A stretch of DNA of 64,000 nt from an uncultured Verrucomicrobiota bacterium (lineage in GTDB: Bacteria; Verrucomicrobiota; Verrucomicrobiia; Verrucomicrobiales; Verrucomicrobiaceae), in contig CAINGK010000128.1 of the NCBI GenBank assembly GCA_903848465.1, positions 6,270 to 70,269 on the forward strand, given 5' to 3'. The notes under the pieces were generated by a model. It was not told where the DNA came from. It searched no databases and saw nothing but the letters and a program-made list of their open reading frames with translations. Made by a program: the position numbers and the translations under genes. Shown piece after piece: positions 1 through 64,000 of the stretch (positions within the stretch are counted from its first letter, which is position 1; each line of letters opens with the position of its first letter).

Positions 1-1324
1 CATGGGCATCAACAAGCCAGACGTGCGCTATGTCATCCATGGCGATCTGCCGAAGAACATTGAGGGCTACTACCAAGAGACAGGCCGTGCGGGCCGCGAC
101 AGCCTGCCGAGCGAGTGCGTGCTGCTTTACTCGCGTGGCGATCTGGTGCGGAACCTGAAGTTCCTCGATGAAATGACTGATGCACAGGCTGCGGAAGTAG
201 CCGCGCAGCAGATGCGCCTGATGGCGGATTTTGCCGAAGGCACTGAGTGCCGCCGAGTGGCGCTGCTGGACTATTTCGGAGAGCAGTGGCCGGGTGACAA
301 CTGCGGCGGTTGCGACATCTGCTTGCAACCGCGTGAGATTTGGGATGCCACCACGCAGACCCAAAAGCTACTGAGCTGCATCTTCCGCATCCGGCAGAAG
401 AGCGGCTTCAGCACCGGACTGAACCATGTCGTGGAAGTACTCGCCGGCGCGAACACGGAGAAGATCCGCAAATGGTATCATGATCAGCTCAGCACCTACG
501 GCATCGGCAAAGACACGCCGCGTGAGGAATGGGCTGCGCTGGGGCGGCAGCTCATTCGCCTTGGGCACATTGAAGCCACGGCTGATTCATTTCAGACGCT
601 CAGCCTGTCCAAGAAGGGGCTGGCCACGCTGATGAATCGCACGCAGGTCATGCTCACACGTGTGCCTGTGGCGGTGAAGGCAGGAACGAGTACGGCGAAG
701 GTGGCCAAGGTGGGCAGCATTGCCTGTGATGAGGCGCTGTTCGAGGAACTGCGCGCGCTGCGCAAAAAGCTGGCTGATGAGCGCGAGGTGCCGCCGTACG
801 TCGTGTTTGGAGATACCAGTCTGCGCCACATGTGCCGTCAATACCCGCGCACAGAGCGCCATTTCCTAGCTATACCCGGTGTCGGTAGCCAGAAGCTTGC
901 TGACTACGGCGTGGCTTTCATGGGCGCGATCACGCAGTGGCTTGAAACGCATGAGGCGCAGACGTTTGCCGAAGAGGCCCCGCCGCCACCGCCACCGCCG
1001 CCCAAGATGAAGAGCGAGGGCGGGCTCACTGGCACGATGCTGGAAACGCTGCGCCTACACCGGCAAGGGCACAGCGCGGAAAAGATCGCCTCACTGCGCA
1101 GCCTCGCCAGCAGCACCATCCACAATCACCTTGCACAGGCCATTCAGCAGAACGAGCTGAAGGCCAACGCGCGCGACTACTTCACTGCCGAAGAGGAGGA
1201 CGAACTCCGCGCGGCAGCCGCTGAGCATGGCCTGGAAAGTCTTGGCAAGCTCAAGGAGGCGCTTGGAAACCGCTACGACTATCCGGTGCTGCATTACTTC
1301 CGCGCGTTTGAAACACGGAAGTAA
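1..1324 (+). CDS. recQ: ATP-dependent DNA helicase RecQ, C-terminal ~440 aa (5' end outside window)
   Basis: ORF is open to the window edge. Helicase motif VI YYQETGRAGRD. RecQ Zn-binding Cys cluster CRRVALLDYFGE...CGGCDIC. HRDC-like segment FEELRALRKKLADEREVPPYVVFGDTSL...IPGVGSQK. A P8 linker (980-1003) is followed by an extra HTH-like C-terminal segment. Confidence 0.9.
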   Translation, partial: MGINKPDVRYVIHGDLPKNIEGYYQETGRAGRDSLPSECVLLYSRGDLVRNLKFLDEMTDAQAAEVAAQQMRLMADFAEGTECRRVALLDYFGEQWPGDNCGGCDICLQPREIWDATTQTQKLLSCIFRIRQKSGFSTGLNHVVEVLAGANTEKIRKWYHDQLSTYGIGKDTPREEWAALGRQLIRLGHIEATADSFQTLSLSKKGLATLMNRTQVMLTRVPVAVKAGTSTAKVAKVGSIACDEALFEELRALRKKLADEREVPPYVVFGDTSLRHMCRQYPRTERHFLAIPGVGSQKLADYGVAFMGAITQWLETHEAQTFAEEAPPPPPPPPKMKSEGGLTGTMLETLRLHRQGHSAEKIASLRSLASSTIHNHLAQAIQQNELKANARDYFTAEEEDELRAAAAEHGLESLGKLKEALGNRYDYPVLHYFRAFETRK

Positions 1325-1391
1325 CATGGAGTACTCGTAAACCCACGATGCTGAAGAATTGCCGAAGAGAACCTAGAATCTCATATATCTT

Positions 1392-2168
1392 ATGAACACC
1401 TGCTGTTTCCTCATTCTCACCGCTGGTCTGGCATGCTCCGCCATCGCCCAGGAAGTGCTGCCGAAAGTGGCGGAGGGTTTTGAGATCGATGGACACAAAG
1501 CCTTTCTCTATGCCGCGCCCCAGCCTGCGGTGGGCAAGCCATGGCTGTGGTATGCGCCAACTTTGGGCGGCGTCTCGCTGTTTGGCCGGAAGATGTACTT
1601 CGAGGCTTTCATGAAGGCGGGCATCAGCATAGCGGGTTACGATTTGGGCGAGGTGCGCGGCTCGCCAGCGAGCACGGCGAAGTTTGCGCTTTTTTATGAG
1701 GCGATGGTGAAGCGGGGCTATTCGCCCAAGCCGATCCTGCTCGGGCAGAGCCGTGGCGGCATGATGACGCTGGCGTGGGCGTTTCGGAATCCTGACAAAG
1801 TGCGGGCGTGGGTGGGGATCTATCCGGTGTGCAATCTTGCGAGCTGGCCGCTGAAGAATTCCAAGGCGCAGACGCTCGCGGACTTTGCCATGACGGAGGA
1901 GGAGCTTGTGGCGAAGCTGAGAGAGTTCAATCCTGTGGACAACTTGAAGGGGCTTATCGAGAACAAAGTGCCGATGTTTGTGGTGCATGGTGACTCTGAT
2001 GTCGTGGTCCCTTATGAGGTGAACACGGGTCTGCTTAAAGATCGTTACACGGCAGGAGGCGGCCAGATCAGTGTGAAGGTCGTTCCTGGTGAAGGGCACA
2101 AGGTGGGGCCGTCTTTCTTTGAGTGTCAGGAACTGGTGGATTTTGTTTTGAAGAACGCCGCTCAATGA
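1392..2168 (+). CDS. secreted alpha/beta hydrolase (prolyl oligopeptidase / dienelactone hydrolase-like)
   Basis: ATG at 1392. Signal peptide MNTCCFLILTAGLACSAIA. Nucleophile-elbow-like GQSRGG. Acid and His regions HGDSDVVVP and GEGHK. Confidence 0.7.
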   Translation: MNTCCFLILTAGLACSAIAQEVLPKVAEGFEIDGHKAFLYAAPQPAVGKPWLWYAPTLGGVSLFGRKMYFEAFMKAGISIAGYDLGEVRGSPASTAKFALFYEAMVKRGYSPKPILLGQSRGGMMTLAWAFRNPDKVRAWVGIYPVCNLASWPLKNSKAQTLADFAMTEEELVAKLREFNPVDNLKGLIENKVPMFVVHGDSDVVVPYEVNTGLLKDRYTAGGGQISVKVVPGEGHKVGPSFFECQELVDFVLKNAAQ

Positions 2169-2968
2169 CAACCCGTTTTATCTCATTACTATTCTCCGCC
2201 ATGCACCGAGTCCTACTTTTCACCGCCGCCGTTTTTCTTGCGTTCTTTGTCCCCAAGGTTCAGGCGCAGCAAATCATTCTACTGAAACTTGATGATGTCA
2301 TCGCGCGGCGGGTGGGGGCGAAGCCGGTATCGGATCGGTGGCTGAAGGTACACGACTATCTGAAGACCAACCAGATCAAAGGTTCCTTTGGTATCATCAC
2401 GGAGTCATTGGAGAAGGATAACGCGATGTATTTTCAATGGCTTAAAGAGGTGCAGGCGGCAGGTTTGATCGAGTTCTGGATGCATGGCTATCACATGAAG
2501 AATGCCAGCGAACCGGGTGAGTTTGAACACGGGACGGCGGAAGAGCAGCGAGTGATTTTGGCGAAGGGGGAGAAGCTGGCGAAGGAGAAGCTGGGCTTCA
2601 CGCTGCCAGCGTTTGGTCCGCACTGGAGCGGGACCACTGAAGCCACGGATGAAGCGATGGAGAAGGTGCCGGAAGTGACCATCTGGCTGTATGGGCCGGA
2701 GAAGCCGAAGTATTTCACGCGACTGAGCATCCCGCGCGTGATGGCGCTGGAGAATCCGACGTTTGTGCCCGACTTGGAAAAGTTCAAAGCCTTCTACGAA
2801 GCGAAGGCCGCCAAGCGTGAGGTGCTGGTGCTTCAAGGTCACCCGGATCAATGGGACGACAAGCGCTGGGAGGGTTTTACCGGAATCATCGAGTTTCTCA
2901 AATCGAAGAACGTTGAGTTCATGACGCCCTCGGAGTATTTGAAAAAGACCCAGCCCAAACAGCCATGA
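2165..2968 (+). CDS. secreted NodB-fold / polysaccharide-deacetylase-like protein (DUF2334-like)
   Basis: Internal ATG at 2165 overlaps the upstream stop (ATGA) and precedes a signal peptide MTTRFISLLFSAMHRVLLFTAAVFLAFFVPKVQA. LKLDD and HGYHM resemble CE4 motifs 1 and 2. The family call is tentative. Confidence 0.45.
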   Translation: MTTRFISLLFSAMHRVLLFTAAVFLAFFVPKVQAQQIILLKLDDVIARRVGAKPVSDRWLKVHDYLKTNQIKGSFGIITESLEKDNAMYFQWLKEVQAAGLIEFWMHGYHMKNASEPGEFEHGTAEEQRVILAKGEKLAKEKLGFTLPAFGPHWSGTTEATDEAMEKVPEVTIWLYGPEKPKYFTRLSIPRVMALENPTFVPDLEKFKAFYEAKAAKREVLVLQGHPDQWDDKRWEGFTGIIEFLKSKNVEFMTPSEYLKKTQPKQP

Positions 2969-3825
2969 GATACCTTTCCCTGATTGCCGCGCTTGCGTTG
3001 ACCTCTGTTCATGCGGCTGAACCGCCGAAGCCGACGCATGGCGACGTGCCGTATGGTGTACATCCGCATCAATTGATCGACATTCACCTGCCGCCGAAGG
3101 GAGCTGGGCCATTTCCGGTGCTGATGTGGTATGGCGGTATTTGGAAAGCTTCAAAGCATGCGGTGGATGTGAACCGTTTTTTTCCGCACGGGATCGCGGT
3201 GATTGCGGTGGAGGTGCGGACGATGGAAGATGCGACGGCGGACAAGGTGAAAGAGCCGATTTCCTATGTGCTGGAGGATGCGATGAGCGCGGTGAAGTTT
3301 GTGTGCGAGAATGCGGCGAAGTTGAATCTCGATCCCAAGCACATTGCGCTGGGAGGGGGCTCGCAGGGGGCGCTGCCTGCGCTTTACGTCGGTTGCGTGG
3401 CTCCCGAACTGGTGACCTGCATTGCAGCGTACCGCTGCCAGCCGTCGATTGATCCAGAGCGGATGCAGGAGTGGGTGCCGGGTGTGAAGTGGGGCTCGCC
3501 TGCGCTGGGCTGTTCCTTTGAGGAATCATTGAAGCGGCGTGATGAACTGCTGCCGGTGATCAAGAAGTGGTCGCCTGACTGGCTGCTGCACAAGAATGCG
3601 ACGCCGATGTATTTTGAAAACGAGTGGGGGATGACGAAGCCGGATGACATCACCCAAAACAACTACGACGTGCATTCCCCTGCGTGGGCGGTCGGCTTTC
3701 AAAAGCTCGCGCTGGCGGCTGGGGCCACCTGCCATGTGAAGTATCCTGATCATCCGACCGAGGGCTATGCCGACATCTGGAATTTCATCATCCAACAACT
3801 GACCGCCAAAACACCTGCGCCATGA
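2965..3825 (+). CDS. secreted alpha/beta hydrolase (esterase/lipase-like)
   Basis: ATGA overlap with the upstream gene. Signal peptide MRYLSLIAALALTSVHA. GxSxG-type elbow GGGSQGA. Confidence 0.65.
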   Translation: MRYLSLIAALALTSVHAAEPPKPTHGDVPYGVHPHQLIDIHLPPKGAGPFPVLMWYGGIWKASKHAVDVNRFFPHGIAVIAVEVRTMEDATADKVKEPISYVLEDAMSAVKFVCENAAKLNLDPKHIALGGGSQGALPALYVGCVAPELVTCIAAYRCQPSIDPERMQEWVPGVKWGSPALGCSFEESLKRRDELLPVIKKWSPDWLLHKNATPMYFENEWGMTKPDDITQNNYDVHSPAWAVGFQKLALAAGATCHVKYPDHPTEGYADIWNFIIQQLTAKTPAP

Positions 3826-4265
3826 AAACACTGCTCACCACCCTGATCTGCCTCGTCAGCCTCGTCTCATTTGCGGAAGAAGCACAACTTGCCGCTGTGC
3901 AGGCGGCGGATGATGCGCGCGTCGCTGCGATGAAATCGCCGGACCGTGATAAGCTGAGCGCGATTTTCTCGGACGAGCTCCGCTATTGCCACTCCACTGG
4001 TGTGGTGGACACCAAGAGTTCGTTCATTGATGTGCTCATTAAAGGCACGACGAAGTATCAGGCGATCGACTATGTGGAGCGCAACTTCACTTTTCCGGCA
4101 CCGGGCATCGCGCTGATGACTGGTAGCGCGAAGCTGAAGATCGGCACTCCAACAGGCACCATCGAACCTACGCTGGCTTTTCTGGCGGTGTGGCGTCTGG
4201 AGAGCGGGCAGTGGCGCTTTCTGGCGTGGCAGTCGTGCAAGCTGGCAGCGCCACCTGCGAAGTAG
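3822..4265 (+). CDS. SnoaL-like / DUF4440 (NTF2-fold) secreted protein
   Basis: ATGA overlap with the upstream gene. Signal peptide present. DKLSAIFSDELRYCHSTG ... WRLESGQWRFLAWQS is typical of DUF4440-type NTF2-like domains. Confidence 0.55.
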   Translation: MKTLLTTLICLVSLVSFAEEAQLAAVQAADDARVAAMKSPDRDKLSAIFSDELRYCHSTGVVDTKSSFIDVLIKGTTKYQAIDYVERNFTFPAPGIALMTGSAKLKIGTPTGTIEPTLAFLAVWRLESGQWRFLAWQSCKLAAPPAK

Positions 4266-4487
4266 CATTCACGCATGAAGGCAAAGATCACTCTCGGCTT
4301 CCTCCTATAAGGGCTGCGGGTGGGTTTGCCGTTGAGCCGCACAAGGCTGCGCTGGGTCCCGGAACCTGCTGAAGCAGGTACTACAATACATGCGGTGTGG
4401 ACTGCGGTGTGAATGGCACGTGCCATGCGCTGAGAGACGGGCGGGCTGTCGCCACACCCATCCTACGTTCCGGATTGGGACAACGCT

Positions 4488-5996
4488 TTATTTCACGAAG
4501 TCGGTGAAGCCTGCCTCGGTGCGTTTGAGTTCGGCTTTCATGGCTGTGCGAAGCTGGGTGATGCGATCTGCGTGGGAGGCTTCGCCGATGAGGTTCTTCA
4601 ATTCTTCGGGGTCATTTTTCAGATCGTAGAGTTCTTCGCCGGACTTGCCGTCGAGGTAGTGGATGAGCTTGAACTGATCCTGAACGACGGCGCTGTACAA
4701 GGGCACGCCCTGATCATTCTTCTGCTCCGCGCCGGTGAGGATGGTGTGGCTGACTTTCGCGCCATACTCGTTGCCCATGTGCTCGTAGAAGCAGGCGTGC
4801 GGCCATGCGGTGCCGGGCTTTTCAAGCAGGGGCATGAGATCGCGGCCATGCGTCTGCCACGGCACTTTCACGCCGCTGATGGAGAGAAAGGTGGCGGCGA
4901 GATCGGGGGCGTTTACCGATGCGTTGCACACTTTGCCGGTGGGGAAGCGTGACGGCATGCTGATGATGAGGGGCGAGCGGTAGTTCGCGTCATACGGCGC
5001 CAGCTTGGTGCGGAAGCCGTGCTCGCCCATGGAGAAGCCCTGATCAGCGGTGTAGATGATGAGGGTGTTGTCGTACTGGCCGGATTCCTTGAGCGCGGCG
5101 ATGAGCTGGCCGACGCCTTCGTCGATGGCGGGCACGCATTCATTGACCTGACGCACCCAGTCGTCGAAGCGCTTGCCTTTTTTGCTCTCGCCAAAGGCTT
5201 CGCCGCCCTTTCCAGCCATGGGATGGCCGTCGGGGCCTTTCGTCCATGCCTGCTTTTTATTGAGGTAATCGGGTTTGCCTTCGCGAGGTGGGAAGATGTC
5301 TGCGGGCACCGGCACGGCGGCATCCTTGTAGCTGCCTTTGTGGCGTTTGGCCGGGGTGGAGGGACCGTGAACGCTGCCGTAGCAGACCCAGAGGTACCAG
5401 GGCTTTGCGGCATCGCGGTTTTTGCCACGAATGTAATCGAGCGACCACTGGGTGTAGTTGTCGGCGGGATAGCCTTCGATGGACTGCTCCTTGCCATCGA
5501 CGCTCATGATCTGCGTTTCGTAGTAAGCGCCGGCGTTTTCGGGATGCAGCGGGCGGTTCCAGACGATTTGATGATCCCAATCGCGGCCCCAGCCGGTGTC
5601 TGTGCCGGTGTGCCACTTGCCAATCTGCGCGGTGTGATAGCCCTGTTTGCGCATTTCTGCGGGGATGAAGGGGCACTGCTTCGGATCGTAGGTGCTGCCG
5701 GGGTATTTGCCTTCCATGGACATGGACTCGATGCCGTGTGGAAAACGCCCGGTCAGCATGGTGGCACGCGAGGGCATGCACCAGGAACCGAGATAGGCGG
5801 CATGAAAGCGCACGCCATTTTTTGCCAGTGCATCAATGTTCGGGGTCTTCACCCAGGGCCAGGAGCCGGGGTAACAGCCCACGGTTTTGGTGGACTGGTC
5901 ATCGGCGTAGATGAAGAGGATGTTGGGGCGCTTTGCCTCTGCCGCGAGAACTTGTAACGCGAAGGTGCAGAGGAGGAGAGAGACGAGTGCTTTCAT
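4488..5996 (-). CDS. Cys-type sulfatase (arylsulfatase A family)
   Basis: Formylglycine signature CMPSRATMLTGR. NILFIYADDQ metal-binding start. Signal peptide begins at the internal ATG (MKALVSLLLCTFALQVLAAEA). The ORF-track start at 6038 is an alternative. Confidence 0.85.
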   Translation of the reverse strand: MKALVSLLLCTFALQVLAAEAKRPNILFIYADDQSTKTVGCYPGSWPWVKTPNIDALAKNGVRFHAAYLGSWCMPSRATMLTGRFPHGIESMSMEGKYPGSTYDPKQCPFIPAEMRKQGYHTAQIGKWHTGTDTGWGRDWDHQIVWNRPLHPENAGAYYETQIMSVDGKEQSIEGYPADNYTQWSLDYIRGKNRDAAKPWYLWVCYGSVHGPSTPAKRHKGSYKDAAVPVPADIFPPREGKPDYLNKKQAWTKGPDGHPMAGKGGEAFGESKKGKRFDDWVRQVNECVPAIDEGVGQLIAALKESGQYDNTLIIYTADQGFSMGEHGFRTKLAPYDANYRSPLIISMPSRFPTGKVCNASVNAPDLAATFLSISGVKVPWQTHGRDLMPLLEKPGTAWPHACFYEHMGNEYGAKVSHTILTGAEQKNDQGVPLYSAVVQDQFKLIHYLDGKSGEELYDLKNDPEELKNLIGEASHADRITQLRTAMKAELKRTEAGFTDFVK

Positions 5997-5997
5997 G

Positions 5998-6041
5998 CTG
6001 CGCGATAAACGTCGCGCAGCAGGGCTTTGTAGCCGCAAAGC
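5998..6041 (-). terminator. two adjacent stem-loops between the NTPase gene stop and the sulfatase start
   Basis: Plus-strand CTGCGCGA-taaacg-TCGCGCAG (5998-6019, 8-bp stem) and GCTTTG-tagccg-CAAAGC (6024-6041, 6-bp stem). The first ends 2 nt before the sulfatase ATG. No clear U-tract, so the role (terminator, attenuator or 5'-UTR structure) is unresolved. Confidence 0.25.
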
Positions 6042-6052
6042 TTTTGAATCTT

Positions 6053-8368
6053 CTAGGCGGCGGTGCCTTGCGAAGGCGGCGGCAGCTTGGCCATGGGCGG
6101 ACGTGCTACACCTGTGGGCGGCTTCATCATGGGTGGTGCAGGCGGTTTCGCGAGGGGCTTTGAAACCGGTGCTGAAGGTGGTTTGGCGAGAGGTTTGGTC
6201 GTGCCCGGAAAAGGGGGCGGCGGCGGGGACTTGGCACTAGGCAGATCTGGCGGCGGCGCCACGGGCAAAGGAGGTGGATTCACGCCCGGTACCACTGGCG
6301 GCAGAACACCGGGGGCTAACGGCGGTTTGGCCACGGACGCCGTCGGCGGCCGGATGATCGACGAGAGCACGGAAGACTGCGGATGCGCGGGCGAAGCCTG
6401 CTTCGGCGCATGCACCTTTTGGATCATTTCCCACAGCCTGAGACCACGCAAAAGCGGGTGCGCCCGCAAAGCGGCGAGCACGTTGTCCTTCGTCGCTGGC
6501 GGCTCGCTGACGAGATGATCGTAGGAACCTTCGCGCTGAGCGGCGAGCATGCTGCCGACTGCTGCAAGAATGGCAGCTTCAGAAGCCGGGATGTGATGGA
6601 AGGTGTTTTTCGATTTGAAGCTGTTGAGGAGTTCCATCGTGAGCTGGCCGGAGACCGGAGCGATGTCATTGCGCAGCAGCAGCGTATCGCCAGGGGCTTC
6701 CTTGATGCGCTCCAGCACGGCGATGAGACTGCCACGCATGGCATTGCTGGTGACGATTCGCACCTTGCCGCCACCCCATTCAAACCAGCGGTCGGAACCG
6801 TCGAAGTTATCGTAGGTTTTGCGAATGTCACCTTCACTGACGGTGACTGGGGGTGCGACCATCAGCTCGATGAGATCGCGCGACCGTTCGCCGAGATCAA
6901 CGGCATTGAGCGAATTGGTATCGGCCTTGGCCGCAGCCACGGCCTGCTGCAGCAGCGCATCCACCTTCTCCGCCAAGCTTGCTTTGGAATTGGGGGCAGT
7001 CAGCGCGGTTGGGACTGGCAGCGGCGGTGCTGACTGCGTGCCAGTGGGCACTGGAATGACAGCGACTGTTGGCTGCTCTTTTGCCACTTCAGACACAGCG
7101 ACCGGTGCTGCTGGGGCAACTACTGGCGGCGATGCTGGCAACGGTGGCGGCACGGTCTTCGCGGCTACCACCGCGACGACTTCAGGTGGCAGCACTGCGG
7201 GTATGGTGCGCAGATCATACATCTCAGCAGCGGCAGCCAGCAGATGACGTGGGAAGATCGCGCCACCGGCGGTGAGCCGGGCCATATCCTCAACCTGCAG
7301 CGGATGGATGGCCGAAGTGATGCCGTCTTTCTGGCGCAGTTCGACGAGTGCAGGGATTTCGAGTCGGCAATTGAGCAAGAGGCGCTTCTGCTCGTTGGCG
7401 ATGGGCAGCATGTCGATGACCGGCAGGCGGAATCCCAGCGGGGCATTCGAGTCCGGCACACCGACACGCCCGCGCAAGGCCTGCGAGAGGGCCGCATCCC
7501 AGGCGGTGAAACGTTCAACGACGAGGCCAATCAGCACGACCCAGTTTTGACTTTGATCGATCAGCGCAAAGAGCAGCCGCTGCATCTCATCCAACTGTGG
7601 CTGAGTGACCGCGAGGTCGAGCTGGTCGAGAACTAAGACGACTGGCGAACCCGCCTGCGCGGCCAGTTTGCCAAAAAGCTGGATGACGCCCCCCATCTCT
7701 GAGCGAGCGAGTGGCTCATTGACACCGAGGAACTTGAGTTCGTTTTCCGTCAGGTAGGAAGCCCCTGAAAGCCACTGCGCAGCGAGATGTTCTTTGTCAT
7801 CACGCAGGACGTTGAGCAAGCAGCGCAGCACGCTGCGCGGCACCATCGGATGTTCGGCTTCCAGCAGTTGCACCGCCTGATGGATCATCTCCTTGCGGGT
7901 TTCGAGGTCGATCTCCGCCCAGGCCTCGTGGAGTTGCGGAAAGGTAAAATCCTGCTCTACCACCGGTTTGAGAAGCGCATACGCGAGCAGGCGCAGTTGG
8001 CTGTAGGGTGTCTCCCGGCCTTCTTTGCTGCGTGATGGATGCCGCAGACTGCCGACGAACCGTGTGAGGATGAAGTTTTCCAATGCCTCGGGCTGGAGCG
8101 GCGGATTCGGCGCATAGGCATAAAAGATGCTGTCCGCGCACTCACGCCGTAGCCGCGAAAAGAGATGCGATTTGCCCGATCCACCCGCGCCCCGCACAAA
8201 ACGCACCTGGCTGCGGTGCTGAGCACGCACCTGATCCACCACGATACGCAGGGAACCAAACGGCACGGAGTGAATGTAGGGCACGTCCACGAACGAGGCG
8301 GCGTTCCACAGATCATTCTCACCCACACTCGTGGATGTGAAGGGATTCAGGTCAGCATAAGAAGACAT
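6053..8368 (-). CDS. P-loop NTPase of unassigned family with Pro-rich linker and polyproline C-terminal tail
   Basis: Walker A GAGGSGKS at 8168-8191. Walker-B-like VVLVLDQLD at ~7616-7642. Pro/Ala/Val-rich linker at ~6992-7201. Proline tail at ~6056-6349 with KPLAKPP x2 and PPPPPFP. The start is taken at M22 (MSSYADLNPF); the ORF-track start at 8431 is an alternative. Confidence 0.6.
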   Translation of the reverse strand: MSSYADLNPFTSTSVGENDLWNAASFVDVPYIHSVPFGSLRIVVDQVRAQHRSQVRFVRGAGGSGKSHLFSRLRRECADSIFYAYAPNPPLQPEALENFILTRFVGSLRHPSRSKEGRETPYSQLRLLAYALLKPVVEQDFTFPQLHEAWAEIDLETRKEMIHQAVQLLEAEHPMVPRSVLRCLLNVLRDDKEHLAAQWLSGASYLTENELKFLGVNEPLARSEMGGVIQLFGKLAAQAGSPVVLVLDQLDLAVTQPQLDEMQRLLFALIDQSQNWVVLIGLVVERFTAWDAALSQALRGRVGVPDSNAPLGFRLPVIDMLPIANEQKRLLLNCRLEIPALVELRQKDGITSAIHPLQVEDMARLTAGGAIFPRHLLAAAAEMYDLRTIPAVLPPEVVAVVAAKTVPPPLPASPPVVAPAAPVAVSEVAKEQPTVAVIPVPTGTQSAPPLPVPTALTAPNSKASLAEKVDALLQQAVAAAKADTNSLNAVDLGERSRDLIELMVAPPVTVSEGDIRKTYDNFDGSDRWFEWGGGKVRIVTSNAMRGSLIAVLERIKEAPGDTLLLRNDIAPVSGQLTMELLNSFKSKNTFHHIPASEAAILAAVGSMLAAQREGSYDHLVSEPPATKDNVLAALRAHPLLRGLRLWEMIQKVHAPKQASPAHPQSSVLSSIIRPPTASVAKPPLAPGVLPPVVPGVNPPPLPVAPPPDLPSAKSPPPPPFPGTTKPLAKPPSAPVSKPLAKPPAPPMMKPPTGVARPPMAKLPPPSQGTAA

Positions 8369-8412
8369 GGTCTTGGGAATCTGTTCAGTGTTCGGGAGGA
8401 AGGAGCGCTGGA

Positions 8413-9267
8413 TCAGGAAATCCAGCACCAAGAGTAACCGGGCGGACCGAGAGACATCGGAACAAGCAGAGCACGTTCATGCTCGGGAAGGTCTTGCGGC
8501 CTTTCGCAAGGTTCTAACAGGAGTTGCCCATGATTGTAAAGCGTCTCAATCAAAATTCGGAAAACCTGACTATCAGCCACACCGCCGCGTTCTGTGGCCC
8601 AAGCCTGATACCGAGCAAAAGTCTGGGGAATGGGAATCATCATCGTCGAGGAGCGGATGCGATCCAGATCATACCAGGCACGCAATTCGGCCGCTTCAGG
8701 AACAATGACGAATTCGACGGGCGGTGCAGGAGGCTCCGCGTCCAGCCAAGCGATCAGTTCATCCCATGACGCAGGCTGAGTGCGGACGCTGTTCGCGGTC
8801 TGGAGGATTTTTTGCAAGGCACGGCGCTGCACGGCGCTAAGTAGTTCTGAAGGCTGCGGCTTGCGCGCATACACCAACCGTTTGCCCTCCGGCAGGACAT
8901 ACGCCGCACCTGCGGCGACGAGCTGGCTGAGAGCAGCCTCAAAGAGAGGCTGGAGTCCCACAGGCAGCTTTGCCTTCAGTTTCACGGCCTGCTGCTCTTT
9001 TTTGGCCGAATGCACGCCATGCTTTAAGATCGCGGCAGCGGCAGATTCAGGGGTATGCGGGGTGAATAGCGACTGGGGTTTGCTGCGGGTGCCTGCGGCA
9101 ATGCGATTGAGCTCACCTGCTGCTGACAACGTTTCCAACACTGCGGCCACTGCTTTTGGCGTGGCTGACTTCCCGACTGCTGGTTTGACGAGTTTGGCGA
9201 TGTCTCCCGCTTTAAGCGGCAGTTCACTGCGGCTTAAAGCATCCTGAATGGCTTGTTCGAGAGTCAT
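8413..9267 (-). CDS. hypothetical soluble protein (284 aa), upstream partner of the P-loop NTPase
   Basis: ATG verified at 9265-9267. Coding-like composition. No signal peptide or TM segment and no motif I can name. Lies 5 nt downstream of the preceding hydrolase gene's stop. Confidence 0.55.
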   Translation of the reverse strand: MTLEQAIQDALSRSELPLKAGDIAKLVKPAVGKSATPKAVAAVLETLSAAGELNRIAAGTRSKPQSLFTPHTPESAAAAILKHGVHSAKKEQQAVKLKAKLPVGLQPLFEAALSQLVAAGAAYVLPEGKRLVYARKPQPSELLSAVQRRALQKILQTANSVRTQPASWDELIAWLDAEPPAPPVEFVIVPEAAELRAWYDLDRIRSSTMMIPIPQTFARYQAWATERGGVADSQVFRILIETLYNHGQLLLEPCERPQDLPEHERALLVPMSLGPPGYSWCWIS

Positions 9268-9272
9268 GGTAG

Positions 9273-10253
9273 TCAGCGGCGAAGGGTTTCTATTTGGCGG
9301 TCCAGCCAGTGCGTCACATCTTTCACCACTTCCTCGCGCTGCACATCATGCAGCAGCAGATGGTAGGAACGGGTGTACCACAGCAGTTTTTTGTCCCGGC
9401 TGCGGATCTGAGCGAAAAGGGCCTGGATCTGATCGGCGGAAGACAGCACATCATTCGGAGATGCAACGAAGAGCACCGGCATTTTCAAGCGATGGGCAGA
9501 ATCAGTGTTGTCATCCAGCATGCTGCCGATGGTTGAGAGCAGGCGCAGCGAGAAGGCGCTGACATGATGTGGTGTGATGGCCATCTGACCGCCGTGCGTG
9601 GAAGTTGAAGTGACTTTGATCTTCGATTCATCCACCCCCGCCAGTTCGCCGAGCGTGTAACGTGAGCGTGGAGAAAGCTTGGCCGCAGTTTCGAGCAGGA
9701 AACGCTGAAAACCGCTCAGCGTCATGCGCAGTCCGGCCACAGGAGATGCCAGAATGATGCCGTCGGGATCAGACCAATTTCCGAGCAAATCCGCCGCTGT
9801 GTGCAGGGCGATGAGGCTGCCCAGACTCTCCCCGTACCAAAACACCGGCGTCTTGGGATGCCTGCGCTTCACCAGCGCGTGAAACGTCGCTAGATCACGC
9901 TGCCAAGCCGTTGCTCCCGAGATGTCACCACGCTCAGCCACCACGGGATCATTCCCTTGGCCACGCAAATCGTACGCATAGACCGCATAACCGCGCAGCG
10001 GCAGTTGTTCGCCCAGATACCAGAAATCCGACTTCGCACCGCTCAGACCATGCACCGCGATCACCACACCGTGCGGCTTCACGCCGGCAGGAACCGGCCA
10101 AACTTTGCAGGGCATGGTTTTGCCGTCGTAGCTTACCCATTCCTCGGCACGGAGAACGCCACGACCTGCGGCCATTTTTTTCACCGAGGCACACCCGGAC
10201 AGGACGGTTAAAACCGTCAGCATAAGAAGGCGCTGAATGATTGATGGATGCAT
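9273..10253 (-). CDS. lipoprotein alpha/beta hydrolase (lysophospholipase / monoacylglycerol-lipase-like)
   Basis: Lipobox LTVLSGC. HGLSG...DLRGQG region. Nucleophile elbow GESLGS. C-terminal YHLLLHD. Confidence 0.75.
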   Translation of the reverse strand: MHPSIIQRLLMLTVLTVLSGCASVKKMAAGRGVLRAEEWVSYDGKTMPCKVWPVPAGVKPHGVVIAVHGLSGAKSDFWYLGEQLPLRGYAVYAYDLRGQGNDPVVAERGDISGATAWQRDLATFHALVKRRHPKTPVFWYGESLGSLIALHTAADLLGNWSDPDGIILASPVAGLRMTLSGFQRFLLETAAKLSPRSRYTLGELAGVDESKIKVTSTSTHGGQMAITPHHVSAFSLRLLSTIGSMLDDNTDSAHRLKMPVLFVASPNDVLSSADQIQALFAQIRSRDKKLLWYTRSYHLLLHDVQREEVVKDVTHWLDRQIETLRR

Positions 10254-10256
10254 GAG

Positions 10257-11036
10257 TCAACCAAGAACAGCCAGCGCTGACTCCACGAATTCCACCTGCA
10301 CCCGCACTCTTTTGTCGAGATCAAACTCCGAAGGTGATTCAAACGTTATAGTCACGGGGCAGCCCCGCACATGCAGTTCAATGGCTTCAGGCATGCCGGG
10401 CAGGTGCGTTGGCAGAGTACGACGCCGGATCACACCGCGGCTCGCGCGCTGGCCTTCGATGTTTTTGCGCGGATCAGGCGCGATCACGCGTGCGCAGCGG
10501 TCGATGATTTCATGACCGACCGTTTGCTGCGCGTGGTTGAGCTCATAGAGGTAAGTCCCCTGCGCGTCGTAATCTTCATGCAGACAGAGCCCAAAGCGCA
10601 TCGGTCGTCCGGTGATCCACCTCTGCCACGGCCCGCAGATCTCATCAGCCGAATCGTGAAAGCGACGATTGATGTCGAAGCCGCGATGATCGGCCCGTGT
10701 ATTGAGCCTGAGTCCCACAGGATTAAGGCAGGGCGCGATCAAAAATGACCCGCGTTTCAGCTCGTTTACATGCTTCTCCGCCCAGGTGAGCAGGCCCCAG
10801 GCTGAACCCGCCTCATCGCCATGCACGCCGGTGGAAAGATAGACTGCGGGGTCTCCTGACTGTGCAGCCGCTGATTCGAGTACGATCACGGGCATGTCCC
10901 CCACCTTGCACAAGGTCTTGACCCGACAGCCAGCGGAGCGTGCGAGCACGCGCCAGCGCTGGATGAGATGCTGTGCGTCATGCGCACGATGGTTAGGGAG
11001 CAGCTTCACTGCTTGAGAATGGCTGGTCCTGCTCAT
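10257..11036 (-). CDS. M14-family zinc carboxypeptidase-like protein (succinylglutamate desuccinylase/aspartoacylase-type)
   Basis: HxxE zinc motif in STGVHGDEAGS. NPVG, DINRRF, and a third zinc ligand in CLHEDYD. Confidence 0.7.
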   Translation of the reverse strand: MSRTSHSQAVKLLPNHRAHDAQHLIQRWRVLARSAGCRVKTLCKVGDMPVIVLESAAAQSGDPAVYLSTGVHGDEAGSAWGLLTWAEKHVNELKRGSFLIAPCLNPVGLRLNTRADHRGFDINRRFHDSADEICGPWQRWITGRPMRFGLCLHEDYDAQGTYLYELNHAQQTVGHEIIDRCARVIAPDPRKNIEGQRASRGVIRRRTLPTHLPGMPEAIELHVRGCPVTITFESPSEFDLDKRVRVQVEFVESALAVLG

Positions 11037-11063
11037 TCGTCATTCTGAATTCATCATTCATTC
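11034..11063. repeat. heptamer-periodic CATTCGTCATTC-type short repeat spanning a gene junction
   Basis: cattcgtcattctgaattcatcattcattc. It matches the reverse complement of 22558-22591 at 24 of the 26 aligned positions, including an identical 14-mer CAGAATGACGAATG. It covers the M14 start codon and the sulfatase stop codon. Confidence 0.6.
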
Positions 11064-12479
11064 CTTTTTCTTCTTCCCCTTCCCTTGCTTTACCAGTGGG
11101 GCCTCTTTTGTACGTCCTTCATTTCTTGCCACTTCTTCCGGCTCTGGAATCCGACCCTGATCGTGTGTTTGCTCGATCCAGGCATTCAGCACAGAACTCA
11201 AATGCTCCCGTGCGGCCCGGTGCTCCGGCAGGTTCGACTTAGCGAGGTTGTTGATCTCATAGGGGTCCTGCTGCAGATCGTACAGTTCTTCCGCTGGCAT
11301 CGTAGGAGCTGCCAGCACGGCCTGCACAGGCGTCAGTTTCTCCTGTGCGGCCAGGTCTTTGATCAGATTCCACACGGGATACTGCTTCTCCTTGTACTCG
11401 TTGTGCTGAAGGAAGGGGCGGTCGGGGGTGAAGTTATGGATGTAGCGATAGCGTGCATCACGCACGGTGCGGAAGCGGAACACCGTCATGTCGCAGCGAT
11501 CCCGGGCACCGAAGACGTACTCGCGTGGGGGTTCTGCGTTGGCCCCCATGAAAACCTGGCCCTGCATGCCCTGTGGTTTGGCTATGCCGGCCCATGCAAG
11601 CGAGGTGGCGGTCAGGTCGATGGACATGAGCAGGCGGTCGCTGACTTTGCCGGCTTCATAACCAGTGGGTGCGGTGATGCTGGAAGGCCAGCTCATGATG
11701 AGCGGTGTGTTCAACCCCTCCTCGTAGCAGAACTGCTTGGCGCGGACGTGTGCTGCGCCGTGATCGCCCATGAAGCAGATGACGGTGTTTTCCATGAGGC
11801 CGTCGCGCTGGAGGAGTTCCATCACCTTGCCGATTTTCCGATCCAGCTCTGTGGCGGCATCGAGATACTGCGCCATGTCTTTGCGGGTGACTTCATGATC
11901 GGGGTAGTAGGGAGGAATCTCCACCTTGGCCGGGTCTGCATGGGGTGGCGCGTGGAAGGTGCGGTGGGTCTCCTGGAAATTGAGCTGAGCGTAAAACGGC
12001 TGGTGCTGCTTTAAGTCATCCCAGTTGGACGAATCAAACGGCTTGGCGGGCTCCTGGAAGTTCCAGTCGGTCTTGCCGGTGCCTTTGAAGCCTGCTTCTG
12101 GCGGCATCTCCTTCACATTGGCGGTGAAGTAACCGGCATCACGCATGCGTTCGCTGATCACCTTCACGCCTTCGGGAAGGGTGAAGCCGTCATCGCGATG
12201 GGAGCGGTGGTTGTGCGCGCCGATGGTGGTCTGGTACATCCCGGTGTTGAATGCCGAGCGGCTGGCCGAGCAGACGGGTGCCGTGGTGTAGTAGCGGGTG
12301 AAGCGCATGCCTTTCGCAGCCAGTGCGTCCAGCACGGGGGAGGACACTTCTTTGGTGCCGTAGCAGCCGAGATGGGGACCGAAATCTTCGGCGATGAGCC
12401 AGAGGATGTTGGGGCGTTTTTCTTCGGCGTGAAGAGTGACGGCCAAGGCAAGGCTGAATAAGATGAGAAAACGGACCAT
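11058..12479 (-). CDS. Cys-type sulfatase
   Basis: Signature CSASRSAFNTGM (C-x-A-x-R variant). NILWLIAEDFG. Signal peptide begins at the internal ATG (MVRFLILFSLALAVTLHA). The ORF-track start at 12551 is an alternative. Confidence 0.85.
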   Translation of the reverse strand: MVRFLILFSLALAVTLHAEEKRPNILWLIAEDFGPHLGCYGTKEVSSPVLDALAAKGMRFTRYYTTAPVCSASRSAFNTGMYQTTIGAHNHRSHRDDGFTLPEGVKVISERMRDAGYFTANVKEMPPEAGFKGTGKTDWNFQEPAKPFDSSNWDDLKQHQPFYAQLNFQETHRTFHAPPHADPAKVEIPPYYPDHEVTRKDMAQYLDAATELDRKIGKVMELLQRDGLMENTVICFMGDHGAAHVRAKQFCYEEGLNTPLIMSWPSSITAPTGYEAGKVSDRLLMSIDLTATSLAWAGIAKPQGMQGQVFMGANAEPPREYVFGARDRCDMTVFRFRTVRDARYRYIHNFTPDRPFLQHNEYKEKQYPVWNLIKDLAAQEKLTPVQAVLAAPTMPAEELYDLQQDPYEINNLAKSNLPEHRAAREHLSSVLNAWIEQTHDQGRIPEPEEVARNEGRTKEAPLVKQGKGKKKKE

Positions 12480-12679
12480 GTGTGGAGCATGATCGAGACG
12501 ACTGCCCTGAGGCAAGCACGGATTTTTCCATCCTGACCTAGCACCTGCCATGACAGCTACGTTTGCGGCCAGATCATTTTAACCGATATGATAGTGCCGA
12601 AATTCGCATGCTAGAGGCTGGCGCACATCGCTCCTTGTAATCCTCTGCATAACTTCATTTACAAGCGACGGCCCAGGAG

Positions 12680-12699
12680 CCGCACAGGGGACTGTGCGG
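12680..12699 (-). terminator. stem-loop downstream of the 1409-aa gene
   Basis: CCGCACAG-ggga-CTGTGCGG (8-bp stem), ~87 nt after the stop at 12786. No U-tract. Confidence 0.25.
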
Positions 12700-12785
12700 A
12701 CCACTTTGCTGACGCCTTCGCGATGCCCTTTGGATATTCCCGCCATTGGGATGTCCATGTGATCATGCTCCAGCGCTTCTTTGCA

Positions 12786-15700
12786 TCACTCCCGTTTGCT
12801 CAGCAAATACTTGAGAAGTTCCAGAGACTTGCGCTCCGGCATGGATTCGAGCAAGCCGGGTGGCATGAGCGAGACGGGCATTTTCTGGCGGCTTTTGAGG
12901 TCGGCTTTGGAGATGATGACGGACTCGGTGACGGTGCGTGCCGTGATGGCGGTGTCGGTTTCCTGCTCGATGACGCCGGAGATGACGGTGCCGTCTTTTT
13001 TGGTGAGGACGTGAAGCTGGAAATTGTCTCCGACGACGGCATTGGGATCGATGATGTTTTCGAGGAAGTAATCGAGGCCGTTGCGCCAGGAGCCTGCGAG
13101 ATCGGGGCCGAGCTTGCCACCGACACCGCCCATGGCATGGCAGACGGCGCAGACTTGCTTGAAGGTTTCCTCGCCTGCTTTGCCATTGAAGGCCCAGAGA
13201 GGAGCGGACTGATACGCCTTCTTGAGTTTGGCGATGCTGGCTTTGGCGGCTTCGCTGGAGTCGTTCACTTTGCCCCAGGTGGCATCGAGGAGGGTGTTGA
13301 TCTCCGCGTGGTTCAGATTGCGCATCTGGCGGATTTGCAGCGAGCTGAGGTATTTTTTCTCGAAGGTGCCGGCCTTGACGGCAGCGAGGAGTGGCAGAGC
13401 AAGTTCGGCGCGGCTGGTGAGGGCTCCCAAGGCAGCGCTGCGGTCGGTGTCATTGAGTTTGGTGAAACGGGCCATCAGAGCTCTGGCTATTGCTGGATCG
13501 GCGGAGCGGGAGAGAAGCGGGATGACCGCGCTGGTGAAGTCGGGTTGATCGAGCAGTTTGGCGAAGATGGGTGTCGCTTCTGTGTCGCTGACACGCTTCA
13601 GCAGATCGAAGGCGCTGCGGCGCTGGGGAAGCGGCGTTGTTTCATCCGCCAAGGCGCTGCGCATCTTTGCCAGAACGGTCTTGTCGCCAAACAGAGCGGA
13701 GAGTTGATCTGCGGTTGTGCCGGGAAATTTGGCCTGCAGTTGGGGCCATGTTTTGGGCATGGCCGCTTTCGCCTCGTCCTTCATGCCGAAGGCGAGGAGT
13801 TTCAAATCGCGTTCGGTTTGAATGGTGGGGATCAAAGCTTCGCGACCTGCGGGAGTCGTGGCGGCGAACCAGCGGATGGAATCGGCGAGGGATGGGAGAG
13901 GAGTTTTTGCTGCGAGTGCGAGGCCGCGGGGCCAGTCTTCTGCCACGACTCGGGCGAGGCCGAACCAGATCATCTTGGGCAGGAAGCGGTCGTCTTTGTC
14001 CTCGGCGTGCATGGCGAGTGCGGAGGCGACTTCCCAAACGGTTTTTGTGTCCAGCTTTGGCAAGGCTGAGGCGAGTGCGAGGCGGACGGTGGGAGAGGGG
14101 TCGGTTTGGGCGAGCTTGAGGAGGGTGGCGGAGGTGAGCTTGGGTTTGCCGGTTTCTTCGGTGTCGAGCTGTATGGCCCAGGAACGGACGATGTCGTTTT
14201 TATCAGTGACGGCGGTTTCCAAAAAGCGGCCACTCAGTTTGTCGATGACATGAAGCGACCATAAGGATTGCAGAGGTTTCGTGTGAAACTGTGTTTCGAG
14301 CCTAGAGGCATCTACTTGCTCCAGCGTGGCTTTCTCCTGCAACAACCTTCGTGCAATGCGAGCAGCCCAATCATTGGCGTCCCCGATCATGCCCTCGAGA
14401 TCTTGATCCTTGAGCTTGGATATATCCACCTTCACCGGTTTGTATGTCTTCTTCCATGAGATGCGGTAGATGCGGCCGTTGGTACGGTCCCATTTTTCGT
14501 CTTCGGGATTGTGGCAGTGCTGGGTGTCGGTCCAGTCGATGACATAGACGGCACCGTCGGGGCCGGTTTGGAGATCGACGGGGATGTAGTCGGGGGCGGG
14601 GCTGTAGAGGAGATCGTAGCCGGCGTGGAAGGTCTCATAGCCGCTGCCAGTACGGACCATGTGCTGCTGATTGATCTGATGGCCGTGGAGGTTGTGCGTG
14701 AAGAGGTGATCGCGATAGATTGCGGGCCAGTTGTTGCCGTTATAGATCAGGGTGCCGACGTGTGAGTGGCCGCCATAGACGGCGGTGGTGCCGGGCTTGC
14801 CTGCGCCGCCTTCACCGCTGTCATAGCGCGCAGAAGCGGGGAGGTAGTTTTGCAGATCAGGCGCGAAGTCCGGGGCGGTGGCGGAGATGAAGGGGGCGTA
14901 TTTGCTGTTGGCCTGATTCCAGAAGTGGCCGTTGCGGATGGCATTCGTCGTGCCGCCTTTGCCCCAGAAGCTGCGGCAGTGGGTCATGAAGAAATGGCCG
15001 TTGCTGTTGTAGTCGAGGCCCCACTGATTGCTGCCACCGCTGCAGAAGATTTCGAATTCATGCCGCACGGGATGATAACGCCAGACCCCTGCATTCAGTG
15101 TGATGCGCTTCTCGTCCGGTGTGCCGGGTTTGCCGATGAGTGATTGGGTGAAGACGCCTTGATTGCCATAGAGCCAGCCGTCCGGGCCCCAGATGAAGCT
15201 GTTGAGGGTTTCGTGTGTGTCTTGATAGCCCCAGCCGTCGAGGAGGGCGTAGGCGGTGAAGTTGAGGCCGGGGACTTTCGAATAGGACTGATAGGTCTTA
15301 TGGGATGTATCCAAGGCATCGGCGCGGTCATCGTGATCCGCGTCTGGAATGAACATCAAATAGGGTGCGGCACCGACCCACACGCCGCCGAAGCCGACCT
15401 CGATGCCGCTGACGAGATTCAGTCCTTCGCAGAATACTTTCTTGGTTTCAAAGGAGCCGTCGCCGTTTGTGTCTTCGAAGATGCTGATGCGGTCTTTCCC
15501 CTGCCCTTCGGGCTGGCGGTTTGGATAACTGAAGGCCTCCGCCACCCACATGCGGCCGCGTTCATCGAAGCAGAAGGCGATGGGCTGCCGCACATCGGGC
15601 TCGGCGGCGATGAGTTCCACCTGAAAGCCGTCCTGCAGTTTCATGGCTGCGACGAGCTTCTGGGCTGCGTCGTTTTTCACGCTGGTTGGTTTGGCTGGAT

Positions 15701-16979
15701 TTGGCAGCAGGTGCCAGAGGACGGGGCTTTCGTTATCGCGCTTCGATCGATCATTGCTGATGCTCAGAGCAGCGGCGGCGAAGGTCGGCTTTTGATCGTG
15801 GAAGACGAAGTCGTCGAAATTGACATGACCCCAGCCAGTTTTGGATTGATCGACGATGCGGATGAAGATGCGTTTGCCGACGGCGCTTTCCAGATTCACG
15901 GCGACGCGCTGCATGTTTTCCTGCTGAGCGGCGCTGCTGCTTTGAATGACTTTGCCGGTGGCTTCCTCGACGATTTCGACTCGCTCGGTGTTTGCATCGG
16001 CTGCGGCACCGAGCAGGAAGCTGGCCCATGGGTGGGTGGCGACGAAGCTCGTCGAAGTGAGGGTTCCGGTGCCTTTGTCGCCGTTGCGCTCGTAACCGCC
16101 GAGCCAGAACTTGCCTGCGTGCTGGGAGTTGCCGCGTTTGCGGATCGCTACTGTATCGCCTTCGACGGGTTGTTTTTCCCAGGCGTCGCCTTCGGCTTTC
16201 CAGCCTGCGAGGGTGCCAGTTTCGAAGCCGAGGTTGAGTTCGGCGGGCGGTGAGATGGAGGGGACGTCGGTGGTGCGGGCAGGAGTGCCCGCATCGCTGC
16301 GCTGCGGTATCGCGGTTTTGCCGAGATGTGCGAGCTGGATGTTGCGGAACTGCACTTTGGCCGGACCTGGGCCGCTGTGGAGCTGAAAGGCGATTTTGCC
16401 GCTCCATTCGGCGGCTTTGGCTTCGTGATCATCGAGGACGCTCATGAGGACGTCATTGACGCGCACCTCCACGTGGGAGGCGGTGGCGGTGATCTGGTAT
16501 TTGTTCCAGTCGTTGGCTTTAATGACGGAGGTGAGACTCTTCGGCTCGGCAAACACATCTGCCCAGCGGCGGCCGTCTGGTGCGATGCTCACGCGTGAGC
16601 CGCGCTCCACGAGCAGGGCGCGGCCGTGCTCGTCGTAGATGCGGCCCAGCCACACGGCGCCTTGATCGAGATCTGCCTGATAGCCGCTGGCGTGACCGTC
16701 CGGGTTCTGTTGGCAACGATACTGGATGCCGGAGTTAGCACTGGGGCCGCCGGTGATGCGGAACTCCACGGTGAGATCGAAGTCATGGACCTCGCCGTCC
16801 CAGAAGATCCACTCGTTGCCTTTGAGCTGCTGATTTGCAGGGATTTCACCCGTGATCGCGCCATCCTCCACGCGCCAGTGCTCTGCTTTGCCGGACCAAT
16901 GTTCGAGTGACTTGCCATCGAAAATCGAGTCAGCGTATAGCGGCAGCGTGGCGAACAGGAGAACGCAGAGAGATTTCAT
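12786..16979 (-). CDS. large secreted multidomain protein: DUF1080 + LamG-like + dehydrogenase-like beta-propeller + HEAT repeats + C-terminal c-type cytochrome (PVC-type heme-binding CxxCH protein)
   Basis: Signal peptide starts at the ATG at 16979 (MKSLCVLLFATLPLYA). DUF1080-like FDGKSLEHWSG..WRVEDGAITGE. FQVELIAAEPDVRQPIAFCFDERGRMWVAE matches the membrane-bound-dehydrogenase-type domain. C-terminal heme motif CAVCHAMGG. Confidence 0.8.
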   Translation of the reverse strand: MKSLCVLLFATLPLYADSIFDGKSLEHWSGKAEHWRVEDGAITGEIPANQQLKGNEWIFWDGEVHDFDLTVEFRITGGPSANSGIQYRCQQNPDGHASGYQADLDQGAVWLGRIYDEHGRALLVERGSRVSIAPDGRRWADVFAEPKSLTSVIKANDWNKYQITATASHVEVRVNDVLMSVLDDHEAKAAEWSGKIAFQLHSGPGPAKVQFRNIQLAHLGKTAIPQRSDAGTPARTTDVPSISPPAELNLGFETGTLAGWKAEGDAWEKQPVEGDTVAIRKRGNSQHAGKFWLGGYERNGDKGTGTLTSTSFVATHPWASFLLGAAADANTERVEIVEEATGKVIQSSSAAQQENMQRVAVNLESAVGKRIFIRIVDQSKTGWGHVNFDDFVFHDQKPTFAAAALSISNDRSKRDNESPVLWHLLPNPAKPTSVKNDAAQKLVAAMKLQDGFQVELIAAEPDVRQPIAFCFDERGRMWVAEAFSYPNRQPEGQGKDRISIFEDTNGDGSFETKKVFCEGLNLVSGIEVGFGGVWVGAAPYLMFIPDADHDDRADALDTSHKTYQSYSKVPGLNFTAYALLDGWGYQDTHETLNSFIWGPDGWLYGNQGVFTQSLIGKPGTPDEKRITLNAGVWRYHPVRHEFEIFCSGGSNQWGLDYNSNGHFFMTHCRSFWGKGGTTNAIRNGHFWNQANSKYAPFISATAPDFAPDLQNYLPASARYDSGEGGAGKPGTTAVYGGHSHVGTLIYNGNNWPAIYRDHLFTHNLHGHQINQQHMVRTGSGYETFHAGYDLLYSPAPDYIPVDLQTGPDGAVYVIDWTDTQHCHNPEDEKWDRTNGRIYRISWKKTYKPVKVDISKLKDQDLEGMIGDANDWAARIARRLLQEKATLEQVDASRLETQFHTKPLQSLWSLHVIDKLSGRFLETAVTDKNDIVRSWAIQLDTEETGKPKLTSATLLKLAQTDPSPTVRLALASALPKLDTKTVWEVASALAMHAEDKDDRFLPKMIWFGLARVVAEDWPRGLALAAKTPLPSLADSIRWFAATTPAGREALIPTIQTERDLKLLAFGMKDEAKAAMPKTWPQLQAKFPGTTADQLSALFGDKTVLAKMRSALADETTPLPQRRSAFDLLKRVSDTEATPIFAKLLDQPDFTSAVIPLLSRSADPAIARALMARFTKLNDTDRSAALGALTSRAELALPLLAAVKAGTFEKKYLSSLQIRQMRNLNHAEINTLLDATWGKVNDSSEAAKASIAKLKKAYQSAPLWAFNGKAGEETFKQVCAVCHAMGGVGGKLGPDLAGSWRNGLDYFLENIIDPNAVVGDNFQLHVLTKKDGTVISGVIEQETDTAITARTVTESVIISKADLKSRQKMPVSLMPPGLLESMPERKSLELLKYLLSKRE

Positions 16980-17075
16980 GGCGGTGGGAGCAGGTTGGGG
17001 ACTCTGCTTATACAACCACCGGCGTCAGCATGATACAGACATGATTTTGGCCGAATCGGACATGAGGCCGCTGTG

Positions 17076-17933
17076 TCACTTCTTCAGCACGCCGACAACG
17101 AATGCATCCAAGGCTTTCGTCGCGGGATCGTCGGGCAGACCGAGGTCGTCATTGAGCTTGACGTGACTGGTATCTTTGGCACCGAAGACGGTGGTGGGCA
17201 CTCCGGCTTCCTTCAGGGCATTGCCAAGGCGGGCAGCTTGTGCGCTGGTATCTGGATGGGCGGCCACGTGCAGGATGAGGAAAGGAGGGATGCCTTTGCC
17301 TTTGGCCACATGGGTGACAGCGGAGAAGTCGATATGCTTTTCTGGAGTACCGCCAAACTTTTCGCGGTGGCCGTTCACCCGTGGTGGCAGATGATGGACG
17401 CGGAGGCGTGTCTCCGCTGTCTCGATGATGGCGGGCACGTCGTAGGTGTCGCCATCGACTGGGACGCAGCCGATGAGGCAGTCAAAAGAAGCGCCTTCGG
17501 TCTTCAGGTAACGATCATCTGTGCAAAGCAGCGCCGCGAGCTGTGCCCCGGCCGAGTGGCCGCCCACGAGCACGCGCTTGGGGTCGCCGCCATATTCGGC
17601 GATGTGTTTTTCCATCCAGCCGAAGGCTTTGGCGACATCACGAGTGAGCGTGCCCATGTCCACTTCGGGCAGCAGGCGATAATTGGTGGAGACAACCATA
17701 AAGCCTTTGCCCATGAACCACTGCGGTTTGAGCTTCACATCCGTCTTGTCGCCCTGCGACCAACCACCGCCGTGAATCCAGAATACGACGGGCAGATTTT
17801 TGGCGTTCGCAGGTGCGTAGATGTCGAGCACGTGGCGTGCGTGGCCGTTTTCGACGTAGGGGATGTTGGACTTCACGCTCTGAGCGAACGTGCTTGCTGC
17901 AAAAGCGAGCGTGGCGAGGAGGATGAGTTTCAT
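17076..17933 (-). CDS. secreted carboxylesterase/lipase, alpha/beta hydrolase (HGGG, family IV-like)
   Basis: Signal peptide starts at the ATG at 17933 ([17 protein letters not shown]). Oxyanion motif WIHGGGW. Nucleophile elbow GGHSAGA. Confidence 0.75.
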
Positions 17934-17949
17934 GGTTGGGGAGTGGTTG

Positions 17950-18705
17950 CTATTCTTTCTTGGCAGGCAGATGCTTTGCGAGATCGCGCATGGCGATGAC
18001 CTTGCAACCTTCGTCCTTGAGGTGCTGCATGTAGGTCTCAAATTTGGCCGGGTCAGTGTTCACATGCGGGTGCTTGATGTCTGGCACACCGTGGAAAGTC
18101 ATCACGGCGATCTTGCCATCCTTTGCCTGAGCCACGGCAGCCTTGAACTGCTCCAGAGTGCTGGCCGGCTTGCCATCAAAGGCCTGCGGCAGAGTGAGTG
18201 GATCATCCATGGCCGGGTCGTAGGCTCTGGCACCGCCAGCGCGGGCAAACTGGTAGCCGCGCTCGCGCAGGAGCTTCACTGCGGCCTCGCTGGTCTGATA
18301 GCCGGGATAGCAAAAGCTCACTGGCTTGGGGATGCCGTATTTCGCGCACTGCTGCTCGATGAACTCCACATCCTCCGCGAGTTGCTCGGGCTTTTGTTTG
18401 GCCACGCCTGCGTGTTTGCGGGTATGATTGCCGATTTCTAAGCCGTCTGCGTCGAGGGCTTTGATCTGCTCCCAGGTCATGTAGTGCTCCTTGTCCACGA
18501 GGAACTCGAAGCCTTCGGTGATGAAGAAGGTCGCGCCGAAGCCATGCTTTTTCAGCAGCGGTGCCACGAAGGTGGCGTGGCTGGCCACGGAGTCATCAAA
18601 GGTGAGGACCACGAGACGCTCTGGGGCTGGTTCGACGGCGAGCGAGCGCCATGCCAAGGTGACGGTGAGAAGGAGTGCAACGATGGCAATGTGGACAGGC
18701 TTCAT
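17950..18705 (-). CDS. polysaccharide deacetylase (CE4 / NodB family)
   Basis: Signal peptide present. LTFDDS (motif 1). GNHTRKH (motif 2-like). Typical spacing. Confidence 0.75.
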
Positions 18706-18711
18706 GGGGGA

Positions 18712-19482
18712 TTATTTCACTTTCCAAATCTTCACGTCGTCGATCCACACGGTGTTTGGCACCAGGAAGCTGAACCAGCGCTTCATTGGATGGGCATAAC
18801 CTTCCGAGTGATGACTGGCCACCACTTTGCTGTCGAGGCTGAGGCGCATTTCGTCACCTTCGTTGACGAGAACCAGATCATGCCATTCAGTGTCGGCTTT
18901 CCAGGGGACGACGACCTTCTTGGAGTTGATCAGGGCTTCGAAATCAGCGGGCGGCTTTTCTTTGCGGGTCAGGTAATCTTCCCGCCGCTTGCGATTCTCC
19001 AGATTCATGATGCCGGTTTTGTGATCGATCAGCGTGATGCTGCTCTGGCTGAGAATCCCATAGCAGAGATGCCCGGCATGGACGCCTTTCGTCTCACGGT
19101 CCACAAAGCCAAGCTGCAGCGATTCACCCTGCGAGAGGCCAGGGAAGCGGAAGCGTACTATGACTCCGCCATCGGTGAATCCCGCCTCGTGATGAATGTG
19201 CGCAGCATGACCTGCCTCTTTAGTGGCGCTGGCAATTTTCAAGATGCCGTCATCGAGGTTTGCCATCTTGATCTGCGGCACACGACCCGCCGTGGCGCTG
19301 TTCCAGCCATTGCCGATGGCTTTGGCGAGATTGCCATCTTCCTCACGCTCGAAGGCGTCATGGAAGATCATCTGCCCTTTGTCGCGCAGCCACGCGGCAT
19401 CATCTCGCAGCGGGGGAGTATCAGTGGCTTGAACTACAGCCAGCGGAGCCAGCAGCAGTGTGGTGAAAAGGAATGACTTCAT
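18712..19482 (-). CDS. hypothetical secreted protein, possibly a concanavalin/LamG-like beta-sandwich
   Basis: Signal peptide MKSFLFTTLLLAPLAVVQA. Beta-rich sequence ending WIDDVKIWKVK. No catalytic motif recognised. Confidence 0.45.
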   Translation of the reverse strand: MKSFLFTTLLLAPLAVVQATDTPPLRDDAAWLRDKGQMIFHDAFEREEDGNLAKAIGNGWNSATAGRVPQIKMANLDDGILKIASATKEAGHAAHIHHEAGFTDGGVIVRFRFPGLSQGESLQLGFVDRETKGVHAGHLCYGILSQSSITLIDHKTGIMNLENRKRREDYLTRKEKPPADFEALINSKKVVVPWKADTEWHDLVLVNEGDEMRLSLDSKVVASHHSEGYAHPMKRWFSFLVPNTVWIDDVKIWKVK

Positions 19483-19484
19483 GC

Positions 19485-20363
19485 CTACTTGGGAGCACTC
19501 ACACCTTTGGCCTTGTCGGCGGCTTCCTTGGCTTTCTTTTCGGCGGCAGCTTTGGCTTTGGCCTCAGCGGCCTTCTGTGCCGCCGCAATGCCAGCGGCTT
19601 CGAGCGGCGGCCAGGAGGCTTTGGCTTTGTCGAGTTCGGCCGCATTGAGACCGAGAGCCTGCAGCACGCCAATGGCCATGAGCTTGTTGCCTTCGACATT
19701 CATGTGGACACCATCGCTGGTGAGCACTTTCTCGTTCGGCTTGTTCTCGGCCTTGATGCGCTCCTGAAACATCGCGTTCAGATCTGCGAGCGGGATTTTC
19801 TTTTCTTTGGCGAGTTCACGGAGGAAGGCGTTGTAGGGAGCGATCAGGCCGTTCTCTTTGCTGTCGAGTTTTTCATGAATCACGGTGGCAGTCAGCATCA
19901 CTGGCTTCACGCCTGCGGCCTGCGCCTGGTCAATGATCGCGGTGATGTTCTTTTTGTAGGTGCCACGGGTGGCCACTTTGTCATCGTAAGTGCCGCTCTT
20001 CGCCATGGCATCATCGAGGGGCACGCCACGCGGGCCGTGCCAGACATCGTTCACACCGCAGCTCAGCGTCATCCATTGCGGCTTTTTGCTCAGCACGTCT
20101 TTGTCCAGGCGTGCGAGCATCTGATCGGATTTATGCCCACCGATACCTGCGGGCACAGGCTCAGCTTTGATGCCATTGGCTTCCAAACCGGCGATCACGA
20201 GCCGCACATAACCTGCGGGATTGCCCCAGCCGCCTGCGGTGATGGAATCACCAAGGAAGGCGATCTTCTCACCGCTTTTCACGGCGATTTCTGCTTTACT
20301 CAGATTGGGGACAAGAAGAGCTGCGACAAGGACGGGAATAAGACGGGTATGGAAGCGGCGCAT
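19485..20363 (-). CDS. SGNH/GDSL hydrolase with Ala/Lys-rich C-terminal tail
   Basis: Block I FLGDSITAGG. Block III-like CGVNDV. Signal peptide starts at the internal ATG (MRRFHTRLIPVLVAALLVP). Tail AAQKAAEAKAKAAAEKKAKEAADKAKG. Confidence 0.75.
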   Translation of the reverse strand: MRRFHTRLIPVLVAALLVPNLSKAEIAVKSGEKIAFLGDSITAGGWGNPAGYVRLVIAGLEANGIKAEPVPAGIGGHKSDQMLARLDKDVLSKKPQWMTLSCGVNDVWHGPRGVPLDDAMAKSGTYDDKVATRGTYKKNITAIIDQAQAAGVKPVMLTATVIHEKLDSKENGLIAPYNAFLRELAKEKKIPLADLNAMFQERIKAENKPNEKVLTSDGVHMNVEGNKLMAIGVLQALGLNAAELDKAKASWPPLEAAGIAAAQKAAEAKAKAAAEKKAKEAADKAKGVSAPK

Positions 20364-20457
20364 GGTGGTTGAGTGTGGGATTGGATACAGCATGCAAACG
20401 CAGCGCGTTCAGCATCCTTTCTCTCTGCTTCACTCAACGTTCAGAATGCGACGCCCA

Positions 20458-22605
20458 TCAGGGCTTGAAGACAGCGATTTCCTTCGCTGTGGCGACATCC
20501 CATTCACGCAGGTTGCCGTCTTGATCACCGCCGAGAACAAGATCGCCAGATTTGGTGGTGGCGAGAGATTGTAGGAAGGCAGTGGCACCGGCGAGTTGTT
20601 TCACTTCTCCGCCGTCGCTGGTGATGAGACGAAGTTTGTTGTCTCCAGCGCTGGTGGCGATCTGATCGGCGGCACCAAGGTAGTGGATGCCAGTGACTTC
20701 TTTGTCCCAGCCATCGACGCTCTTGCGGCGGTCGCCGGTGGTCCAGTCCCAAACTTTGACGACGTTGTCGGCACCGCTGCTGGCCAGGAGGCGGCCATCG
20801 GCACGCCATGAAACACCGAGCACGTGGTGCGTGTGACCTTCAAAGACCTTCACGACTTTGCCGGTGCTCAGGTCGGTGATGCGCACCGCTTTGTCTGCAC
20901 CGCCGGAAGCGAGGAGCTTGCCATCCGGCGAGAAGTCGAGCGCGAAGATGCTGTCGAGGTGGCGTTCAGCATAGTCCTTGGTCAGTTTGCCCGTCGCCAT
21001 GTCCCACAGGGTGATGTCGCCACTACGGGAAGGCTCGCCGCTGCCAATGGCGAGTGTTTTACCGTCGGGGCTGAAGGCGATGCTGTTGGCGCGGTCGGTG
21101 ATCTGGGATTTGCCATCGCCGGTGCCAAAGGTGCGCTCGAGGGTCCACGTCGCACTCGAGCTGCCTGGAGCGATGGGTTTTCCATTCGTGGTGCTCCAGG
21201 CGAGGGGCGGGCCGCTGTCCTGTTCGGCGATGAGTTCGAGGCCGTTCGCAGAGAACTGAAGTGACTTGGCTTTCTTGAGACCCGTGGTGAGCGTTTTGGC
21301 AATCAGATCACGATCTGCGTTCGCTTTCTCCACTTCCTTCTTCACCACTTCGAGGCGGGCTTTGGCATCAACGACCGTTTGCTTGGCCTTCTTTTCATTC
21401 TCGGTGACGAGCTTGATTTCATTCGCTGTGTCGGTGATGGCGGCTTCGGCACGGGTGAAAGCTTCCTGCGCGAGCTTAAGATCTGCTGTTGCTTTGGTGG
21501 CCTTTTCCTGCGCTTCGGTGTTCTTCTTTTTCAAAGCTTCATCCGGCTTGTCTTGTGGCACCTTGGCGAGTTGATCGGCGACTTCCTTCGCTGCTTTCTC
21601 GACTGCGACTTTGGCATCTTCCTTGGGCTTGATGTCCTTCTTCTTGTCTTCGAGCGCTTTTTTGGCCACGTCGGCGAGTTCATTGGCTTTCTTCAAACGA
21701 TTGGTCTGCTCGGTGGCGTCAGTCTCGGCTTTTTTGATGGCTTCATTCTGATAGGTCACTTCCAATGCAGCACGCACCGCGGTGAGGCTGTGCTGCGCTA
21801 GGGCCTGCTCGGCGGCGAGGTCAGATTTGATGTGGGCGATGAGTTTGCCACCGGCGGTTTCGGTCAGCTTGATGGAGTTGTCCGCTTCTTGCGTTGCGGT
21901 GAATTTGGCGGAAGGGGCGAAGGCGGCAGCTGCGGGGGCGCTGCGTTTCCACAGCTTCACCTCACGAAAGCTGCCGGTGGCAAGGCGTGTGCCGTCCGGG
22001 CTGAATGCGAGAGATTGAACGAGATCGCGATGGGCGACACCGGGCTGCTTGTAGAGGCCGGTTTTGAGCAGGGTTTCATCCGTGAGCTTGGTAACGAGAC
22101 TCTGCGTGGGCAGATGGTAGATACTGATCTGGTTTGCACGAGCCGCGGCAGCAAAGTCGCCCTGGGGGGCGACGGCGATGGCATAAATGGACTGCAAGCC
22201 AGCAGGCAGCGGCTCCCATGCGATGATCTGGACTTTTTTGGGCGAAGCTTTCGCGCCTTGATCGATCCACGCTTTGAAGAGTGAGAGCTGTTCGGCAGAA
22301 AGATTCACCGCGCCGACCTTGTTGCCCTTCGGCGGCATCTCGGAGTCCCAGGTGTGCGCTGCGGCCTGATACATGACGCTGTCCGCGCCTTTGCCGGGAA
22401 TGATGCCTTTGTCGCTCTCGCCGCCCTTGGCCATGAGCTCCGGCGTCTCCATGTTGAGGCCGCCCTTGGTGGTGGTCTTGTTATGGCAGGCGATGCAGTT
22501 GTCCTTCAGGAACGGACGAACTTGTTTGTCGTAGTCGATGGGCGCGGGAGCCGCCGCAATGACGAATGACGAATGCAGAATGACGAATGGGATGATGAAT
22601 CTCAT
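20458..22605 (-). CDS. PSCyt1 (planctomycete cytochrome c) domain + WD40 repeat protein with ~180-aa coiled-coil insert
   Basis: Heme motif CIACH at 22483-22497. WD-type repeats such as LAFSPDGTRLATGS, IAFSPDGKTLAIGS, LDFSPDGKLLASGG and VSWRADGRLLASSG. Lys/Glu/Ala-rich segment at ~21286-21822. Confidence 0.8.
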   Translation of the reverse strand: MRFIIPFVILHSSFVIAAAPAPIDYDKQVRPFLKDNCIACHNKTTTKGGLNMETPELMAKGGESDKGIIPGKGADSVMYQAAAHTWDSEMPPKGNKVGAVNLSAEQLSLFKAWIDQGAKASPKKVQIIAWEPLPAGLQSIYAIAVAPQGDFAAAARANQISIYHLPTQSLVTKLTDETLLKTGLYKQPGVAHRDLVQSLAFSPDGTRLATGSFREVKLWKRSAPAAAAFAPSAKFTATQEADNSIKLTETAGGKLIAHIKSDLAAEQALAQHSLTAVRAALEVTYQNEAIKKAETDATEQTNRLKKANELADVAKKALEDKKKDIKPKEDAKVAVEKAAKEVADQLAKVPQDKPDEALKKKNTEAQEKATKATADLKLAQEAFTRAEAAITDTANEIKLVTENEKKAKQTVVDAKARLEVVKKEVEKANADRDLIAKTLTTGLKKAKSLQFSANGLELIAEQDSGPPLAWSTTNGKPIAPGSSSATWTLERTFGTGDGKSQITDRANSIAFSPDGKTLAIGSGEPSRSGDITLWDMATGKLTKDYAERHLDSIFALDFSPDGKLLASGGADKAVRITDLSTGKVVKVFEGHTHHVLGVSWRADGRLLASSGADNVVKVWDWTTGDRRKSVDGWDKEVTGIHYLGAADQIATSAGDNKLRLITSDGGEVKQLAGATAFLQSLATTKSGDLVLGGDQDGNLREWDVATAKEIAVFKP
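22558..22600. repeat. heptanucleotide-periodic tract (AATGACG-type units) encoding the signal peptide of the WD40 gene
   Basis: aatgacg aatgacg aatgcag aatgacg aatggga tgatgaa. It shares the 14-mer CAGAATGACGAATG with the repeat at 11034-11063 (opposite orientation). Confidence 0.6.
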
Positions 22606-24647
22606 TTTTTGACGGGCTCTTTCACGCGGATGCGGATGGGATTGGAATAGACAATGAAGGTGGCGTCTTTGGCAGCGGCCTTCGCGGCGAGATCTTTGAC
22701 GAGCTTGTCTGCGGCGGCTTTGGTGGTGTCCGAGGTCTTGAGCGCGGCGGTGGCGACTTTGACGAGTTCGGCTTTTTGCGGCGTGGCGTCGGCATTGGCG
22801 GTGTCGAGCTGCTTTTTGGCAACTGTTTGAGCGTCGGCGGCTTTTTTGGCATCGGCTTCGGCAACGTTGAGTTCTTCGACCCCACGGCGGAATTTCATCT
22901 TCGCGGGGCCTTGGAGGATGAAGCCGTAATCTCCGGGAGAGAGTTTGAGTGCTTTCACATCGAGGGTGAATTTGCCTGCGGCGGCTTTGGCGGGGATGTC
23001 GGCTTCAGGAGCTTTGGCGGCGTCGATGAGGCCGAGGGCTTTGAGCTTGAGAGACTCGGTGAAGTCGGCATGGCGGGTGACTTTGAGGGCGATTTCGAGC
23101 TTTGCGTCTGGGGCGACTTCGAGGATGTCCGTTTTCTCGGTTTGCACAGACGCAGGAGCGGGCTGGGTGCTGACACCGAGCGCGGGTGCGCCGGTGGTGC
23201 GATAGAGGAGATTGTCCTTGGTAGCGTCAGCCACGCCAAAACTCGTGAAGCGGCTCTGTGGAATCCCGCTGAGGATGCTGGCTCCGGCAGGGGCATCGGC
23301 GCTCGCTTGAAACGCGATATAGCCCAGCGACTGGCCTTTACCGATGAAGCCGCCGAGGCAGGTGACGCCGGCGGGAAGCTTGTCGGCTTTGAGTTCAATG
23401 GCTTCGCTCAGGGCGTTGCGATTGGGGGCGATGATTTCGAGCGCGGCGATGCCTCCGCGCGGGACATTGGCGCTACCGAGTTCGCCACCTTTGGTCTTGG
23501 CACCGGGCAGGATAGCATTAAGGGCGATGAGAGGCGCAGGCTTCGATTCTTCTTTGAGGATGCGCAGTTCAAACGGAAGTGTGCTGTTGAAGTTGTCGCT
23601 GAGGGTGAGGCGGAACGTGCCGTCGGCCTTGGCCTCATAGGCATAGGAGGGATCGCGACTGAGAAGATTGATGCTGGGTGCAGGGGTAATGGCAGGTGCA
23701 TCAGCGACCTCCGCCTGCGGCTTGAGCGTCTCTTTGCCTGCCGCGTCCTTGGTAAGGCTCTCAATCACCAGATTGGGATCGGTGGCATGACCCAACTGGT
23801 GGGAATGCACTTCGATGATGAATTTTTCACCCGTCTTGTAGGCGAGATCGAAGGTGTGAGTGAGACCGTGCGGCAGAAAGGCGTCCTTGATGGTCTGACC
23901 AATCTGGATAGGCCGCACCGCTCCCGGCTTAGCAGACACTGGTGCCGGTGGTGCGGAGGACGAGAGAGTGATGCGGTAGCCGTAGTCATCTCCCGCGCGA
24001 TACATGAGTTCATTGAAACGCAGCCGGTAGCTGGCGTCGGCTGGAGCCGTGAAGGTGAGCACACCCCCGCGCATGTGGGCAAGTTCACGCCCAGTAGGAG
24101 CGCTGAGCACACCGAGCAGCTCGGTGCGGGTGTCAAAGCGGCGGCCATCGAAGGTGGCGGTGAGGTGCTGTCCCTGTTTCAGGTCAATGGTGAACCAATG
24201 CGGTGAACTGGATTTGAAGCAGCCCTGAATGACGGCATTAAGCCCGACTTTGAGGGCTTTGTCGGGTTTGGTGTTTGCCCCAGTGGATTCGATAGCGTCG
24301 AGTGTGCTGACTTCAAAAACCCGAGGATTGGAGACGCCGTAGCGGCCGACGAAACGGCAATCGTAGAGGGCAGGCTTCAGGTCTGCGGGCAGCGTGACGC
24401 TGAAGAGGTTTGGCTTGTTGCTTTTGACTGGGATGGCGCGCTCGTTGAGTAGAACCGATTGCGGGCCTTCGAGATCCGTACCGCGCAGGGTGAGTTCGAT
24501 GGTGGCACCGGGCTTGCCCCCGAGAGGAGAAATAGAAGTCAGGGTTGGAGACGGAAAGGTGGCCTGTGAGAACGCTGGGGCAGAGAACGCCAGCAGGACT
24601 GAAAATTGTAAACTGAGAACTGAGAACTGAAAATTGGAGCGAGGCAT
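22602..24647 (-). CDS. secreted IPT/TIG-like + two PPC (pre-peptidase C-terminal)-like domains, Ala/Lys-rich C-terminal segment
   Basis: Signal peptide present. ISPLGGKPGATIELTLRGTDL is IPT-like. PHWFTIDLKQGQHLTATFDG...YRLRF and HTFDLAYKTGEKFIIEVHS...FRLTL are PPC-like. ATGA overlap with the downstream gene at 22602-22605. Confidence 0.55.
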   Translation of the reverse strand: MPRSNFQFSVLSLQFSVLLAFSAPAFSQATFPSPTLTSISPLGGKPGATIELTLRGTDLEGPQSVLLNERAIPVKSNKPNLFSVTLPADLKPALYDCRFVGRYGVSNPRVFEVSTLDAIESTGANTKPDKALKVGLNAVIQGCFKSSSPHWFTIDLKQGQHLTATFDGRRFDTRTELLGVLSAPTGRELAHMRGGVLTFTAPADASYRLRFNELMYRAGDDYGYRITLSSSAPPAPVSAKPGAVRPIQIGQTIKDAFLPHGLTHTFDLAYKTGEKFIIEVHSHQLGHATDPNLVIESLTKDAAGKETLKPQAEVADAPAITPAPSINLLSRDPSYAYEAKADGTFRLTLSDNFNSTLPFELRILKEESKPAPLIALNAILPGAKTKGGELGSANVPRGGIAALEIIAPNRNALSEAIELKADKLPAGVTCLGGFIGKGQSLGYIAFQASADAPAGASILSGIPQSRFTSFGVADATKDNLLYRTTGAPALGVSTQPAPASVQTEKTDILEVAPDAKLEIALKVTRHADFTESLKLKALGLIDAAKAPEADIPAKAAAGKFTLDVKALKLSPGDYGFILQGPAKMKFRRGVEELNVAEADAKKAADAQTVAKKQLDTANADATPQKAELVKVATAALKTSDTTKAAADKLVKDLAAKAAAKDATFIVYSNPIRIRVKEPVKK
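24611..24631. repeat. three tandem heptamers AACTGAG AACTGAG AACTGAA inside a signal-peptide coding region
   Basis: Read directly from the sequence. On the coding (minus) strand it yields the peptide repeat QFSVLSLQFSVL. Confidence 0.7.
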
Positions 24648-24658
24648 GGCACGAGCGC

Positions 24659-26857
24659 TTAGTGATTGAAGAGAAACTCTTTCGTGTTCAGCAGCGCCCA
24701 GAGGATGTCCTCATAAGCCTCTTTTTTGCCTTTGAAGGCTTCATCGCCCGTCTTGCCTGCGGTCTTCTTGTCGAGGTGGGTGTGGGCGAATTTGACTTCG
24801 TTGGCGTTGGGGTCGCGGCTGAGGGCGATGTGGTAAAGGTCGGCGATTTTATCGTCGTCAGGACGTGTGTCCTTGGTGAGCGTGTCGGCACGACCGTTGC
24901 CACGGGAAAGCTGGGTCTGGATTTCGGCGGCGTTCAGCAGATGCAGACTCTGTGCGAGGCTGGCCTCCTGGGTGCGCTCGCACTCGCAGGCGCTGGAGGA
25001 GTCAGGGCGACCGAAGACGCTGAGGAAGTAGGTGCTCTGGTTGTAGCTGTTGTCCGGCAGGGCGACGGCACGGGTGCCGGGAGCCTGACCGGCGAAGTTG
25101 GTTTCGACATCGAGCAGCGTGTTGACGGAGTCGTAGAGGACTTCGGCATTGAGGCGCTTTGGATAGTAGCGGCTGAAGTTCTGGCGGTCCTTCGCGTTGT
25201 AGGTGTTTGGAACGGCGCTGAGCTGGTAGGTGGTGGAATTGGTGATGGTGCGGATGAGTTTTTTCAGATCGTAGCCGTTCTTCACGAAGTCGGCGGCGAG
25301 GGCGCTGAGCAACTCGGGATTCACCGGAGGATTGGTCTCGCGCATGTCGTCCTCGGGTTCAACGAGGCCGCGATTGAAGAAGTGCTTCCAGTAGCGATTC
25401 ACCAGCGTGTGGGCAAAGAACGCGTTGTCCTTCTGGCTCATCCATTCGGCGAGCGACTGACGTGGATCCTGCTCGGGCTTCAGCTTCAAGGCCTGACCTC
25501 CGAGGCTGGTGGGAGTCACGGCCGCCTTGGTGCGAATGTTGGTGGTCTGGGCCACGCCGCGTTTGTTGAAGATCATTTCTTCACCGGCAAAGGTCGAGGG
25601 CTTGCGGCTGACGTTGCTGAAGAAGGCGGCGAAGCCGTAGTAGTCCTGCTGGCTCCACTTCTCAAAGGGATGATGATGGCACTGCGCACACTGCATGCGC
25701 GTGCCAAGGAAGAGCTGGGCGACGTCCTCCATCTGCTGCTTCATCTCTTTGACCTGACGATACCAGGCGACGGGGGGATTTTGATCGAGATCACCGGAGG
25801 CGGAGACGACTTCGCGCACGAACTGATCGTAAGGTTTGTTGTCCGCGATGCTGTCGCGAATCCACGAGTAGAATAGATAACTGCCGCGTGCGAAGTTGGG
25901 CTGCGTGCGCTGGTTACGCAGGAGGGCGCTCCACTTGTTGGCGAAGTATTCGGCGTAGTCCGGGCTGTCGAGCAAGCGGTCGATGAGGGCGCTGCGTTTT
26001 GCCGCGTCTGGGGAGGCCATGAAGTCCTTCATTTCTGCTGCGGTGGGCAGGCGGCCGGTGATGTCGAGGGTGACGCGGCGGATGAAGGTGCCGTCGTCAG
26101 CGATGTCGGACGGCGGCATGCCGATGGTCTTCAATTTTGCGAAGACGAGATCGTCCACAAAACCACGCGAGGCAGGCAGTTTGTCCACTGGAGCACCGAG
26201 CGGCACAGTGGCGCGGAAGGTGGACACCTTGCCCTGATAACGGACCATCACGGCGACATCGCCGGGGAGATCAAAGAGCTGCACGCGGCCGGTTTCGCTG
26301 GTTTCGGCCATGGCTTTTTCGTTGGCTTCATACAGTGCGCGCTTGGTGACATCGCGAGTGCTGCCGTCGGTGTAGTGGGCAGTGACCTTGAGCTGCTGCG
26401 CGGCTTTGAGCGGCATGGTGAGCTTTGCGGGCTCGACACTGATGCTTGCCATCTTGGGATCGCTGTCCTTGCCATAGGGCATGCCCTCGCGAATCCAGCG
26501 AGCCAGGTCAGCGTAGTCCTCGGAGTTTGGATCGAGCTTCTTGCCGCCGCCATGCGGGAGCTGGGCGGTGCCTTTGGTGAGCAGCAGGCTCTGCTCCGCT
26601 GATGCCGGAAAGACGCGGCGTCCACGGGCTTCCTTCACAATATGCTCATAGTCTTCCTGCGGCTCAAAACCGAGCAGTGAAAGCTTGAAACCGTTTTGTC
26701 CGCCCGATTTGCCATGGCAACCGCCGGAGTTGCAACTGCCCTTCGTGAGGATAGGCACGATGTCGTTGGCAAAGTTCAAAGGACGCAATGCCTCCGCCGC
26801 GAAACAAGGTGCGGCGGCATACAAGGCAGCGATGAGTGTGGCGCGTTTCAGATTCAT
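24659..26857 (-). CDS. DUF1549 (PSCyt2) + Big_2 + DUF1553 (PSD1) protein
   Basis: CNSGGCHG..GQNGFKLSLLGF and CAQCHHHPFEKWSQQDYYGFAAFF (DUF1549). Ig-like VTAHYTDGSTRDVT. C-terminal CECERTQEASLAQSLHLLN (DUF1553). Confidence 0.85.
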   Translation of the reverse strand: MNLKRATLIAALYAAAPCFAAEALRPLNFANDIVPILTKGSCNSGGCHGKSGGQNGFKLSLLGFEPQEDYEHIVKEARGRRVFPASAEQSLLLTKGTAQLPHGGGKKLDPNSEDYADLARWIREGMPYGKDSDPKMASISVEPAKLTMPLKAAQQLKVTAHYTDGSTRDVTKRALYEANEKAMAETSETGRVQLFDLPGDVAVMVRYQGKVSTFRATVPLGAPVDKLPASRGFVDDLVFAKLKTIGMPPSDIADDGTFIRRVTLDITGRLPTAAEMKDFMASPDAAKRSALIDRLLDSPDYAEYFANKWSALLRNQRTQPNFARGSYLFYSWIRDSIADNKPYDQFVREVVSASGDLDQNPPVAWYRQVKEMKQQMEDVAQLFLGTRMQCAQCHHHPFEKWSQQDYYGFAAFFSNVSRKPSTFAGEEMIFNKRGVAQTTNIRTKAAVTPTSLGGQALKLKPEQDPRQSLAEWMSQKDNAFFAHTLVNRYWKHFFNRGLVEPEDDMRETNPPVNPELLSALAADFVKNGYDLKKLIRTITNSTTYQLSAVPNTYNAKDRQNFSRYYPKRLNAEVLYDSVNTLLDVETNFAGQAPGTRAVALPDNSYNQSTYFLSVFGRPDSSSACECERTQEASLAQSLHLLNAAEIQTQLSRGNGRADTLTKDTRPDDDKIADLYHIALSRDPNANEVKFAHTHLDKKTAGKTGDEAFKGKKEAYEDILWALLNTKEFLFNH

Positions 26858-26936
26858 GATGATTAAAACCTACGGGGTGAGAGCTGAAATCTTGTCTTTC
26901 AGATCAAAAGGAGGATGAGTTTCCGGTTTAGACCTC

Positions 26937-28277
26937 TCACACCAGCTCTGACATCGGCAGGTGCCCATCGACGAGATACTGGGGTCTGCCGGTGAGATCG
27001 GTGAGGGTGGCTTTCGTCACGTCGATGCCCATTTGCTTGTAAAGCGTGGCGAAGACTTCGCCAAAGGCGACGGGGCGTTCGGTGGGTTCACCGGCCAGTT
27101 TGTCGGTGGCACCGATGACCTGACCGTGACGCATGCCGCCGCAGGCGAGGAGTGCGGAAGCGACACGCGGCCAATGGTCGCGGCCACCTTTGGCATTGAT
27201 CATCGGCGTGCGGCCAAATTCACCCCACACGACGACGGAGACATCCTTGTCCAGGCCACGCTCATGCAGATCGGTAATGAGCGCGGTGAGTCCGCTGTCG
27301 AGCAGCGGCAGGTCTTCGCGAAGCTGCTTGAAGTTGTCGGAATGGTAGTCCCAGCGGCTGAAGGCGAGCGTGACGACACGCGCGCCAGCTTCCACCAGAC
27401 GACGTGCGGCGAGAAAGTGCTCAGGCAGACGCGGACCGCCGTCGTCGCGATTGCGGTTTTCGCCCTTGCCGTAGCGCTCGACGACACGCGGATCTTCGCG
27501 GCTCAAATCGAGGGCGTGAATCAATTTCGGACTCGTGAGCACGTTGAGCGCCTGCTCATTGAACACATCCACCCCACCCATGAGACCGGTGGCATCGAGA
27601 TCGCGCCGCAGAACGTCAAAACTGGAAAGCAGCGACTTGCGATCCCGCAAACGATCAAGCGTGATGCCATGAAGTGACATGTCATCTGTGCCGCTGCCAC
27701 GGTTTGCTTGGAACGGCGCATGAGCGACACCGAGAAAGCCCGGCTCACCTGTGCGCGCCCACTCCATGTGACCCATCTTGGGCGCGAGACCGACGAACGG
27801 TGGCATGGCAGGATTGGTGCTGCCCTGCAAACGCGAGACGATGGATCCGAGCGAGGGCCAGCCGCCGGGAGGCTGCTGCTTGGAGTTGCGACCCGTGAGG
27901 CACTGAAAGGCATCGTGGCGCGTATCGCAATCCGCCATGGAGCGGATGAGGGTACACTTGTCCATCATTTTGGCGAGACGCGGAAGATGCTCGCAGATCT
28001 GGATGCCGGGGACGTTGGTGGAGATCGGTTTGAACTCGCCGCGAATCTCGCTCGGTGCGTCCGGCTTCATGTCGAACATGTCCTGATGCGACGGCCCACC
28101 GGGCAAGAAGATCATGATCACCGCCTTGTGCGACTTGCCAGTCTTTTGCACAGACTCGGCGCGCAGCACATCATTCAACGACAGGCCGCCCATGGCGAGC
28201 CCGCCGATCTTGAGGAAATTTCGGCGTGACACACCATCGCAATAGCCGCCGCTGGGATGGGAGTAGAGGTTGAGCAT
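26937..28277 (-). CDS. DUF1501 protein (sulfatase/alkaline-phosphatase-superfamily-like, TAT signal)
   Basis: SRRNFLKIGGLAMGG twin-arginine region. FGRTP...GRDHW C-terminal motifs. Start placed at the ATG at 28277 (the ORF-track start at 28295 is TTG). Confidence 0.85.
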   Translation of the reverse strand: MLNLYSHPSGGYCDGVSRRNFLKIGGLAMGGLSLNDVLRAESVQKTGKSHKAVIMIFLPGGPSHQDMFDMKPDAPSEIRGEFKPISTNVPGIQICEHLPRLAKMMDKCTLIRSMADCDTRHDAFQCLTGRNSKQQPPGGWPSLGSIVSRLQGSTNPAMPPFVGLAPKMGHMEWARTGEPGFLGVAHAPFQANRGSGTDDMSLHGITLDRLRDRKSLLSSFDVLRRDLDATGLMGGVDVFNEQALNVLTSPKLIHALDLSREDPRVVERYGKGENRNRDDGGPRLPEHFLAARRLVEAGARVVTLAFSRWDYHSDNFKQLREDLPLLDSGLTALITDLHERGLDKDVSVVVWGEFGRTPMINAKGGRDHWPRVASALLACGGMRHGQVIGATDKLAGEPTERPVAFGEVFATLYKQMGIDVTKATLTDLTGRPQYLVDGHLPMSELV

Positions 28278-28332
28278 GGTGGTTGGTTGAGGCAACTAAA
28301 CCTACGGGGCCATGCGCGTCCCTCTTGCCAAA

Positions 28333-29778
28333 TCAAATCAACCCACCAATCGGCGACCCCATGTACAGCGTATGCGGGCGACCAGTGAAGTCCTTCCAGA
28401 GCGTTTCGCGTGGCAGGCCGAGGGCTTCATAAATCGTCGCGGCGAGGTTTTCAGGCGTTTGCGCATCGCTGGCAGGATAGCCACCGATTTTGTCAGTGGA
28501 GCCAATGACGCGCCCCCCTTTAATGCCACCGCCAGCGAGCAGGATGCTTTGTGCATGGCCCCAGTGGTCACGACCTGGCAGAGCGGTGGCAGAGATGCTC
28601 TTGATTTTGGGCGTGCGGCCAAACTCGCCGCCCATGACGATGAGGGTCTCATCCAACTGACCGCTGGCGTCGAGGTCTTCGAGCAGGGCGCTCACGGCCT
28701 GATCCATCGGCGGGAGGAGGTAATTTTTGAGATTGCCCCATGCGGCCTGATGCGTGTCCCAGGTCTCGTTGTTGCCAAGGTTCACCTGCACCATGCGCAC
28801 ACCGCTTTGCACGAGCCTGCGCGCCATGAGCAGCGACCAGCCGAAGCTGTTGCGGCCGTAGCGGTCGAGCATCTTGGGATCGACCTTTTCCAAACTGAAG
28901 GCGTCATGCACCTTGCGGTTGCTCAGAAGGCCGATGGCCGCCTGTCGGGTGGAATCAAAGGCTTCATCGCCGGCCAGTGCGGTGAGATCGTTGGTTTGCT
29001 GCTCCAATGAATTGCGCAGCGAAACGCGGTCCATCACGCGGTCCATGGTGAGCCCCTGCGGCAGCGAGAGATGCGGAGCCTGGAAGAGCAGCGTGGGATC
29101 GGTTTCAAAGCCGCGCTCGTGATGGAACAGGTATTTCGGATAGGCGCCGTAGTGCTTCGGATGGTAGGGCGACATCTCCAAAAACCATGGATCATGCTGC
29201 GCGCCGAGAGTGCCTGCAAACTGCCCGGCGAGGGTGCGACCTTCGCGATGCACGAGTTTGTCCGGCAAAACGATGGCGGGAGGCAGGTTGTCTTTGCGCT
29301 TGGGCAGGAGAGCGGTAGCAAGCGCGGCCATGCTGGGATGATCGGATTTTTTCGGCTTTGATGGATCAAACCCCAGCGGCGCGTCACTGCGGCCCGTGAG
29401 CATGATGTGATGGCCCAGGTAGTGATCCGCGCTGCCATGCGTGAGCGAACGTACCAGTGACCATTTTTCCGAAATGCGTGCGAGATTGGGCAGGTGCTCG
29501 CAAATGTGCAGGCCGGGGGTGCGGGTGCGGATGGGCTTGAACTCGCCACGGATTTCCATGGGGGCATCCGGCTTCATGTCGAAGCTCTCGTGCTGCGCGA
29601 GGCCGCCGGAGAGGAAGATGTAGATCACCGATTTTGCGCGCGCCGGTTGCGTGGCCGCCGTCATGGCCTGTAGGGCACTGAGGTGATTCATGCCGAGTCC
29701 CAGCAAGCCGACTGCGCCAGCCTGAATCACTTCACGGCGGGAAACGGGATGCGCTGGATGCGGCAATGACATACGCAT
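28333..29778 (-). CDS. DUF1501 protein (divergent paralogue, TAT signal)
   Basis: SRREVIQAGAVGLLGLG. GGEFGRTPK...GRDHW. Confidence 0.85.
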   Translation of the reverse strand: MRMSLPHPAHPVSRREVIQAGAVGLLGLGMNHLSALQAMTAATQPARAKSVIYIFLSGGLAQHESFDMKPDAPMEIRGEFKPIRTRTPGLHICEHLPNLARISEKWSLVRSLTHGSADHYLGHHIMLTGRSDAPLGFDPSKPKKSDHPSMAALATALLPKRKDNLPPAIVLPDKLVHREGRTLAGQFAGTLGAQHDPWFLEMSPYHPKHYGAYPKYLFHHERGFETDPTLLFQAPHLSLPQGLTMDRVMDRVSLRNSLEQQTNDLTALAGDEAFDSTRQAAIGLLSNRKVHDAFSLEKVDPKMLDRYGRNSFGWSLLMARRLVQSGVRMVQVNLGNNETWDTHQAAWGNLKNYLLPPMDQAVSALLEDLDASGQLDETLIVMGGEFGRTPKIKSISATALPGRDHWGHAQSILLAGGGIKGGRVIGSTDKIGGYPASDAQTPENLAATIYEALGLPRETLWKDFTGRPHTLYMGSPIGGLI

Positions 29779-29817
29779 TGAAGTACGCCGCCCAGATACA
29801 AAGCCTTTCTGGAAGGC

Positions 29818-30000
29818 CTACTTCCGGTTCCAGGCACCTAGCTTGACCTTGTAGTCAGCGGCGGCTGAAGCGGAGGTAGATTTGAGTCGCAAAATTTTAG
29901 TCACCACAATCGCTCCATCCTCAATCACCACGCGCAGATCGGCTTCATCCCCTTCTTTGAAGGCCAACCCCTCAGGAATGGTGGTTTTGATTGGATACAT
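29818..30000 (-). CDS. 60-aa AbrB/MazE/SpoVT-like small protein (tentative)
   Basis: ATG at 29998-30000. IPEGLAFKEGDEADLRVVIEDGAIVVTKI resembles the swapped-hairpin IPkelr..lgl.eGD.v.i...dg.i.i pattern. Sits between two DUF1501 genes. Confidence 0.4.
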   Translation of the reverse strand: MYPIKTTIPEGLAFKEGDEADLRVVIEDGAIVVTKILRLKSTSASAAADYKVKLGAWNRK

Positions 30001-30048
30001 AGAGCAAATGTAATGCCGGAAGAAGGCACAGGCAAGCCACCTTCAAAC

Positions 30049-31410
30049 TCAAATCAGCTCCGGCATTGGCTGCCAGCCATCGACAAGGTACTGTGGACGT
30101 CCGGTCAAATCATTGAGCGTGGTCTTCACGGTGTCGATGCCCATGTGCTTGTAGAGCGTGGCGAAGACTTCGCCGAAATGCACGGGACGTTCGGTGGCTT
30201 CGCCGCCGAGTCGGTCCGTGGCACCGATGACCTGACCTGTGCGCAGGCCACCGCCCGCGAGCAAAGCACCGCCGACGCGTGGCCAGTGGTCACGACCACC
30301 GTCTTTGTTCACCATCGGAGTGCGGCCAAACTCACCCCAGGCGACGACGGCGACGTCTTTGTCGAGGCCACGTTCGTGCAGATCTTCAACGAGGGCGCTC
30401 ATGCCTTGATCGAAGAGCGGCAGGTGGCGCAGGAGTTGTGGGTAATTGTTGTCGTGGAAGTCCCAGCGGCCAAAATTCAGCGTCACCACGCGGGCACCGG
30501 CTTCGACCAGACGGCGGGCGAGCAGGAAGTGTTCGAGATTGAGTGGGGCACCGTCGCCGTAGTTTTTGGGATCACCCTTGCCGTAGCGTTCACGGGTTTT
30601 GACGCTCTCATGGTTCAAATCGAGCGCGGTGAGGAGCTTGCTGGAGGTCAGCACATTCAGCGCCTGTTGATTGAAGGCGTCCATGCTGCCGACGAGGCCG
30701 CTGGCATCAAGTTCGCGGCGGAATTTGTCAAAGCCGGTAAGGAGGGAGCGGCGGTCTTCCAGGCGGTCGAGCGTGATGCCATTGAGCTGGAGATCTTCCA
30801 TGCCTGCGCCGTTCGGACGGAAGGCGGCATGCGTGTTGCCGCAGTAGCCGGGGTGTCCTGGCGATCCATAGGGCGGATGACCGGCCTTCGGGGCGAGGCC
30901 GATGAATGAGGGAAGCGCCGGATCAGCCTGACCTTTGAGGCGTGAGACGACGGAGCCGAAGGATGGCGGATCGGAAAGGCGGCCCACCGGGGCACCGCCA
31001 CCATTGGGTGGAGGTGGCTTGCCGGTGTAGCAGATGAAACTGTCGTGCGCGCCGTTCGGAGAGCCGTACATGCTGCGAATCGGCACCAGCTTGTCCATGA
31101 TCTTGGCGAGACGGGGAGCGTGCTCGGAGATGTGGATGCCGGGGACGGCGGTCTTGATGGGTTTGTAGGGGCCGCGGATCTCCAGCGGTGCGTCCATCTT
31201 CAAATCATACATGTCCTGATGCGGCGGCGCGCCACACATGTAGATCATGATCACGGATTTGAAGCTGCGCCCCGTGCGTGCCTCCGCCTCGGCTTTCAGC
31301 AACTCCGGCAAGGACAGCCCGCCCATGGCGAGACCGCCGATGCGCAGGAAGTCGCGACGCGAGACGCCGTCGCAGAACTTGCCGTGGGATTTACCAGAAA
31401 GGGTGAGCAT
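30049..31410 (-). CDS. DUF1501 protein (close paralogue of 26937-28277, TAT signal)
   Basis: SRRDFLRIGGLAMGG. Collinear similarity to the 452-aa paralogue along the full length. GEFGRTP...GRDHW. Confidence 0.85.
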   Translation of the reverse strand: MLTLSGKSHGKFCDGVSRRDFLRIGGLAMGGLSLPELLKAEAEARTGRSFKSVIMIYMCGAPPHQDMYDLKMDAPLEIRGPYKPIKTAVPGIHISEHAPRLAKIMDKLVPIRSMYGSPNGAHDSFICYTGKPPPPNGGGAPVGRLSDPPSFGSVVSRLKGQADPALPSFIGLAPKAGHPPYGSPGHPGYCGNTHAAFRPNGAGMEDLQLNGITLDRLEDRRSLLTGFDKFRRELDASGLVGSMDAFNQQALNVLTSSKLLTALDLNHESVKTRERYGKGDPKNYGDGAPLNLEHFLLARRLVEAGARVVTLNFGRWDFHDNNYPQLLRHLPLFDQGMSALVEDLHERGLDKDVAVVAWGEFGRTPMVNKDGGRDHWPRVGGALLAGGGLRTGQVIGATDRLGGEATERPVHFGEVFATLYKHMGIDTVKTTLNDLTGRPQYLVDGWQPMPELI

Positions 31411-31476
31411 GAATGGGGTCCAAAATAAGCACCCAATGTGCCGGAACTATCATCAAACCTGCGTTATGTGCCGACC

Positions 31477-32487
31477 ATGCTTCGCCCGCTGCTCTGTTTC
31501 ATGTCACTCGCTTTCACTGTCTCCGCCGCCGATTTTCAATGGTCGTCACTGCCTGCTCTGCCCGATGCACGAGGTTTCGCCGGTTCTTTTGCCGGAGTGG
31601 TGGATGGCAGGCTGATGGTAGCAGGCGGCACGCATTTCATCGACAAAATGCCCTGGGAGGGCGGCACGAAGGCTTGGTATGACACACTCTTCGCGCTGGA
31701 AAAGCCGGACGGCATCTGGCGGGTGGTGGGAAAACTGCCCCAGCCCAATGGCTACGGGGTGAGCATCACGACTGCCGCTGGCTGGATCATCCTCGGCGGG
31801 GGCAATGCGACGAAGCACTTCCGCGAGGTGTTCTGGGTGCAAAAAGCGGACAAACTGCCGCCGCTGCCGCAGCCCTGCGCCTTCATGTGCGGCTGCGAAC
31901 TCGGTGGCGTCATCTACATTTCTGGGGGCATCGAAACCCCGACGGCCACGAGCGCCCTGAGCACTTTTTGGTCGCTCGATTTGAAACAATCCGGGGCGAC
32001 ATGGCAGGTGCTGCCCCCCTGCCCCGGTAAGCCGCGCATCCTGGGCTGCATCGCTGCTGTGGATGGCGTGGTACACCTGTTCAGCGGCGCGGCGCTGCAT
32101 GCGGACAAGGATGGGAAGCCCGAGCGCGAATGGCTGAATGATGCATGGGCCTACCAACCCGCCACCGGGTGGAAAAAACTGCCCGACATGCCGCGGGTGG
32201 CCGTGGCGGCACCCAATCCTGCTCCCGTGATTGGGACCAAGATTTACATCCTCGGCGGTGATGATGGCGCGAATGTCCACTTTGAGCCCAAGGAGAAACA
32301 TCCCGGCTTCCCTCGCTCGATTCTGGTCTTTGACGTGAAGACGCAAACTTGGAGCGAGCCGGGCGAGGTGCCCTTTTCGCTCGTCACGACCAATGCGGTG
32401 CGTTGGAGAGATCAAATCGTGATCCCCGGCGGTGAAGCACGCCCCGGAGTCAGATCACCCCAGGTCTGGAGCGGGGTGATGAAGTGA
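31477..32487 (+). CDS. secreted Kelch-repeat beta-propeller (NanM / cyclically permuted mutarotase-like)
   Basis: Signal peptide starts at the ATG at 31477 (MLRPLLCFMSLAFTVSAA). Repeated GG..(I/V)Y(I/V).GG and W..LP.P patterns. Confidence 0.6.
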   Translation: MLRPLLCFMSLAFTVSAADFQWSSLPALPDARGFAGSFAGVVDGRLMVAGGTHFIDKMPWEGGTKAWYDTLFALEKPDGIWRVVGKLPQPNGYGVSITTAAGWIILGGGNATKHFREVFWVQKADKLPPLPQPCAFMCGCELGGVIYISGGIETPTATSALSTFWSLDLKQSGATWQVLPPCPGKPRILGCIAAVDGVVHLFSGAALHADKDGKPEREWLNDAWAYQPATGWKKLPDMPRVAVAAPNPAPVIGTKIYILGGDDGANVHFEPKEKHPGFPRSILVFDVKTQTWSEPGEVPFSLVTTNAVRWRDQIVIPGGEARPGVRSPQVWSGVMK

Positions 32488-32523
32488 CTTGCAACTCCCC
32501 CCGACGGCCTCCACAGCTTGACG

Positions 32524-33252
32524 ATGAGTCGTAGTATCTTGATCACCGGCGCGAATGGAGCGCTGGGCCTTGCCATCGCCGAATTCTTCCTGACAAGGGA
32601 GGAAAGCTGCCATGTGTTTCTCGGCGTACGGGAGCGGCGGGAGCGGGCACAGGAGCTGGCTGCACGATTTTCAAGCCGCACGCATTTAGTGACACTCGAA
32701 GTCACCTCGACAGACGATTGGAAGGCAGCAGTGACCGAAATCGAAAACAAAGGCGCACCTCTCGGCGTCCTGATCAACAATGCGGGTTTCCATGAAGACG
32801 CGCTGCTGGCCAACATGCCACAGGACCAGTGGTCGCGTGTTTTGGATGCCAACCTCAACGCCGTCTTCCACGGCTGTCAGGCGGTGCTGCCAGGGATGCT
32901 GCGGGAGCGGCAGGGGCGCATTGTGAACATCGCCTCGCTCAGCGCCATTTCCTCGCCGGCGGGTCAGACCAACTACGCCGCCGCCAAGGCCGGAGTGATC
33001 GGCCTGACGCAGAGTCTGGCCAAAGAATCGGCCCGCATGGGCATCACGGTGAATGCGGTCTGCCCCGGCTACATTGAGGGGGGGCTGCCGTCCGATTGGC
33101 CCCCGGAACAGCTCAAGGCGCTCAAAATGCAGCTCCCAATGCGACGTTTTGCCAGGCCGGAGGAGATTGCAGCGGCGGTTTTCTTCCTTGCGAGCCCCGA
33201 TGCGAGCTATATCACTGGTTCGACCCTGAAAATCGACGGCGGACTGCTTTAG
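32524..33252 (+). CDS. fabG: 3-oxoacyl-ACP reductase-like short-chain dehydrogenase
   Basis: TGANGALG cofactor motif. Catalytic NYAAAKAGVIGLTQSLAKE. ITVNAVCPGYI. The ORF-track start at 32518 is TTG; the ATG at 32524 is preferred. Confidence 0.8.
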   Translation: MSRSILITGANGALGLAIAEFFLTREESCHVFLGVRERRERAQELAARFSSRTHLVTLEVTSTDDWKAAVTEIENKGAPLGVLINNAGFHEDALLANMPQDQWSRVLDANLNAVFHGCQAVLPGMLRERQGRIVNIASLSAISSPAGQTNYAAAKAGVIGLTQSLAKESARMGITVNAVCPGYIEGGLPSDWPPEQLKALKMQLPMRRFARPEEIAAAVFFLASPDASYITGSTLKIDGGLL

Positions 33253-33287
33253 CCCGCCCATAGCACCCTACGCCACGTATCCCCTGC

Positions 33288-33542
33288 ATGCCGACCCGCC
33301 AGCGCCTCAAAGAACTTATGATCAGCGAACTCATGCTCGACATGACCGCAGATGAAATCGGCGATGACACCCCGCTCTTTGGTCCCGCTGGCATCGGCCT
33401 CGACTCCGTGGACGCCCTGCAGTTGGTGGTGATGATCGAAAAGCACTTTGGCTTTAAAATGGCCGATCAGGATCAGGCGAAGCGCATTCTGCACAGCGTC
33501 AACACGATCGCCGAGGCCGTGGACCAGAAGGCAGCGGCGTGA
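33288..33542 (+). CDS. acyl carrier protein (accessory ACP)
   Basis: 84 aa. Phosphopantetheine attachment motif GLDSVDALQLV. Helical acidic ACP pattern. Confidence 0.8.
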   Translation: MPTRQRLKELMISELMLDMTADEIGDDTPLFGPAGIGLDSVDALQLVVMIEKHFGFKMADQDQAKRILHSVNTIAEAVDQKAAA

Positions 33543-33565
33543 TTTTCCTGCTCTAGCTCTGCGTT

Positions 33566-34576
33566 TTGAAACGCCTTCTCTCCATCTCCCTGCGTCTGAT
33601 CATCAGCGCTGTGCTGCTGGCGCTGCTGTTTCGGGGGCATGATCTCATCGCGGACTTCGCGCCGCGTCTGCGCGCCTTGCTGACGAACTGGCAGTGGACA
33701 CTCGCTGGAATCGCCTGTGCCTTTCTCTCGCTCTTTCTGACTGCCACCCGCTGGCACATCATTCTGCGCGGCCAGGTGCCGGATCTGCCGTTCCGCGTCG
33801 TGCTGCGCACGGAAATCGTCAGCGCCTTCTTCAACATCAGTTCCGTCGGTGTGGTGGGTGGCGACGCCTACAAGATCATGTCGCTCTCCCGCCGCCTGCC
33901 CGGGCAGGCGATGCCGATTAGTGTGGCGCTGGTGCTGGATCATCTCACCGGACTCCTCTCTGTGACCTTTCTGTTCATGGTTTGCATGCTGGCGCGGGCG
34001 GCACTCTGGCATGACCTCAGCGACGATCTGCGCATGCTCTTCGTCGGTTACGGCATTTTTCTCGGCGGTGCTCTGGCAGTCCTCGTTCTCAGTTGGGTCT
34101 CCTTTAAGCCCAGCCTGCTGGAATGGGGCAGTCGCACCTTTCCCCGTACCATGGGCCATCCCCGGCTGGCCGGTATCATCACGCGCATGACGCAGGTGCA
34201 TGCAGTCTTTGCCCTGCTCTGGCGGCGCACGCTTTCCGCCTCGCTCGTTTCCACCGGCATGCATGCGGCTTTTTTCATGAGCTTTTACTGCGGCCTGCGT
34301 GCCGTGGGCGGCGTGGCATCGGTGCTCGACGTGCTCATTGCTATGCCGATCGTCGATACTGCGGCGTCGCTCCCGCTTTCCATCTCCGGGCTGGGCGTGC
34401 GGGAGCGCACCTTCGAGGCGCTGCTCGCAGGTCTGGCCAACGTGCCTGAGGCCGTGGGCGTCTCCGCCTCCCTGGCCGGCTGGATCTTCAATTTGTTTTG
34501 GGGAGTTGTCGGCGGCATGCTGTTCTTGCGCTCCCGACATGCCGCCATCTCCACACCCAAGACGCAGTGTGCATGA
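33566..34576 (+). CDS. flippase-like / lysylphosphatidylglycerol-synthase TM-region family membrane protein (UPF0104)
   Basis: TTG start. N-terminus KRLLSISLRLIISAVLLALLF, about 8 hydrophobic segments and GGDAYK are typical of this family. Confidence 0.6.
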   Translation: MKRLLSISLRLIISAVLLALLFRGHDLIADFAPRLRALLTNWQWTLAGIACAFLSLFLTATRWHIILRGQVPDLPFRVVLRTEIVSAFFNISSVGVVGGDAYKIMSLSRRLPGQAMPISVALVLDHLTGLLSVTFLFMVCMLARAALWHDLSDDLRMLFVGYGIFLGGALAVLVLSWVSFKPSLLEWGSRTFPRTMGHPRLAGIITRMTQVHAVFALLWRRTLSASLVSTGMHAAFFMSFYCGLRAVGGVASVLDVLIAMPIVDTAASLPLSISGLGVRERTFEALLAGLANVPEAVGVSASLAGWIFNLFWGVVGGMLFLRSRHAAISTPKTQCA

Positions 34577-35415
34577 GTTCACCACCACGCATTGCCATCT
34601 CACTCGGAGCTTCTTTCATGGGCTATGCCACGCATGCGGGCTTCCTGGCGCGGCTGCATGCGCTCGGAGTGCGGCCCGTCGCTGTCTCAGGCTCTTCCGC
34701 AGGCGCCATCGCTGCTGGTTTTTACGCCGCAGGCCTGGAACAGGAAGCCATCCGTCAGGCGGTGCTCAGCCCGCATCTGTATCTGTCCTTTGCTAGACGT
34801 ACCCGCTGGCTCTGGCACCAGTTTGTGAGCAGTTTTATGCATCGTCATCCTGGCATTTTTGATCCGCGGGGAGCTGTCAACTATTTTGAATCACTCGTGG
34901 GCACCCGCAGCATTGAGTCGTTGTCGAATCCCCAATTGCTGATCGCCTTGAGTGATCTGACACGCTACGAAACGATCTTCGTCCGCGAAGGTCCACTCGC
35001 CACGGCCATGGCAGCCAGCGCCTGCGTGCCGATGCTTTTTTCACCGCTGGAGTTCGCGGGCCGCTTGTGTAATGACGGTGGTATCGCGCATGAATCGCCG
35101 GTGGATCCCTGGTTCACGGATGACGGCATTGACCACATCATCATTCACAGCGTCAACCAGCCGCCGACAAAGCCTCTGCGACTGCCCGTATTCCGCACGT
35201 TAGATACCATCGCCGCGACTTACGAAGTGATGTGTCGGCAGATTTTGGCTGATCGAATTGAACTCGCACGTCTACACGGCAAAAAACTCACCGTCATCAC
35301 GACGATGCATGCACGTCCGTCGCCGCTGTTTCCGGGACGTCTTCAGCAGTGCTATGAACAGGGGGGGGCTACGGCGCAGAAGCTTTTCGATACACAACTA
35401 TCCGGTGCGTTTTGA
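34573..35415 (+). CDS. patatin-like phospholipase
   Basis: ATGA overlap with the upstream gene. Nucleophile GSSAG. Catalytic Asp region NDGGI. Glycine-rich N-terminal loop is degenerate (SLGASFMG). Confidence 0.75.
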   Translation: MSSPPRIAISLGASFMGYATHAGFLARLHALGVRPVAVSGSSAGAIAAGFYAAGLEQEAIRQAVLSPHLYLSFARRTRWLWHQFVSSFMHRHPGIFDPRGAVNYFESLVGTRSIESLSNPQLLIALSDLTRYETIFVREGPLATAMAASACVPMLFSPLEFAGRLCNDGGIAHESPVDPWFTDDGIDHIIIHSVNQPPTKPLRLPVFRTLDTIAATYEVMCRQILADRIELARLHGKKLTVITTMHARPSPLFPGRLQQCYEQGGATAQKLFDTQLSGAF

Positions 35416-38400
35416 TCACAGCGTCCGCAGCATTGCCAGCGCCTCGTCGAGTTGTTTATGGCCTTCGCGCGAGTTGAGGCGCGGGAATTTACCCTGGATC
35501 ATGACGAACTTGCCATTGCGTGAGAGCATGAGCTTACGGTCTTTGATTTCAACATCGCTGATGCCAGCATGTGCGGCAGCGAGGCGAATGGAAGCGCAGG
35601 TGAGCAGGTTTTGCACGGCGTGCGGCAGCTTTTCGCCGAACTGATCACGCCACTGTGCTTCCAATTCTTCGAGTTCTTTGCGCGTCATGATTTCGCCCAC
35701 TTGGCGATAGGCGGTGATGCGCAGCTTGAGATCTTCGATAAAGCTGGACGGCAGGAATGCAGGTGTGGCATGTTTTTCCGCCTGCACCATCATGGCCTCA
35801 TTCATGACAAGAAAGTCTGTTCGCAGCCCGACTTCGACCGGACGCGCTACGCGGCGGCCCTGCATGCGGGCGACGCTTTGCTTGAGCATCTGGCAGTACA
35901 GATCGAAACCGACAGCAGCGATGTGGCCGCTCTGCTCGGTGCCAAGTAGGTTGCCCGCGCCACGGATTTCCAGATCCCGCAGCGCGATTTTGAAGCCGCT
36001 GCCGAGACCGGCGTATTGCTTGATCGCGTTCACGCGCTTGCGCGCATCTCCTGCCGTCACTGCATCCTGTGGCAGCAGCAGATAGGCATGTGCCTGCACA
36101 CCGCCACGACCGACACGGCCGCGAAGCTGATACAAGTCAGCGAGGCCGAAGCGATCCGCACGATCAATGATGATGGTGTTCGCATTGGGAATATCGACGC
36201 CGCTTTCGATGATCGTGGTGCAGACCAGCACGTCGGCCTCGCCATCGACGAAGGTGTGCATCACATCCTCCAGCAGTTCGCTGTCCATCTGGCCATGGCC
36301 GATGATGACACGGGCTTTCGGGCAGAGATCGCGAATGCGCTGCGCGATTTTTTCGATGGTCATCACGCGGTTGTGCAGGAAGAAGACCTGCCCGCCGCGC
36401 TCGATCTCCGCCTCCACGGCCTGTTTGATGGTGCGCTCGTCGTAGGGGCAGATCATTGTCTGCACCGCCTGCTTGTTCGGCGGCGGTGTCTCGATGGTGC
36501 TCATGTCACGCATGCCCATGAGCGCGAGGTAGAGCGTGCGTGGAATCGGCGTGGCGCTGAGCGTGAGCACATCGACGAGGCGAAAGAGGTCCTTGAATTT
36601 TTCTTTGTGCTTCACACCGAAGCGCTGCTCCTCATCAATCACGGCGAGGCCGAGATTTTTGAACCGCACGTCTTTGGAAATGACCCGGTGCGTGCCGACG
36701 ACGATGTCCACCGTGCCCTCGGTGATGCCGCGCAGGATCTCGCGTTCACGGTTTGGTGGCGTGAGGCGGCAGAGCATTTCGACCGACACAGGGAACTCGC
36801 TCATGCGCTGGCGAATATTTTCCCAATGCTGGCGAGCCAGCACCGTGGTGGGCACGAGGATCGCCACCTGACGACCGCCCATCACAGCTTTGAAAGCCGC
36901 ACGAATGGCGACCTCGGTTTTGCCAAAGCCGACATCAGCACACAGCAGCCGGTCCATGGGCTTTTCGGCCTCCATGTCGCGCTTGATCTCTTCCACGCTG
37001 CGCAGTTGATCCGGCGTTTCGTGGTATAAAAAGGATTCTTCAAACTCAACCTGCCACTTGGTGTCTGGCTGGTGCGAGTAAGCCTTGAGCGTCTGTCGTT
37101 CCGCCGCCACGCTGAGCATGCGCACGGCGAAGTCCTCCACGCTTTTCTCCGCACTCTTGCGCGTCTTCTGCCAGCGCGCCTCGCTGAGCTTGCTCAAGGC
37201 CGGTGCCTTGCCGCCGACACCGACGTAACGCGTGACCATGTGCGTGTGGGCCACCGGCACAAAGACTTTGGCGCCTTCGGCGTAATGCAGCACCAAGACT
37301 TCTTCGCGCTTTCCTGAATCACGCACCTCGACGCCGCCGAAGCGTGCCACGCCATGCTCGGCATGCACGACGATGTCGCCCTCACGCAGGTCGCGCATCA
37401 CATCACGCGCTTTGCGCAGCACTTCGGCTTCATCGAGCTTCGAGCCGCGCACGCGGCGGATCTGCTGATGACGGCCAAAAATTTCCGCGCCGGTCAGCAC
37501 GGCAAGTTTGGCCGCTGGCACGGTGAAGCCGCGATAAAGCAAGCCGAGTTTCGTTTCGAGCGAGGTCGGCAGACCACTTTGCAGTTCGGCGAAGCGTTCA
37601 CGTTCTGCTTCGTTGTGGAAAAAAATCACGGTGCGCCAGCCGGCCTCGTGCCATTCACGGATCTGCTTTACGAAGTGCTCGCGCCGCGCCTCATGCAGCA
37701 CAAAGTCGGACGCATCAAAGACCCCGAGAGGGTTTTCATGGATCGCCGCCGAATACTCTTCAAGGCCCTCGACTGGCGCGGCACCGCTGAGGATGCGGGC
37801 CTGCGCTGATCCTTCGCAGTCGATGGAAACGACAAGGTCATTCTTTTGCAAATGCTCGCGAATACGCGAGGCGTCCTCCGCATTGTCATTCATCTGCAGA
37901 ATGACGCCCACACTTTCCAACCGCTTGATGGAAGACTGATTGTGCAGATCGAAGGCACGGATCGATTCGATCTCGTCATCAAAAAATTCCAGCCGCAGCG
38001 GTTCCTCCGCCTGCCAGGAGAAAAAGTCCACGATGCCACCCCGGCGTGCGAAGTGACCGCGCTCCGTGACGACGGGCACGCGCTCGTAGCCAGCCTCACT
38101 CAGATCACGCAGCAGTTCCTCCACATCCAGCTTCGCTCCGACGGTGAGCGTGCGCCGCTGGCTGGAGATTTCGGCCAGGGCTGGTGCGGGCTCGTCCAGA
38201 CTGTCCGCGCACAGTACCATGACCGGCGCGTCGTCTTCCATCATGCGACCGAGCACACCTGCGCGCTCCGCCAGCAATTCAGGGTCGATCAAGGCATCAT
38301 TCACCACCTGCCCAAGACGTGGCAGATACAGCGCCGGGCACTGCCACACGCCGAGTTCGGCATGCACATGATCCTGCGTCTTCACGTCCGCGCACAAAAT

Positions 38401-38655
38401 CCACACGCGACGGCCTGGCGTGACCTTCTCCGCGTGCCGCACCATCAGCGCCGCCGCAAAGCCGAAGGCCTGCGGTGTGACGTGATCGAGCACCAGATCT
38501 GCGTGCTTTAGCTTACGCTTAAATTCGGCGGCAGCCAGCGTGAGATCCACCAGACCGAGCGCATCCCCCCGCGCACGCCCAGACGGGGGTGGTGGTTGGC
38601 GATTCGCAGCCTTCTTCACGCCGCGAGGTTTGGTGGCGCGCTTGACGGGTTCCAA
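35416..38655 (-). CDS. mfd: transcription-repair coupling factor Mfd
   Basis: CADVGFGKTEVA (Walker A), DEEQRFGV, LSATPIPRTL, QLRGRVGRG, and a TRG-motif region. The start is uncertain: the ORF-track start is TTG at 38655, and an alternative GTG lies at 38619. Confidence 0.9.
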   Translation of the reverse strand: MEPVKRATKPRGVKKAANRQPPPPSGRARGDALGLVDLTLAAAEFKRKLKHADLVLDHVTPQAFGFAAALMVRHAEKVTPGRRVWILCADVKTQDHVHAELGVWQCPALYLPRLGQVVNDALIDPELLAERAGVLGRMMEDDAPVMVLCADSLDEPAPALAEISSQRRTLTVGAKLDVEELLRDLSEAGYERVPVVTERGHFARRGGIVDFFSWQAEEPLRLEFFDDEIESIRAFDLHNQSSIKRLESVGVILQMNDNAEDASRIREHLQKNDLVVSIDCEGSAQARILSGAAPVEGLEEYSAAIHENPLGVFDASDFVLHEARREHFVKQIREWHEAGWRTVIFFHNEAERERFAELQSGLPTSLETKLGLLYRGFTVPAAKLAVLTGAEIFGRHQQIRRVRGSKLDEAEVLRKARDVMRDLREGDIVVHAEHGVARFGGVEVRDSGKREEVLVLHYAEGAKVFVPVAHTHMVTRYVGVGGKAPALSKLSEARWQKTRKSAEKSVEDFAVRMLSVAAERQTLKAYSHQPDTKWQVEFEESFLYHETPDQLRSVEEIKRDMEAEKPMDRLLCADVGFGKTEVAIRAAFKAVMGGRQVAILVPTTVLARQHWENIRQRMSEFPVSVEMLCRLTPPNREREILRGITEGTVDIVVGTHRVISKDVRFKNLGLAVIDEEQRFGVKHKEKFKDLFRLVDVLTLSATPIPRTLYLALMGMRDMSTIETPPPNKQAVQTMICPYDERTIKQAVEAEIERGGQVFFLHNRVMTIEKIAQRIRDLCPKARVIIGHGQMDSELLEDVMHTFVDGEADVLVCTTIIESGVDIPNANTIIIDRADRFGLADLYQLRGRVGRGGVQAHAYLLLPQDAVTAGDARKRVNAIKQYAGLGSGFKIALRDLEIRGAGNLLGTEQSGHIAAVGFDLYCQMLKQSVARMQGRRVARPVEVGLRTDFLVMNEAMMVQAEKHATPAFLPSSFIEDLKLRITAYRQVGEIMTRKELEELEAQWRDQFGEKLPHAVQNLLTCASIRLAAAHAGISDVEIKDRKLMLSRNGKFVMIQGKFPRLNSREGHKQLDEALAMLRTL

Positions 38656-38685
38656 AACAAAGCGCCGGGTGAAAACACCCGGCGC
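38652..38685 (-). terminator. Rho-independent-type terminator after the SHD1-like gene
   Basis: Minus strand reads GCGCCGGGTG-tttt-CACCCGGCGC (perfect 10-bp stem, 38662-38685) followed by TTTGTTTTGG. The T-tract runs into the annotated mfd TTG start. Confidence 0.6.
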
Positions 38686-38731
38686 GGCATATCAGCGTGT
38701 GAAACGCTCCAATTCAAGGATGGGCAGCGAA

Positions 38732-39454
38732 CTATTTCGGATTGCCGGTGGATTGCGAACTTGAACCGTTCGACTGCGGTTTGCCTACAGCGGCGACCAA
38801 GAGGTCATCCTTGGTGGCCCACTTGTAAACTTCGCGGTCGTTTTTATCAAAGATGCGGACCGCGAGTCCACCCATGCCGTCGGACTGAATGGCGCTGTCA
38901 CCATTACTATAATAAAATCCGCCAGCGAGTTCTTGTTTGTGCAGGACAATTTCCGTGGTGTCCAGCGTCGCCGTGCCTGAGCCAGCCACCATGGCGACTT
39001 TGCTGCTGCCGGAGGTTTCGATGCGTGCCGAACCTTTACCTTTACCTGAATCTTCCCGGCGGAAGCACCAATAATCGACCCTCAAGTCACCAACAGCGGT
39101 CGGCTGACGGTTCTTAATGTTGATTTTGTAGAGCCACGTCTCGTCCACATATGTCACCGGTCCCCGCTTGGTGCTGGTCGATTTCAGCTTTTTCTTGGTG
39201 TAGGCCACATCAAAACTGTACTTCGTATTGGCATCTGCCCAGTCGGAAATGAATTTCTGATCTGCGGCGGTAAAATTGCTGGCCACCACACTGAAGGTGC
39301 GACCATCGGTGGCTCGTTTGAGCATCACCTGACCGCCGCCAGCGGCGATGATTTCTGCCTCAAGCTTGCGGCCCTGGAGATCCGTAAATTCATGGGCAGA
39401 CAGCGCCGGAATGGCGGCAATGAGGCACAGGCTGGTGAGTATGTGTGTTTTCAT
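38732..39454 (-). CDS. secreted hypothetical protein with SHD1-like N-terminal domain
   Basis: Signal peptide starts at the ATG at 39454 (MKTHILTSLCLIAAIPALSA). FTDLQGRKLEAEIIAAGGGQVMLKRATDGRTFSVVASNFTAADQKFI fits the SHD1 pattern seen in PVC proteins. Confidence 0.45.
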   Translation of the reverse strand: MKTHILTSLCLIAAIPALSAHEFTDLQGRKLEAEIIAAGGGQVMLKRATDGRTFSVVASNFTAADQKFISDWADANTKYSFDVAYTKKKLKSTSTKRGPVTYVDETWLYKINIKNRQPTAVGDLRVDYWCFRREDSGKGKGSARIETSGSSKVAMVAGSGTATLDTTEIVLHKQELAGGFYYSNGDSAIQSDGMGGLAVRIFDKNDREVYKWATKDDLLVAAVGKPQSNGSSSQSTGNPK

Positions 39455-39650
39455 GGCAAAGATTTCAGGATAACCGGAGGCATGCCAGTATTCTAAGCCA
39501 GCCATCGTCAACCTAATATATTCTCACTACGCTCTAATGATCTATGAATGAATAGTCTAAATGCTTATTTTTCTCAACCGAGAAGGTGAACTTTGAGACC
39601 TTGAAGCTTACTTGAAGAACCGCTTTGGCACCCACGTTGATGCATTTGCC

Positions 39651-41012
39651 ATGTCCGCTGCTCTCACCTTCCGCCGCCGATTCCTCCAGCAATGCTCTGC
39701 CGCTGGCGCAGCGCTTGGCTTCCCCACGATCATCCCTGCTTCTGCCCTGGGGAAGAATGGCACGGTGGCACCTTCCAACCGTACCACGCTCGCGCTGATC
39801 GGTTGCGGTGGCCGCGGCACGGATGTGGTGAAGAATTTCCTGCAGGACGAGCGTGTGCAGGTCATCGCGGTGTGTGACGTGGAGCGCGAATCCGACCGCT
39901 ATAACAAGGGTATCATTAAAAAGGCCGGGACACTGGGCCGCGAACCGGCGCGGCGGCTGGTGGACAAAACCTACGGCACGCAGGGCTGCACCGCGCATGA
40001 GGACTTCCGTGAGGTGCTCGCGCGGAAGGATGTGGATGCCGTTCAGATCGCCACGCCGGACCACTGGCATGCGCTGATAGCTGTGGCGGCGGCACGGGCC
40101 GGGAAAAGCATCTACTGCGAGAAGCCGCTGAGCCTTACCGTGGCGCAGGGCCGCTTCATGAGCGACGTCGTGCGTGACAGCAAAGTGGTCTGGCAGACCG
40201 GCAGCCAGCAGCGCAGTGACATCCACTTCCGCATGGCCTGCGAGTACGTGCGCAATGGCAGGATCGGTAAATTGAAGCAAATCCGCGTCGGTCTGGCGAG
40301 CGACAACCGCGACAACAATGGCTGTGCTGCACAAACCGCGCCTGCGCCTGTGCCGGAAGGATTGAACTACGAATTCTGGCTCGGCCCCGCGCCTGAGGCC
40401 CCCTTCTGCCCGGCACGGCTGCATTCCAACTGGCGGTGGATCTACGACTATTCTGGCGGCAACATCACCGACTTCGGCGCACATCATTTCGACATCGTGC
40501 AGTGGGCGCTGGGACAGGATGAAGGAGGACCTGTCGAGTTCTTCGACCTCAAAGCCACCTGGCCTGCACCTGGAGGGCTTTATACCACCCCTCCGACATT
40601 CTCATTCGCCTATCGCTATGAGGATGGCGCTACCGTGCGAGTGGCGGATAAGCAGGACTTTGGATCGGGTATCCTATTTGAGGGCGAAAATGGCAGTGTG
40701 CTCAGCATGCGGGGCAAATTGGAGATCAAGCCGGACTCGCTGCGCACACCGCTGGCCGAAAGCGATGTGCATCTCTACGAGAGCAAGGACCACTTCCGCA
40801 ACTTCATCGATGCCATCCGCGACGGCGTGAAACCCGCCGCGCCCATCGAGTACGCACACCGCAGCATCACCATCGCGCACCTGGCCAATATCGCTCTGCG
40901 GCTGAACCGTTCCAAGCTGCGCTGGGATCCGATGAAGGAACAAATTCTCGAAGATGCAGAGGCCGCTGCAATGCTGACGCGGCCCATGCGCGGCACATGG
41001 CAGTTGGTGTAA
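39651..41012 (+). CDS. Gfo/Idh/MocA-family oxidoreductase with TAT signal
   Basis: FRRRFLQQCSAAGAALG. Rossmann LALIGCGGRG. EKPL motif IYCEKPLS. The ORF-track start at 39612 is TTG. Confidence 0.8.
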   Translation: MSAALTFRRRFLQQCSAAGAALGFPTIIPASALGKNGTVAPSNRTTLALIGCGGRGTDVVKNFLQDERVQVIAVCDVERESDRYNKGIIKKAGTLGREPARRLVDKTYGTQGCTAHEDFREVLARKDVDAVQIATPDHWHALIAVAAARAGKSIYCEKPLSLTVAQGRFMSDVVRDSKVVWQTGSQQRSDIHFRMACEYVRNGRIGKLKQIRVGLASDNRDNNGCAAQTAPAPVPEGLNYEFWLGPAPEAPFCPARLHSNWRWIYDYSGGNITDFGAHHFDIVQWALGQDEGGPVEFFDLKATWPAPGGLYTTPPTFSFAYRYEDGATVRVADKQDFGSGILFEGENGSVLSMRGKLEIKPDSLRTPLAESDVHLYESKDHFRNFIDAIRDGVKPAAPIEYAHRSITIAHLANIALRLNRSKLRWDPMKEQILEDAEAAAMLTRPMRGTWQLV

Positions 41013-41022
41013 ACCCGCTTTG

Positions 41023-41054
41023 CATGGAATGGGTCTTGGGGGAGAGATTCCATG
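41023..41054. terminator. stem-loop between convergent genes
   Basis: CATGGAAT-16 nt-ATTCCATG (8-bp stem) in the 71-nt gap between the stops at 41012 and 41084. No clear U-tract. Confidence 0.3.
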
Positions 41055-41083
41055 TCCCTCAAACCTTCAGAGAGAGAGGGATG

Positions 41084-41836
41084 TCATCCGAACTGCTTCC
41101 AGAACATGAGCACAGAAATAATCAAGCCAATGGCGGTGATGAGATGCCTCACCTTCTGGGGTGAGATGCGCTGAGAGTACCGCGCACCCAGGTAGTAGCC
41201 GATCAGCGCACCTGCCGTCAGCGCCAGTGCCTGCGGCCAGTTCACCATGCCGACGGCGATGAACCATACTGCGGCAATGACGTTGATGAGCGAACCGAGC
41301 ACGTTCTTCAGCGCATTCATTTCGTGAATGTCCGTCATGCCCATGAAGCCGAACGAGGCGAGCATCAGGATGCCAATGCCTGCGCCGAAGAATGCACCGT
41401 AGATCGCCACGGGCAATTGCAGTGCGATGGAGAACCACAACGCTTTGGATTTCCCCTCCGTGGCCGTCTTGCGTAGAAATCCCTGAAGAAAAAACAGCAC
41501 AGTGGCGAACAGTACGAGGAAGGGAATGAGCTTCGAGAACTGATCGTCGCTCGTTTGCGTCAGCAACCAACTCCCGATGGCCGCACCAACGAGACAAATG
41601 GGGATAAAGCTCCACAGCAGCGAGCGGATCGCCTTCAAACGCCCGCGAAAACCCAGGATGCTGCCCGCCGTGCCGATGACCAGCCCCACGGTGCTCGTCG
41701 CATTGGCCAGCACGGGCGGCGTGCCGCACATGAGCAACACGGGAAACGTCAGCAAGGTGCCTCCCCCGGCAACGGCATTGATCGCCCCGGCAGTGCAGCC
41801 TGCGGCGCTGAGGGTGAGGAGTTCGAGGAAGGTCAT
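41084..41836 (-). CDS. TauE/SafE (DUF81) family anion exporter membrane protein
   Basis: MTFLELLTLSAAGCTAGAINAVAGGGTLLTFPVLL. Multiple TM segments. An overlapping same-strand ORF (41067-41855) in another frame is non-hydrophobic and was rejected. Confidence 0.8.
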   Translation of the reverse strand: MTFLELLTLSAAGCTAGAINAVAGGGTLLTFPVLLMCGTPPVLANATSTVGLVIGTAGSILGFRGRLKAIRSLLWSFIPICLVGAAIGSWLLTQTSDDQFSKLIPFLVLFATVLFFLQGFLRKTATEGKSKALWFSIALQLPVAIYGAFFGAGIGILMLASFGFMGMTDIHEMNALKNVLGSLINVIAAVWFIAVGMVNWPQALALTAGALIGYYLGARYSQRISPQKVRHLITAIGLIISVLMFWKQFG

Positions 41837-41893
41837 GCTTCTCACTACTCAGCACAGCGCTTGATGAAAGTACAGCATGCTGATGCAGCAGGA

Positions 41894-43888
41894 CTATTTC
41901 GCCTGCGGATTCCTCAGGTAATACAGATGCCCGTCTTCCGCTCCACCGATAAAATCTGGGAGACCGTCGGCGTTGAAATCCACCGTGGTGGGGCTCACGT
42001 CGTGGCCTTCGATGTTGGCATCAATGAGGAGACCCATGTCGGCGAAGTACCATTTGCCATCGACACTGGAGATCTGGCGGATGAAGTTGGCGTTGGCGGA
42101 GTTGAGGAGGATGTCGAGCTTGCCGTCCTGGTCCCAGTCCATGATGCAGATTTTACGACGACCGCTTTTGCCGGCGATGCCAGCATTGAGGCGCAGCGGC
42201 TCACCGGGCTTCATGGCAACGGGTGTTTTGATCTTGAGCATTTTGTCGAGCAGGCCGGGGACTTTGGCATCCTGCGCGGCGCACAGCACGCGTTGCGGAT
42301 GTTTGAGGATGAGTTTGCCGTCCTGTTTCGCCCGTTCAAAGAAGGCGAGATAGCCTTCCTGATCGAGCATGACGAGATCGGTGAGGCTGTCCTTGTTCCA
42401 ATCAACGGCGACAGGTGTGGTGCGCCACTGAGTCAGCAGAGCCTTGCCTTCTGGACGCAGCCAGCCGTAGGCGAGCGCGGGTTGCGGGCCATTCCACTCG
42501 ACTTCCAGGGGTTGTGCGGCGGCGAGCTGAGGCTTTTGACGTGTGCCGATGTTTTTGTACCACACGACTTTGCCGAGGATGGAGTTTAGCAGGAGATCCG
42601 GCAGGCCATCGCCATCCCAATCGGCCACAGTCTGCGTGGTGTAGCCCCATTTGGCTTCGCAGGGGCCCTGGATGCTGCCATTGGTGCCCGCCATGGGGCG
42701 GATGACTTTGCCGGCGGCTTCGAGGCGCACGGGCGCAGCCCACTTCGGCTGCTCGACGCCTTTGCCACTGAGATTTTCAATGAAGCCGATGTAGCCAGCG
42801 GTGTTGCCACAGATGAGATCAATGTCATCATCGCCATCCCAGTCGAATCCGACAGGTGTAACAAGCGCGCCAAACTTCACCTGATCTGCCTCCTGCTGGA
42901 AGTAGCGCGGCTCGGCATAGACAGGAGTCTTGTTGTCGAGTTTGCCGGTGTTTTCGATGAAGGCCACGCGGCCGTCTTCGTCGCCGCAGATGAGATCGAG
43001 ATCGCCGTCCTTGTCCCAGTCAATCGCGGTGGGAGTGATCATTTCGAGATCCATCGTGAGATAGCGGCCTGTGTCAGCTTTTAAGCGTACGCCAAGCGCG
43101 TATTTCGGCTGCGTGCGTGTGCCGGTGTTTTGAAAATAGGTGAAACCGTCGAGGAACTCGCCGCAGAGCAGATCGAGATCGCCATCGCCATCGTAGTCTG
43201 CGAAGTTCGGCGCAGGCCAGCCAAAGGTCTCGAGCGGACGGTCGGTGGCCATGATTTTCTTGGGCTTGTCGTAGGCCGGTTTGTCGTTCGTGCCGGTGTT
43301 GCGGAGCAGATACACATAGCCGCGCAGGGGGCCGTTCATCCAGCGGCCGTTTTCAGTGTAGGCGTTGTCCCAGCCGTACTCGGTCCAGTCATCGACACCG
43401 ACGATGAGGTCGTTGTTGCCGTCGCCATCGAAATCCACCACACGCCACATGTCGCCGCGAACTTTGTTGGGGTGGACTTTCGCGTCTAGCGGCAGTTTTT
43501 GCTCATGCTCCAAACCGGTTTTGAGAAAGTCGGGATACTCTCTGCCGGGTGAAAGCACTCGTGGCTGGCCATCCACGTAGCTGACCTGCACATTCTGCTT
43601 TCCTGCGCTGATGCGCTTGGCGGCTTTGAAGACCGGCATCTTGTTTTTCGCCGTATCTCCGCTGGCGTTCTCGAAGAAATAAACACCGTTGTAAGGCTTG
43701 TCGGGACAGTTCACCACGAGGTCGAGGTCGCCATCTCCATCGAAGTCCATCGGCAGCGGCCAGGCCCACAAACCCACACCCAGATCGACCACGAGGCCGG
43801 GGTTGTTGTACTTGAGCGGCGTGAGGCCGTCAGCGGCCAGGGCCTGGCTGCAAAGGCAGGCAAGCAGGAGGGGTTGGAGGAACTTCAT
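41894..43888 (-). CDS. secreted FG-GAP/VCBS repeat protein
   Basis: Signal peptide starts at the ATG at 43888 (MKFLQPLLLACLCSQALA). Repeated DxDGDGDLDL Ca-binding-like motifs: DFDGDGDLDLVV, DFDGDGNNDLIV, DYDGDGDLDLLC, DWDKDGDLDLIC. Confidence 0.75.
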   Translation of the reverse strand: MKFLQPLLLACLCSQALAADGLTPLKYNNPGLVVDLGVGLWAWPLPMDFDGDGDLDLVVNCPDKPYNGVYFFENASGDTAKNKMPVFKAAKRISAGKQNVQVSYVDGQPRVLSPGREYPDFLKTGLEHEQKLPLDAKVHPNKVRGDMWRVVDFDGDGNNDLIVGVDDWTEYGWDNAYTENGRWMNGPLRGYVYLLRNTGTNDKPAYDKPKKIMATDRPLETFGWPAPNFADYDGDGDLDLLCGEFLDGFTYFQNTGTRTQPKYALGVRLKADTGRYLTMDLEMITPTAIDWDKDGDLDLICGDEDGRVAFIENTGKLDNKTPVYAEPRYFQQEADQVKFGALVTPVGFDWDGDDDIDLICGNTAGYIGFIENLSGKGVEQPKWAAPVRLEAAGKVIRPMAGTNGSIQGPCEAKWGYTTQTVADWDGDGLPDLLLNSILGKVVWYKNIGTRQKPQLAAAQPLEVEWNGPQPALAYGWLRPEGKALLTQWRTTPVAVDWNKDSLTDLVMLDQEGYLAFFERAKQDGKLILKHPQRVLCAAQDAKVPGLLDKMLKIKTPVAMKPGEPLRLNAGIAGKSGRRKICIMDWDQDGKLDILLNSANANFIRQISSVDGKWYFADMGLLIDANIEGHDVSPTTVDFNADGLPDFIGGAEDGHLYYLRNPQAK

Positions 43889-43903
43889 GGGTTGGAAAAA
43901 CAA

Positions 43904-45508
43904 TCAGCGCGACAGCGTGCCGCAGACATTCACCTGCATGCCCAAGCCGCGAGCCATTGCTGCCTTGGCGAACATGCATTCGTCTGCCGCTTTGGCGTCA
44001 TTGGCATAGGCGACCTGGACGTGATTGGCCTGATGCTTGGCCATGAGCTGGTCACGGCTCACGCCGTAGGTCACCGCGCTCATGATGGGCCACTGCGGTG
44101 TGGTTAGCTGCCAGCGGCGCTCGGTTTCCTCGCGCGGGAGATCGACCACGCAACCGCGGCCGATGTCCATGTGCAGCGCTTCATCCTGCACGTAGATGCG
44201 CGACCAGACGATCTCGCCCGGCTTGGAAATGCCACGCAGGGTGGAGCCACCGCTCGGGAAGTACATCGCGGGCTGGCGGAAACCTTCGGCACTCTTCCAG
44301 CCTTCGACGAAATGGGCTGGAGGAGCCGCACCGCTGATGAGGAAGACCCAGACGTAATCCTTGCCGAATTTTTCGCCCCAGCGCACGTCATGCAGGGTCG
44401 TTTCAACCGGCTGCTGCAGGGCGCGATGGACACGCTGGGTGAGCATGCCGTCCAGTCCGGCGCATTCATCGACCTCATTGAAATGCAGCAGCGGCTGGCC
44501 CTCCAACAAGGTGCGTTTGCGGTCACGCGATTTCACTGGCGGGCGGTCTGAATTATTCAGCATGCCTTCGACGAGATCGCTCGCTGGCAACAGATCCTTC
44601 AAGCCCTGCTGGTACTGAATGCCGATGGCGTCGCAGCCGAAGTCATCCGCGATGCGCAGCGCCGCGGCGTACATCTTGCACTGTAGCCGCACCTGATCAC
44701 GCGTGAGCTGCATGGCGTGATTGTCGCCGAGTTGGAAAGTCATGCCGTGCTTCACCACCCAGGTGTGAATCGCCAGTGCATCCGAATCGCTCACCTGCAT
44801 TGTTTCATGGTAGAGCGCCGACTGGCTCAGCCGCTCTTTGAACACGCCACAGGCATGCAGGGCGTGGTCAGGAATGATGGCATTGAACATGCCCATGCAG
44901 CCTTCATCAAAGATGCCCATGATCGCCTTGTCTGTACGCAAGGTGGCGGCCAGTTCCTTGCCAAGAGCCGCAGATTTGGCCGGCACTTTCACCTTCTCCA
45001 GTTTCTGCACATGGCTGAGATCGTGGGTGATGCTACCGGACTTGAGCCACTGCTTCAGCTTGGTCTTGAAAAACGTGTCGGTGAAATCCTCGCTCCACAG
45101 GGTCGAGTATTTAACGCCCGCTTTTGTGAGCGAACCGTTCAGATTGAGCATGCCCACCAGACCCGGCCACTGGCCGCTCCAGTTTGCCACGGTCAAAATC
45201 GGGCCGCGATGCGTGGTCAACCCAGCCAGCACATGATGCGAGTACTGCCACACCGCCTCTGCCACGATCAGCGGCGTCTCGGGGTCGATGGTGCGAAACA
45301 CTTCGATACCCATGCGCTGCGAATCGATAAACCCGTGCTTCTTCGATGTGTCCAAGGCATGCGCACGTTTGACCTCCCAGCCTTCCGCCTTCAACGCGGC
45401 ACCCAGCGCTTCTTCCATGGCTGCCTGAGCCGGCCAGCAGGTTTGATTGGCGGTAAGGCGCAGGTCACCGCTGGCCACGAGCTGAACGATTTTGGATTTG
45501 GATGGCAT
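43904..45508 (-). CDS. L-fucose isomerase-like sugar isomerase
   Basis: The C-terminal half aligns by eye with E. coli FucI: [11 protein letters not shown] vs YFRGGGYSSRF; [10 protein letters not shown] vs NSTWPTTWFA; [14 protein letters not shown]...GMQVNVCG vs ANHGVLTIGHVGAD...RIPVCMHN. Start choice is uncertain (ATG at 45508 or 45517, TTG at 45526). Confidence 0.55.
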
Positions 45509-45558
45509 AAACCACATCTTAACCAAGAGACTCGCAGATCACCAGCACAACTGACAAC

Positions 45559-45586
45559 AGGTGCCAGATGAGCATCCTTGGCACCT
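45559..45586 (-). terminator. stem-loop after the glycoside-hydrolase-like gene
   Basis: AGGTGCCA-12 nt-TGGCACCT (8-bp stem) in the 85-103 nt gap before the isomerase-like gene. Confidence 0.25.
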
Positions 45587-45611
45587 GGATGACCATCCTT
45601 GATCTAGGCTC

Positions 45612-47729
45612 CTACTTGGACTGCACCCGGAAACGGGGATCATCCCAGGCAAAGGGAGAGCGCTTGCCCTGCAGCAGGTCGTAGATCGAGTGGTTCGTCT
45701 TCATCATTTCGGCCAGCATGTCCTTCCACGGGCGGTCAGCCACGCTGAAGAGGCCGGTGTTGTAGCTCTCGCCATTGTATTTGCTGAACCAGCGGCCGGT
45801 CGTGGCCTGATCAATGAGGGTGAACCACTCAATGCCAATGACAAACCCCAGGGAGGCGCTCTGTTCGACGTAGTTGCGATAGGCGAGCCCCCGCTCCTGC
45901 TGGTTGCTGACTTCACGCCCGCCCACCAGCCCGCTGTCCTTGGGCGAGGACCAGAAGAACTCGCTCAGCATCATGGGTTTGTTGCCGGTCCATTCGTGGA
46001 AGCGCTTCAGCGCCGCTGTATCGACGCCCATGGTGTAGTAGTTGAAGGACACCACATCAAGATGTTTGCCCATGATACGGCAGAGCTGCTCGTCGTTGAT
46101 GGTTACTGGCTGCAGTCGGCTGCCGATGAGCATGTGGTGCGTGTCGTGCAGGCGGAACAGTTTTTCGATCTGCGCGAAGTAGTTTTCCATGAACGCCCCT
46201 ACATAAGCTTTCATGTCTGCTTTGGCCGCGTCCGTGATCACTGCGAGCCCGACATCGATCAACTCGTCAAAGGAAGCCGCTTTGAGCTGCCATGCAGTGT
46301 TGAAGACATCGACGGAGTGGTACTTGTCCTTCAGCACCGCCACCAAGCGCCGCTTGCAGGCTTGTTTACCGGTGAGGGAGGGAACGACGCGTGAGATTTC
46401 ATCGTAACGCGGCTCATTCACGATGAAATAGCCGATGAGCAGCGGATCATTCGCGTGAGCGGGTAGTTCGCGGGCGAGGTTTTCGGCGATCTTTTGCCCG
46501 GTCGCTGCATCATACGGATCCCACACTTCATGCACGCCGGGAATGCGTGGCACGCCTTCCCAGGCATTGATCGGCAGGCTGGTCACGTAGGGGAAATCGG
46601 CCTTCACATGCGCCTTCTCCGGTGTGGGGCTGAAGGCACCGATGGAGTTGAAGCCCCATTTGCGCACCCGTTCGATCATTCGTGTGGCGTGCGTTTCATA
46701 ATCATAAGGAGCGCCAAACTTGCGGATGACATTTGCGAGGTAGAACGAGAAATGGGCATCGCCATCACCGGGCCTGAAGGCACTGGCAAACTCGCCCTCC
46801 GCCTTCGGCAGCCACTCGTAGATGCCTTCACGACCTTTGACGAAGGTGTAGTCGTCACTCGGCGCGAAACCACAGATGCCAAGATGGAAGAACGCGTTCC
46901 CGTCGGGATCGACGAGCCACGACTTTTCCTGCTTCTGCTCCACATGAAAATAGCCGGTCTTCTTCAAGCCCAGCGCTTCACCACTGCCGGGCTGGCCGCC
47001 GAACCGATCCAGCTTCGGCGTTTCGATGCTGGCGTAGTAAGCCTTGTCTGATTCAGCGTCCGCCTTCAGGTCTTCCAGGCTCTTCAGCTTGTTAGGAAAC
47101 GAGTCTTTGAGGCTCTGCCCAAAGGGATCGATCAATTTCGCGACTGACGCGAGATCGGAGGTGATGCGAATTTTTGCCGTCGGCTGATCCGGATTGTACG
47201 GCACCGTGAAGTGCCAGTTATAGATCGCCCAGCTCCATTCGCGGTTGTCGGTGAGTTGCTGAAAGGCGTAATCCGGTGTGGTGAAGCTCAGGCTCTGGCC
47301 CTGCGCATTTTTCAGCACGAAACTCGTGCTGCTCAAGCTAGCGAACTGGGGCGGCGAGGACTTTTCAGCCGGGAATACCCCCTCCTTGTCGGCAATCTTC
47401 CACGCTCCGCCTTTCGCGAAACCGATGTCGATGAGCACGGACATCTTCCAGGACTTCACACCTGCCGGCATGCCTTTGAAAGTGAGGTCGATTTCGTCCT
47501 TGTTGATGGCAATCGCGCACTCCGCACCGCCCTCATAGCGCACGGTCGCGTTTGCACCTGCCGCTTTCACTTCGATCTGTTTGTGTACTGGCTCAAACTC
47601 AGGATAGGTCAGCGTGAAACTGCCGAGACTCCCGGCGGAGATTTCGATACCTGCGCCCGTGCTTTGGAGTTCAGCGGCAGAGGCCGTCGCACAAAAAATC
47701 GAGATCAGGCTGAGGAGACAATATTTCAT
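45612..47729 (-). CDS. secreted putative glycoside hydrolase (clan GH-A TIM-barrel-like catalytic half)
   Basis: Signal peptide starts at the ATG at 47729 (MKYCLLSLISIFCATASA). Acid/base-like YFIVNEP and nucleophile-like MMLSEFFW about 160 aa apart, as in clan GH-A enzymes. The GH family is not assignable by eye. Confidence 0.45.
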   Translation of the reverse strand: MKYCLLSLISIFCATASAAELQSTGAGIEISAGSLGSFTLTYPEFEPVHKQIEVKAAGANATVRYEGGAECAIAINKDEIDLTFKGMPAGVKSWKMSVLIDIGFAKGGAWKIADKEGVFPAEKSSPPQFASLSSTSFVLKNAQGQSLSFTTPDYAFQQLTDNREWSWAIYNWHFTVPYNPDQPTAKIRITSDLASVAKLIDPFGQSLKDSFPNKLKSLEDLKADAESDKAYYASIETPKLDRFGGQPGSGEALGLKKTGYFHVEQKQEKSWLVDPDGNAFFHLGICGFAPSDDYTFVKGREGIYEWLPKAEGEFASAFRPGDGDAHFSFYLANVIRKFGAPYDYETHATRMIERVRKWGFNSIGAFSPTPEKAHVKADFPYVTSLPINAWEGVPRIPGVHEVWDPYDAATGQKIAENLARELPAHANDPLLIGYFIVNEPRYDEISRVVPSLTGKQACKRRLVAVLKDKYHSVDVFNTAWQLKAASFDELIDVGLAVITDAAKADMKAYVGAFMENYFAQIEKLFRLHDTHHMLIGSRLQPVTINDEQLCRIMGKHLDVVSFNYYTMGVDTAALKRFHEWTGNKPMMLSEFFWSSPKDSGLVGGREVSNQQERGLAYRNYVEQSASLGFVIGIEWFTLIDQATTGRWFSKYNGESYNTGLFSVADRPWKDMLAEMMKTNHSIYDLLQGKRSPFAWDDPRFRVQSK

Positions 47730-47752
47730 ATGAAGAAGAGGGCGGGCCAATT

Positions 47753-49159
47753 TTAAACCTTCTGTGTTTTCCACCTGCCACGTTTGAAAAGCAACCCACT
47801 AGAGATAGCGAGCAATGAATGAGCCACAGGCACGGCGATAAAAACTCCAAGCGGCCCAAATCCGAGCGTTTTTGAGAGCACCCACGCGACAGGAATCTGC
47901 CCAAGCCACAGGCACAAAAAATTCAACCTGACAGGTGTCCAGGTGTCACCTGAGCCGTTGAAAGCAGACTCAAAGCACATGCCGGCTGCGTAGAGTGGGA
48001 AGGCAAGGCTCACAATCCACAATGCCTGCGTGCCGAACGCCACCACCTCAGAGTCCTGAGTGAACAGACGGATCAGCGGATGTGCAAACAGCACGAAGAC
48101 GATGCCGATCAAGCTCAAGACCACGACGTCAAACTTCACGGCGATCTTGACCGCTGCCTCCGCACGCTCCGGTTTCTGTGCTCCGAGGTTTTGTCCCACC
48201 AGTGTGGCCCCTGCATTCGCCAGTCCCCACGCGGGCATCAGGGCAAAGATCACAATGCGAATCGCGATCGTGTAACCTGCCAGCGCCGAACTGCCGAAGA
48301 GCGCGAGAATCTTGAACAGCCCCACCCAGCTCGTCGTGCTGATGAGAAGCTGCACAATGCCGCTGCCGGACTTACTCAACACCGCCCCGATCACCTTCCG
48401 CTCTGGTTTGAAATGCTGCCAGCGCACTTTCACCCGACTGTGATGCCCCGCCAGATGCCAGAGCTGATATAGAACGCCGATGCCACGGCCAATGTTTGTA
48501 GCCACAGCGGCGCCTGTGACGCCCAGCTCGGGGAAAATCCACCAGCCGAAAATGAAGCACGGCCCGAGCACGATGTTCAGTGCATTGGCGAGCCAAAGTG
48601 TGCGCATGGCAATCACGGCATCGCCCGCGCCACGGAAGATGGCGTTGATGAGGAAGATCAAAAATACGGTGGCATTTCCGCCCAGCATCAGGCGGGCAAA
48701 ACCGGAGCCAAGCGTCACGATTTCCTCACCCGCACCCATCAAACGCAAAATGTTCGGGGCAAAATACCCGAGCACGATGCCCAGTCCCGTCGCAAGCAGC
48801 ACCCCTAACAGGACGATCTGCCCTGCCGCCTGCGCGGCGAGCTCCGGCTCCTTTTCACCGATGCGACGGGACACAATTGCCGTCGCGGCAATGGATATGC
48901 CAATCGCCACCGCATAGATGAGCGTCATGACTGACTCCGTGAGGCCCACGACGGCCACGGCTTCTTTTCCGAGATGGGAAACCCAAAACACATCTGCCAC
49001 TGCAAACAGCGATTCCATGACCATTTCCAGGACCATGGGCACCGCGAGAAGAATGACCGCACGGTTCAGCGGGAGAGCCGTGTAATCATGCTCCTCACCG
49101 CGCAACGACTGCCGCACGCTGCGCCAAAATGGAACTGGCGGTGAAGCCTCTTCACTCAT
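47753..49159 (-). CDS. MATE-family efflux transporter
   Basis: 12-TM pattern. N-terminal LAVPMVLEMVMESLFAVADVFWVSHLG is typical of MATE (NorM/DinF type). Confidence 0.85.
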   Translation of the reverse strand: MSEEASPPVPFWRSVRQSLRGEEHDYTALPLNRAVILLAVPMVLEMVMESLFAVADVFWVSHLGKEAVAVVGLTESVMTLIYAVAIGISIAATAIVSRRIGEKEPELAAQAAGQIVLLGVLLATGLGIVLGYFAPNILRLMGAGEEIVTLGSGFARLMLGGNATVFLIFLINAIFRGAGDAVIAMRTLWLANALNIVLGPCFIFGWWIFPELGVTGAAVATNIGRGIGVLYQLWHLAGHHSRVKVRWQHFKPERKVIGAVLSKSGSGIVQLLISTTSWVGLFKILALFGSSALAGYTIAIRIVIFALMPAWGLANAGATLVGQNLGAQKPERAEAAVKIAVKFDVVVLSLIGIVFVLFAHPLIRLFTQDSEVVAFGTQALWIVSLAFPLYAAGMCFESAFNGSGDTWTPVRLNFLCLWLGQIPVAWVLSKTLGFGPLGVFIAVPVAHSLLAISSGLLFKRGRWKTQKV

Positions 49160-49597
49160 TCAAGGCAGCCTTCCCTCATCCACGTCAATGTATGTCGTGA
49201 TGGTCTGGATGTCGTCACGATCACCGAGACCACCGTCGGCCTTTCGTTTCGCCAAGATGGGCGTGATGTGGTCGTTGATGCCGAGTTTCAGGATGTAGTA
49301 GTTCCAGACGAGCTTGTCAGTGTCATTCAGCGGGCGGCCGTGCTCCTGGCACCAATTCAAAATCTCTTCATCCGTTCCACCTTCCTGCACGCGAGCCTTC
49401 AGCTCGTCGTAGTTCACATGCAGGAATCCGACGCAACTGCCGTCACTGCCTTTGCCCAGATTCGCGTGCAAATCCTCCCATAGTTTCCCGGCGGCATGCA
49501 GACGGATCTTGCCCAGCATGCGCGGGAAGAATTTCAGACCGGCGGTTTCTTCAAGAGGACTGCAAGGCAGCGTAGCGGGATCAGGTTTGGCGGACAT
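49160..49597 (-). CDS. DUF5069 domain protein
   Basis: CSPLEETAGLKFFPRMLGKIRLHAAGKLWEDLHANLG...TDEEILNWC matches the DUF5069 consensus as I recall it. Its stop directly abuts the start of the downstream MATE gene. Confidence 0.6.
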   Translation of the reverse strand: MSAKPDPATLPCSPLEETAGLKFFPRMLGKIRLHAAGKLWEDLHANLGKGSDGSCVGFLHVNYDELKARVQEGGTDEEILNWCQEHGRPLNDTDKLVWNYYILKLGINDHITPILAKRKADGGLGDRDDIQTITTYIDVDEGRLP

Positions 49598-49665
49598 GCC
49601 GGATGCGTCGCCGGTGCTGCGAGTTTGTCAATCAGGCGCTGCTCATCTGCAGCGACAGAAATGCT

Positions 49666-50997
49666 TCAAAACTTTCGCCAGCCCCAGCCGAGAGCGAAAA
49701 GGGCTGCGCTCCAAGTGACGATGCAGATGCCCCACCACACGCCCCACAGCCCCCAGCCAAGGGTGAAGGCCAGAGTGTGAAACACGATCACCGGGGCAAC
49801 CAGTTGCCGGTAGATGCCCATCCACAAACCATAGGCTGGCCGTTTGATGCCCTGCATGGCAAAGACGGTGACAAACAGAATCGGATAGGCAGCAAGAGTC
49901 AGCGATGAGGCGAGAAGGTAGTTGCGACCATGCCCGATCACGATCGGATCCTGGCTAAACATCCTCATGGCAGGCTCACGCAGCAGCCAAACGAGGAAGC
50001 CGCCGATCAACATCAGGCCCGCGCCGATCTTGACATTCATCACCCAGGCCTCGCGCACGCGATGCGGCAGACCGGCACCGTGATTCTGCCCCACGATGCT
50101 CAGTACCGCCGCGTTGAGGCCGATGGCAGGCATTAGTACTATCTGCTCCACACGTGTGGCGATACCCGTGGCGGCCACGGCTTCCTTGCCGAAGTGCTTC
50201 ACAAACCAGGTGATGACAAACACCCCCAACGAAATAGTAAGCATGTTCAGCGCCGCAGGAATCGCCTGCCCTGCAATCCGCCGCAGTACCTGTAGATTGG
50301 GTTTGAAATCAACTCGGCGCAGATCATGGCAATAGTCGGCTTTTTTGACATGCGACCAGAGAAAGACGCCGCCACCCATCTGCACCAGTACCGTGGCCAG
50401 TGCGATGCCGCTCACGCCAAGTGCAGGCAGGCCCGTCCAGCCCCACATGAGTACCGGATTGAGCACGATGTTCGCGATAAAGCCGACGATGAGAAAATTG
50501 CGATACACCCAGGTGGTGCCCTGCGCAGACAGCGCTGAGTTCAGGATCATCGGCAGCAGAAAGAACACACCACCGGCCAAGATCACATTCATGAAGTCCA
50601 GCACCGTGCTCAAATAGCTGCCCTCGGCGCCGAGGAGTTGAAACAACCAAGGTGCCACCAGCCAGCCGACGATGGAAATCAGCACGCCCGCCGCTGTGAC
50701 AAACAGCAGCGACTGTGCGAACACCCTGCGCGCCTCCGCTGCATTGCCCGCGCCCAGCGCATTCGCGAGCAGGGCCGTGGTGCCCTGGCTGATGCCGCTG
50801 CCGATGGCAAACACGACGAAATACAATGGAAAGGACAGCGAGAGCGCCGCCAGCGACTCCGTGCCCAGCCAGCCCGCGCACAGCGTGTCCATCACATTGA
50901 ACATCGTGTTGAAAAACATGCCCACGCTCATGGGTAGCGCTATCCGCCAGATGAGCTGCGGAATGGGATCTGTGGTGAGAGAAAGCGGCTGCTTCAT
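49666..50997 (-). CDS. MATE-family efflux transporter (second copy)
   Basis: Starts at the internal ATG (MKQPLSLTTDPIPQLIWRIALPMSVGMFFNTMFNVMDTLCAGWLG). 12-TM pattern. Start overlaps the DinB-like gene's stop. Confidence 0.85.
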   Translation of the reverse strand: MKQPLSLTTDPIPQLIWRIALPMSVGMFFNTMFNVMDTLCAGWLGTESLAALSLSFPLYFVVFAIGSGISQGTTALLANALGAGNAAEARRVFAQSLLFVTAAGVLISIVGWLVAPWLFQLLGAEGSYLSTVLDFMNVILAGGVFFLLPMILNSALSAQGTTWVYRNFLIVGFIANIVLNPVLMWGWTGLPALGVSGIALATVLVQMGGGVFLWSHVKKADYCHDLRRVDFKPNLQVLRRIAGQAIPAALNMLTISLGVFVITWFVKHFGKEAVAATGIATRVEQIVLMPAIGLNAAVLSIVGQNHGAGLPHRVREAWVMNVKIGAGLMLIGGFLVWLLREPAMRMFSQDPIVIGHGRNYLLASSLTLAAYPILFVTVFAMQGIKRPAYGLWMGIYRQLVAPVIVFHTLAFTLGWGLWGVWWGICIVTWSAALFALGWGWRKF

Positions 50998-51578
50998 TGG
51001 CCTAATCCTGACAGGATGCTTTGAATCTGCGCACGATGAATGCCCATGTGAATGCCCGCCATCGCCGCCCAGCCGAGAGCATCCAGCGGGCCAAACCATG
51101 GATGCGCAAACCTTACCGTGGTCTTCAAATCGGGTGCCTCAGTGATCGCAGCAAGCACATCATCGCACGAACGCTCAAAGTCCGCCTCGACGGTTGCAGT
51201 CACTGACGCGCTCGGTTTGACCGCCGCCGTGCTGGCCTTGCCAGGTGGTACACGGCCCTGCATCAGTGCCGGGATTACACGAGTGAGAGCAGTGTTGGTG
51301 ATGCGCAGATGATCCAGCGTCATCCACACAGACCAGTTGCGGCTGCTGTCCTCAAGCCCGCGCAGACGAGCGATGAGCACCTGCTCACCACGCTTTGCTT
51401 CAGGGCAGGAGTCCACGAGCGCACGGATCGCCGCACGCTCTTGCTTAAATTTGGCGACAAAAGTCTCGCGGCTGCCGCGACGACGAGTCAGAGCAAACAG
51501 CAGTCGGGCGGCCCAGAGCTCGATGATGGGCAGTCCGGCGCCTGGCGGGGCGAGTTGAGGATCAGAAGAGGTGCTCAT
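50994..51578 (-). CDS. DinB-family (DinB_2/DUF1569-like) four-helix-bundle protein
   Basis: Start at the ATG at 51578 (MSTSSDPQL). WMTLDHLRITN and HPWFGPLDALGWAAMAGIHMGIHRAQI carry the His triad pattern. The upstream 115 codons of the ORF-track ORF are Arg/Ser-rich noise. Confidence 0.6.
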   Translation of the reverse strand: MSTSSDPQLAPPGAGLPIIELWAARLLFALTRRRGSRETFVAKFKQERAAIRALVDSCPEAKRGEQVLIARLRGLEDSSRNWSVWMTLDHLRITNTALTRVIPALMQGRVPPGKASTAAVKPSASVTATVEADFERSCDDVLAAITEAPDLKTTVRFAHPWFGPLDALGWAAMAGIHMGIHRAQIQSILSGLGQ

Positions 51579-51595
51579 GCATCTGAAAATTATGC

Positions 51596-51641
51596 AATAC
51601 TTGTGATTTGCAAGTATTTTACTTTTGAAATGCAAGTAATT
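51596..51641. promoter_or_regulatory. candidate HxlR operator in the divergent promoter region
   Basis: Inverted repeat AATACTTG-7 nt-CAAGTATT (51596-51618) plus a third TGCAAGTAATT copy (51631-41), in the 79-nt AT-rich gap between the DinB-like and hxlR-like starts. Confidence 0.35.
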
Positions 51642-51657
51642 GAAATCATAGTCCCAC

Positions 51658-52041
51658 ATGCCCAAGGCCAAAGCATCCAAGCGCCCGATCAAGGCAACAC
51701 CGCCCACCTCACGTCGCTCCCCCTGCCCCGTGTCCTGTGCACTCGACCTGTTTGGCGACCGCTGGACGCTGCTGGTCATCCGCGATCTCATGCTGGGCCG
51801 CAGCCGGTTTAAGGACTTCGTCAGCTCGCCTGAAGGCATTCCCACCAACATTCTCAGCGACCGCCTCGAACGCCTGCTGGAAGCCAGCATCGTGCGCCAG
51901 ATTCCCGCCTCGGAGAGCGGCAAACGGATGGCCTACGAACTCACTGACAAAGGCGAGGCCCTCCGCCCCATTCTGAAGTCTCTACGCGACTGGGGTCTGG
52001 CCTGGGAGCCGGGTGCCAAGGCCTTGTTGCAGCCAGGCTGA
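51658..52041 (+). CDS. HxlR-family (MarR-like wHTH) transcriptional regulator
   Basis: CPVSCALDLFGDRWTLLVIRDLMLGRSRFKDF...GIPTNILSDRLERL is the canonical HxlR signature, including the N-terminal Cys. Confidence 0.8.
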   Translation: MPKAKASKRPIKATPPTSRRSPCPVSCALDLFGDRWTLLVIRDLMLGRSRFKDFVSSPEGIPTNILSDRLERLLEASIVRQIPASESGKRMAYELTDKGEALRPILKSLRDWGLAWEPGAKALLQPG

Positions 52042-52215
52042 GGAGGAGTCTTTTAGACGCCAATAAATACCGAACTTCGCGGTTTCACCACTGTGCCATG
52101 CAGGTCGGCGTACAAGGCTACTATGCCTTCCTACGCGGCCAGCGTGTCACCTACTTCGGCCGCTTTGTCCACGAGGTCTTGGAAGGTCGCGCCTTCGATG
52201 CCGGGACCGGTGGTC

Positions 52216-53481
52216 TCATGCGCCTAGAACGCTCTTCACCTGCTGCATCGACTTGCCAAAGCACTCATTCACATAGGCCATGGCCTTTTTCACTTTGGCC
52301 TGAGCTGTAGGATAGTCGGCATCGATGGCGAAGAGCGTCTCCGCCATCTTGTCTGCTGGTGTCTCGTCCATTTCCAGCAGCCATTCACCCAGACCGATGT
52401 CCTTGAACATCCAGCATTTCGGCGAGTGAAACTCGGAGTAGGTGTGGATGATCGGCGTGCCGTTGGCCAGGGCGATGATCGGTGAATGCGGCTCGTGGCA
52501 CACGATGGTGTGGGCGCGCGCAAAAATGGAGGCAGCTTCATCAACGTTCCAAAAGTAATCGAGGTTCACGACGTGCTGCTGGATCTCTGGCGGCAGCGGA
52601 TCGTGGATGAGGCGCTTGTTGTGCTCCATCTCCTTCTTCACCTCGGGGGCGACGAGCACCTTATAGCCGGTCTTTTTGACCCACAGCGTCACCAGTTCCC
52701 GATACTTCGCCGCACGGCGTTCATCATCGGCGATCTGCTCAGGGGTGGGATGCAATGGATTGAGTTTCGGCGTGCGCTTGTCGTCCACGCCGGGAAGTTT
52801 GGCCGTGTTGGTGCGCAGTTCCAAAGTGATGAATTTCCGCTCCTCCAGTCCGAGCTTTTTCATGGTCGCCAATCCACGTACGTCATCTCGTACATCGATG
52901 CCGAGGCAGCCGTCCGGACCAAATCCGAGCACAGGTGTCTTGATGCCAGCGCTCTTGAGGATGCTCAGTGATTTGGTTTCACGTGTGTAGATGAATGAAG
53001 CGGCGTTCAGCAAAGCGATGCGCTCCTCTGCGCCTTTGCCCTCCACCATACTGGCAAAATACGACTGGCCAAACAATCCGTAAGGCTTGCCGATTTTCTG
53101 GCAGAACTGCATGAAGTTGATGTCCTGGCCCATGCCGGAATTGCGGATGAACAGATCGCAGCCGGCAATCGCCTGCCGCAGCGCTTCATCCTTTTCGCCT
53201 TTACCCGCGAGGCTCCCCTGCATTATCTCCACTTTAGGGAAGCGTGTCTTGAGCATCGCCGTGACACGCTCATCCAGCTTCATCGCCCAGAGCACCACCT
53301 TCACCTCGGGCAGATGCTCTCCGATGACACGCAGAGTTCCGGGCGTATGGCCAATGTCGCCGATGTTCACGGTATCCCAGGCAGATTGCAGCAGAATGGT
53401 CTTGGGCCTGCCATTGGCGGCGAAAATAGAACCACCAAGCGCGGCGGTGATGGAGGCGATGAAGTGGCGGCGGGTATGCAT
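52216..53481 (-). CDS. polysaccharide pyruvyl transferase-fold protein with TAT-type signal
   Basis: Starts at the internal ATG: MHTRRHFIASITAALGGSIFAANG. WDTVNIGDIGH and VCHEPHSPIIALANGTPII resemble PS_pyruv_trans motifs. Confidence 0.55.
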   Translation of the reverse strand: MHTRRHFIASITAALGGSIFAANGRPKTILLQSAWDTVNIGDIGHTPGTLRVIGEHLPEVKVVLWAMKLDERVTAMLKTRFPKVEIMQGSLAGKGEKDEALRQAIAGCDLFIRNSGMGQDINFMQFCQKIGKPYGLFGQSYFASMVEGKGAEERIALLNAASFIYTRETKSLSILKSAGIKTPVLGFGPDGCLGIDVRDDVRGLATMKKLGLEERKFITLELRTNTAKLPGVDDKRTPKLNPLHPTPEQIADDERRAAKYRELVTLWVKKTGYKVLVAPEVKKEMEHNKRLIHDPLPPEIQQHVVNLDYFWNVDEAASIFARAHTIVCHEPHSPIIALANGTPIIHTYSEFHSPKCWMFKDIGLGEWLLEMDETPADKMAETLFAIDADYPTAQAKVKKAMAYVNECFGKSMQQVKSVLGA

Positions 53482-53485
53482 GACG

Positions 53486-55531
53486 TCAGGGATTGGTTTC
53501 GAGAAGTTGCAGAGCATCCATGATGACAAAGCCATCTGTGCCGACATTGCTCAAAGTGATCGTTGTTTCGACGCCGCCATCCAACTGGACATGGCCAATG
53601 GTTCGAAAGGCCTCTCCGGCTGACAGCATCTGCGTTTGATCGACAAGAATATCGGTCTTGCACCCGCCGCATTGAATGGTCATGGGCACCCTTGTTGCAC
53701 GCGTCGCATGGGGGGAATAGGCCATACGCACTTCATAGTTTCCGGTCTTGGGCGCTTTGAAGTGAAAAATGGCGATGGACTGACCATCGGCACGTTTGTC
53801 GTCGTGGAGATAGCCTGTGCCGATGTGTGGCTTGAAACCGGATGAGCGGCTCCACTGGCCTTTGAGTTCTGCCTGCGTGTCATCGAGCACTATGCCATGC
53901 AAAGTCTTCGGATCGATGTTCATCACACCCTGAGGCTCTGGCTTCACTTCAGGCAGCACCGGCAGTTCGAGCACCTGTTTCTGGGCCAGCAGACGCTCAC
54001 GCAGCGCGGGATACGGCAGCTTTTGCACAGCAATGTTTTGCTTGGCGCTCAAAGCGGCGGCAATGCCAGCGCTCTGGCCAAGAATCATCCACGTCGGTTC
54101 CACGCGGATGGAGGAGATGCCCACATGCGTGCAAGAAAGCGCGACGGGCACGAGCAAGTTGTCGCACTCATCGGCCTTCGGAGTGATGGCCCGATAAGGG
54201 ATGTGATACGGATAACCGTGCTTCCGACCTGCCATGCGCACCGGCAAGATCGTGCCTTCATCAACGACCATGTCCTGCGTCCCAACGCGCTGGCAGTCGT
54301 GCGAGTCGATGGGGAATGATGACACGATGATGGGGTCATCCTTCTTCGGCTCGTCCATGATGTCTTTTTGTGACACGACGTATTCACCAATCATGCGCCG
54401 ACCTTCGCGCACGTAGAGCTGCGGCGACCAGTGGCCGTAAGCAGCAAATTCATCACGGCAGAGGCCGACCTCAGCCATCTGCTGTCGCAGCAACTCCGGC
54501 ACGGCAGGATCTGTGCTGAGGAAGTAATGCATCTCCAGAGTGTACTGCTTGTGTGCCTCCCAGATCTTCGCACGCCCCGCTTCATCAGCTTCGCTCCAGC
54601 CGTTGCAGGCACCAACGAGGCCCATGGAGAACTGTTTGCCGATGCCGTTGTTCGCATCAAACTTGTTGCCAGGCAGCGGATACAGATCCCACAGCAAATG
54701 CGGTTTCTTTTCCTGCGCAAAGTAGCGCCGCATGATCTCAAAGCGTGCCGGGTCGTAGTTCGCCGGCTGCGGGAACGGCACCCGGTTTGCCGGGTCTTTG
54801 GTGACGCACAGACGAAAGCTGTACACCATCACGTTCTTGTCGCCTGCTTCATCCGCACCAGCGTTCGTCGTGGTGATCAGTGGAAGTGGTTTGCCATTGG
54901 CATCGAGACCAGAGATCGCCAGCTTGGCCTTGGGGTACTGCTTTCCGGCCAGCGGCTCGCCGAAGTCCTGCCGCCCTTCGCGGCCAATTGTCCAGTTCAC
55001 ACCGGCAGCAGCCATTAAATCTCCCTCATAGGTACCATCCACGAACATCTGGGCCGTGAATTCCCCGTCACTCGTGATGAGTTTTGCAATATGCGCTCCA
55101 TCTTTGGTCACCGATTTCAAAACCCGCTTCGTCAGCACCTTCACGCTCGCTTCATCCAGCATCTGCTGCGTGATCTTCGCCGCCACATGCGGCTCGTAGG
55201 TCCAGGGTTTGTGATCTTTCTCGCTCACCTGGTAGGGCAGCGGCACGCCGCTCTGCTGGTAGTCCTGCTCGATGCGTGCATGCCATTCCTCAAACAAGCC
55301 CAGCACCGTGCTGCGCACCGTTTGATTGGAGTCGCTGAAACAGAGTCCCCCCGTGTTCACCCCACCGACATGATCCGTCGGCTCCAGGAGAATGACCGTT
55401 GCACCTTCCCGCGCTGCGGCGATGGCGGCACAGAATCCGCCCGGTGTGGCTCCATAGACTATGACATCCGCCTCAGCAGCAGCATGGGCAGATAAACTGA
55501 GAGCGAAAAGGAGAGCGACGATGCGTGTCAT
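53486..55531 (-). CDS. secreted FAD-dependent oxidoreductase (PF12831-like) with C-terminal beta-sandwich domain
   Basis: Signal peptide present. Dinucleotide-binding VIVYGATPGGFCAAIAAAREGATVILLE..HVGG. The C-terminal ~130 aa (GQWSRSSGF...YEVRMAYS) is carbohydrate-binding-like. Confidence 0.7.
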   Translation of the reverse strand: MTRIVALLFALSLSAHAAAEADVIVYGATPGGFCAAIAAAREGATVILLEPTDHVGGVNTGGLCFSDSNQTVRSTVLGLFEEWHARIEQDYQQSGVPLPYQVSEKDHKPWTYEPHVAAKITQQMLDEASVKVLTKRVLKSVTKDGAHIAKLITSDGEFTAQMFVDGTYEGDLMAAAGVNWTIGREGRQDFGEPLAGKQYPKAKLAISGLDANGKPLPLITTTNAGADEAGDKNVMVYSFRLCVTKDPANRVPFPQPANYDPARFEIMRRYFAQEKKPHLLWDLYPLPGNKFDANNGIGKQFSMGLVGACNGWSEADEAGRAKIWEAHKQYTLEMHYFLSTDPAVPELLRQQMAEVGLCRDEFAAYGHWSPQLYVREGRRMIGEYVVSQKDIMDEPKKDDPIIVSSFPIDSHDCQRVGTQDMVVDEGTILPVRMAGRKHGYPYHIPYRAITPKADECDNLLVPVALSCTHVGISSIRVEPTWMILGQSAGIAAALSAKQNIAVQKLPYPALRERLLAQKQVLELPVLPEVKPEPQGVMNIDPKTLHGIVLDDTQAELKGQWSRSSGFKPHIGTGYLHDDKRADGQSIAIFHFKAPKTGNYEVRMAYSPHATRATRVPMTIQCGGCKTDILVDQTQMLSAGEAFRTIGHVQLDGGVETTITLSNVGTDGFVIMDALQLLETNP

Positions 55532-55567
55532 GGCTTTCACAAGGACACGATCATCGCATTTTGGACA

Positions 55568-56479
55568 TTATTTTGTCCGCTCGATGACAGCGCGATGCGC
55601 GATCTCCTGCAAAAAGAGGGCATCTTTCGGATCGAGCCCCTTGGGAATGAAGGTGTTGCCCACCGCGCTTTCGCCAAACAAGACCTCATACCACACGCAG
55701 GCACCCAGATATTCGCCTGCCATATTCGCGTGATGGCCATCCATGCCGAGTGTTGTCTTGCCGTCCTTCTTCTTCCACTGCCAGCCGACGTGCAACGAGT
55801 GGGCCTGATTTGGCAGTGCGGGCTGTTTGGCGGCTTTGGGATCGAAGGTGGTGTCGGTTTGATAAGCCCAGGTCGCGTCTGTGTCCGCGAGATGGAAGGC
55901 GTCGCCAGTCGGGATGATACTGGCATTGAATTCTGCGGCGATTTTGTCATAGGCGGAGCGCAGGCCGGTGTACATCTCTTCCTGGGTTTTGGGTTCGCCG
56001 GGTTTGTCTGACGGCTTGGTGAAGCGCGAGTCATCTTTCCGGTACTCCCAGGTCTCATGCACCAGCAGCTTCGCCTGCGGCGCATGTTTGGTGACGTAGT
56101 CACGCAACCAGCCAGCGGATGGCTGATAGGTGGCAAAGTCGTGGCTCTTGATGCTCGCCTGCTGGATCGTGACGTAGTCCCACTTTTGCAGTTCTAGGTT
56201 TTCCTTCAAACCGCGGCCACTCGTGTAGAGGCCTGCTTTGTCCTTCGGGTCTGCTTCATGCTTTTGCGCTTTCTCGGCATGTACCTGGAAGCTGGCCCCA
56301 CCAATGACGAGGGGCTGATGAACGAGCGTGTGTCCGCCCGCCTTCGCCAGATCGCCGAGGTAATGGGTGGCATTGGCGGAGAAGCTATTGCCAATGGTGA
56401 GCAGTTTCACCGTTTTGGCCTCGCCCGCGAAGGACGAGACGCAAAACAGCAGCGCAGCGATCAAAGCGAACGCTTTCAT
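55568..56479 (-). CDS. DUF4886 (SGNH-like) secreted protein
   Basis: Signal peptide starts at the ATG at 56479. LLTIGNSFSANATHYL is the DUF4886 hallmark. Confidence 0.6.
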   Translation of the reverse strand: MKAFALIAALLFCVSSFAGEAKTVKLLTIGNSFSANATHYLGDLAKAGGHTLVHQPLVIGGASFQVHAEKAQKHEADPKDKAGLYTSGRGLKENLELQKWDYVTIQQASIKSHDFATYQPSAGWLRDYVTKHAPQAKLLVHETWEYRKDDSRFTKPSDKPGEPKTQEEMYTGLRSAYDKIAAEFNASIIPTGDAFHLADTDATWAYQTDTTFDPKAAKQPALPNQAHSLHVGWQWKKKDGKTTLGMDGHHANMAGEYLGACVWYEVLFGESAVGNTFIPKGLDPKDALFLQEIAHRAVIERTK

Positions 56480-56491
56480 GCAATTCACTGA

Positions 56492-56893
56492 TTAGTGGCA
56501 GCCGCAGCCTTCGCCGCAGCCTTTGGAGAACACTTCGGCTTCGGCAGGCACTTCACCGCGTTCGAGGCTTTTGCCGACGAAGCTTGTCACCACTTCGGCA
56601 ATGCCGCGCAGAACGTCCTGGGCTTCGATGAAGCTGAGAATGGCGGTGTTGGTATCGCACTGGTCCTGTAGATCGGTGAAGCGGGAAATTTCTTCTCCGC
56701 TGGGCTCTTCACCGCTGTGCTGCTTCTGGTGCAAGGCGCGGCCGAGCGTAGCCATTTCGCGGTAGAGCGATACGGCTTCTTCGTTGGCGAGGAAGGCTTC
56801 CGCTTTTTCGCGGGCATTTTTCACGTCGCTGTCGGCCACGAGGGTTTCGCACAGTTCGACGATCTTGGATTTGATTTGGGGGGAGGCGTTCAT
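56492..56893 (-). CDS. YlbF/YmcA-like (UPF0342) small helical protein with Cys-rich C-terminus
   Basis: 133 aa, helical. VKNAREKAEAFLANEEAVSLYREM...FIEAQDVL resembles the YlbF family. Ends in GCGEGCGCH. Confidence 0.5.
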   Translation of the reverse strand: MNASPQIKSKIVELCETLVADSDVKNAREKAEAFLANEEAVSLYREMATLGRALHQKQHSGEEPSGEEISRFTDLQDQCDTNTAILSFIEAQDVLRGIAEVVTSFVGKSLERGEVPAEAEVFSKGCGEGCGCH

Positions 56894-56947
56894 GGGGAGG
56901 CGAGATTAGGCCGGAATAGCCGATTCAAAGGGAAAAGTCGGACAATT

Positions 56948-57661
56948 TCACCATGCCCGGGCCACTGCGAGGTTCCGTTTGAAGCCCTCGCGCACCAGCG
57001 AAAGGTCGGAATCCATGGCAATCCAGGTGAAGCCCAGCGCTTTGAGCTTTTCCTTGTCATCGGCATGGCGCACGAGGATGCCACAACCCTTGCCGTGGTC
57101 TCTGGCGGCCTTGACGATGCTGCTCACGCAGTCGTCGTAGCTGCGGGGTGACTGCTGCGCTTTGAGGTCAAAGGACAAATCGGCAGGCCCAATGAAAAGG
57201 GCATCGATCCCTTCCACGGCGGCGATTTGCCCGGCATTTGCCACTGCCTCAGCAGTTTCGATCTGGGCGAGGATGATCGGTTTGGGCATCACATCGCCCG
57301 GCAGCCGCAGACCATAGCCATAGGCACGCACGGTGCGTGAGACGCCGCGATGCCCCTGTGGAGGATAATACGCCGCGTCCACGCAGTGGCGAGCCTCTGC
57401 CACGGTATTCACATGCGGCACCATGATGCCCTGCGCGCCCCAATCGAGCACACGACCGATCAGATCCGGATGCGGTGCGCTCACGCGCACGATGGCGATG
57501 GTATCGCTGCCGCGCAAAGCGCGCAGTTGATTCGGCAGGGCGGCCTCAGATTCGCAGCCGTGTTCCAGATCGATCAAAACCCAGTCGAAGCCGGACTCAG
57601 CCGCCAGTTCAGTGACCGCAGGTGAGCCGATGGAGAGAAAGGTGCCAATGTGAGTTTTCAT
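56948..57661 (-). CDS. HpcH/HpaI-family 2-keto-3-deoxy-acid aldolase
   Basis: FDWVLIDLEHG, IVRV, MVPHVNT, QIETAEAVANAGQIAAVEGIDALFIGPADLS. Confidence 0.8.
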   Translation of the reverse strand: MKTHIGTFLSIGSPAVTELAAESGFDWVLIDLEHGCESEAALPNQLRALRGSDTIAIVRVSAPHPDLIGRVLDWGAQGIMVPHVNTVAEARHCVDAAYYPPQGHRGVSRTVRAYGYGLRLPGDVMPKPIILAQIETAEAVANAGQIAAVEGIDALFIGPADLSFDLKAQQSPRSYDDCVSSIVKAARDHGKGCGILVRHADDKEKLKALGFTWIAMDSDLSLVREGFKRNLAVARAW

Positions 57662-57914
57662 GGTCGGAGAATCACGATGCTGTAGGAAATGCGCAAGCTC
57701 CGCAATGCGAAGATGAATGAGTTTGCGTGAATTCGCTCAGCGATTGCCAAGCGTGAAGCAACACTCGCTCACGCACTTAATTCCAGCTTAGTTCCAACTG
57801 AAATCTTCAGGCGATTTGCCCTCATTAGTCATCGCCACCGGCGTTTGATGCAGTACCCACTTGCGACAGATGGCGATTGCTCCCAGGGAAGGCTGTGCGA
57901 GCATCCGGCTAGCT

Positions 57915-59522
57915 ATGAAATCCGAACAACGAGTTTGTGCGAGTGGTGGGTTTTCCGCCAAGAGGCTGTTTCGACTCATCCCCGCTCTGCTCACCGGAGT
58001 GGTTCTGCTGGCAGGATGCAGCAAGCAGAAAAGGGTCAACCTGTTTGAGGAAGGTAAGGCGCAGGAGGCGCTGACAGAGCTGTCGAAAAAATTCTCTCAG
58101 CCAGCAAAAGTTCTGAACATGGACATCACACCACTGGGTCTGACAATCCAGGTGCAGGATCCGGCGCAGCCAAGCCACGTGGATGTATACAGCCTGGAGC
58201 ATAGCTACCTTTTAGAGGACCGTTATCATGATGTGAGCATCTCGGGGCCCAAGCCGGTTCAGCTAAGCCTCATCAATGACAATCTCGAAGAGAACCTCTT
58301 CAATCTCAATGATGTGAATATTGCAGGCGTCGCGGCGACTGCAAAGTCCGCCCTGGAGCACACGGCGCTGGAGGGCGGCGGCATCGCAAGCATTCACATT
58401 CAGAGGCGTCTGTTTCTCATCCCCGTGGCAACCTGTGGCGATGTGGACTGGGAAATCTCGGTGAAGAGCGACCGGGAATACGCGACGGCCTACGCGGATG
58501 CGAAAGGCCGCATCACGCGCCTCAACCTTGATGGCACGAACCGTGCGAAGAACCTCAATCTGTATGCCGACAACAAAGAACTGCTCGGCATCGTGGCCAC
58601 GATGCGGGAGACTTTCGGCAGCACGCGCGGCATTCTGAAGCTGCACCTGAACCGGAACTTCCTCGGCTTCGATGCACGCGATCCGCAGAAACCGAAACGG
58701 CTGATGAGTTTCACCGCCAATCTCAATGGCGTGCTGATGGGGATGGATGCCTTCAACGGCGGCCCAGGTGCGCCACAACTTCCTGATGACCGGTTCTTCG
58801 GCGTGGATGACGTGGACTGGGCGAAGGTGCCGGAGATGCTGAAGCAGGCCCAGGCGAAGCTGGAGATCGCCAAGGGGCGGCTTTACGCCGTCTCGCTGAC
58901 GAAGGCCACGCTGGGCGGAGAGGCACAGCCGCTGCGGTGGACGGTGGATATTCGGGATGGCGAAGGTGAGGATGGAGAGGTGGAATTCGATCCACAGGGC
59001 GTGGTGTCGCATGTGAAGCTGCCAAAGAGCCGCAGCGTGGCGGTAAACACCTTTGAGTCGGAAGGTGCCAAACAAGTCATTACGGGCATCAAGCAAACCT
59101 TTGGCGCTCATGCAAAACTCATCGAACTCGCCTTCTCCGGCAGCCGGGCCACGATCGTCGCACGCGACCCGAAGCAGCCTGCGAAGATTCGAGACTGGCT
59201 GTATGATGACGACCACTTCGCCGACTTCAAGGGGTCGGACCAAACCCCGTTCTATCGCAATCTGCAAGAGTCCTCGTTCTTTGATCTGGATGAGGTCGAG
59301 GCCGCGCTGCCACATCTGCTGCCAAAACTTGAAGAGACTGCGCTGGAACGCTTGAAAATGCCCGACGGCAAGGTCGAGCGAATCACCTTCTACCGCCAGC
59401 AGAAGATGCAGCCACCCAGCCCCAAGGTCACCATTCAGATCAATGTGCAGGGTGCAGATGGCAAAAGCGGCTGTGTCAGCTACGACCTCCAGGGAAACTT
59501 CGTGCATGTCATGACGCCGTGA
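57915..59522 (+). CDS. lipoprotein of unknown function built from degenerate alpha+beta (PepSY-like) modules
   Basis: Lipobox VVLLAGC follows the internal ATG at 57915. About six segments of similar length each end in a pattern like ..v.v..D..G.v..v.l. Confidence 0.55.
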   Translation: MKSEQRVCASGGFSAKRLFRLIPALLTGVVLLAGCSKQKRVNLFEEGKAQEALTELSKKFSQPAKVLNMDITPLGLTIQVQDPAQPSHVDVYSLEHSYLLEDRYHDVSISGPKPVQLSLINDNLEENLFNLNDVNIAGVAATAKSALEHTALEGGGIASIHIQRRLFLIPVATCGDVDWEISVKSDREYATAYADAKGRITRLNLDGTNRAKNLNLYADNKELLGIVATMRETFGSTRGILKLHLNRNFLGFDARDPQKPKRLMSFTANLNGVLMGMDAFNGGPGAPQLPDDRFFGVDDVDWAKVPEMLKQAQAKLEIAKGRLYAVSLTKATLGGEAQPLRWTVDIRDGEGEDGEVEFDPQGVVSHVKLPKSRSVAVNTFESEGAKQVITGIKQTFGAHAKLIELAFSGSRATIVARDPKQPAKIRDWLYDDDHFADFKGSDQTPFYRNLQESSFFDLDEVEAALPHLLPKLEETALERLKMPDGKVERITFYRQQKMQPPSPKVTIQINVQGADGKSGCVSYDLQGNFVHVMTP

Positions 59523-59645
59523 GTTGGGCATCCGGAAGGCAGATCGCATCGAAGCTTCAATGGCCGATCCTATCGAACTTGCTTGAAGTCCGACGCATCC
59601 CACCCAGCCTGATCCGACCGCCCCACGATTCTACTTATCTATTGC

Positions 59646-61100
59646 ATGTCCTCTCCTGATCTCCGCACCCTCGAACCCAAGTCTCTCTGGAACTGCTTCG
59701 CCGAGCTCAATGCCGTGCCACGCCCATCTAAACGTGAGGAACGTGTCGTGGGCTTTGTTCTGGGATTCGCCACACGCCATGGCCTTGCGGCACAGCTCGA
59801 TACGGCGGGCAATGTCATCATCAAAAAACCCGCTTCAGCAGACCGGCAAGACCACCCGCCAGTCATCATGCAGGCGCATCTCGACATGGTGCATAAGGCT
59901 GGAGACGGGGTGACGTTTGATTTCGACCAGCAAGGAATCGACATGTGGGTCGATGGTGACTGGGTGCGCGCACGCGGCACCACGCTCGGTGCGGACAACG
60001 GCCTCGGTGTCGCCGCGATCCTGGCGGTGTTGGCTGCGCAGGATTTGTCCCACCCACCCATCGAGGCGCTCTTCACCCTGGATGAAGAGCAGGGCATGGG
60101 CGGCGCCCTGGGTCTGCAGCCCGGACTGCTGACGGGAAAAACCATGCTGAATCTCGACTCCGAAGAAGACGATACTTTTACCATTGGCTGCGCAGGCGGC
60201 ATTGATACGTTGGGCAGTTTTGAATACACCGAGGTGGTGCATGACTCCGCCGCGCCGGTAGTCAGCATCCATATCACCGGCCTGCGCGGCGGACATTCTG
60301 GACTGCAGATTCACGAAGGACGCGCGAACGCAAACAAACTCATGACGCGCCTTCTCCATGCGTGCGGCGAGGATGTGGCAGCCCTTTCGACCATGAGAGG
60401 CGGCAGTGCACGCAATGCCATCCCAGCGCAGTGCGTGGCGCAGGTGGTCATTTTGGATCAGTCTCGATTTGATGAAAAATTCCAGCGTGAGGCCGCTGGC
60501 ATCCGCGCAGAGTTTAGCCTGATCGAACCAGGGCTGAGCATCACCACGACACCAGTGGCTGACGAAAGCGGCAGCGTGCAAACAATGAAACCGGAGCATC
60601 AGAAGGCCCTCGTTCTCGCCATGCAGGCCGTCGTGAACGGTGTCTATCGCATGAGCCCCGTGGTGCCCGGATTGGTGGAGGCGTCTTCGAATTTCTCCAC
60701 CATCGCTCTCGGCGGCGGCAAGGCCGAATGGAGCAGCCTACAGCGCAGCTCCGTGGAGTCTAGCAAGCTCGACGTCGCCGCTGCTTTCCGCGCGCCGTTT
60801 GAACTCATCGGTGCCCACGTCCGCTCTGGCGATCCCTATCCCGGCTGGAGCCCCAGCGCTACATCTCCCATTTTGGACAAGATGAAGAAGCTCTACCGAG
60901 AACTCTTTGGCCATGAGGTCAACGTGGGTGCCTGCCATGCCGGACTCGAGTGTGGTGTCATCAGCATGGCTTATCCAGATCTCGACATGATTTCCTTCGG
61001 GCCAAACATCCACGAGGCGCACTCCGAAAAAGAATGCGCCAGCATCTCATCCACGCAGAAGTTCTGGAAGCTGCTCACCGCCGTGTTGGCTGAGCTATAA
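59646..61100 (+). CDS. pepD: aminoacyl-histidine dipeptidase (M20C, Xaa-His dipeptidase)
   Basis: LEPKSLWNCFAELNAVPRPSKRE, MQAHLDMV, GTTLGADNGLGVA, LFTLDEEQGMGGA, and C-terminal HSEKE-type motif. Confidence 0.85.
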   Translation: MSSPDLRTLEPKSLWNCFAELNAVPRPSKREERVVGFVLGFATRHGLAAQLDTAGNVIIKKPASADRQDHPPVIMQAHLDMVHKAGDGVTFDFDQQGIDMWVDGDWVRARGTTLGADNGLGVAAILAVLAAQDLSHPPIEALFTLDEEQGMGGALGLQPGLLTGKTMLNLDSEEDDTFTIGCAGGIDTLGSFEYTEVVHDSAAPVVSIHITGLRGGHSGLQIHEGRANANKLMTRLLHACGEDVAALSTMRGGSARNAIPAQCVAQVVILDQSRFDEKFQREAAGIRAEFSLIEPGLSITTTPVADESGSVQTMKPEHQKALVLAMQAVVNGVYRMSPVVPGLVEASSNFSTIALGGGKAEWSSLQRSSVESSKLDVAAAFRAPFELIGAHVRSGDPYPGWSPSATSPILDKMKKLYRELFGHEVNVGACHAGLECGVISMAYPDLDMISFGPNIHEAHSEKECASISSTQKFWKLLTAVLAEL

Positions 61101-61127
61101 CTTCAGCAGCTCAAGCGGAAGCTCAGC
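61089..61127. terminator. bulged stem-loop overlapping the pepD stop codon and extending into the 35-nt gap to the sulfatase pseudogene
   Basis: GCTGAGC-tataa-CTTC / GAAG-GCTCAGC with a 13-nt loop. Weak, with no U-tract. Confidence 0.2.
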
Positions 61128-61135
61128 TCTGATGC

Positions 61136-62531
61136 TCAATTTTGCTGCTGGGCTTTTTTGAGCAGCTTTTTCGCTTTCTTTTCCGCACTCTTCGCAGCAC
61201 CGGCAGCGGGATTGTTGATGGTAGGCAGATGTTTGGCCAGCTCGGCCTTGGTCCCTGCGTGTTGCGGATCCTTGGCTAGGTTGGTCCACTCATAGGGGTC
61301 GGCGACCTCATTGTAGAGTTCTTCATCTCCGTTTGCGTAATGAATGTAGCGCCAGCCTTCGGTGCGCACAGCGTGATTGCTCAGGCCGAAGGTGGTGATC
61401 GCTGGCGTGTCCCAGGCAGAAGCCGGATCGGCAAGGAGCTGCCTGATGCTTTTGCCTTCCACATGCGCTGGCGTGGGCAAACCGCATACGTCGGTGAGTG
61501 TGGGAAAGACGGAGGTGAAATCAACGGTGCGCTCACACACGCTGTCGGGTTTGGTCAAACCGGGCACCACCCAGATGAGCGGGGCGCGTGTGGCCTCCTC
61601 CCACAGCGCGAATTTCCGCCAATGGTCTTTTTCACCCAGGTGCCAGCCGTGATCGCCCCAGAAGACGATGGCGGTATTGGCCTTGTGCGGGCTTTTGTCA
61701 TAGGCCTCCATGAGGCGGCCAATGAGCATGTCGGTATAGCTGGCGGCGGCGAGATAGCCCTGGATCGCCTCTTTCCAGCGACCGCTCTTGATCATTTCAG
61801 CGTGGTCGCCATCGGGCTTGGCCATCTTCACGCCCGCTGGTGGCACATCATCCAGATCATCTTTCTTGTAGGGTGGCAGCTCGATTTTATCGAGCGGATG
61901 CATGTCGTAGTACTTCTTCGGCACGTTCCACGGCATGTGTGGTTTGTGAATGCCGCAGGCGAGGAAGAAGGGCTTCTCCTGCGGCTTGCCGAGCTGGTCG
62001 ATGCAGTAGTTTACGATGTGCCAGTCATTGAGTTCATCGTCTTTGCAATCGAGCGCGGCGAACTTGATGCCCCCCACGCCATCGCTCTGTCCTTTCGGCA
62101 CCTTCGGCATGCCGCCTTCGTTTTTCAGGTAGTCACCCCCAATCTTCGAGGCGCTTGTAGCTCTCATGGTAAATTTTGCCTGCGCCGCAGACGAAGTAGC
62201 CGCCCTGGCGAAAGGCGTGGGTGAGTGTTTGCTCTTCTGAAATGACCGGACGCCAGTCCTGGTTGTTATCATAAACGCCCGTCCTCCCCGGACGCATGCC
62301 GCTCATGAGCGCCGCCCGTGAGGGGTTGCACACCGGCGCAGCGCAGTAGCTGTGCGTGAAGCGCACGCCCCGTGCGGCGAGCTTGTCGATGTTCGGCGTG
62401 ATCGACTGTTTATTGCGCCCGAGATAGCCGACCCAATGGTTGAGATCATCGATGGCGATGAATAAGACATTCGGCTTGTCAGCGGCCGGAGCCGTGACAA
62501 CGAGCAGCAAAAGAGCAAGGATGAGGCGCAT
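61136..62531 (-). pseudogene. Cys-type sulfatase disrupted by a frameshift in a G5 run (or a homopolymer sequencing error)
   Basis: The N-terminal ORF carries NVLFIAIDDLN and CNPSRAALMSGM and ends ...GKIYHESYKRLEDWG*. The C-terminal ORF continues in another frame from ...GGDYLKNEGG. The frames meet at minus-strand GGGGG (62136-62140). Removing one G gives the in-frame sequence EDWGDYLKNEGG. Confidence 0.7.
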
Positions 62532-62570
62532 GATGGCCGCAGAAACGCAGGCCAAGCAGGCGTCTTACGC

Positions 62571-64000
62571 TCACTTCAGCGCTTCATAGGCCGTCAGGGT
62601 TGGCTCAATGGCCTTCAGCGCCGTTGCCCAAAACTCAGGCTGCGTGATGTCCTCGCCGAGGCTTTGCTTCACCACTTCCTCGCACGTCGCGCTGCCGGTC
62701 ATCGAGAGGAAGGCCTCGTAGCGTGGCAGGAAGGCCGCGCCTTCGGCCTTGAAGCGAGCAAACAACGCCTGGCTCAGCAGGTAACCGAAGACGTAGGGGA
62801 AGTTGTAGAAGGAGACGCCAGTGATGAAGAAATGCATCTTGTACGCCCAGAACATGGGGTCAGTGCCGTCATCGAGCAGCGTATCGCCGTAGAGCTTGCG
62901 CTGCGCTTCGGTCATCAGCCCGCTCAAGCGGCTCACGCTTACCTCGCCGCTGGCGCGTTCCGTGTAGAAGGCCTTCTCGAATTCGTAGCGCATCGGGATG
63001 TTGATGAGGTAGGCATGCGCACGAAGCATTTCCTGATCGAGCAGATAGGCCTTCGTGGCCTCGGTGATGCCAGGATTGGTCATGAGGCCGTTGAGCAGGA
63101 TCATCTCGCCAAAATTTGACGCCGTTTCAGCGAGCGTCATCGGATAGTTCGCCGCAAAAGAACGCGCGGGGCGGAGCACGCAAGAATGCCACGCATGACC
63201 GACCTCATGCGCCAGCGTGACCATATCATGCACGGTGCGGTGGAAGGTCATGTACACGCGCTCTTCGTGCTTGAGCTGCGATCCGGTACAGAACGCACCC
63301 GGACGCTTGCCCGCGCGCGGCTGCGCCTCAATCCAGCGCTGTGCGAGCATCTCGCGGAAATACTCACCAAGTTTCGGATAAGCGGAGCTGAAGGCATGAT
63401 CGACCGTGGCGCAGGCCTCGTCCCATGTGAGTTCCTTTTCATCCGGTGCGGCGATCTGCGGGGCTTCGAGATCGAAGTAGTGCAGCGCTGAGGTGCCTTG
63501 CAGCTTCGCAGCTTTGCGCAACGCACGGCGTGGCAGCTCGATGTGTGTATGGATCGCCTCCAGCATCGCATCGAGCGACTTCCGGCTCATAGCGCCATCA
63601 AACAACGGTGTGTCGAGAAAGTGCGGCAGACCGCGACGACCATACAGGCTGAGGCGTGTACCTGCGATGCCGTTTAATCCAGCAGCGAGCGTCACGGCAT
63701 GATCATTCCACGGCTTCTGCCCGTCGTTGAAGGCTGCCTCACGCAGTTTGCGGTCGGGCTCGGACATCAGTGCACGGCGACGCGACATCGGCACAATTTC
63801 CTTGTGCCCATCTGGAAAAGTCATTTCAAACGCCATCTTGCCCGACAGCGTGTCATACAGCCGTCCCCAGGCATGCAGGCCGTTCACATTGAGATCTGCC
63901 GCCAGGGCCTCCATCTCTGACTTCATCTGATGCTGGCCTTCGTGACGCATGCGCTTCACCGCATGCTCAGCATTTTTCAACGAGGGATCAGCGAGTAGTG
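62571..64000 (-). CDS. M3-family oligoendopeptidase (PepF-like), N-terminus outside window
   Basis: Zinc motif TLAHEVGHAWH. Downstream E in ETASNFGE. The frame stays open to the window edge (the ORF-track start is an internal TTG). Confidence 0.8.
   Translation of the reverse strand, partial: LLADPSLKNAEHAVKRMRHEGQHQMKSEMEALAADLNVNGLHAWGRLYDTLSGKMAFEMTFPDGHKEIVPMSRRRALMSEPDRKLREAAFNDGQKPWNDHAVTLAAGLNGIAGTRLSLYGRRGLPHFLDTPLFDGAMSRKSLDAMLEAIHTHIELPRRALRKAAKLQGTSALHYFDLEAPQIAAPDEKELTWDEACATVDHAFSSAYPKLGEYFREMLAQRWIEAQPRAGKRPGAFCTGSQLKHEERVYMTFHRTVHDMVTLAHEVGHAWHSCVLRPARSFAANYPMTLAETASNFGEMILLNGLMTNPGITEATKAYLLDQEMLRAHAYLINIPMRYEFEKAFYTERASGEVSVSRLSGLMTEAQRKLYGDTLLDDGTDPMFWAYKMHFFITGVSFYNFPYVFGYLLSQALFARFKAEGAAFLPRYEAFLSMTGSATCEEVVKQSLGEDITQPEFWATALKAIEPTLTAYEALK

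Follow-up and report, generated by a model that had tools for sequence, protein, structure and literature searches.

A winged-helix protein and an Orc/Cdc6-like ATPase of Verrucomicrobiaceae as a probable domesticated, effector-less variant of a predicted three-gene anti-invader cassette

Two neighbouring genes were studied in a 64,000-nucleotide stretch of DNA from an uncultured Verrucomicrobiota bacterium (hereafter the window). One encodes an ATPase and the other a smaller partner protein (Table 1). For the ATPase, the window contains a 792-aa ORF beginning at a TTG codon (6053..8431, minus strand). However, all 26 homologues aligned with it begin at the equivalent of M22 (MSxYAALNPF), and for this reason the ATG at 8368 was taken as the true start of a 771-aa protein. 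The stop codon of the partner occupies 8413-8415, so the two genes are separated by 44 nt, whereas the longer TTG-initiated ORF would overlap the partner by 19 nt. An initial annotation of this DNA had described both layouts, and they are exact to the base. The Walker A motif, the Walker-B-like motif, the linker, the globular region and the proline tail it had reported were all found in place. It had also considered both proteins to be free of signal peptides, and no hydrophobic N-terminal signal was seen in either translation, judged by eye only. The two genes are not chance ORFs, because each has more than 140 homologue clusters and both are under purifying selection.

Table 1 Features of the ATPase and partner genes (positions counted from the first letter of the window)
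Feature	Position	Strand	Basis or remark
ATPase gene, 771 aa + stop	6053..8368	(-)	start fixed by alignment of 27 orthologues
Disordered proline-rich tail, aa 656-771	6056..6403	(-)	pLDDT ~40
Terminal motif RPPMAKLPPPS, aa 756-766	6071..6103	(-)	candidate short linear docking motif
Folded α/β domain (C-domain) SLAEKVDALL...LWEMIQKVH, aa 463-655	6404..6982	(-)	pLDDT 80-92, confident fold
Disordered Pro/Ala/Val-rich linker, aa 391-462	6983..7198	(-)	pLDDT 32-37
Orc1/Cdc6-like AAA+ module, α/β base + helical lid	7199..8272	(-)	Foldseek
Walker B VVLVLDQLD, aa 243-251	7616..7642	(-)	read from translation
Walker A GAGGSGKS, aa 60-67	8168..8191	(-)	read from translation
ATPase N-terminal extension, motifs LNPF, W21, DVP.IH	8273..8356	(-)	family-wide, alignment A3
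Partner gene, 284 aa + stop	8413..9267	(-)	multi-winged-helix protein
Partner C-terminal WH-like domain	8416..8694	(-)	near-invariant tail LLEPCERPQDLPEHERALLVPMSLGPPGYSWCW; alignment A2

The ATPase starts with a short extension that is conserved across phyla. In the 50-sequence cross-phylum alignment A3 (P0248 numbering), P9 is invariant, and N8, F10, W21, V31 and I34 are conserved in at least 90% of the sequences. The AAA+ module that follows dominated the Foldseek search with the whole ATPase. The top match was Cdc6/Orc1 of S. solfataricus (2qby_B; probability 1.0, E 1e-3, TM ~0.4 to the target), and human and fly ORC1/ORC4, TnsC, RdrA and Apaf-1 were the other top matches. The window ATPase shares this Orc/CDC6-family AAA+ module with the capture cassettes discussed below. 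Three glycines and the lysine of Walker A are invariant across A3, while the serine is not among the positions conserved in at least 90%. In Walker B, a Gln follows the conserved Asp instead of the usual catalytic Glu. Among the 50 sequences of the family alignment, the Asp never varies and the Gln is kept in at least 90%. As far as sequence goes, this family-wide D-Q pair is more suggestive of a switch that hydrolyses slowly than of a motor. The Gln is no proof against hydrolysis, and the downstream Asp of DQLD could compensate for it.

The initial annotation could place neither protein in a named family, and the scans of both proteins agree, as no model in Pfam, NCBIfam or PADLOC names either. 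The ATPase gave only sub-threshold matches to AAA_16 and AAA_22 (Pfam), BrxD (PADLOC/NCBIfam) and Sll1717, and BrxC_BrxD matched it over the 30-residue P-loop only. In PADLOC-DB v2.0.0, no match was significant, and BrxD (E 0.002) and the N-terminal wHTH of AbiEi (E 7e-4) were marginal. The small proteins and ATPases of the relatives are likewise without a PADLOC match. PDB sequence-profile searches with the ATPase alignment (A1) and the partner alignment (A2) were negative.

Beyond the AAA+ module, the ATPase alternates between disordered and folded segments. The linker varies in length among orthologues from ~70 aa to ~350 aa (P0088) and has the highest dN/dS of all segments (0.19-0.44). The C-domain is also conserved in the three-gene relatives described below, and its secondary-structure order in the predicted model is α-α-β-β-β-α-β-α-β-α, which includes an α-β-β-β-α-β-like arrangement. 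It occupies the position of the reported "inactive REase" and can be regarded as a candidate for it by position and description, a label that sequence methods do not confirm. No D...(D/E)xK motif occurs in this domain, a single Arg (R566) is invariant, and hhalign revealed no similarity to the active PD-(D/E)xK domains of the third genes. A PDB profile search with the C-domain alignment (A4) was negative, and a Pfam scan of 18 isolated C-domains was empty. The proline tail lies where relatives carry a short Pro linker and then a C-terminal wHTH. An HMM of this wHTH, built from the C-termini of 18 relatives, had no match at E<0.1, whether among 27 Verrucomicrobiaceae ATPases, among the partners or in any reading frame between window positions 4001 and 12000. 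The tail is variable except for its terminal motif, where every sequence has L762, P763 and P764 and where conservation reaches at least 90% at R756, P757, P765 and S766. A cytoskeletal or scaffold role for the proline-rich regions was rejected, since composition is all that speaks for it.

The partner is a protein of several winged helices. Its AF2 model (mean pLDDT 82) comprises WH1 (aa 1-70), WH2 (aa 73-135), a helical connector (aa 139-176), a short Pro-rich loop and a C-terminal WH-like domain (aa 192-284). With these three WH-like units (AF2 and Foldseek), it corresponds to the separate multi-wHTH protein of the capture cassettes. Tandem-WH proteins head its Foldseek list against the PDB, namely the SelB C-terminus, AlkX/YcaQ, TFIIIC, ESCRT-II and ScpB. 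DUF4007 and BrxA gave no match. Alignment A2 contains 59 invariant columns, which cluster in the C-terminal WH-like domain, and the invariant tail is also represented by PMSLGPPGYSWCW. In the AF2 model, pLDDT drops to 45-57 over the final ~30 residues, although these are invariant. This combination suggests a tail that may fold only upon binding.

The pair is flanked by genes for sulfatases, for an α/β hydrolase of the S33 type and for an AstE/M14-like enzyme, and esterases, a deacetylase and RecQ are further neighbours. The initial annotation had noted that both genes are unrelated to the secreted hydrolases and sulfatases beside them. The pair runs co-directionally with the AstE-like, α/β-hydrolase and sulfatase genes and is packed tightly among them, with 3-44 nt between neighbouring genes. 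A promoter/terminator scan was uninformative, with counts at shuffle expectation, and no internal site of either kind was convincing. Synteny of the block extends across the Prosthecobacter clade. These observations argue for a pair that is part of a polysaccharide-degradation operon, e.g., a regulator of the sulfatases and hydrolases made of a wHTH transcription factor and a STAND/MalT-like signal integrator. AAA_16-type ATPases include regulators of the MalT/LuxR type, which also counts in favour of this role. Such a regulator is, however, very unlikely. In a divergent Verrucomicrobiaceae clade the neighbours are unrelated to those of the window, with MlaEFD and an AraC regulator beside the pair at one locus and GH77 plus a giant PA14 protein at another, the relatives in other phyla are paired with a nuclease-translocase and not with catabolic genes, and no ligand-sensor domain was identified.

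The genomic context is neither variable nor that of a defence island: the pair is inherited within the syntenic chromosomal polysaccharide-degradation block, and the neighbourhood in the window is not of the mobile or defence type. Co-conservation of the two genes is strict. At all 43 genome loci with room for it, the partner is the gene immediately upstream of the ATPase, and the pair was found once per assembly scanned. Across Verrucomicrobiaceae clades, identity falls to ~48% for the ATPase and ~39% for the partner. At dS of 0.6-1.9, dN/dS lies at 0.06-0.12 in the AAA+ domain, at 0.08-0.14 in the C-domain and at 0.16-0.21 in the partner. The neighbouring enzymes have dN/dS of 0.07-0.13 and similar dS; values for the downstream sulfatase were ignored because of frame artefacts in three of five comparisons. 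In view of this purifying selection, the pair can hardly be a functionless leftover of a decaying defence cassette. An effector gene and a DNA-binding domain have indeed been lost and low-complexity proline segments have expanded, as expected of a relic, but the ORFs are intact at every locus examined, the pair is conserved across divergent clades, and invariant motifs are found in both proteins, the tail included. A relic is therefore strongly disfavoured.

The study of relatives in other phyla showed that the pair is the DNA-recognition and ATPase part of a larger unit. The initial annotation had treated it as a self-contained orphan pair; it is instead two-thirds of a cross-phylum three-gene cassette whose nuclease-translocase gene is absent here. 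The first gene of the cassette encodes a small protein with several wHTH domains. The second encodes an AAA+ ATPase of ~700 aa that is Orc/Cdc6-like, contains an α/β domain and carries a wHTH at its C-terminus. The third gene fuses an active PD-(D/E)xK nuclease to a hexameric-type ring translocase, either RuvB-like or FtsK-like. A profile search collected 500 representative proteins at E<=1e-3, many of them ~650-750 aa long and matched over both the ATPase and the C-domain. Context look-ups found the small gene, the ATPase and a REase-RuvB-like gene in Vicinamibacteria, Acidobacteriota, a Verrucomicrobiales MAG and others. A REase-FtsK third gene was found in cyanobacterial-type loci and on a Pseudanabaena plasmid; in these distant relatives it consists of an active REase, FtsKα and HerA/FtsK. 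The closest outgroups of the window are all of the REase+RuvB type. In the third-gene alignment, the PD...EYK, Walker A and Walker B motifs are invariant. Among the non-Verrucomicrobiaceae loci with room, 45 of 54 have a third gene (nuclease and/or translocase) directly downstream or fused. Both proteins of the window are clearly related to their counterparts: the ATPase shares 36% identity with that of the relative L131 (E 2e-75), the partner matches its L131 counterpart in BLASTP (E 1e-16), and hhalign aligned the partner with the first gene of the Vicinamibacteria cassette (probability 99.2, E 1e-19).

The proposal of an undescribed system does not hold for the FtsK-type form of the cassette, which was already predicted computationally in 2024 as Orc/CDC6-coupled HerA/FtsK capture systems (Rakesh, Aravind and Krishnan, Nucleic Acids Res 2024; PMC10853773, section 22). 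The cassette family is so far known from computational prediction.

The Verrucomicrobiaceae loci lack the third gene as well as the C-terminal wHTH and have the Pro linker and tail. Proline-rich segments ending in the conserved RPP..KLPPPS replace the wHTH of the ATPase. At the locus level, no linked nuclease-translocase was found at the window, at 44 genome loci or at 10 metagenome loci of the Verrucomicrobiaceae type (0/55). When five third-gene proteins were compared by tblastn with the 64-kb window and with ±10 kb around each of the 44 orthologous loci, none matched. Among ~62 REase-RuvB-like clusters in a database of 5.8 billion proteins, none is labelled Prosthecobacter, although many ATPases in the same database are; only about a quarter of the proteins carry organism names.

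The pair could still be an active anti-phage or anti-plasmid system, with an effector elsewhere in the genome or with a non-nucleolytic action such as ATP-dependent sequestration of invader DNA. It descends from a cassette with hallmark conflict-system domains, and the partner evolves faster than the neighbouring genes. Certain relatives also adjoin transposases, integrases or toxin-antitoxin genes. Searches for family members on mobile elements gave one clear plasmid case, the Pseudanabaena megaplasmid, and none in phages. Activity of this kind is nonetheless unlikely. No nuclease or translocase lies within ±10 kb at the 55 Verrucomicrobiaceae loci, the wHTH that is constant in the three-gene form was lost in parallel, and the missing Prosthecobacter label among the nuclease clusters points the same way within the limits of the naming. 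Moreover, a fixed syntenic position, one copy per assembly and neighbour-like dS are atypical of defence genes. The conflict-system reading of the initial annotation thus stands as regards descent from a conflict-type system, but the evidence favours a domesticated derivative over an active, undescribed defence system, because the third gene is absent, the FtsK-type cassette is known and the syntenic context is stable.

The pair is therefore best explained, with a probability of roughly 0.6, as a domesticated, effector-less variant of the predicted anti-invader cassette that has been kept under selection in Verrucomicrobiaceae. The lineage would have lost the third gene and the C-terminal wHTH and gained the proline-rich segments, after which the remaining two genes would have been passed on vertically in a stable chromosomal block under purifying selection. 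The partner is predicted to bind DNA via its winged helices. The ATPase, with its intact Walker A, probably binds ATP and may act as a slow-hydrolysing switch that joins the partner on DNA in the manner of Orc/Cdc6. The output would have to be something other than DNA cleavage, because the nuclease-translocase is absent. Recruitment of an unlinked host factor is the probable task of the conserved proline motif, and with recruitment rather than cleavage the pair would serve a cellular DNA-associated role and not classical restriction. A more far-reaching combination is put forward tentatively and is possible rather than probable: the pair would be the sensor half of an immune nuclease-translocase cassette, exapted for a housekeeping, DNA-associated function in which the Orc/Cdc6-like switch and the wHTH partner mark or organise chromosomal DNA and recruit a host factor via the polyproline motif, and the RuvB-like version of the cassette would be an unreported "motor swap".

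These results have several implications. The census provides a definition of a three-gene unit now annotated as "hypothetical", "P-loop NTPase", "RuvB" or "FtsK". The translocase module appears interchangeable between RuvB-like AAA+ and FtsK, which bears on how such systems engage DNA. If true, the RuvB-like version would extend the HerA/FtsK "capture" principle to AAA+ rings of the RuvB type. Furthermore, the pair may exemplify the domestication of defence genes in bacteria. A natural "effector-deleted" derivative, selected across a bacterial family, offers a tractable case for studying immune-type Orc/Cdc6 sensors without a nuclease.

Among known systems, the capture systems are the closest. 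As described, they comprise a separate, fast-evolving protein of 2-4 wHTH domains; an Orc/CDC6 ATPase that carries an inactive REase and, at its C-terminus, a wHTH; and a HerA/FtsK translocase to which an active REase is fused or linked (PMC10853773). The FtsK-type relatives agree with this description in domain list and order, the match being one by description (PMC10853773). The window locus differs in lacking both a REase gene and a HerA/FtsK gene; its ATPase carries proline-rich segments in place of the C-terminal wHTH, and its context is stable and non-mobile. The relatives nearest to it have a RuvB-like AAA+ motor and not HerA/FtsK, a version of the cassette that is not mentioned in PMC10853773, where the word "RuvB" is absent.

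BREX offers a second comparison. BrxC-type ATPases have a wHTH, α+β, wHTH triad and are partnered by a small multi-(w)HTH DNA-binding protein (PMC12839542). The window resembles BrxC/PglY and BrxD with tripartite HTH/wHTH proteins of the BrxA/DUF4007 type in combining an ATPase with a small multi-wHTH protein, and in its weak BrxC_BrxD and BrxD matches. In contrast, the window ATPase scores 18.6 bits with the BrxD model NF033438 (cutoff 350) and 25.6 bits with PF10923, which covers residues 49-78 (the P-loop) only, and no PglZ, methyltransferase (PglX) or BrxL is found in the window neighbourhood. BrxD identity was rejected because the scores are far under threshold and BREX genes are missing.

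In structure, the AAA+ base and lid of the ATPase are matched best by the Orc1/Cdc6 initiators of archaea and eukaryotes. Winged-helix DNA binding is common to both, and at the window it is predicted to be supplied in trans by the partner. Nevertheless, the TM score is only ~0.4, Walker B has D-Q and not D-E, the C-terminal WH is not present in cis, and nothing ties the window pair to an origin or to replication genes.

As for DndFGH and SspFGH, the window ATPase and partner have no SspF/G/H or DndF/G/H matches, and no such components lie in the window. In the relatives, however, the FtsK domain of the FtsK-type third gene matches the SspH C-terminus (PADLOC E 3e-66), and a multi-wHTH recognition subunit is a theme common to DndG, SspB and the cassette.

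The pair consists of an ATPase gene and a partner gene lying upstream on the same strand and ending 44 nt before the ATPase ATG at 8368. In every orthologue the start aligns with this ATG (consensus MSxYAALNPF); hence, the ATPase has 771 aa. Both ORFs and the gap agree with the initial annotation, and arithmetic on the translation confirmed its Walker A and VVLVLDQLD positions. Its Pro/Ala/Val linker, globular region and proline tail were borne out as disordered, folded and disordered, respectively, in an AlphaFold2 model built from 27 orthologues (see table).

Features of the window and of homologous loci (L-handles: loci from other genomes or metagenomes, own coordinates)
Feature	Position	Strand	Description
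RecQ helicase gene	2-1324	+	window begins inside gene; RQC, HRDC, HTH_40 C-terminal domains
Co-directional array	4488-20393	-	two sulfatases, AstE/M14-like, S33 hydrolase, BD-FAE esterases, polysaccharide deacetylase, GDSL lipase; giant protein of 1409 aa (3-keto-disaccharide-hydrolase, DUF7133, HEAT domains)
ATPase long ORF	6053..8431	-	
Partner ORF	8413..9267	-	284 aa
Walker A GAGGSGKS	8168-8191	-	residues 60-67
Walker B VVLVLDQLD	7616-7642	-	residues 243-251
ATPase N-terminal module			residues ~30-390; folded
Pro/Ala/Val linker	6983-7198		residues 391-462; disordered
C-domain			residues 463-655; α/β, confidently folded (pLDDT 80-92)
Proline tail			residues 656-771; disordered
PD-(D/E)xK (PD...EYK) + RuvB-like fusion	L045:8099-9907, L047:8171-9976, L049:8058-9842, L131:7001-8812, L134:10001-11854, L136:3076-4902		
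Tandem ATPase paralogues	L076:519-8040, L087:104-7989, L120:5965-10169, L123:1222-5320		two or three copies
ATPase-FtsK fusion	L101:3125-6133, L125:115-2838, L128:473-3553		one polypeptide, 900-1030 aa
Split ATPase, RuvB-type	L135:7947-9999		genes of 123 aa and 552 aa
Toxin-antitoxin-type genes	L045:10174-11126		PIN_10 with DUF433
	L131:2358-2818		YoeB
	L136:13262-13925		PIN with RHH

The annotation's failure to name a family also held. For the ATPase, Pfam gave a BrxC_BrxD match of 30 residues at the P-loop, with AAA_16 and AAA_22 below threshold; NCBIfam gave BrxD at 18.6 bits (cutoff 350) and Sll1717 at 18.5 bits (cutoff 75), and PADLOC gave BrxD at E 0.002. The partner matched no family significantly, its only signals being faint winged-helix ones (SelB-wing_2, AbiEi N-terminus), and sequence-profile searches of the PDB were empty. 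The weak BrxC and BrxD matches are explained by the wHTH, α+β, wHTH triad, which BrxC-type ATPases share and which, together with tripartite HTH/wHTH partners, was described in a 2026 BREX survey (PMC12839542).

In Foldseek, the N-terminal module resembles Orc1/Cdc6-type AAA+ proteins (best 2qby_B, probability 1.0, E 1e-3), other best matches being human, fly and yeast ORC1/ORC4, Cdc6, TnsC, RdrA and Apaf-1. Across the whole ATPase family, Walker B reads D-Q, not D-E. An E-to-Q change at this position of AAA+ proteins classically allows ATP binding and blocks hydrolysis, and the motif may thus mark a switch and not a motor. Secondary structure in the C-domain follows an α-β-β-β-α-β-like order; there is no conserved catalytic motif, and a single Arg is invariant across 18 diverse sequences. 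These features are consistent with an inactive REase, an identity that received no support from hhalign, PDB-profile or Pfam searches. Among close orthologues, the linker measures between about 50-70 aa and about 350 aa (the 1007-aa orthologue P0088) while the AAA+ module and C-domain both stay conserved, which suggests a length-tolerant spacer. The partner is modelled as a string of winged helices (mean pLDDT 82), with the SelB C-terminal WH array, AlkX/YcaQ, TFIIIC, ESCRT-II and ScpB as best Foldseek matches. Its last ~30 residues are almost invariant (LLEPCERPQDLP...PMSLGPPGYSWCW), yet model confidence there is low, and this segment may fold upon binding a partner.

More than 140 homologue clusters were found for each protein, and all organism-named clusters are labelled Prosthecobacter or Verrucomicrobia/-les/-ceae; in several NCBI records the locus tags of the two genes are adjacent. 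Scanning species-representative genomes yielded 44 loci, 42 titled Verrucomicrobiaceae-type and two with a doubtful Akkermansia label. The co-conservation implied by the initial annotation was found throughout, the partner lying immediately upstream of the ATPase in 43/43 loci with upstream sequence. The two doubtful loci (L014, L036) come from lake-metagenome MAGs labelled 'Akkermansia muciniphila'; they are 73-80% identical to the Prosthecobacter-type pair and have the same flanking genes, and these bins are probably mislabelled taxonomically.

As annotated, secreted-type enzymes flank the pair on the same strand, namely two sulfatases, an S33-type α/β hydrolase and an AstE/M14-like enzyme. 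Esterases, a polysaccharide deacetylase, a GDSL lipase, the giant 3-keto-disaccharide-hydrolase-domain protein and RecQ lie farther away. The cytoplasmic pair sits, with gaps of 3-44 nt, inside a long, tightly packed array of polysaccharide-degradation genes whose products are predicted to be secreted or lipoproteins; there it is an odd operon companion. Downstream of the block, several Prosthecobacter loci conserve the RecQ gene.

The initial annotation asked whether the genomic contexts vary. Across the Prosthecobacter clade, all loci with room show a collinear core (AstE-like, α/β hydrolase, partner, ATPase), and most of them also keep the outer genes (giant protein, two sulfatases) in line. 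A divergent clade (ATPase about 50%, partner about 40% identical) keeps the pair between unrelated flanks: in one locus, MlaEFD and an AraC regulator lie upstream and a sulfatase downstream, and in another the pair stands between GH77 (upstream) and a giant PA14/DUF1800 protein (downstream); therefore, the pair is the conserved unit. No mobile-element or defence genes were found in any of these Verrucomicrobiaceae contexts. Pairwise dN/dS between the window and five orthologous loci was 0.06-0.12 for the AAA+ module, 0.08-0.14 for the C-domain, 0.16-0.21 for the partner, 0.19-0.44 for the linker and 0.14-0.31 for the Pro tail, with 0.07-0.13 for neighbouring enzymes and comparable dS for pair and neighbours. 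Judged by these substitution rates, both genes are functional and co-inherited with their neighbours.

In the wider family, the pair belongs to a cassette of three genes. At E≤1e-3, an exhaustive ATPase profile search retrieved 500 representative proteins; many of them have 650-750 aa and match over both ATPase and C-domain. The relatives' ATPases share the architecture, lack long proline segments and carry an extra C-terminal domain of ~70 aa (RWL..ERL...YP...IW). Context look-ups revealed a repeated, translationally coupled array of a first gene (200-310 aa, no Pfam match), the ATPase and a third gene (600-860 aa). The window partner is a homologue of the first gene (hhalign probability 99.2, E 1e-19; BLASTP against a Verrucomicrobiales MAG, E 1e-16). 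The third gene begins with a PD-(D/E)xK (PDDEXK_1/Cas4-like) domain and continues as a RuvB-like AAA+ that includes the RuvB C-terminal winged helix or, alternatively, as FtsKα plus FtsK/SpoIIIE. This effector is predicted to be active, as the PD...EYK nuclease motif, Walker A and Walker B are invariant in its alignment. In the census (80 metagenomic loci plus look-ups), a nuclease and/or translocase gene was directly downstream of, or fused to, the ATPase in 45 of the 54 non-Verrucomicrobiaceae loci with room. An isolate example is plasmid pPSE7367.01 of Pseudanabaena sp. PCC 7367 (WP_015146210; WP_015146209, 'P-loop NTPase fold protein'; WP_083883959, 'DNA translocase FtsK'). None of the phage records carries the family.

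The REase-RuvB-like family is rare (about 62 clusters in 5.8 billion proteins), and the fusion was the cassette third gene in every locus examined. Its JGI/NCBI names, 'Holliday junction DNA helicase RuvB' and 'AAA family ATPase', look like misannotations. Some FtsK-type relatives have tandem ATPase paralogues, others an ATPase-FtsK fusion. In one RuvB-type locus, where transposases (rve, DDE_Tnp_1) and a phage-type integrase lie all around, the split ATPase resembles a frameshifted copy in a mobile region, unlike the intact, stable Verrucomicrobiaceae copies. Toxin-antitoxin-type genes occur within a few kb of three three-gene cassettes, which may reflect defence-island-like surroundings in other phyla.

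Searches with five third-gene proteins (tblastn) gave no match within the 64-kb window and none in flanks of ±10 kb around the 44 orthologous loci, and the gene was absent from 10/10 Verrucomicrobiaceae-type metagenomic loci. The C-terminal wHTH-like domain of the relatives, searched for with an HMM, was found neither in 27 Verrucomicrobiaceae ATPases nor in the partners, nor in any reading frame of the region. Thus, effector gene and ATPase C-terminal wHTH are both absent across the lineage. None of the ~62 REase-RuvB-like clusters has a Prosthecobacter label, which, with only about a quarter of database proteins named and the genome searches covering the pair and its flanks, is suggestive rather than conclusive. 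A conserved RPP..KLPPPS motif ends the Pro tail and would be a candidate docking motif in place of the lost wHTH. Every one of the closest outgroups of the window ATPase (E 1e-85 to 1e-47) carries the REase+RuvB-type gene, relatives of the FtsK type being far more distant, and a Verrucomicrobiales MAG keeps the complete RuvB-type cassette with an ATPase 36% identical to that of the window. The description that fits the pair best is that of a domesticated, effector-less variant of the Orc/Cdc6, multi-wHTH and nuclease-translocase cassette. Of the undescribed system initially proposed, a co-conserved, unannotated module of conflict-system ancestry remains; a self-contained novel system or a mobile-defence-like one does not.

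Orc/CDC6 neighbourhoods have been described from comparative genomics only (Rakesh, Aravind and Krishnan, NAR 2024, PMC10853773, section 22). [quoted passage not shown] By architecture, the FtsK-type relatives match these neighbourhoods feature for feature, and this form of the cassette is already known computationally. The word 'RuvB' is absent from that paper, no other paper describing a RuvB-type version was found, and the RuvB form appears unreported. Relative to the computationally described system, the motor swap (RuvB for FtsK) and the effector loss are the new details.

Follow-up and report, generated by a model that had tools for sequence, protein, structure and literature searches.

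An association of DUF1501 with PSCyt genes across PVC genomes was reported by Kamneva et al. (2012, Genome Biol Evol 4:1375, PMC3542564), who described a four-protein core comprising a DUF1501 protein, a PPC protein, a PSCyt1/Big_2/PSCyt2/PSD1 protein and a PSCyt1/WD40 protein. This 'most complex four-gene cluster' of the DUF1501/PSCyt loci is found in Verrucomicrobium spinosum and other PVC bacteria, and an association of the proteins with intracellular membranes was proposed at the time (PMC3542564). The locus analysed here lies in a window of 64,000 nucleotides (the whole stretch of DNA examined), whose source is a lake-water Prosthecobacter-like verrucomicrobium. It is a Prosthecobacter copy of the known DUF1501–cytochrome gene module, in the form that this PVC 'DUF1501/PSCyt' module takes in Verrucomicrobiaceae. 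The published cluster and our locus have the same four protein types, including a DUF1501 protein with a Tat signal and a signal-peptide protein with weak PPC domains, and both are conserved in Verrucomicrobia and Planctomycetes, but the present locus carries three DUF1501 paralogues and a 60-aa gene upstream of a triad, PS2, P6 and WD. A sequence-only reading had stressed that the locus is larger than the usual pair; since the four-protein core was already in the 2012 paper (PMC3542564), the kind of module is known and its size is not a novelty. Our comparison adds a distinction between a three-gene operon that is universal and DUF1501 genes with separate putative promoters, together with a shared promoter-like motif.

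DUF1501 genes are also paired with DUF1800 genes in Proteobacteria and other phyla, for example beside bacterial chitin synthases (PMC5122149). In both settings a Tat-signal DUF1501 protein is encoded beside a large, mostly helical partner; however, the partner in our locus is a PSCyt2/PSD1 protein with haem motifs, in which no DUF1800 match was found in Pfam, even at E<=10. PS2 weakly resembles a phycobilisome linker, a resemblance also reported for DUF1800, and a relationship between the two partners on this basis is only a lead.

The DUF1501 proteins can also be compared with the S1 sulfatases and the alkaline-phosphatase superfamily (arylsulfatases, phosphonate monoester hydrolase, LtaS, EptA/MCR-1), with which DUF1501 shares a Pfam clan. 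The C-terminal segment of DUF1501 aligns with the GDHG metal site of sulfatases (for D3 against the sulfatases of the window, hhalign probability 84%, E 8e-6), but D1-D3 lack the formylglycine motif C/S-x-P/A-x-R in a motif scan, are exported by Tat and have no PDB relative detectable by sequence search. All top Foldseek matches of a DUF1501 model belong to the superfamily (LtaS, sulfatases, phosphonate monoester hydrolase, MCR-1, iPGM), although this model is of low confidence (pLDDT 52.6) and the nucleophile is not identifiable from it. A functional analogy can also be drawn with the Sox thiosulfate-oxidising system (SoxAX, SoxB), which combines periplasmic c-type cytochromes with a Tat-exported hydrolase. 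Sec-exported haem proteins and a Tat-exported metallohydrolase are encoded together for the periplasm in each case; however, nothing in our locus is related in sequence to a Sox protein, and a carrier protein is lacking.

Organisation of the locus and its products

All seven genes are real; they are listed below with their upstream elements.

31428..31442, minus strand: D1 upstream element GGCACATTGGGTGCT, conserved in upstream alignments
30049..31410, minus strand: D1, DUF1501 protein, 453 aa, Pfam DUF1501 E 2e-79, Tat motif SRRDFLR
29818..30000, minus strand: sm, ORF for a 60-aa protein without signal peptide, invariant C-terminal KLGxWNRK
29779..29817, minus strand: sm-D2 intergenic region, weaker two-box motif CAGAAAGG...GGCGTACTT, ending ~8 nt before the D2 ATG
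28333..29778, minus strand: D2, DUF1501 protein, 481 aa, Pfam DUF1501 E 2e-86, Tat motif SRREVIQ
28300..28329, minus strand: D3 two-box promoter-like motif GGCAAGAG-N-CCCCGTAGGT, filling the D2-D3 intergenic region
26937..28277, minus strand: D3, DUF1501 protein, 446 aa from ATG 28277, Pfam E 2e-85, Tat motif SRRNFLK
26868..26896, minus strand: PS2 two-box promoter-like motif GACAAGAT-N-CCCCGTAGGT, its CGTAGGT box starting 17 nt before the ATG
24659..26857, minus strand: PS2, 732 aa, signal peptide, PSCyt1-like CNSGGCH (CX4CH), Big_2, PSCyt2 (CAQCH), PSD1
22602..24647, minus strand: P6, 681 aa, signal peptide, Ig/IPT-like domain, two PPC-like domains, further beta-sandwiches
20458..22605, minus strand: WD, 715 aa, signal or anchor sequence, PSCyt1 (CIACH at residue 37), WD40

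The ORF list reproduces the minus-strand array as first read, with the same coordinates, short gaps and ATGA overlap. The successive gaps are 48, 39, 37, 79 and 11 nt, followed by the 4-nt overlap at 22602-22605, in which the start of WD overlaps the stop codon of P6; the 11-nt PS2-P6 gap went unmentioned in the first reading. The shared direction is likewise real but not special, as the minus-strand run extends downstream to ~4488 through esterase, deacetylase and sulfatase genes. A terminator scan of the locus showed no terminator enrichment.

Pfam matches and a twin-arginine motif in each of the three DUF1501 genes bear out their initial description. D1 and D3 align with 65% identity, and D2 is a divergent paralogue with 38% identity to D3. 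D3 most likely starts at ATG 28277, because the resulting 446 aa equals the orthologue length; the alternative TTG at 28295, which gives the gene range 26937-28295, is the less likely start. Amino-acid identity among D1 orthologues has a median of 95%, D3 orthologues are 74-94% identical (74-75% in Chthoniobacter), and D1, D3 and PS2 reach 80-98% across the whole family. The small gene sm is a genuine conserved gene, with 25 homologues in related loci (63-90% identity, all 59-60 aa, frame kept) and a presence in 23 of 45 loci. It had been called 'AbrB-like'; the protein has no Pfam match, with no AbrB/SpoVT/MazE model matching even at E<=10, and neither NCBIfam nor a profile search of PDB chains gave a match. 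The label therefore reflects visual resemblance only.

Within the triad, the DUF1549/DUF1553 assignment of PS2 is confirmed by Pfam (PSCyt2 E 6e-53, PSD1 E 1.5e-46). Its N terminus resembles the PSCyt1 domain of WD (pairwise E 0.006), its Big_2 part matches PDB 9ifo/9pt5, and its PSCyt2 region reaches CCP_MauG in Pfam (E 0.014-0.019) and MbnH in NCBIfam (E 0.005), far below the cut-offs. The 'IPT/PPC' label of P6 finds no Pfam match above threshold (TIG reaches only E 0.064), but the label is reasonable: the AlphaFold model (pLDDT 77) shows beta-sandwich domains in a row, which Foldseek matches to the tandem PPC-fold domains of ColG and to complement MG arrays, and planctomycete homologues exceed the Pfam PPC threshold. 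The P6 family has 2932 representatives; P6 itself carries an A/K-rich helical hairpin at 590-656 and a C-terminal KK. WD is the PSCyt1-WD40 protein originally described, with PSCyt1 at E 3e-12 and WD40 in Pfam, and its propeller is interrupted by a ~240-aa A/K/E-rich coiled coil. The haem-attachment motifs of PS2 are kept in 62/68 and 68/68 homologues and that of WD in 49/50, planctomycetes included; all three motifs are conserved across both phyla. Export signals are present on all six large products (Tat for D1-D3, Sec-type N termini for PS2, P6 and WD); these proteins should therefore work beyond the cytoplasmic membrane.

Conservation of gene order

Synteny was counted over 70 species-level loci. 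P6 is immediately preceded by PS2 in 51 of the 58 loci with room and immediately followed by WD in 39 of 60; in 31 loci the WD start overlaps or abuts the P6 stop. The PS2-P6-WD order is also kept in three Pirellulaceae (Planctomycetota) loci, where P6 is ~30% identical. Conservation of gene order thus extends well beyond the DUF1553-DUF1501 pair, and the invariant unit is a three-gene operon PS2→P6→WD with the same order in Verrucomicrobiaceae and Pirellulaceae.

The full order D1-sm-D2-D3-PS2-P6-WD recurs in many relatives, and of the 45 loci with sufficient sequence upstream, 25 have three DUF1501 genes ahead of the triad. This upstream set, with sm, is a Verrucomicrobiaceae arrangement in which other genes are often inserted between members: opposite-strand genes of 1-3.4 kb separate D2 and D3 in most relatives, and some have other genes, such as a toxin-antitoxin pair, between D3 and PS2. 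DUF1501 genes follow WD in five loci (L056, L058, L066, L067, L071), and two precede PS2 in another (L079); such recurrent adjacency at varied positions argues for a functional link. Many genomes, however, retain PS2-P6(-WD) with no neighbouring DUF1501, and none was found within 9-10 kb of the triad in the planctomycete loci or in 15 of 45 verrucomicrobial loci, so that the triad may not strictly need DUF1501 proteins as partners. Downstream of WD, gene order is kept in close Prosthecobacter relatives and lost once P6 identity falls below ~70%, and planctomycete triads have unrelated neighbour genes.

Promoter-like elements and transcription

A two-box motif, GnCAAG-N16/17-CGTAGGTT, lies upstream of D3 and PS2 and, in weaker form, before D2, where GGAAAG-N-GCGTAttt is conserved among upstream regions. 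The window has two copies of its exact 12-mer (0.04 expected). The two boxes hardly change among 29 unique orthologous upstream regions of D3 and 39 of PS2, in contrast to the spacer, which is constant in length but not in sequence; in 31 of the 39 PS2 regions the box lies 17 nt from the ATG. A pattern scan of ~1.3 Mb of related DNA gave 113 matches, of which 108 lie directly upstream of PS2, D3 or P6, so that the motif is almost exclusive to these genes. We regard it as a putative ECF-sigma-like promoter. Its -35-like box reads AAG; ECF promoters typically have AAC. No sigma-factor domain was found among the window ORFs scanned, which outside the locus were those of 200 aa or more. Upstream of D1, GGCACATTGGGTGCT fits sigma-54 -24/-12 spacing (GG-N10-GC), with changes among close relatives confined to the spacer, and may tentatively be read as a sigma-54 promoter. 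The terminator scan also marked these 15 nt as a hairpin.

Lake metatranscriptome contigs from relatives of ~90% nucleotide identity cover D1, D3, PS2, P6 and WD and span the PS2/P6 and P6/WD junctions. One contig spans the D3/PS2 junction, so that there is either some read-through transcription as well or DNA contamination in that library.

Proposed mechanism and alternative readings

Given the export signals, conserved gene order, P6/WD overlap and cross-phylum haem motifs, a periplasmic scaffold or electron carrier working with hydrolase-like proteins is a fair reading. The periplasmic complex first suggested for the locus survives in this form, but not as a single seven-gene unit. We propose as the most likely reading, at somewhat less than even confidence, a co-regulated periplasmic set of a haem-bearing scaffold and Tat-exported hydrolases under an ECF-sigma-like promoter. 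PS2, P6 and WD would assemble into the scaffold, which would carry up to three covalent haems (CX4CH and CXXCH in PS2, CXXCH in WD) and offer Big_2, Ig/PPC sandwiches and the WD40 propeller as binding modules; its two A/K-rich helical hairpins could pair. The DUF1501 proteins would be folded and supplied with a cofactor or metal while still in the cytoplasm, prior to export by Tat, and would function as ester hydrolases or transferases of the alkaline-phosphatase superfamily that dispense with a formylglycine nucleophile. The scaffold would hold or present the substrate of these enzymes, probably an anionic ester of sulfate or phosphate on a polymer. Coordination would come from the common promoter of D3, PS2 and, more weakly, D2, not from a single transcript. 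One point against part of this proposal is the 80-98% identity of D1, D3 and PS2 across the family (D3 74-75% in Chthoniobacter), a level that fits a housekeeping role in the envelope better than the breakdown of one particular substrate.

The locus is best described as several co-regulated units around a three-gene core. That it is instead one operon, read as a single message for a stoichiometric seven-component periplasmic complex, seems quite improbable. The shared strand with gaps of at most 79 nt, the lack of terminator enrichment, the recurring seven-gene order and the D3/PS2 contig would all suit such an operon, but an uninterrupted unit is contradicted by the promoter-like motifs filling the gaps before D3 and PS2 (weakly D2), the genes inserted at D2/D3 and D3/PS2, the patchy presence of sm and WD, and the planctomycete triads that lack a nearby DUF1501. 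The opposite extreme, in which the DUF1501 genes and the triad are independent and adjacent only by shared family descent, could draw on the solitary triads and on the putative promoters of the DUF1501 genes; we consider it very unlikely, as D3 and PS2 have the same rare motif, the place at which DUF1501 adjoins the triad varies from lineage to lineage, and the association is PVC-wide in the published survey (PMC3542564).

Two further readings concern chemistry rather than organisation. The haems might pass electrons to or from the substrate, or from the DUF1501 proteins. The module would then carry out oxidative chemistry instead of simple hydrolysis, in the manner of the periplasmic Sox or MauG/MbnH-type systems. 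The conserved haem motifs, the weak likeness of PSCyt2 to di-haem peroxidase/MauG and MbnH models, and Tat export, typical of cofactor-loaded redox enzymes and argued too by Kamneva et al. (PMC3542564), favour this idea. We nevertheless think it unlikely: the peroxidase/MbnH matches hardly extend past the haem motif, DUF1501 aligns with the metal sites of hydrolases and shows no recognisable site for a redox cofactor, and the locus encodes no quinol- or membrane-linked partner. It is improbable, too, that the module belongs to a larger polysaccharide-degradation island acting on one acetylated, sulfated glycan with the adjacent GDSL esterase, polysaccharide deacetylase, BD-FAE esterase, DUF7133/3-keto-disaccharide-hydrolase cytochrome protein and sulfatases. 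These genes do follow at short gaps, in an order kept in close Prosthecobacter relatives, and sulfatases near PSCyt genes were reported by He et al. (2017); yet this synteny fades with P6 divergence and is foreign to the planctomycete triads. Furthermore, D1, D3 and PS2 are conserved far above usual degradative enzymes.

Gene order and a conserved three-gene core

Seven open reading frames (ORFs) run along the minus strand from 31410 down to 20458, with gaps of 48, 39, 37, 79 and 11 nt in order and then a 4-nt ATGA overlap:

30049–31410 (−), D1, DUF1501 gene
29818–30000 (−), sm, 60-aa ORF
28333–29778 (−), D2, DUF1501 gene
26937–28277 (−), D3, DUF1501 gene
24659–26857 (−), PS2, PSCyt2/PSD1 gene
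22602–24647 (−), P6, multi-β-sandwich PPC-family gene
20458–22605 (−), WD, PSCyt1–coiled-coil–WD40 gene

The start of D3 is most likely the ATG at 28277, which gives a protein of 446 aa, matching its orthologues. The source is a Prosthecobacter-like verrucomicrobium of a lake-water metagenome. The nearest homologues of the encoded proteins come from Prosthecobacter and Verrucomicrobiaceae MAGs, and the exact window sequence was found in lake-water DNA runs only. An earlier, sequence-only reading had recognised three DUF1501 genes, a PSCyt2/PSD1 gene and a PSCyt1–WD40 gene, all of which Pfam confirms. Most of what it observed stands. A multi-protein periplasmic system remains a plausible product of the locus; a single seven-gene unit, which it also proposed, is not plausible.

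The locus belongs to a kind described since 2012. A ‘most complex’ four-gene DUF1501/PSCyt cluster has been reported in Verrucomicrobium spinosum and other PVC bacteria, comprising a DUF1501 protein with a Tat signal, a signal-peptide protein with a weak PPC match, a PSCyt1/Big_2/PSCyt2/PSD1 protein and a PSCyt1/WD40 protein (Kamneva et al. 2012, PMC3542564); the names DUF1501, PSCyt2 and PSD1 date from 2004 (Studholme et al., as cited in PMC3542564). All four protein types are present here. That module is conserved across PVC phyla, and we find the PS2–P6–WD triad in Verrucomicrobiaceae and in three Pirellulaceae loci. What is new is the three-gene core common to both phyla, DUF1501 genes that are modular and have promoter-like elements of their own, a specific promoter-like motif and a conserved CX4CH/CXXCH set. 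No functional characterisation of the DUF1501/PSCyt families was found in the searchable literature from 2013 to 2026.

Gene order was surveyed in one genome per species, giving 76 loci in which the window proteins were placed by tblastn; synteny was counted over 70 distinct loci with a P6 orthologue, each denominator being the loci with room for the gene in question. Broad P6-family alignments were too divergent for a genome scan and a narrower alignment confined the survey to Verrucomicrobiaceae, so that the cross-phylum comparison consists of three planctomycete contigs. PS2 is the gene immediately upstream of P6 in 51 of 58 loci. WD follows P6 immediately in 39 of 60, and in 31 it overlaps the P6 stop or abuts it. 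Further upstream, 25 of 45 loci have three DUF1501 genes and 15 have none; sm was found in 23 of 45. Even loci whose P6 is just 45% identical (L057 and L067) show the full D1–(sm)–D2–D3–PS2–P6–WD order. Three contigs of Pirellulaceae (Planctomycetota), one of them from Anatilimnocola aggregata ETAA8, carry PS2–P6–WD in the same order with no DUF1501 gene within 9 kb, which makes the three-gene operon PS2–P6–WD the universal core. Adjacency of DUF1501 to this triad is recurrent, not obligatory. A fourth DUF1501 gene, 39% identical to D3, directly follows WD in five loci (L056, L058, L066, L067 and L071), and two DUF1501 genes precede a divergent PS2–P6 pair, with a P6 27% identical, in L079 (7198 region). 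On the minus strand of L063 lies that contig's second PS2–P6 pair, which is divergent and on the opposite strand. The arrangement of the window recurs in cultured Prosthecobacter, for example P. fluviatilis KACC 12649 (L013).

The seven-gene order is often broken at the D2–D3 and D3–PS2 junctions. In most relatives the former has 1–3.4 kb of opposite-strand genes that are absent from the window, encoding a conserved hypothetical protein of ~340 aa and, in some relatives, also a metallo-beta-lactamase-fold protein (~327 aa) and a ~450-aa protein. The first of these, which has no Pfam match, is found in several loci:

L001, 5210–6238, ~340-aa insert gene at D2/D3
L003, 5214–6242, ~340-aa insert gene at D2/D3
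L004, 4217–5233, ~340-aa insert gene at D2/D3
other loci, ~340-aa insert gene at D2/D3

The window, at 28278–28332, and L045 have only a 55-nt, promoter-bearing gap at this position, which is a hot spot of insertion and deletion. At the D3–PS2 junction some relatives carry a RelE/HTH pair or other genes. One such case, in a 5.9-Mb genome (L004, 6670–7648), is a RelE-like/HTH toxin–antitoxin pair with a 94-aa ORF, and this junction therefore tolerates foreign genes.

Sequence conservation is uneven along the locus. Median amino-acid identity to the window is 95% for D1, 92% for D2, 90% for D3 and 91% for PS2, against 76% for WD, 75% for sm and 67% for P6; D3 orthologues in Chthoniobacter are still 74–75% identical.

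Domains and haem motifs of the encoded proteins

PS2 and WD both begin with a visible signal sequence and are, as read from their sequences, exported proteins with the CXXCH haem-attachment motif of c-type cytochromes. PS2 matches PSCyt2 (E 6e-53) and PSD1 (E 1.5e-46) in Pfam, with a weak Big_2 match (E 0.003–0.014) over a region that also matches the Big_2 repeats of PDB 9ifo. Its N terminus and the PSCyt1 domain of WD are collinear (E 0.006), PS2 having a CX4CH motif (CNSGGCH) in place of CXXCH. WD matches PSCyt1 (E 3e-12), where it carries CIACH, and WD40 (E 1e-34), its propeller being interrupted by an A/K/E-rich coiled coil of ~240 residues. Among homologues, CN[SGA]G[GA]CH is kept in 62 of 68 PS2 proteins, CA[QRK]CH (CAQCH in the window) in all 68, and C[IL]ACH in 49 of 50 WD proteins; all three motifs are kept in both phyla.

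A short stretch of PS2 (residues 263–316) weakly resembles a phycobilisome linker (Pfam PF00427, E 0.005; ApcE of PDB 7ext, E 0.23). A similar resemblance has been reported for DUF1800 (2026, PMC12981691), and since it is found for both families it hints that PSCyt2 and DUF1800 have a module in common. Outside the PVC group, DUF1501 is usually paired with DUF1800. PS2 was considered as a relative of DUF1800 itself and this was rejected, Pfam giving no match.

P6 (681 aa) has no above-threshold Pfam match. An exhaustive HMMER search places it in a very large family, of which 2932 cluster representatives were matched at E≤1e-3. Its AlphaFold model (pLDDT 77) comprises a signal peptide and five or six β-sandwich domains, the last of which holds an inserted A/K-rich helical hairpin of 65 residues. 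In Foldseek the model matches the tandem PPC-fold collagen-binding domains of ColG (5iku, E 4e-9) and also arrays of complement macroglobulin domains. A planctomycete homologue exceeds the Pfam PPC threshold (31.5 vs 25.9 bits) and, given this and the ColG matches, the earlier label ‘IPT/PPC’ is a fair description.

The three DUF1501 proteins (Pfam E 2e-79 to 2e-86) carry the twin-arginine motifs SRRDFLR, SRREVIQ and SRRNFLK. D1 and D3 are 65% identical, and D2 is a divergent paralogue at 38%. S1 sulfatases are defined by the formylglycine motif C/S-x-P/A-x-R. This motif is present in two of the window's sulfatases and, in contrast, missing from D1, D2 and D3. Aligned with those sulfatases by hhalign, DUF1501 matches with a probability of 84% over the C-terminal metal-site segment only, its GEFGRTP...GRDHW segment pairing with their GDHG metal site. 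The predicted DUF1501 structure is poor (pLDDT 52.6), built on a shallow alignment of 74–94% identical homologues, and we use it for superfamily placement only and not for active-site geometry. Its top Foldseek matches, LtaS, sulfatases, phosphonate monoester hydrolase, MCR-1 and iPGM, all fall within the alkaline-phosphatase superfamily (E about 1e-3, TM about 0.35). Profile and model together partly establish DUF1501 as a probable member of the alkaline-phosphatase/sulfatase superfamily. Searches of PDB sequences with DUF1501 and with P6 returned no meaningful match.

The ORF sm (60 aa) is a genuine gene, with homologues of 59–60 aa at 63–90% identity in 25 related loci and an invariant C-terminal KLGxWNRK. 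It had been called AbrB-like, for which we find no support. Pfam gave no match for three homologues even at E≤10, NCBIfam likewise gave none, and a 15-homologue profile against PDB sequences returned only chance matches to SUMO and PKG; an AbrB/SpoVT/MazE swapped-hairpin identity was accordingly rejected.

Promoter-like elements and transcripts

The gaps between the genes are not neutral sequence. Upstream of both D3 and PS2 lies a two-box motif, G(G/A)CAAG followed after 16–17 nt by C(C)GTAGGTT. In the 64 kb there are exactly two copies of the 12-mer CCCCGTAGGTTT, against 0.04 expected, and the D3 and PS2 sites are the only intergenic two-box matches in the window. Both boxes are almost invariant among the unique upstream regions of PS2 (39) and D3 (29), and the spacer between them is of fixed length and variable sequence. 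The distance from the start of the downstream box to the ATG is 17 nt for PS2 in 31 of 39 cases, and 13–31 nt for D3. When both strands of ~1.3 Mb of related loci were scanned, 108 of 113 matches lay directly upstream of PS2, D3 or a P6 without PS2. A general promoter of the organism was considered and rejected, since neither the other intergenic regions of the window nor those of the ~1.3 Mb have the motif. A weaker version (GGAAAG...GCGTAttt) precedes D2, and in distant relatives the full motif is also found at D1. The element is absent from P6 and WD; in close relatives P6 starts 11–15 nt after PS2, and WD overlaps P6.

ECF-sigma promoters combine a −35 element of the GGAAC type with a −10 element of the CGT type, as AAC-N16/17-CGT. 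The G(G/A)CAAG and CGTAGGTT boxes have ECF-like spacing, with a −35-like box that ends in AAG, not AAC, and their layout resembles that of ECF-sigma promoters; such putative promoters would yield very short leaders. A sigma-70 reading, with TAGGTT as the −10 element, was rejected because it places the −35-like xxGACA/TGGCAA too far away, at 20 nt; the ECF-like register, with 16–17 nt to CGTA, is the better fit. No sigma-factor domain was found in the window ORFs that were scanned (those of the locus and, outside it, those of 200 aa or more). Simple sigma-70 and terminator scans of 17–33 kb gave no enrichment over shuffles and were not informative.

In the planctomycete triads (L082, about 6130–6257; L083; L084) the CGTAGGTT motif is absent, and the regulatory wiring therefore differs between the phyla. 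There, a sigma-70-like TTGCAA-N17-(C/G)ATAAT element lies about 75–90 nt upstream of PS2 and, within the triad, before PS2 only.

Two further signals were observed. The sequence GGCACATTGGGTGCT at 31428–31442 (−), 32 nt upstream of the D1 ATG, fits sigma-54 −24/−12 spacing and is kept in Prosthecobacter-like loci, where only spacer bases change; in the more distant L057 and L064 its place is taken by the ECF-like two-box motif, and the same bases of the window were also called a hairpin by a simple terminator scan. The final codons of P6 in relatives (...GTG AAG GAG GTC GCC AAA AAA TGA) hold a Shine–Dalgarno-like AAGGAGG together with the WD ATG, so that the P6 C terminus encodes both protein and the translation-start signals of WD. 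This arrangement occupies 22602–22630 in the window, in a weaker version (GAAAGAG), and the equivalent position in about 30 loci.

The window itself was found in DNA runs only, and the RNA data are assembled contigs of related lake populations. These metatranscriptome contigs, whose source populations are about 90% identical, cover D1, D3, PS2, P6 and WD, and barely cover D2. They span the PS2/P6 and P6/WD junctions, and the D3/PS2 junction once, and several stop just a few bases from the start codon of D3 or D1. As the contigs carry no strand information and may contain DNA, this support for transcription is only suggestive.

Proposed function and genomic surroundings

Beyond domain content, export signals, synteny and motif conservation, all of them observed directly, we tentatively propose the following mechanism. 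PS2, P6 and WD could form a haem-bearing periplasmic scaffold with many binding modules. Exported by Tat, the DUF1501 proteins would work as metallo-hydrolases or transferases that dispense with a formylglycine nucleophile; their substrate would be an anionic ester held by this scaffold. A dedicated sigma factor may coordinate expression of the DUF1501 genes and the triad. In its most far-reaching form, the proposal is of a PVC-specific, three-haem periplasmic or envelope machine (PS2–P6–WD), conserved from Planctomycetota to Verrucomicrobiota, wired in Verrucomicrobiaceae by a dedicated ECF-type sigma factor into a regulon with near-invariant Tat-exported DUF1501 enzymes and expressed from almost leaderless mRNAs, which performs an essential, lineage-specific envelope or nutrient reaction joining haem chemistry to an alkaline-phosphatase-fold enzyme; this we consider speculative and rather unlikely to be correct as stated. 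We know of no characterised enzyme pairing of that kind.

Of the four other explanations, each less likely than the proposed mechanism, a true seven-gene operon encoding one complex is the least compatible with the data. Conserved promoter-like motifs stand before D3 and PS2, and weakly before D2, and relatives have opposite-strand or unrelated genes at D2/D3 and D3/PS2. Alternatively, the module may be a redox machine; membrane targeting and electron transport were suggested for the 2012 cluster, to which its authors assigned no function (PMC3542564). It may instead be part of the neighbouring esterase/sulfatase island, and a carbohydrate role has been suggested for PSCyt genes from their proximity to sulfatases (He et al. 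2017, PMC5615132). That D1, D3 and PS2 are so highly conserved speaks for a role that is central, perhaps envelope-related, rather than glycan-specific. The faster-evolving P6 and WD may face a variable partner or substrate. A last alternative is that the DUF1501 genes and the triad are merely co-inherited.

DUF1501, DUF1549/PSCyt2 and DUF1553/PSD1 are among the most expanded role-less families in Planctomycetes and Verrucomicrobia. The locus makes the problem of their role more tractable. The minimal conserved unit is now defined as the PS2–P6–WD operon, with DUF1501 and PS2 as nearly invariant partners and P6 and WD as fast-evolving ones; the two-box motif could be used to find the regulator and the remaining regulon, and cultured Prosthecobacter with the locus make knock-outs, haem staining and pull-downs feasible.

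Directly downstream of the module, a block on the minus strand (12786–20393) encodes a GDSL esterase, a 256-aa unknown protein, a polysaccharide deacetylase and a BD-FAE esterase. Next in the block comes a 1409-aa protein whose domains are 3-keto-disaccharide hydrolase, DUF7133 (TIGR02604, PVC-type haem-binding), HEAT and cytochrome c. The block is syntenic with the module in close Prosthecobacter relatives only. The esterase and deacetylase ORFs share 92 nt, so the TTG start given to the esterase probably lies too far upstream. Three S1-type sulfatase genes are present in the window:

4488–6038 (−), S1-type sulfatase gene
11058–12551 (−), S1-type sulfatase gene
61136–62272 (−), S1-type sulfatase gene

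Two of these have the formylglycine motif, as CMPSR and CSASR; the third ORF is short (378 aa), lacks the motif-bearing N-terminal part and may be truncated or mis-started. Among the hydrolase genes, at 6053–8431 (−), lies a gene for a 792-aa AAA-type ATPase with a weak BrxC/BrxD-like N-terminal match (E 8e-6).
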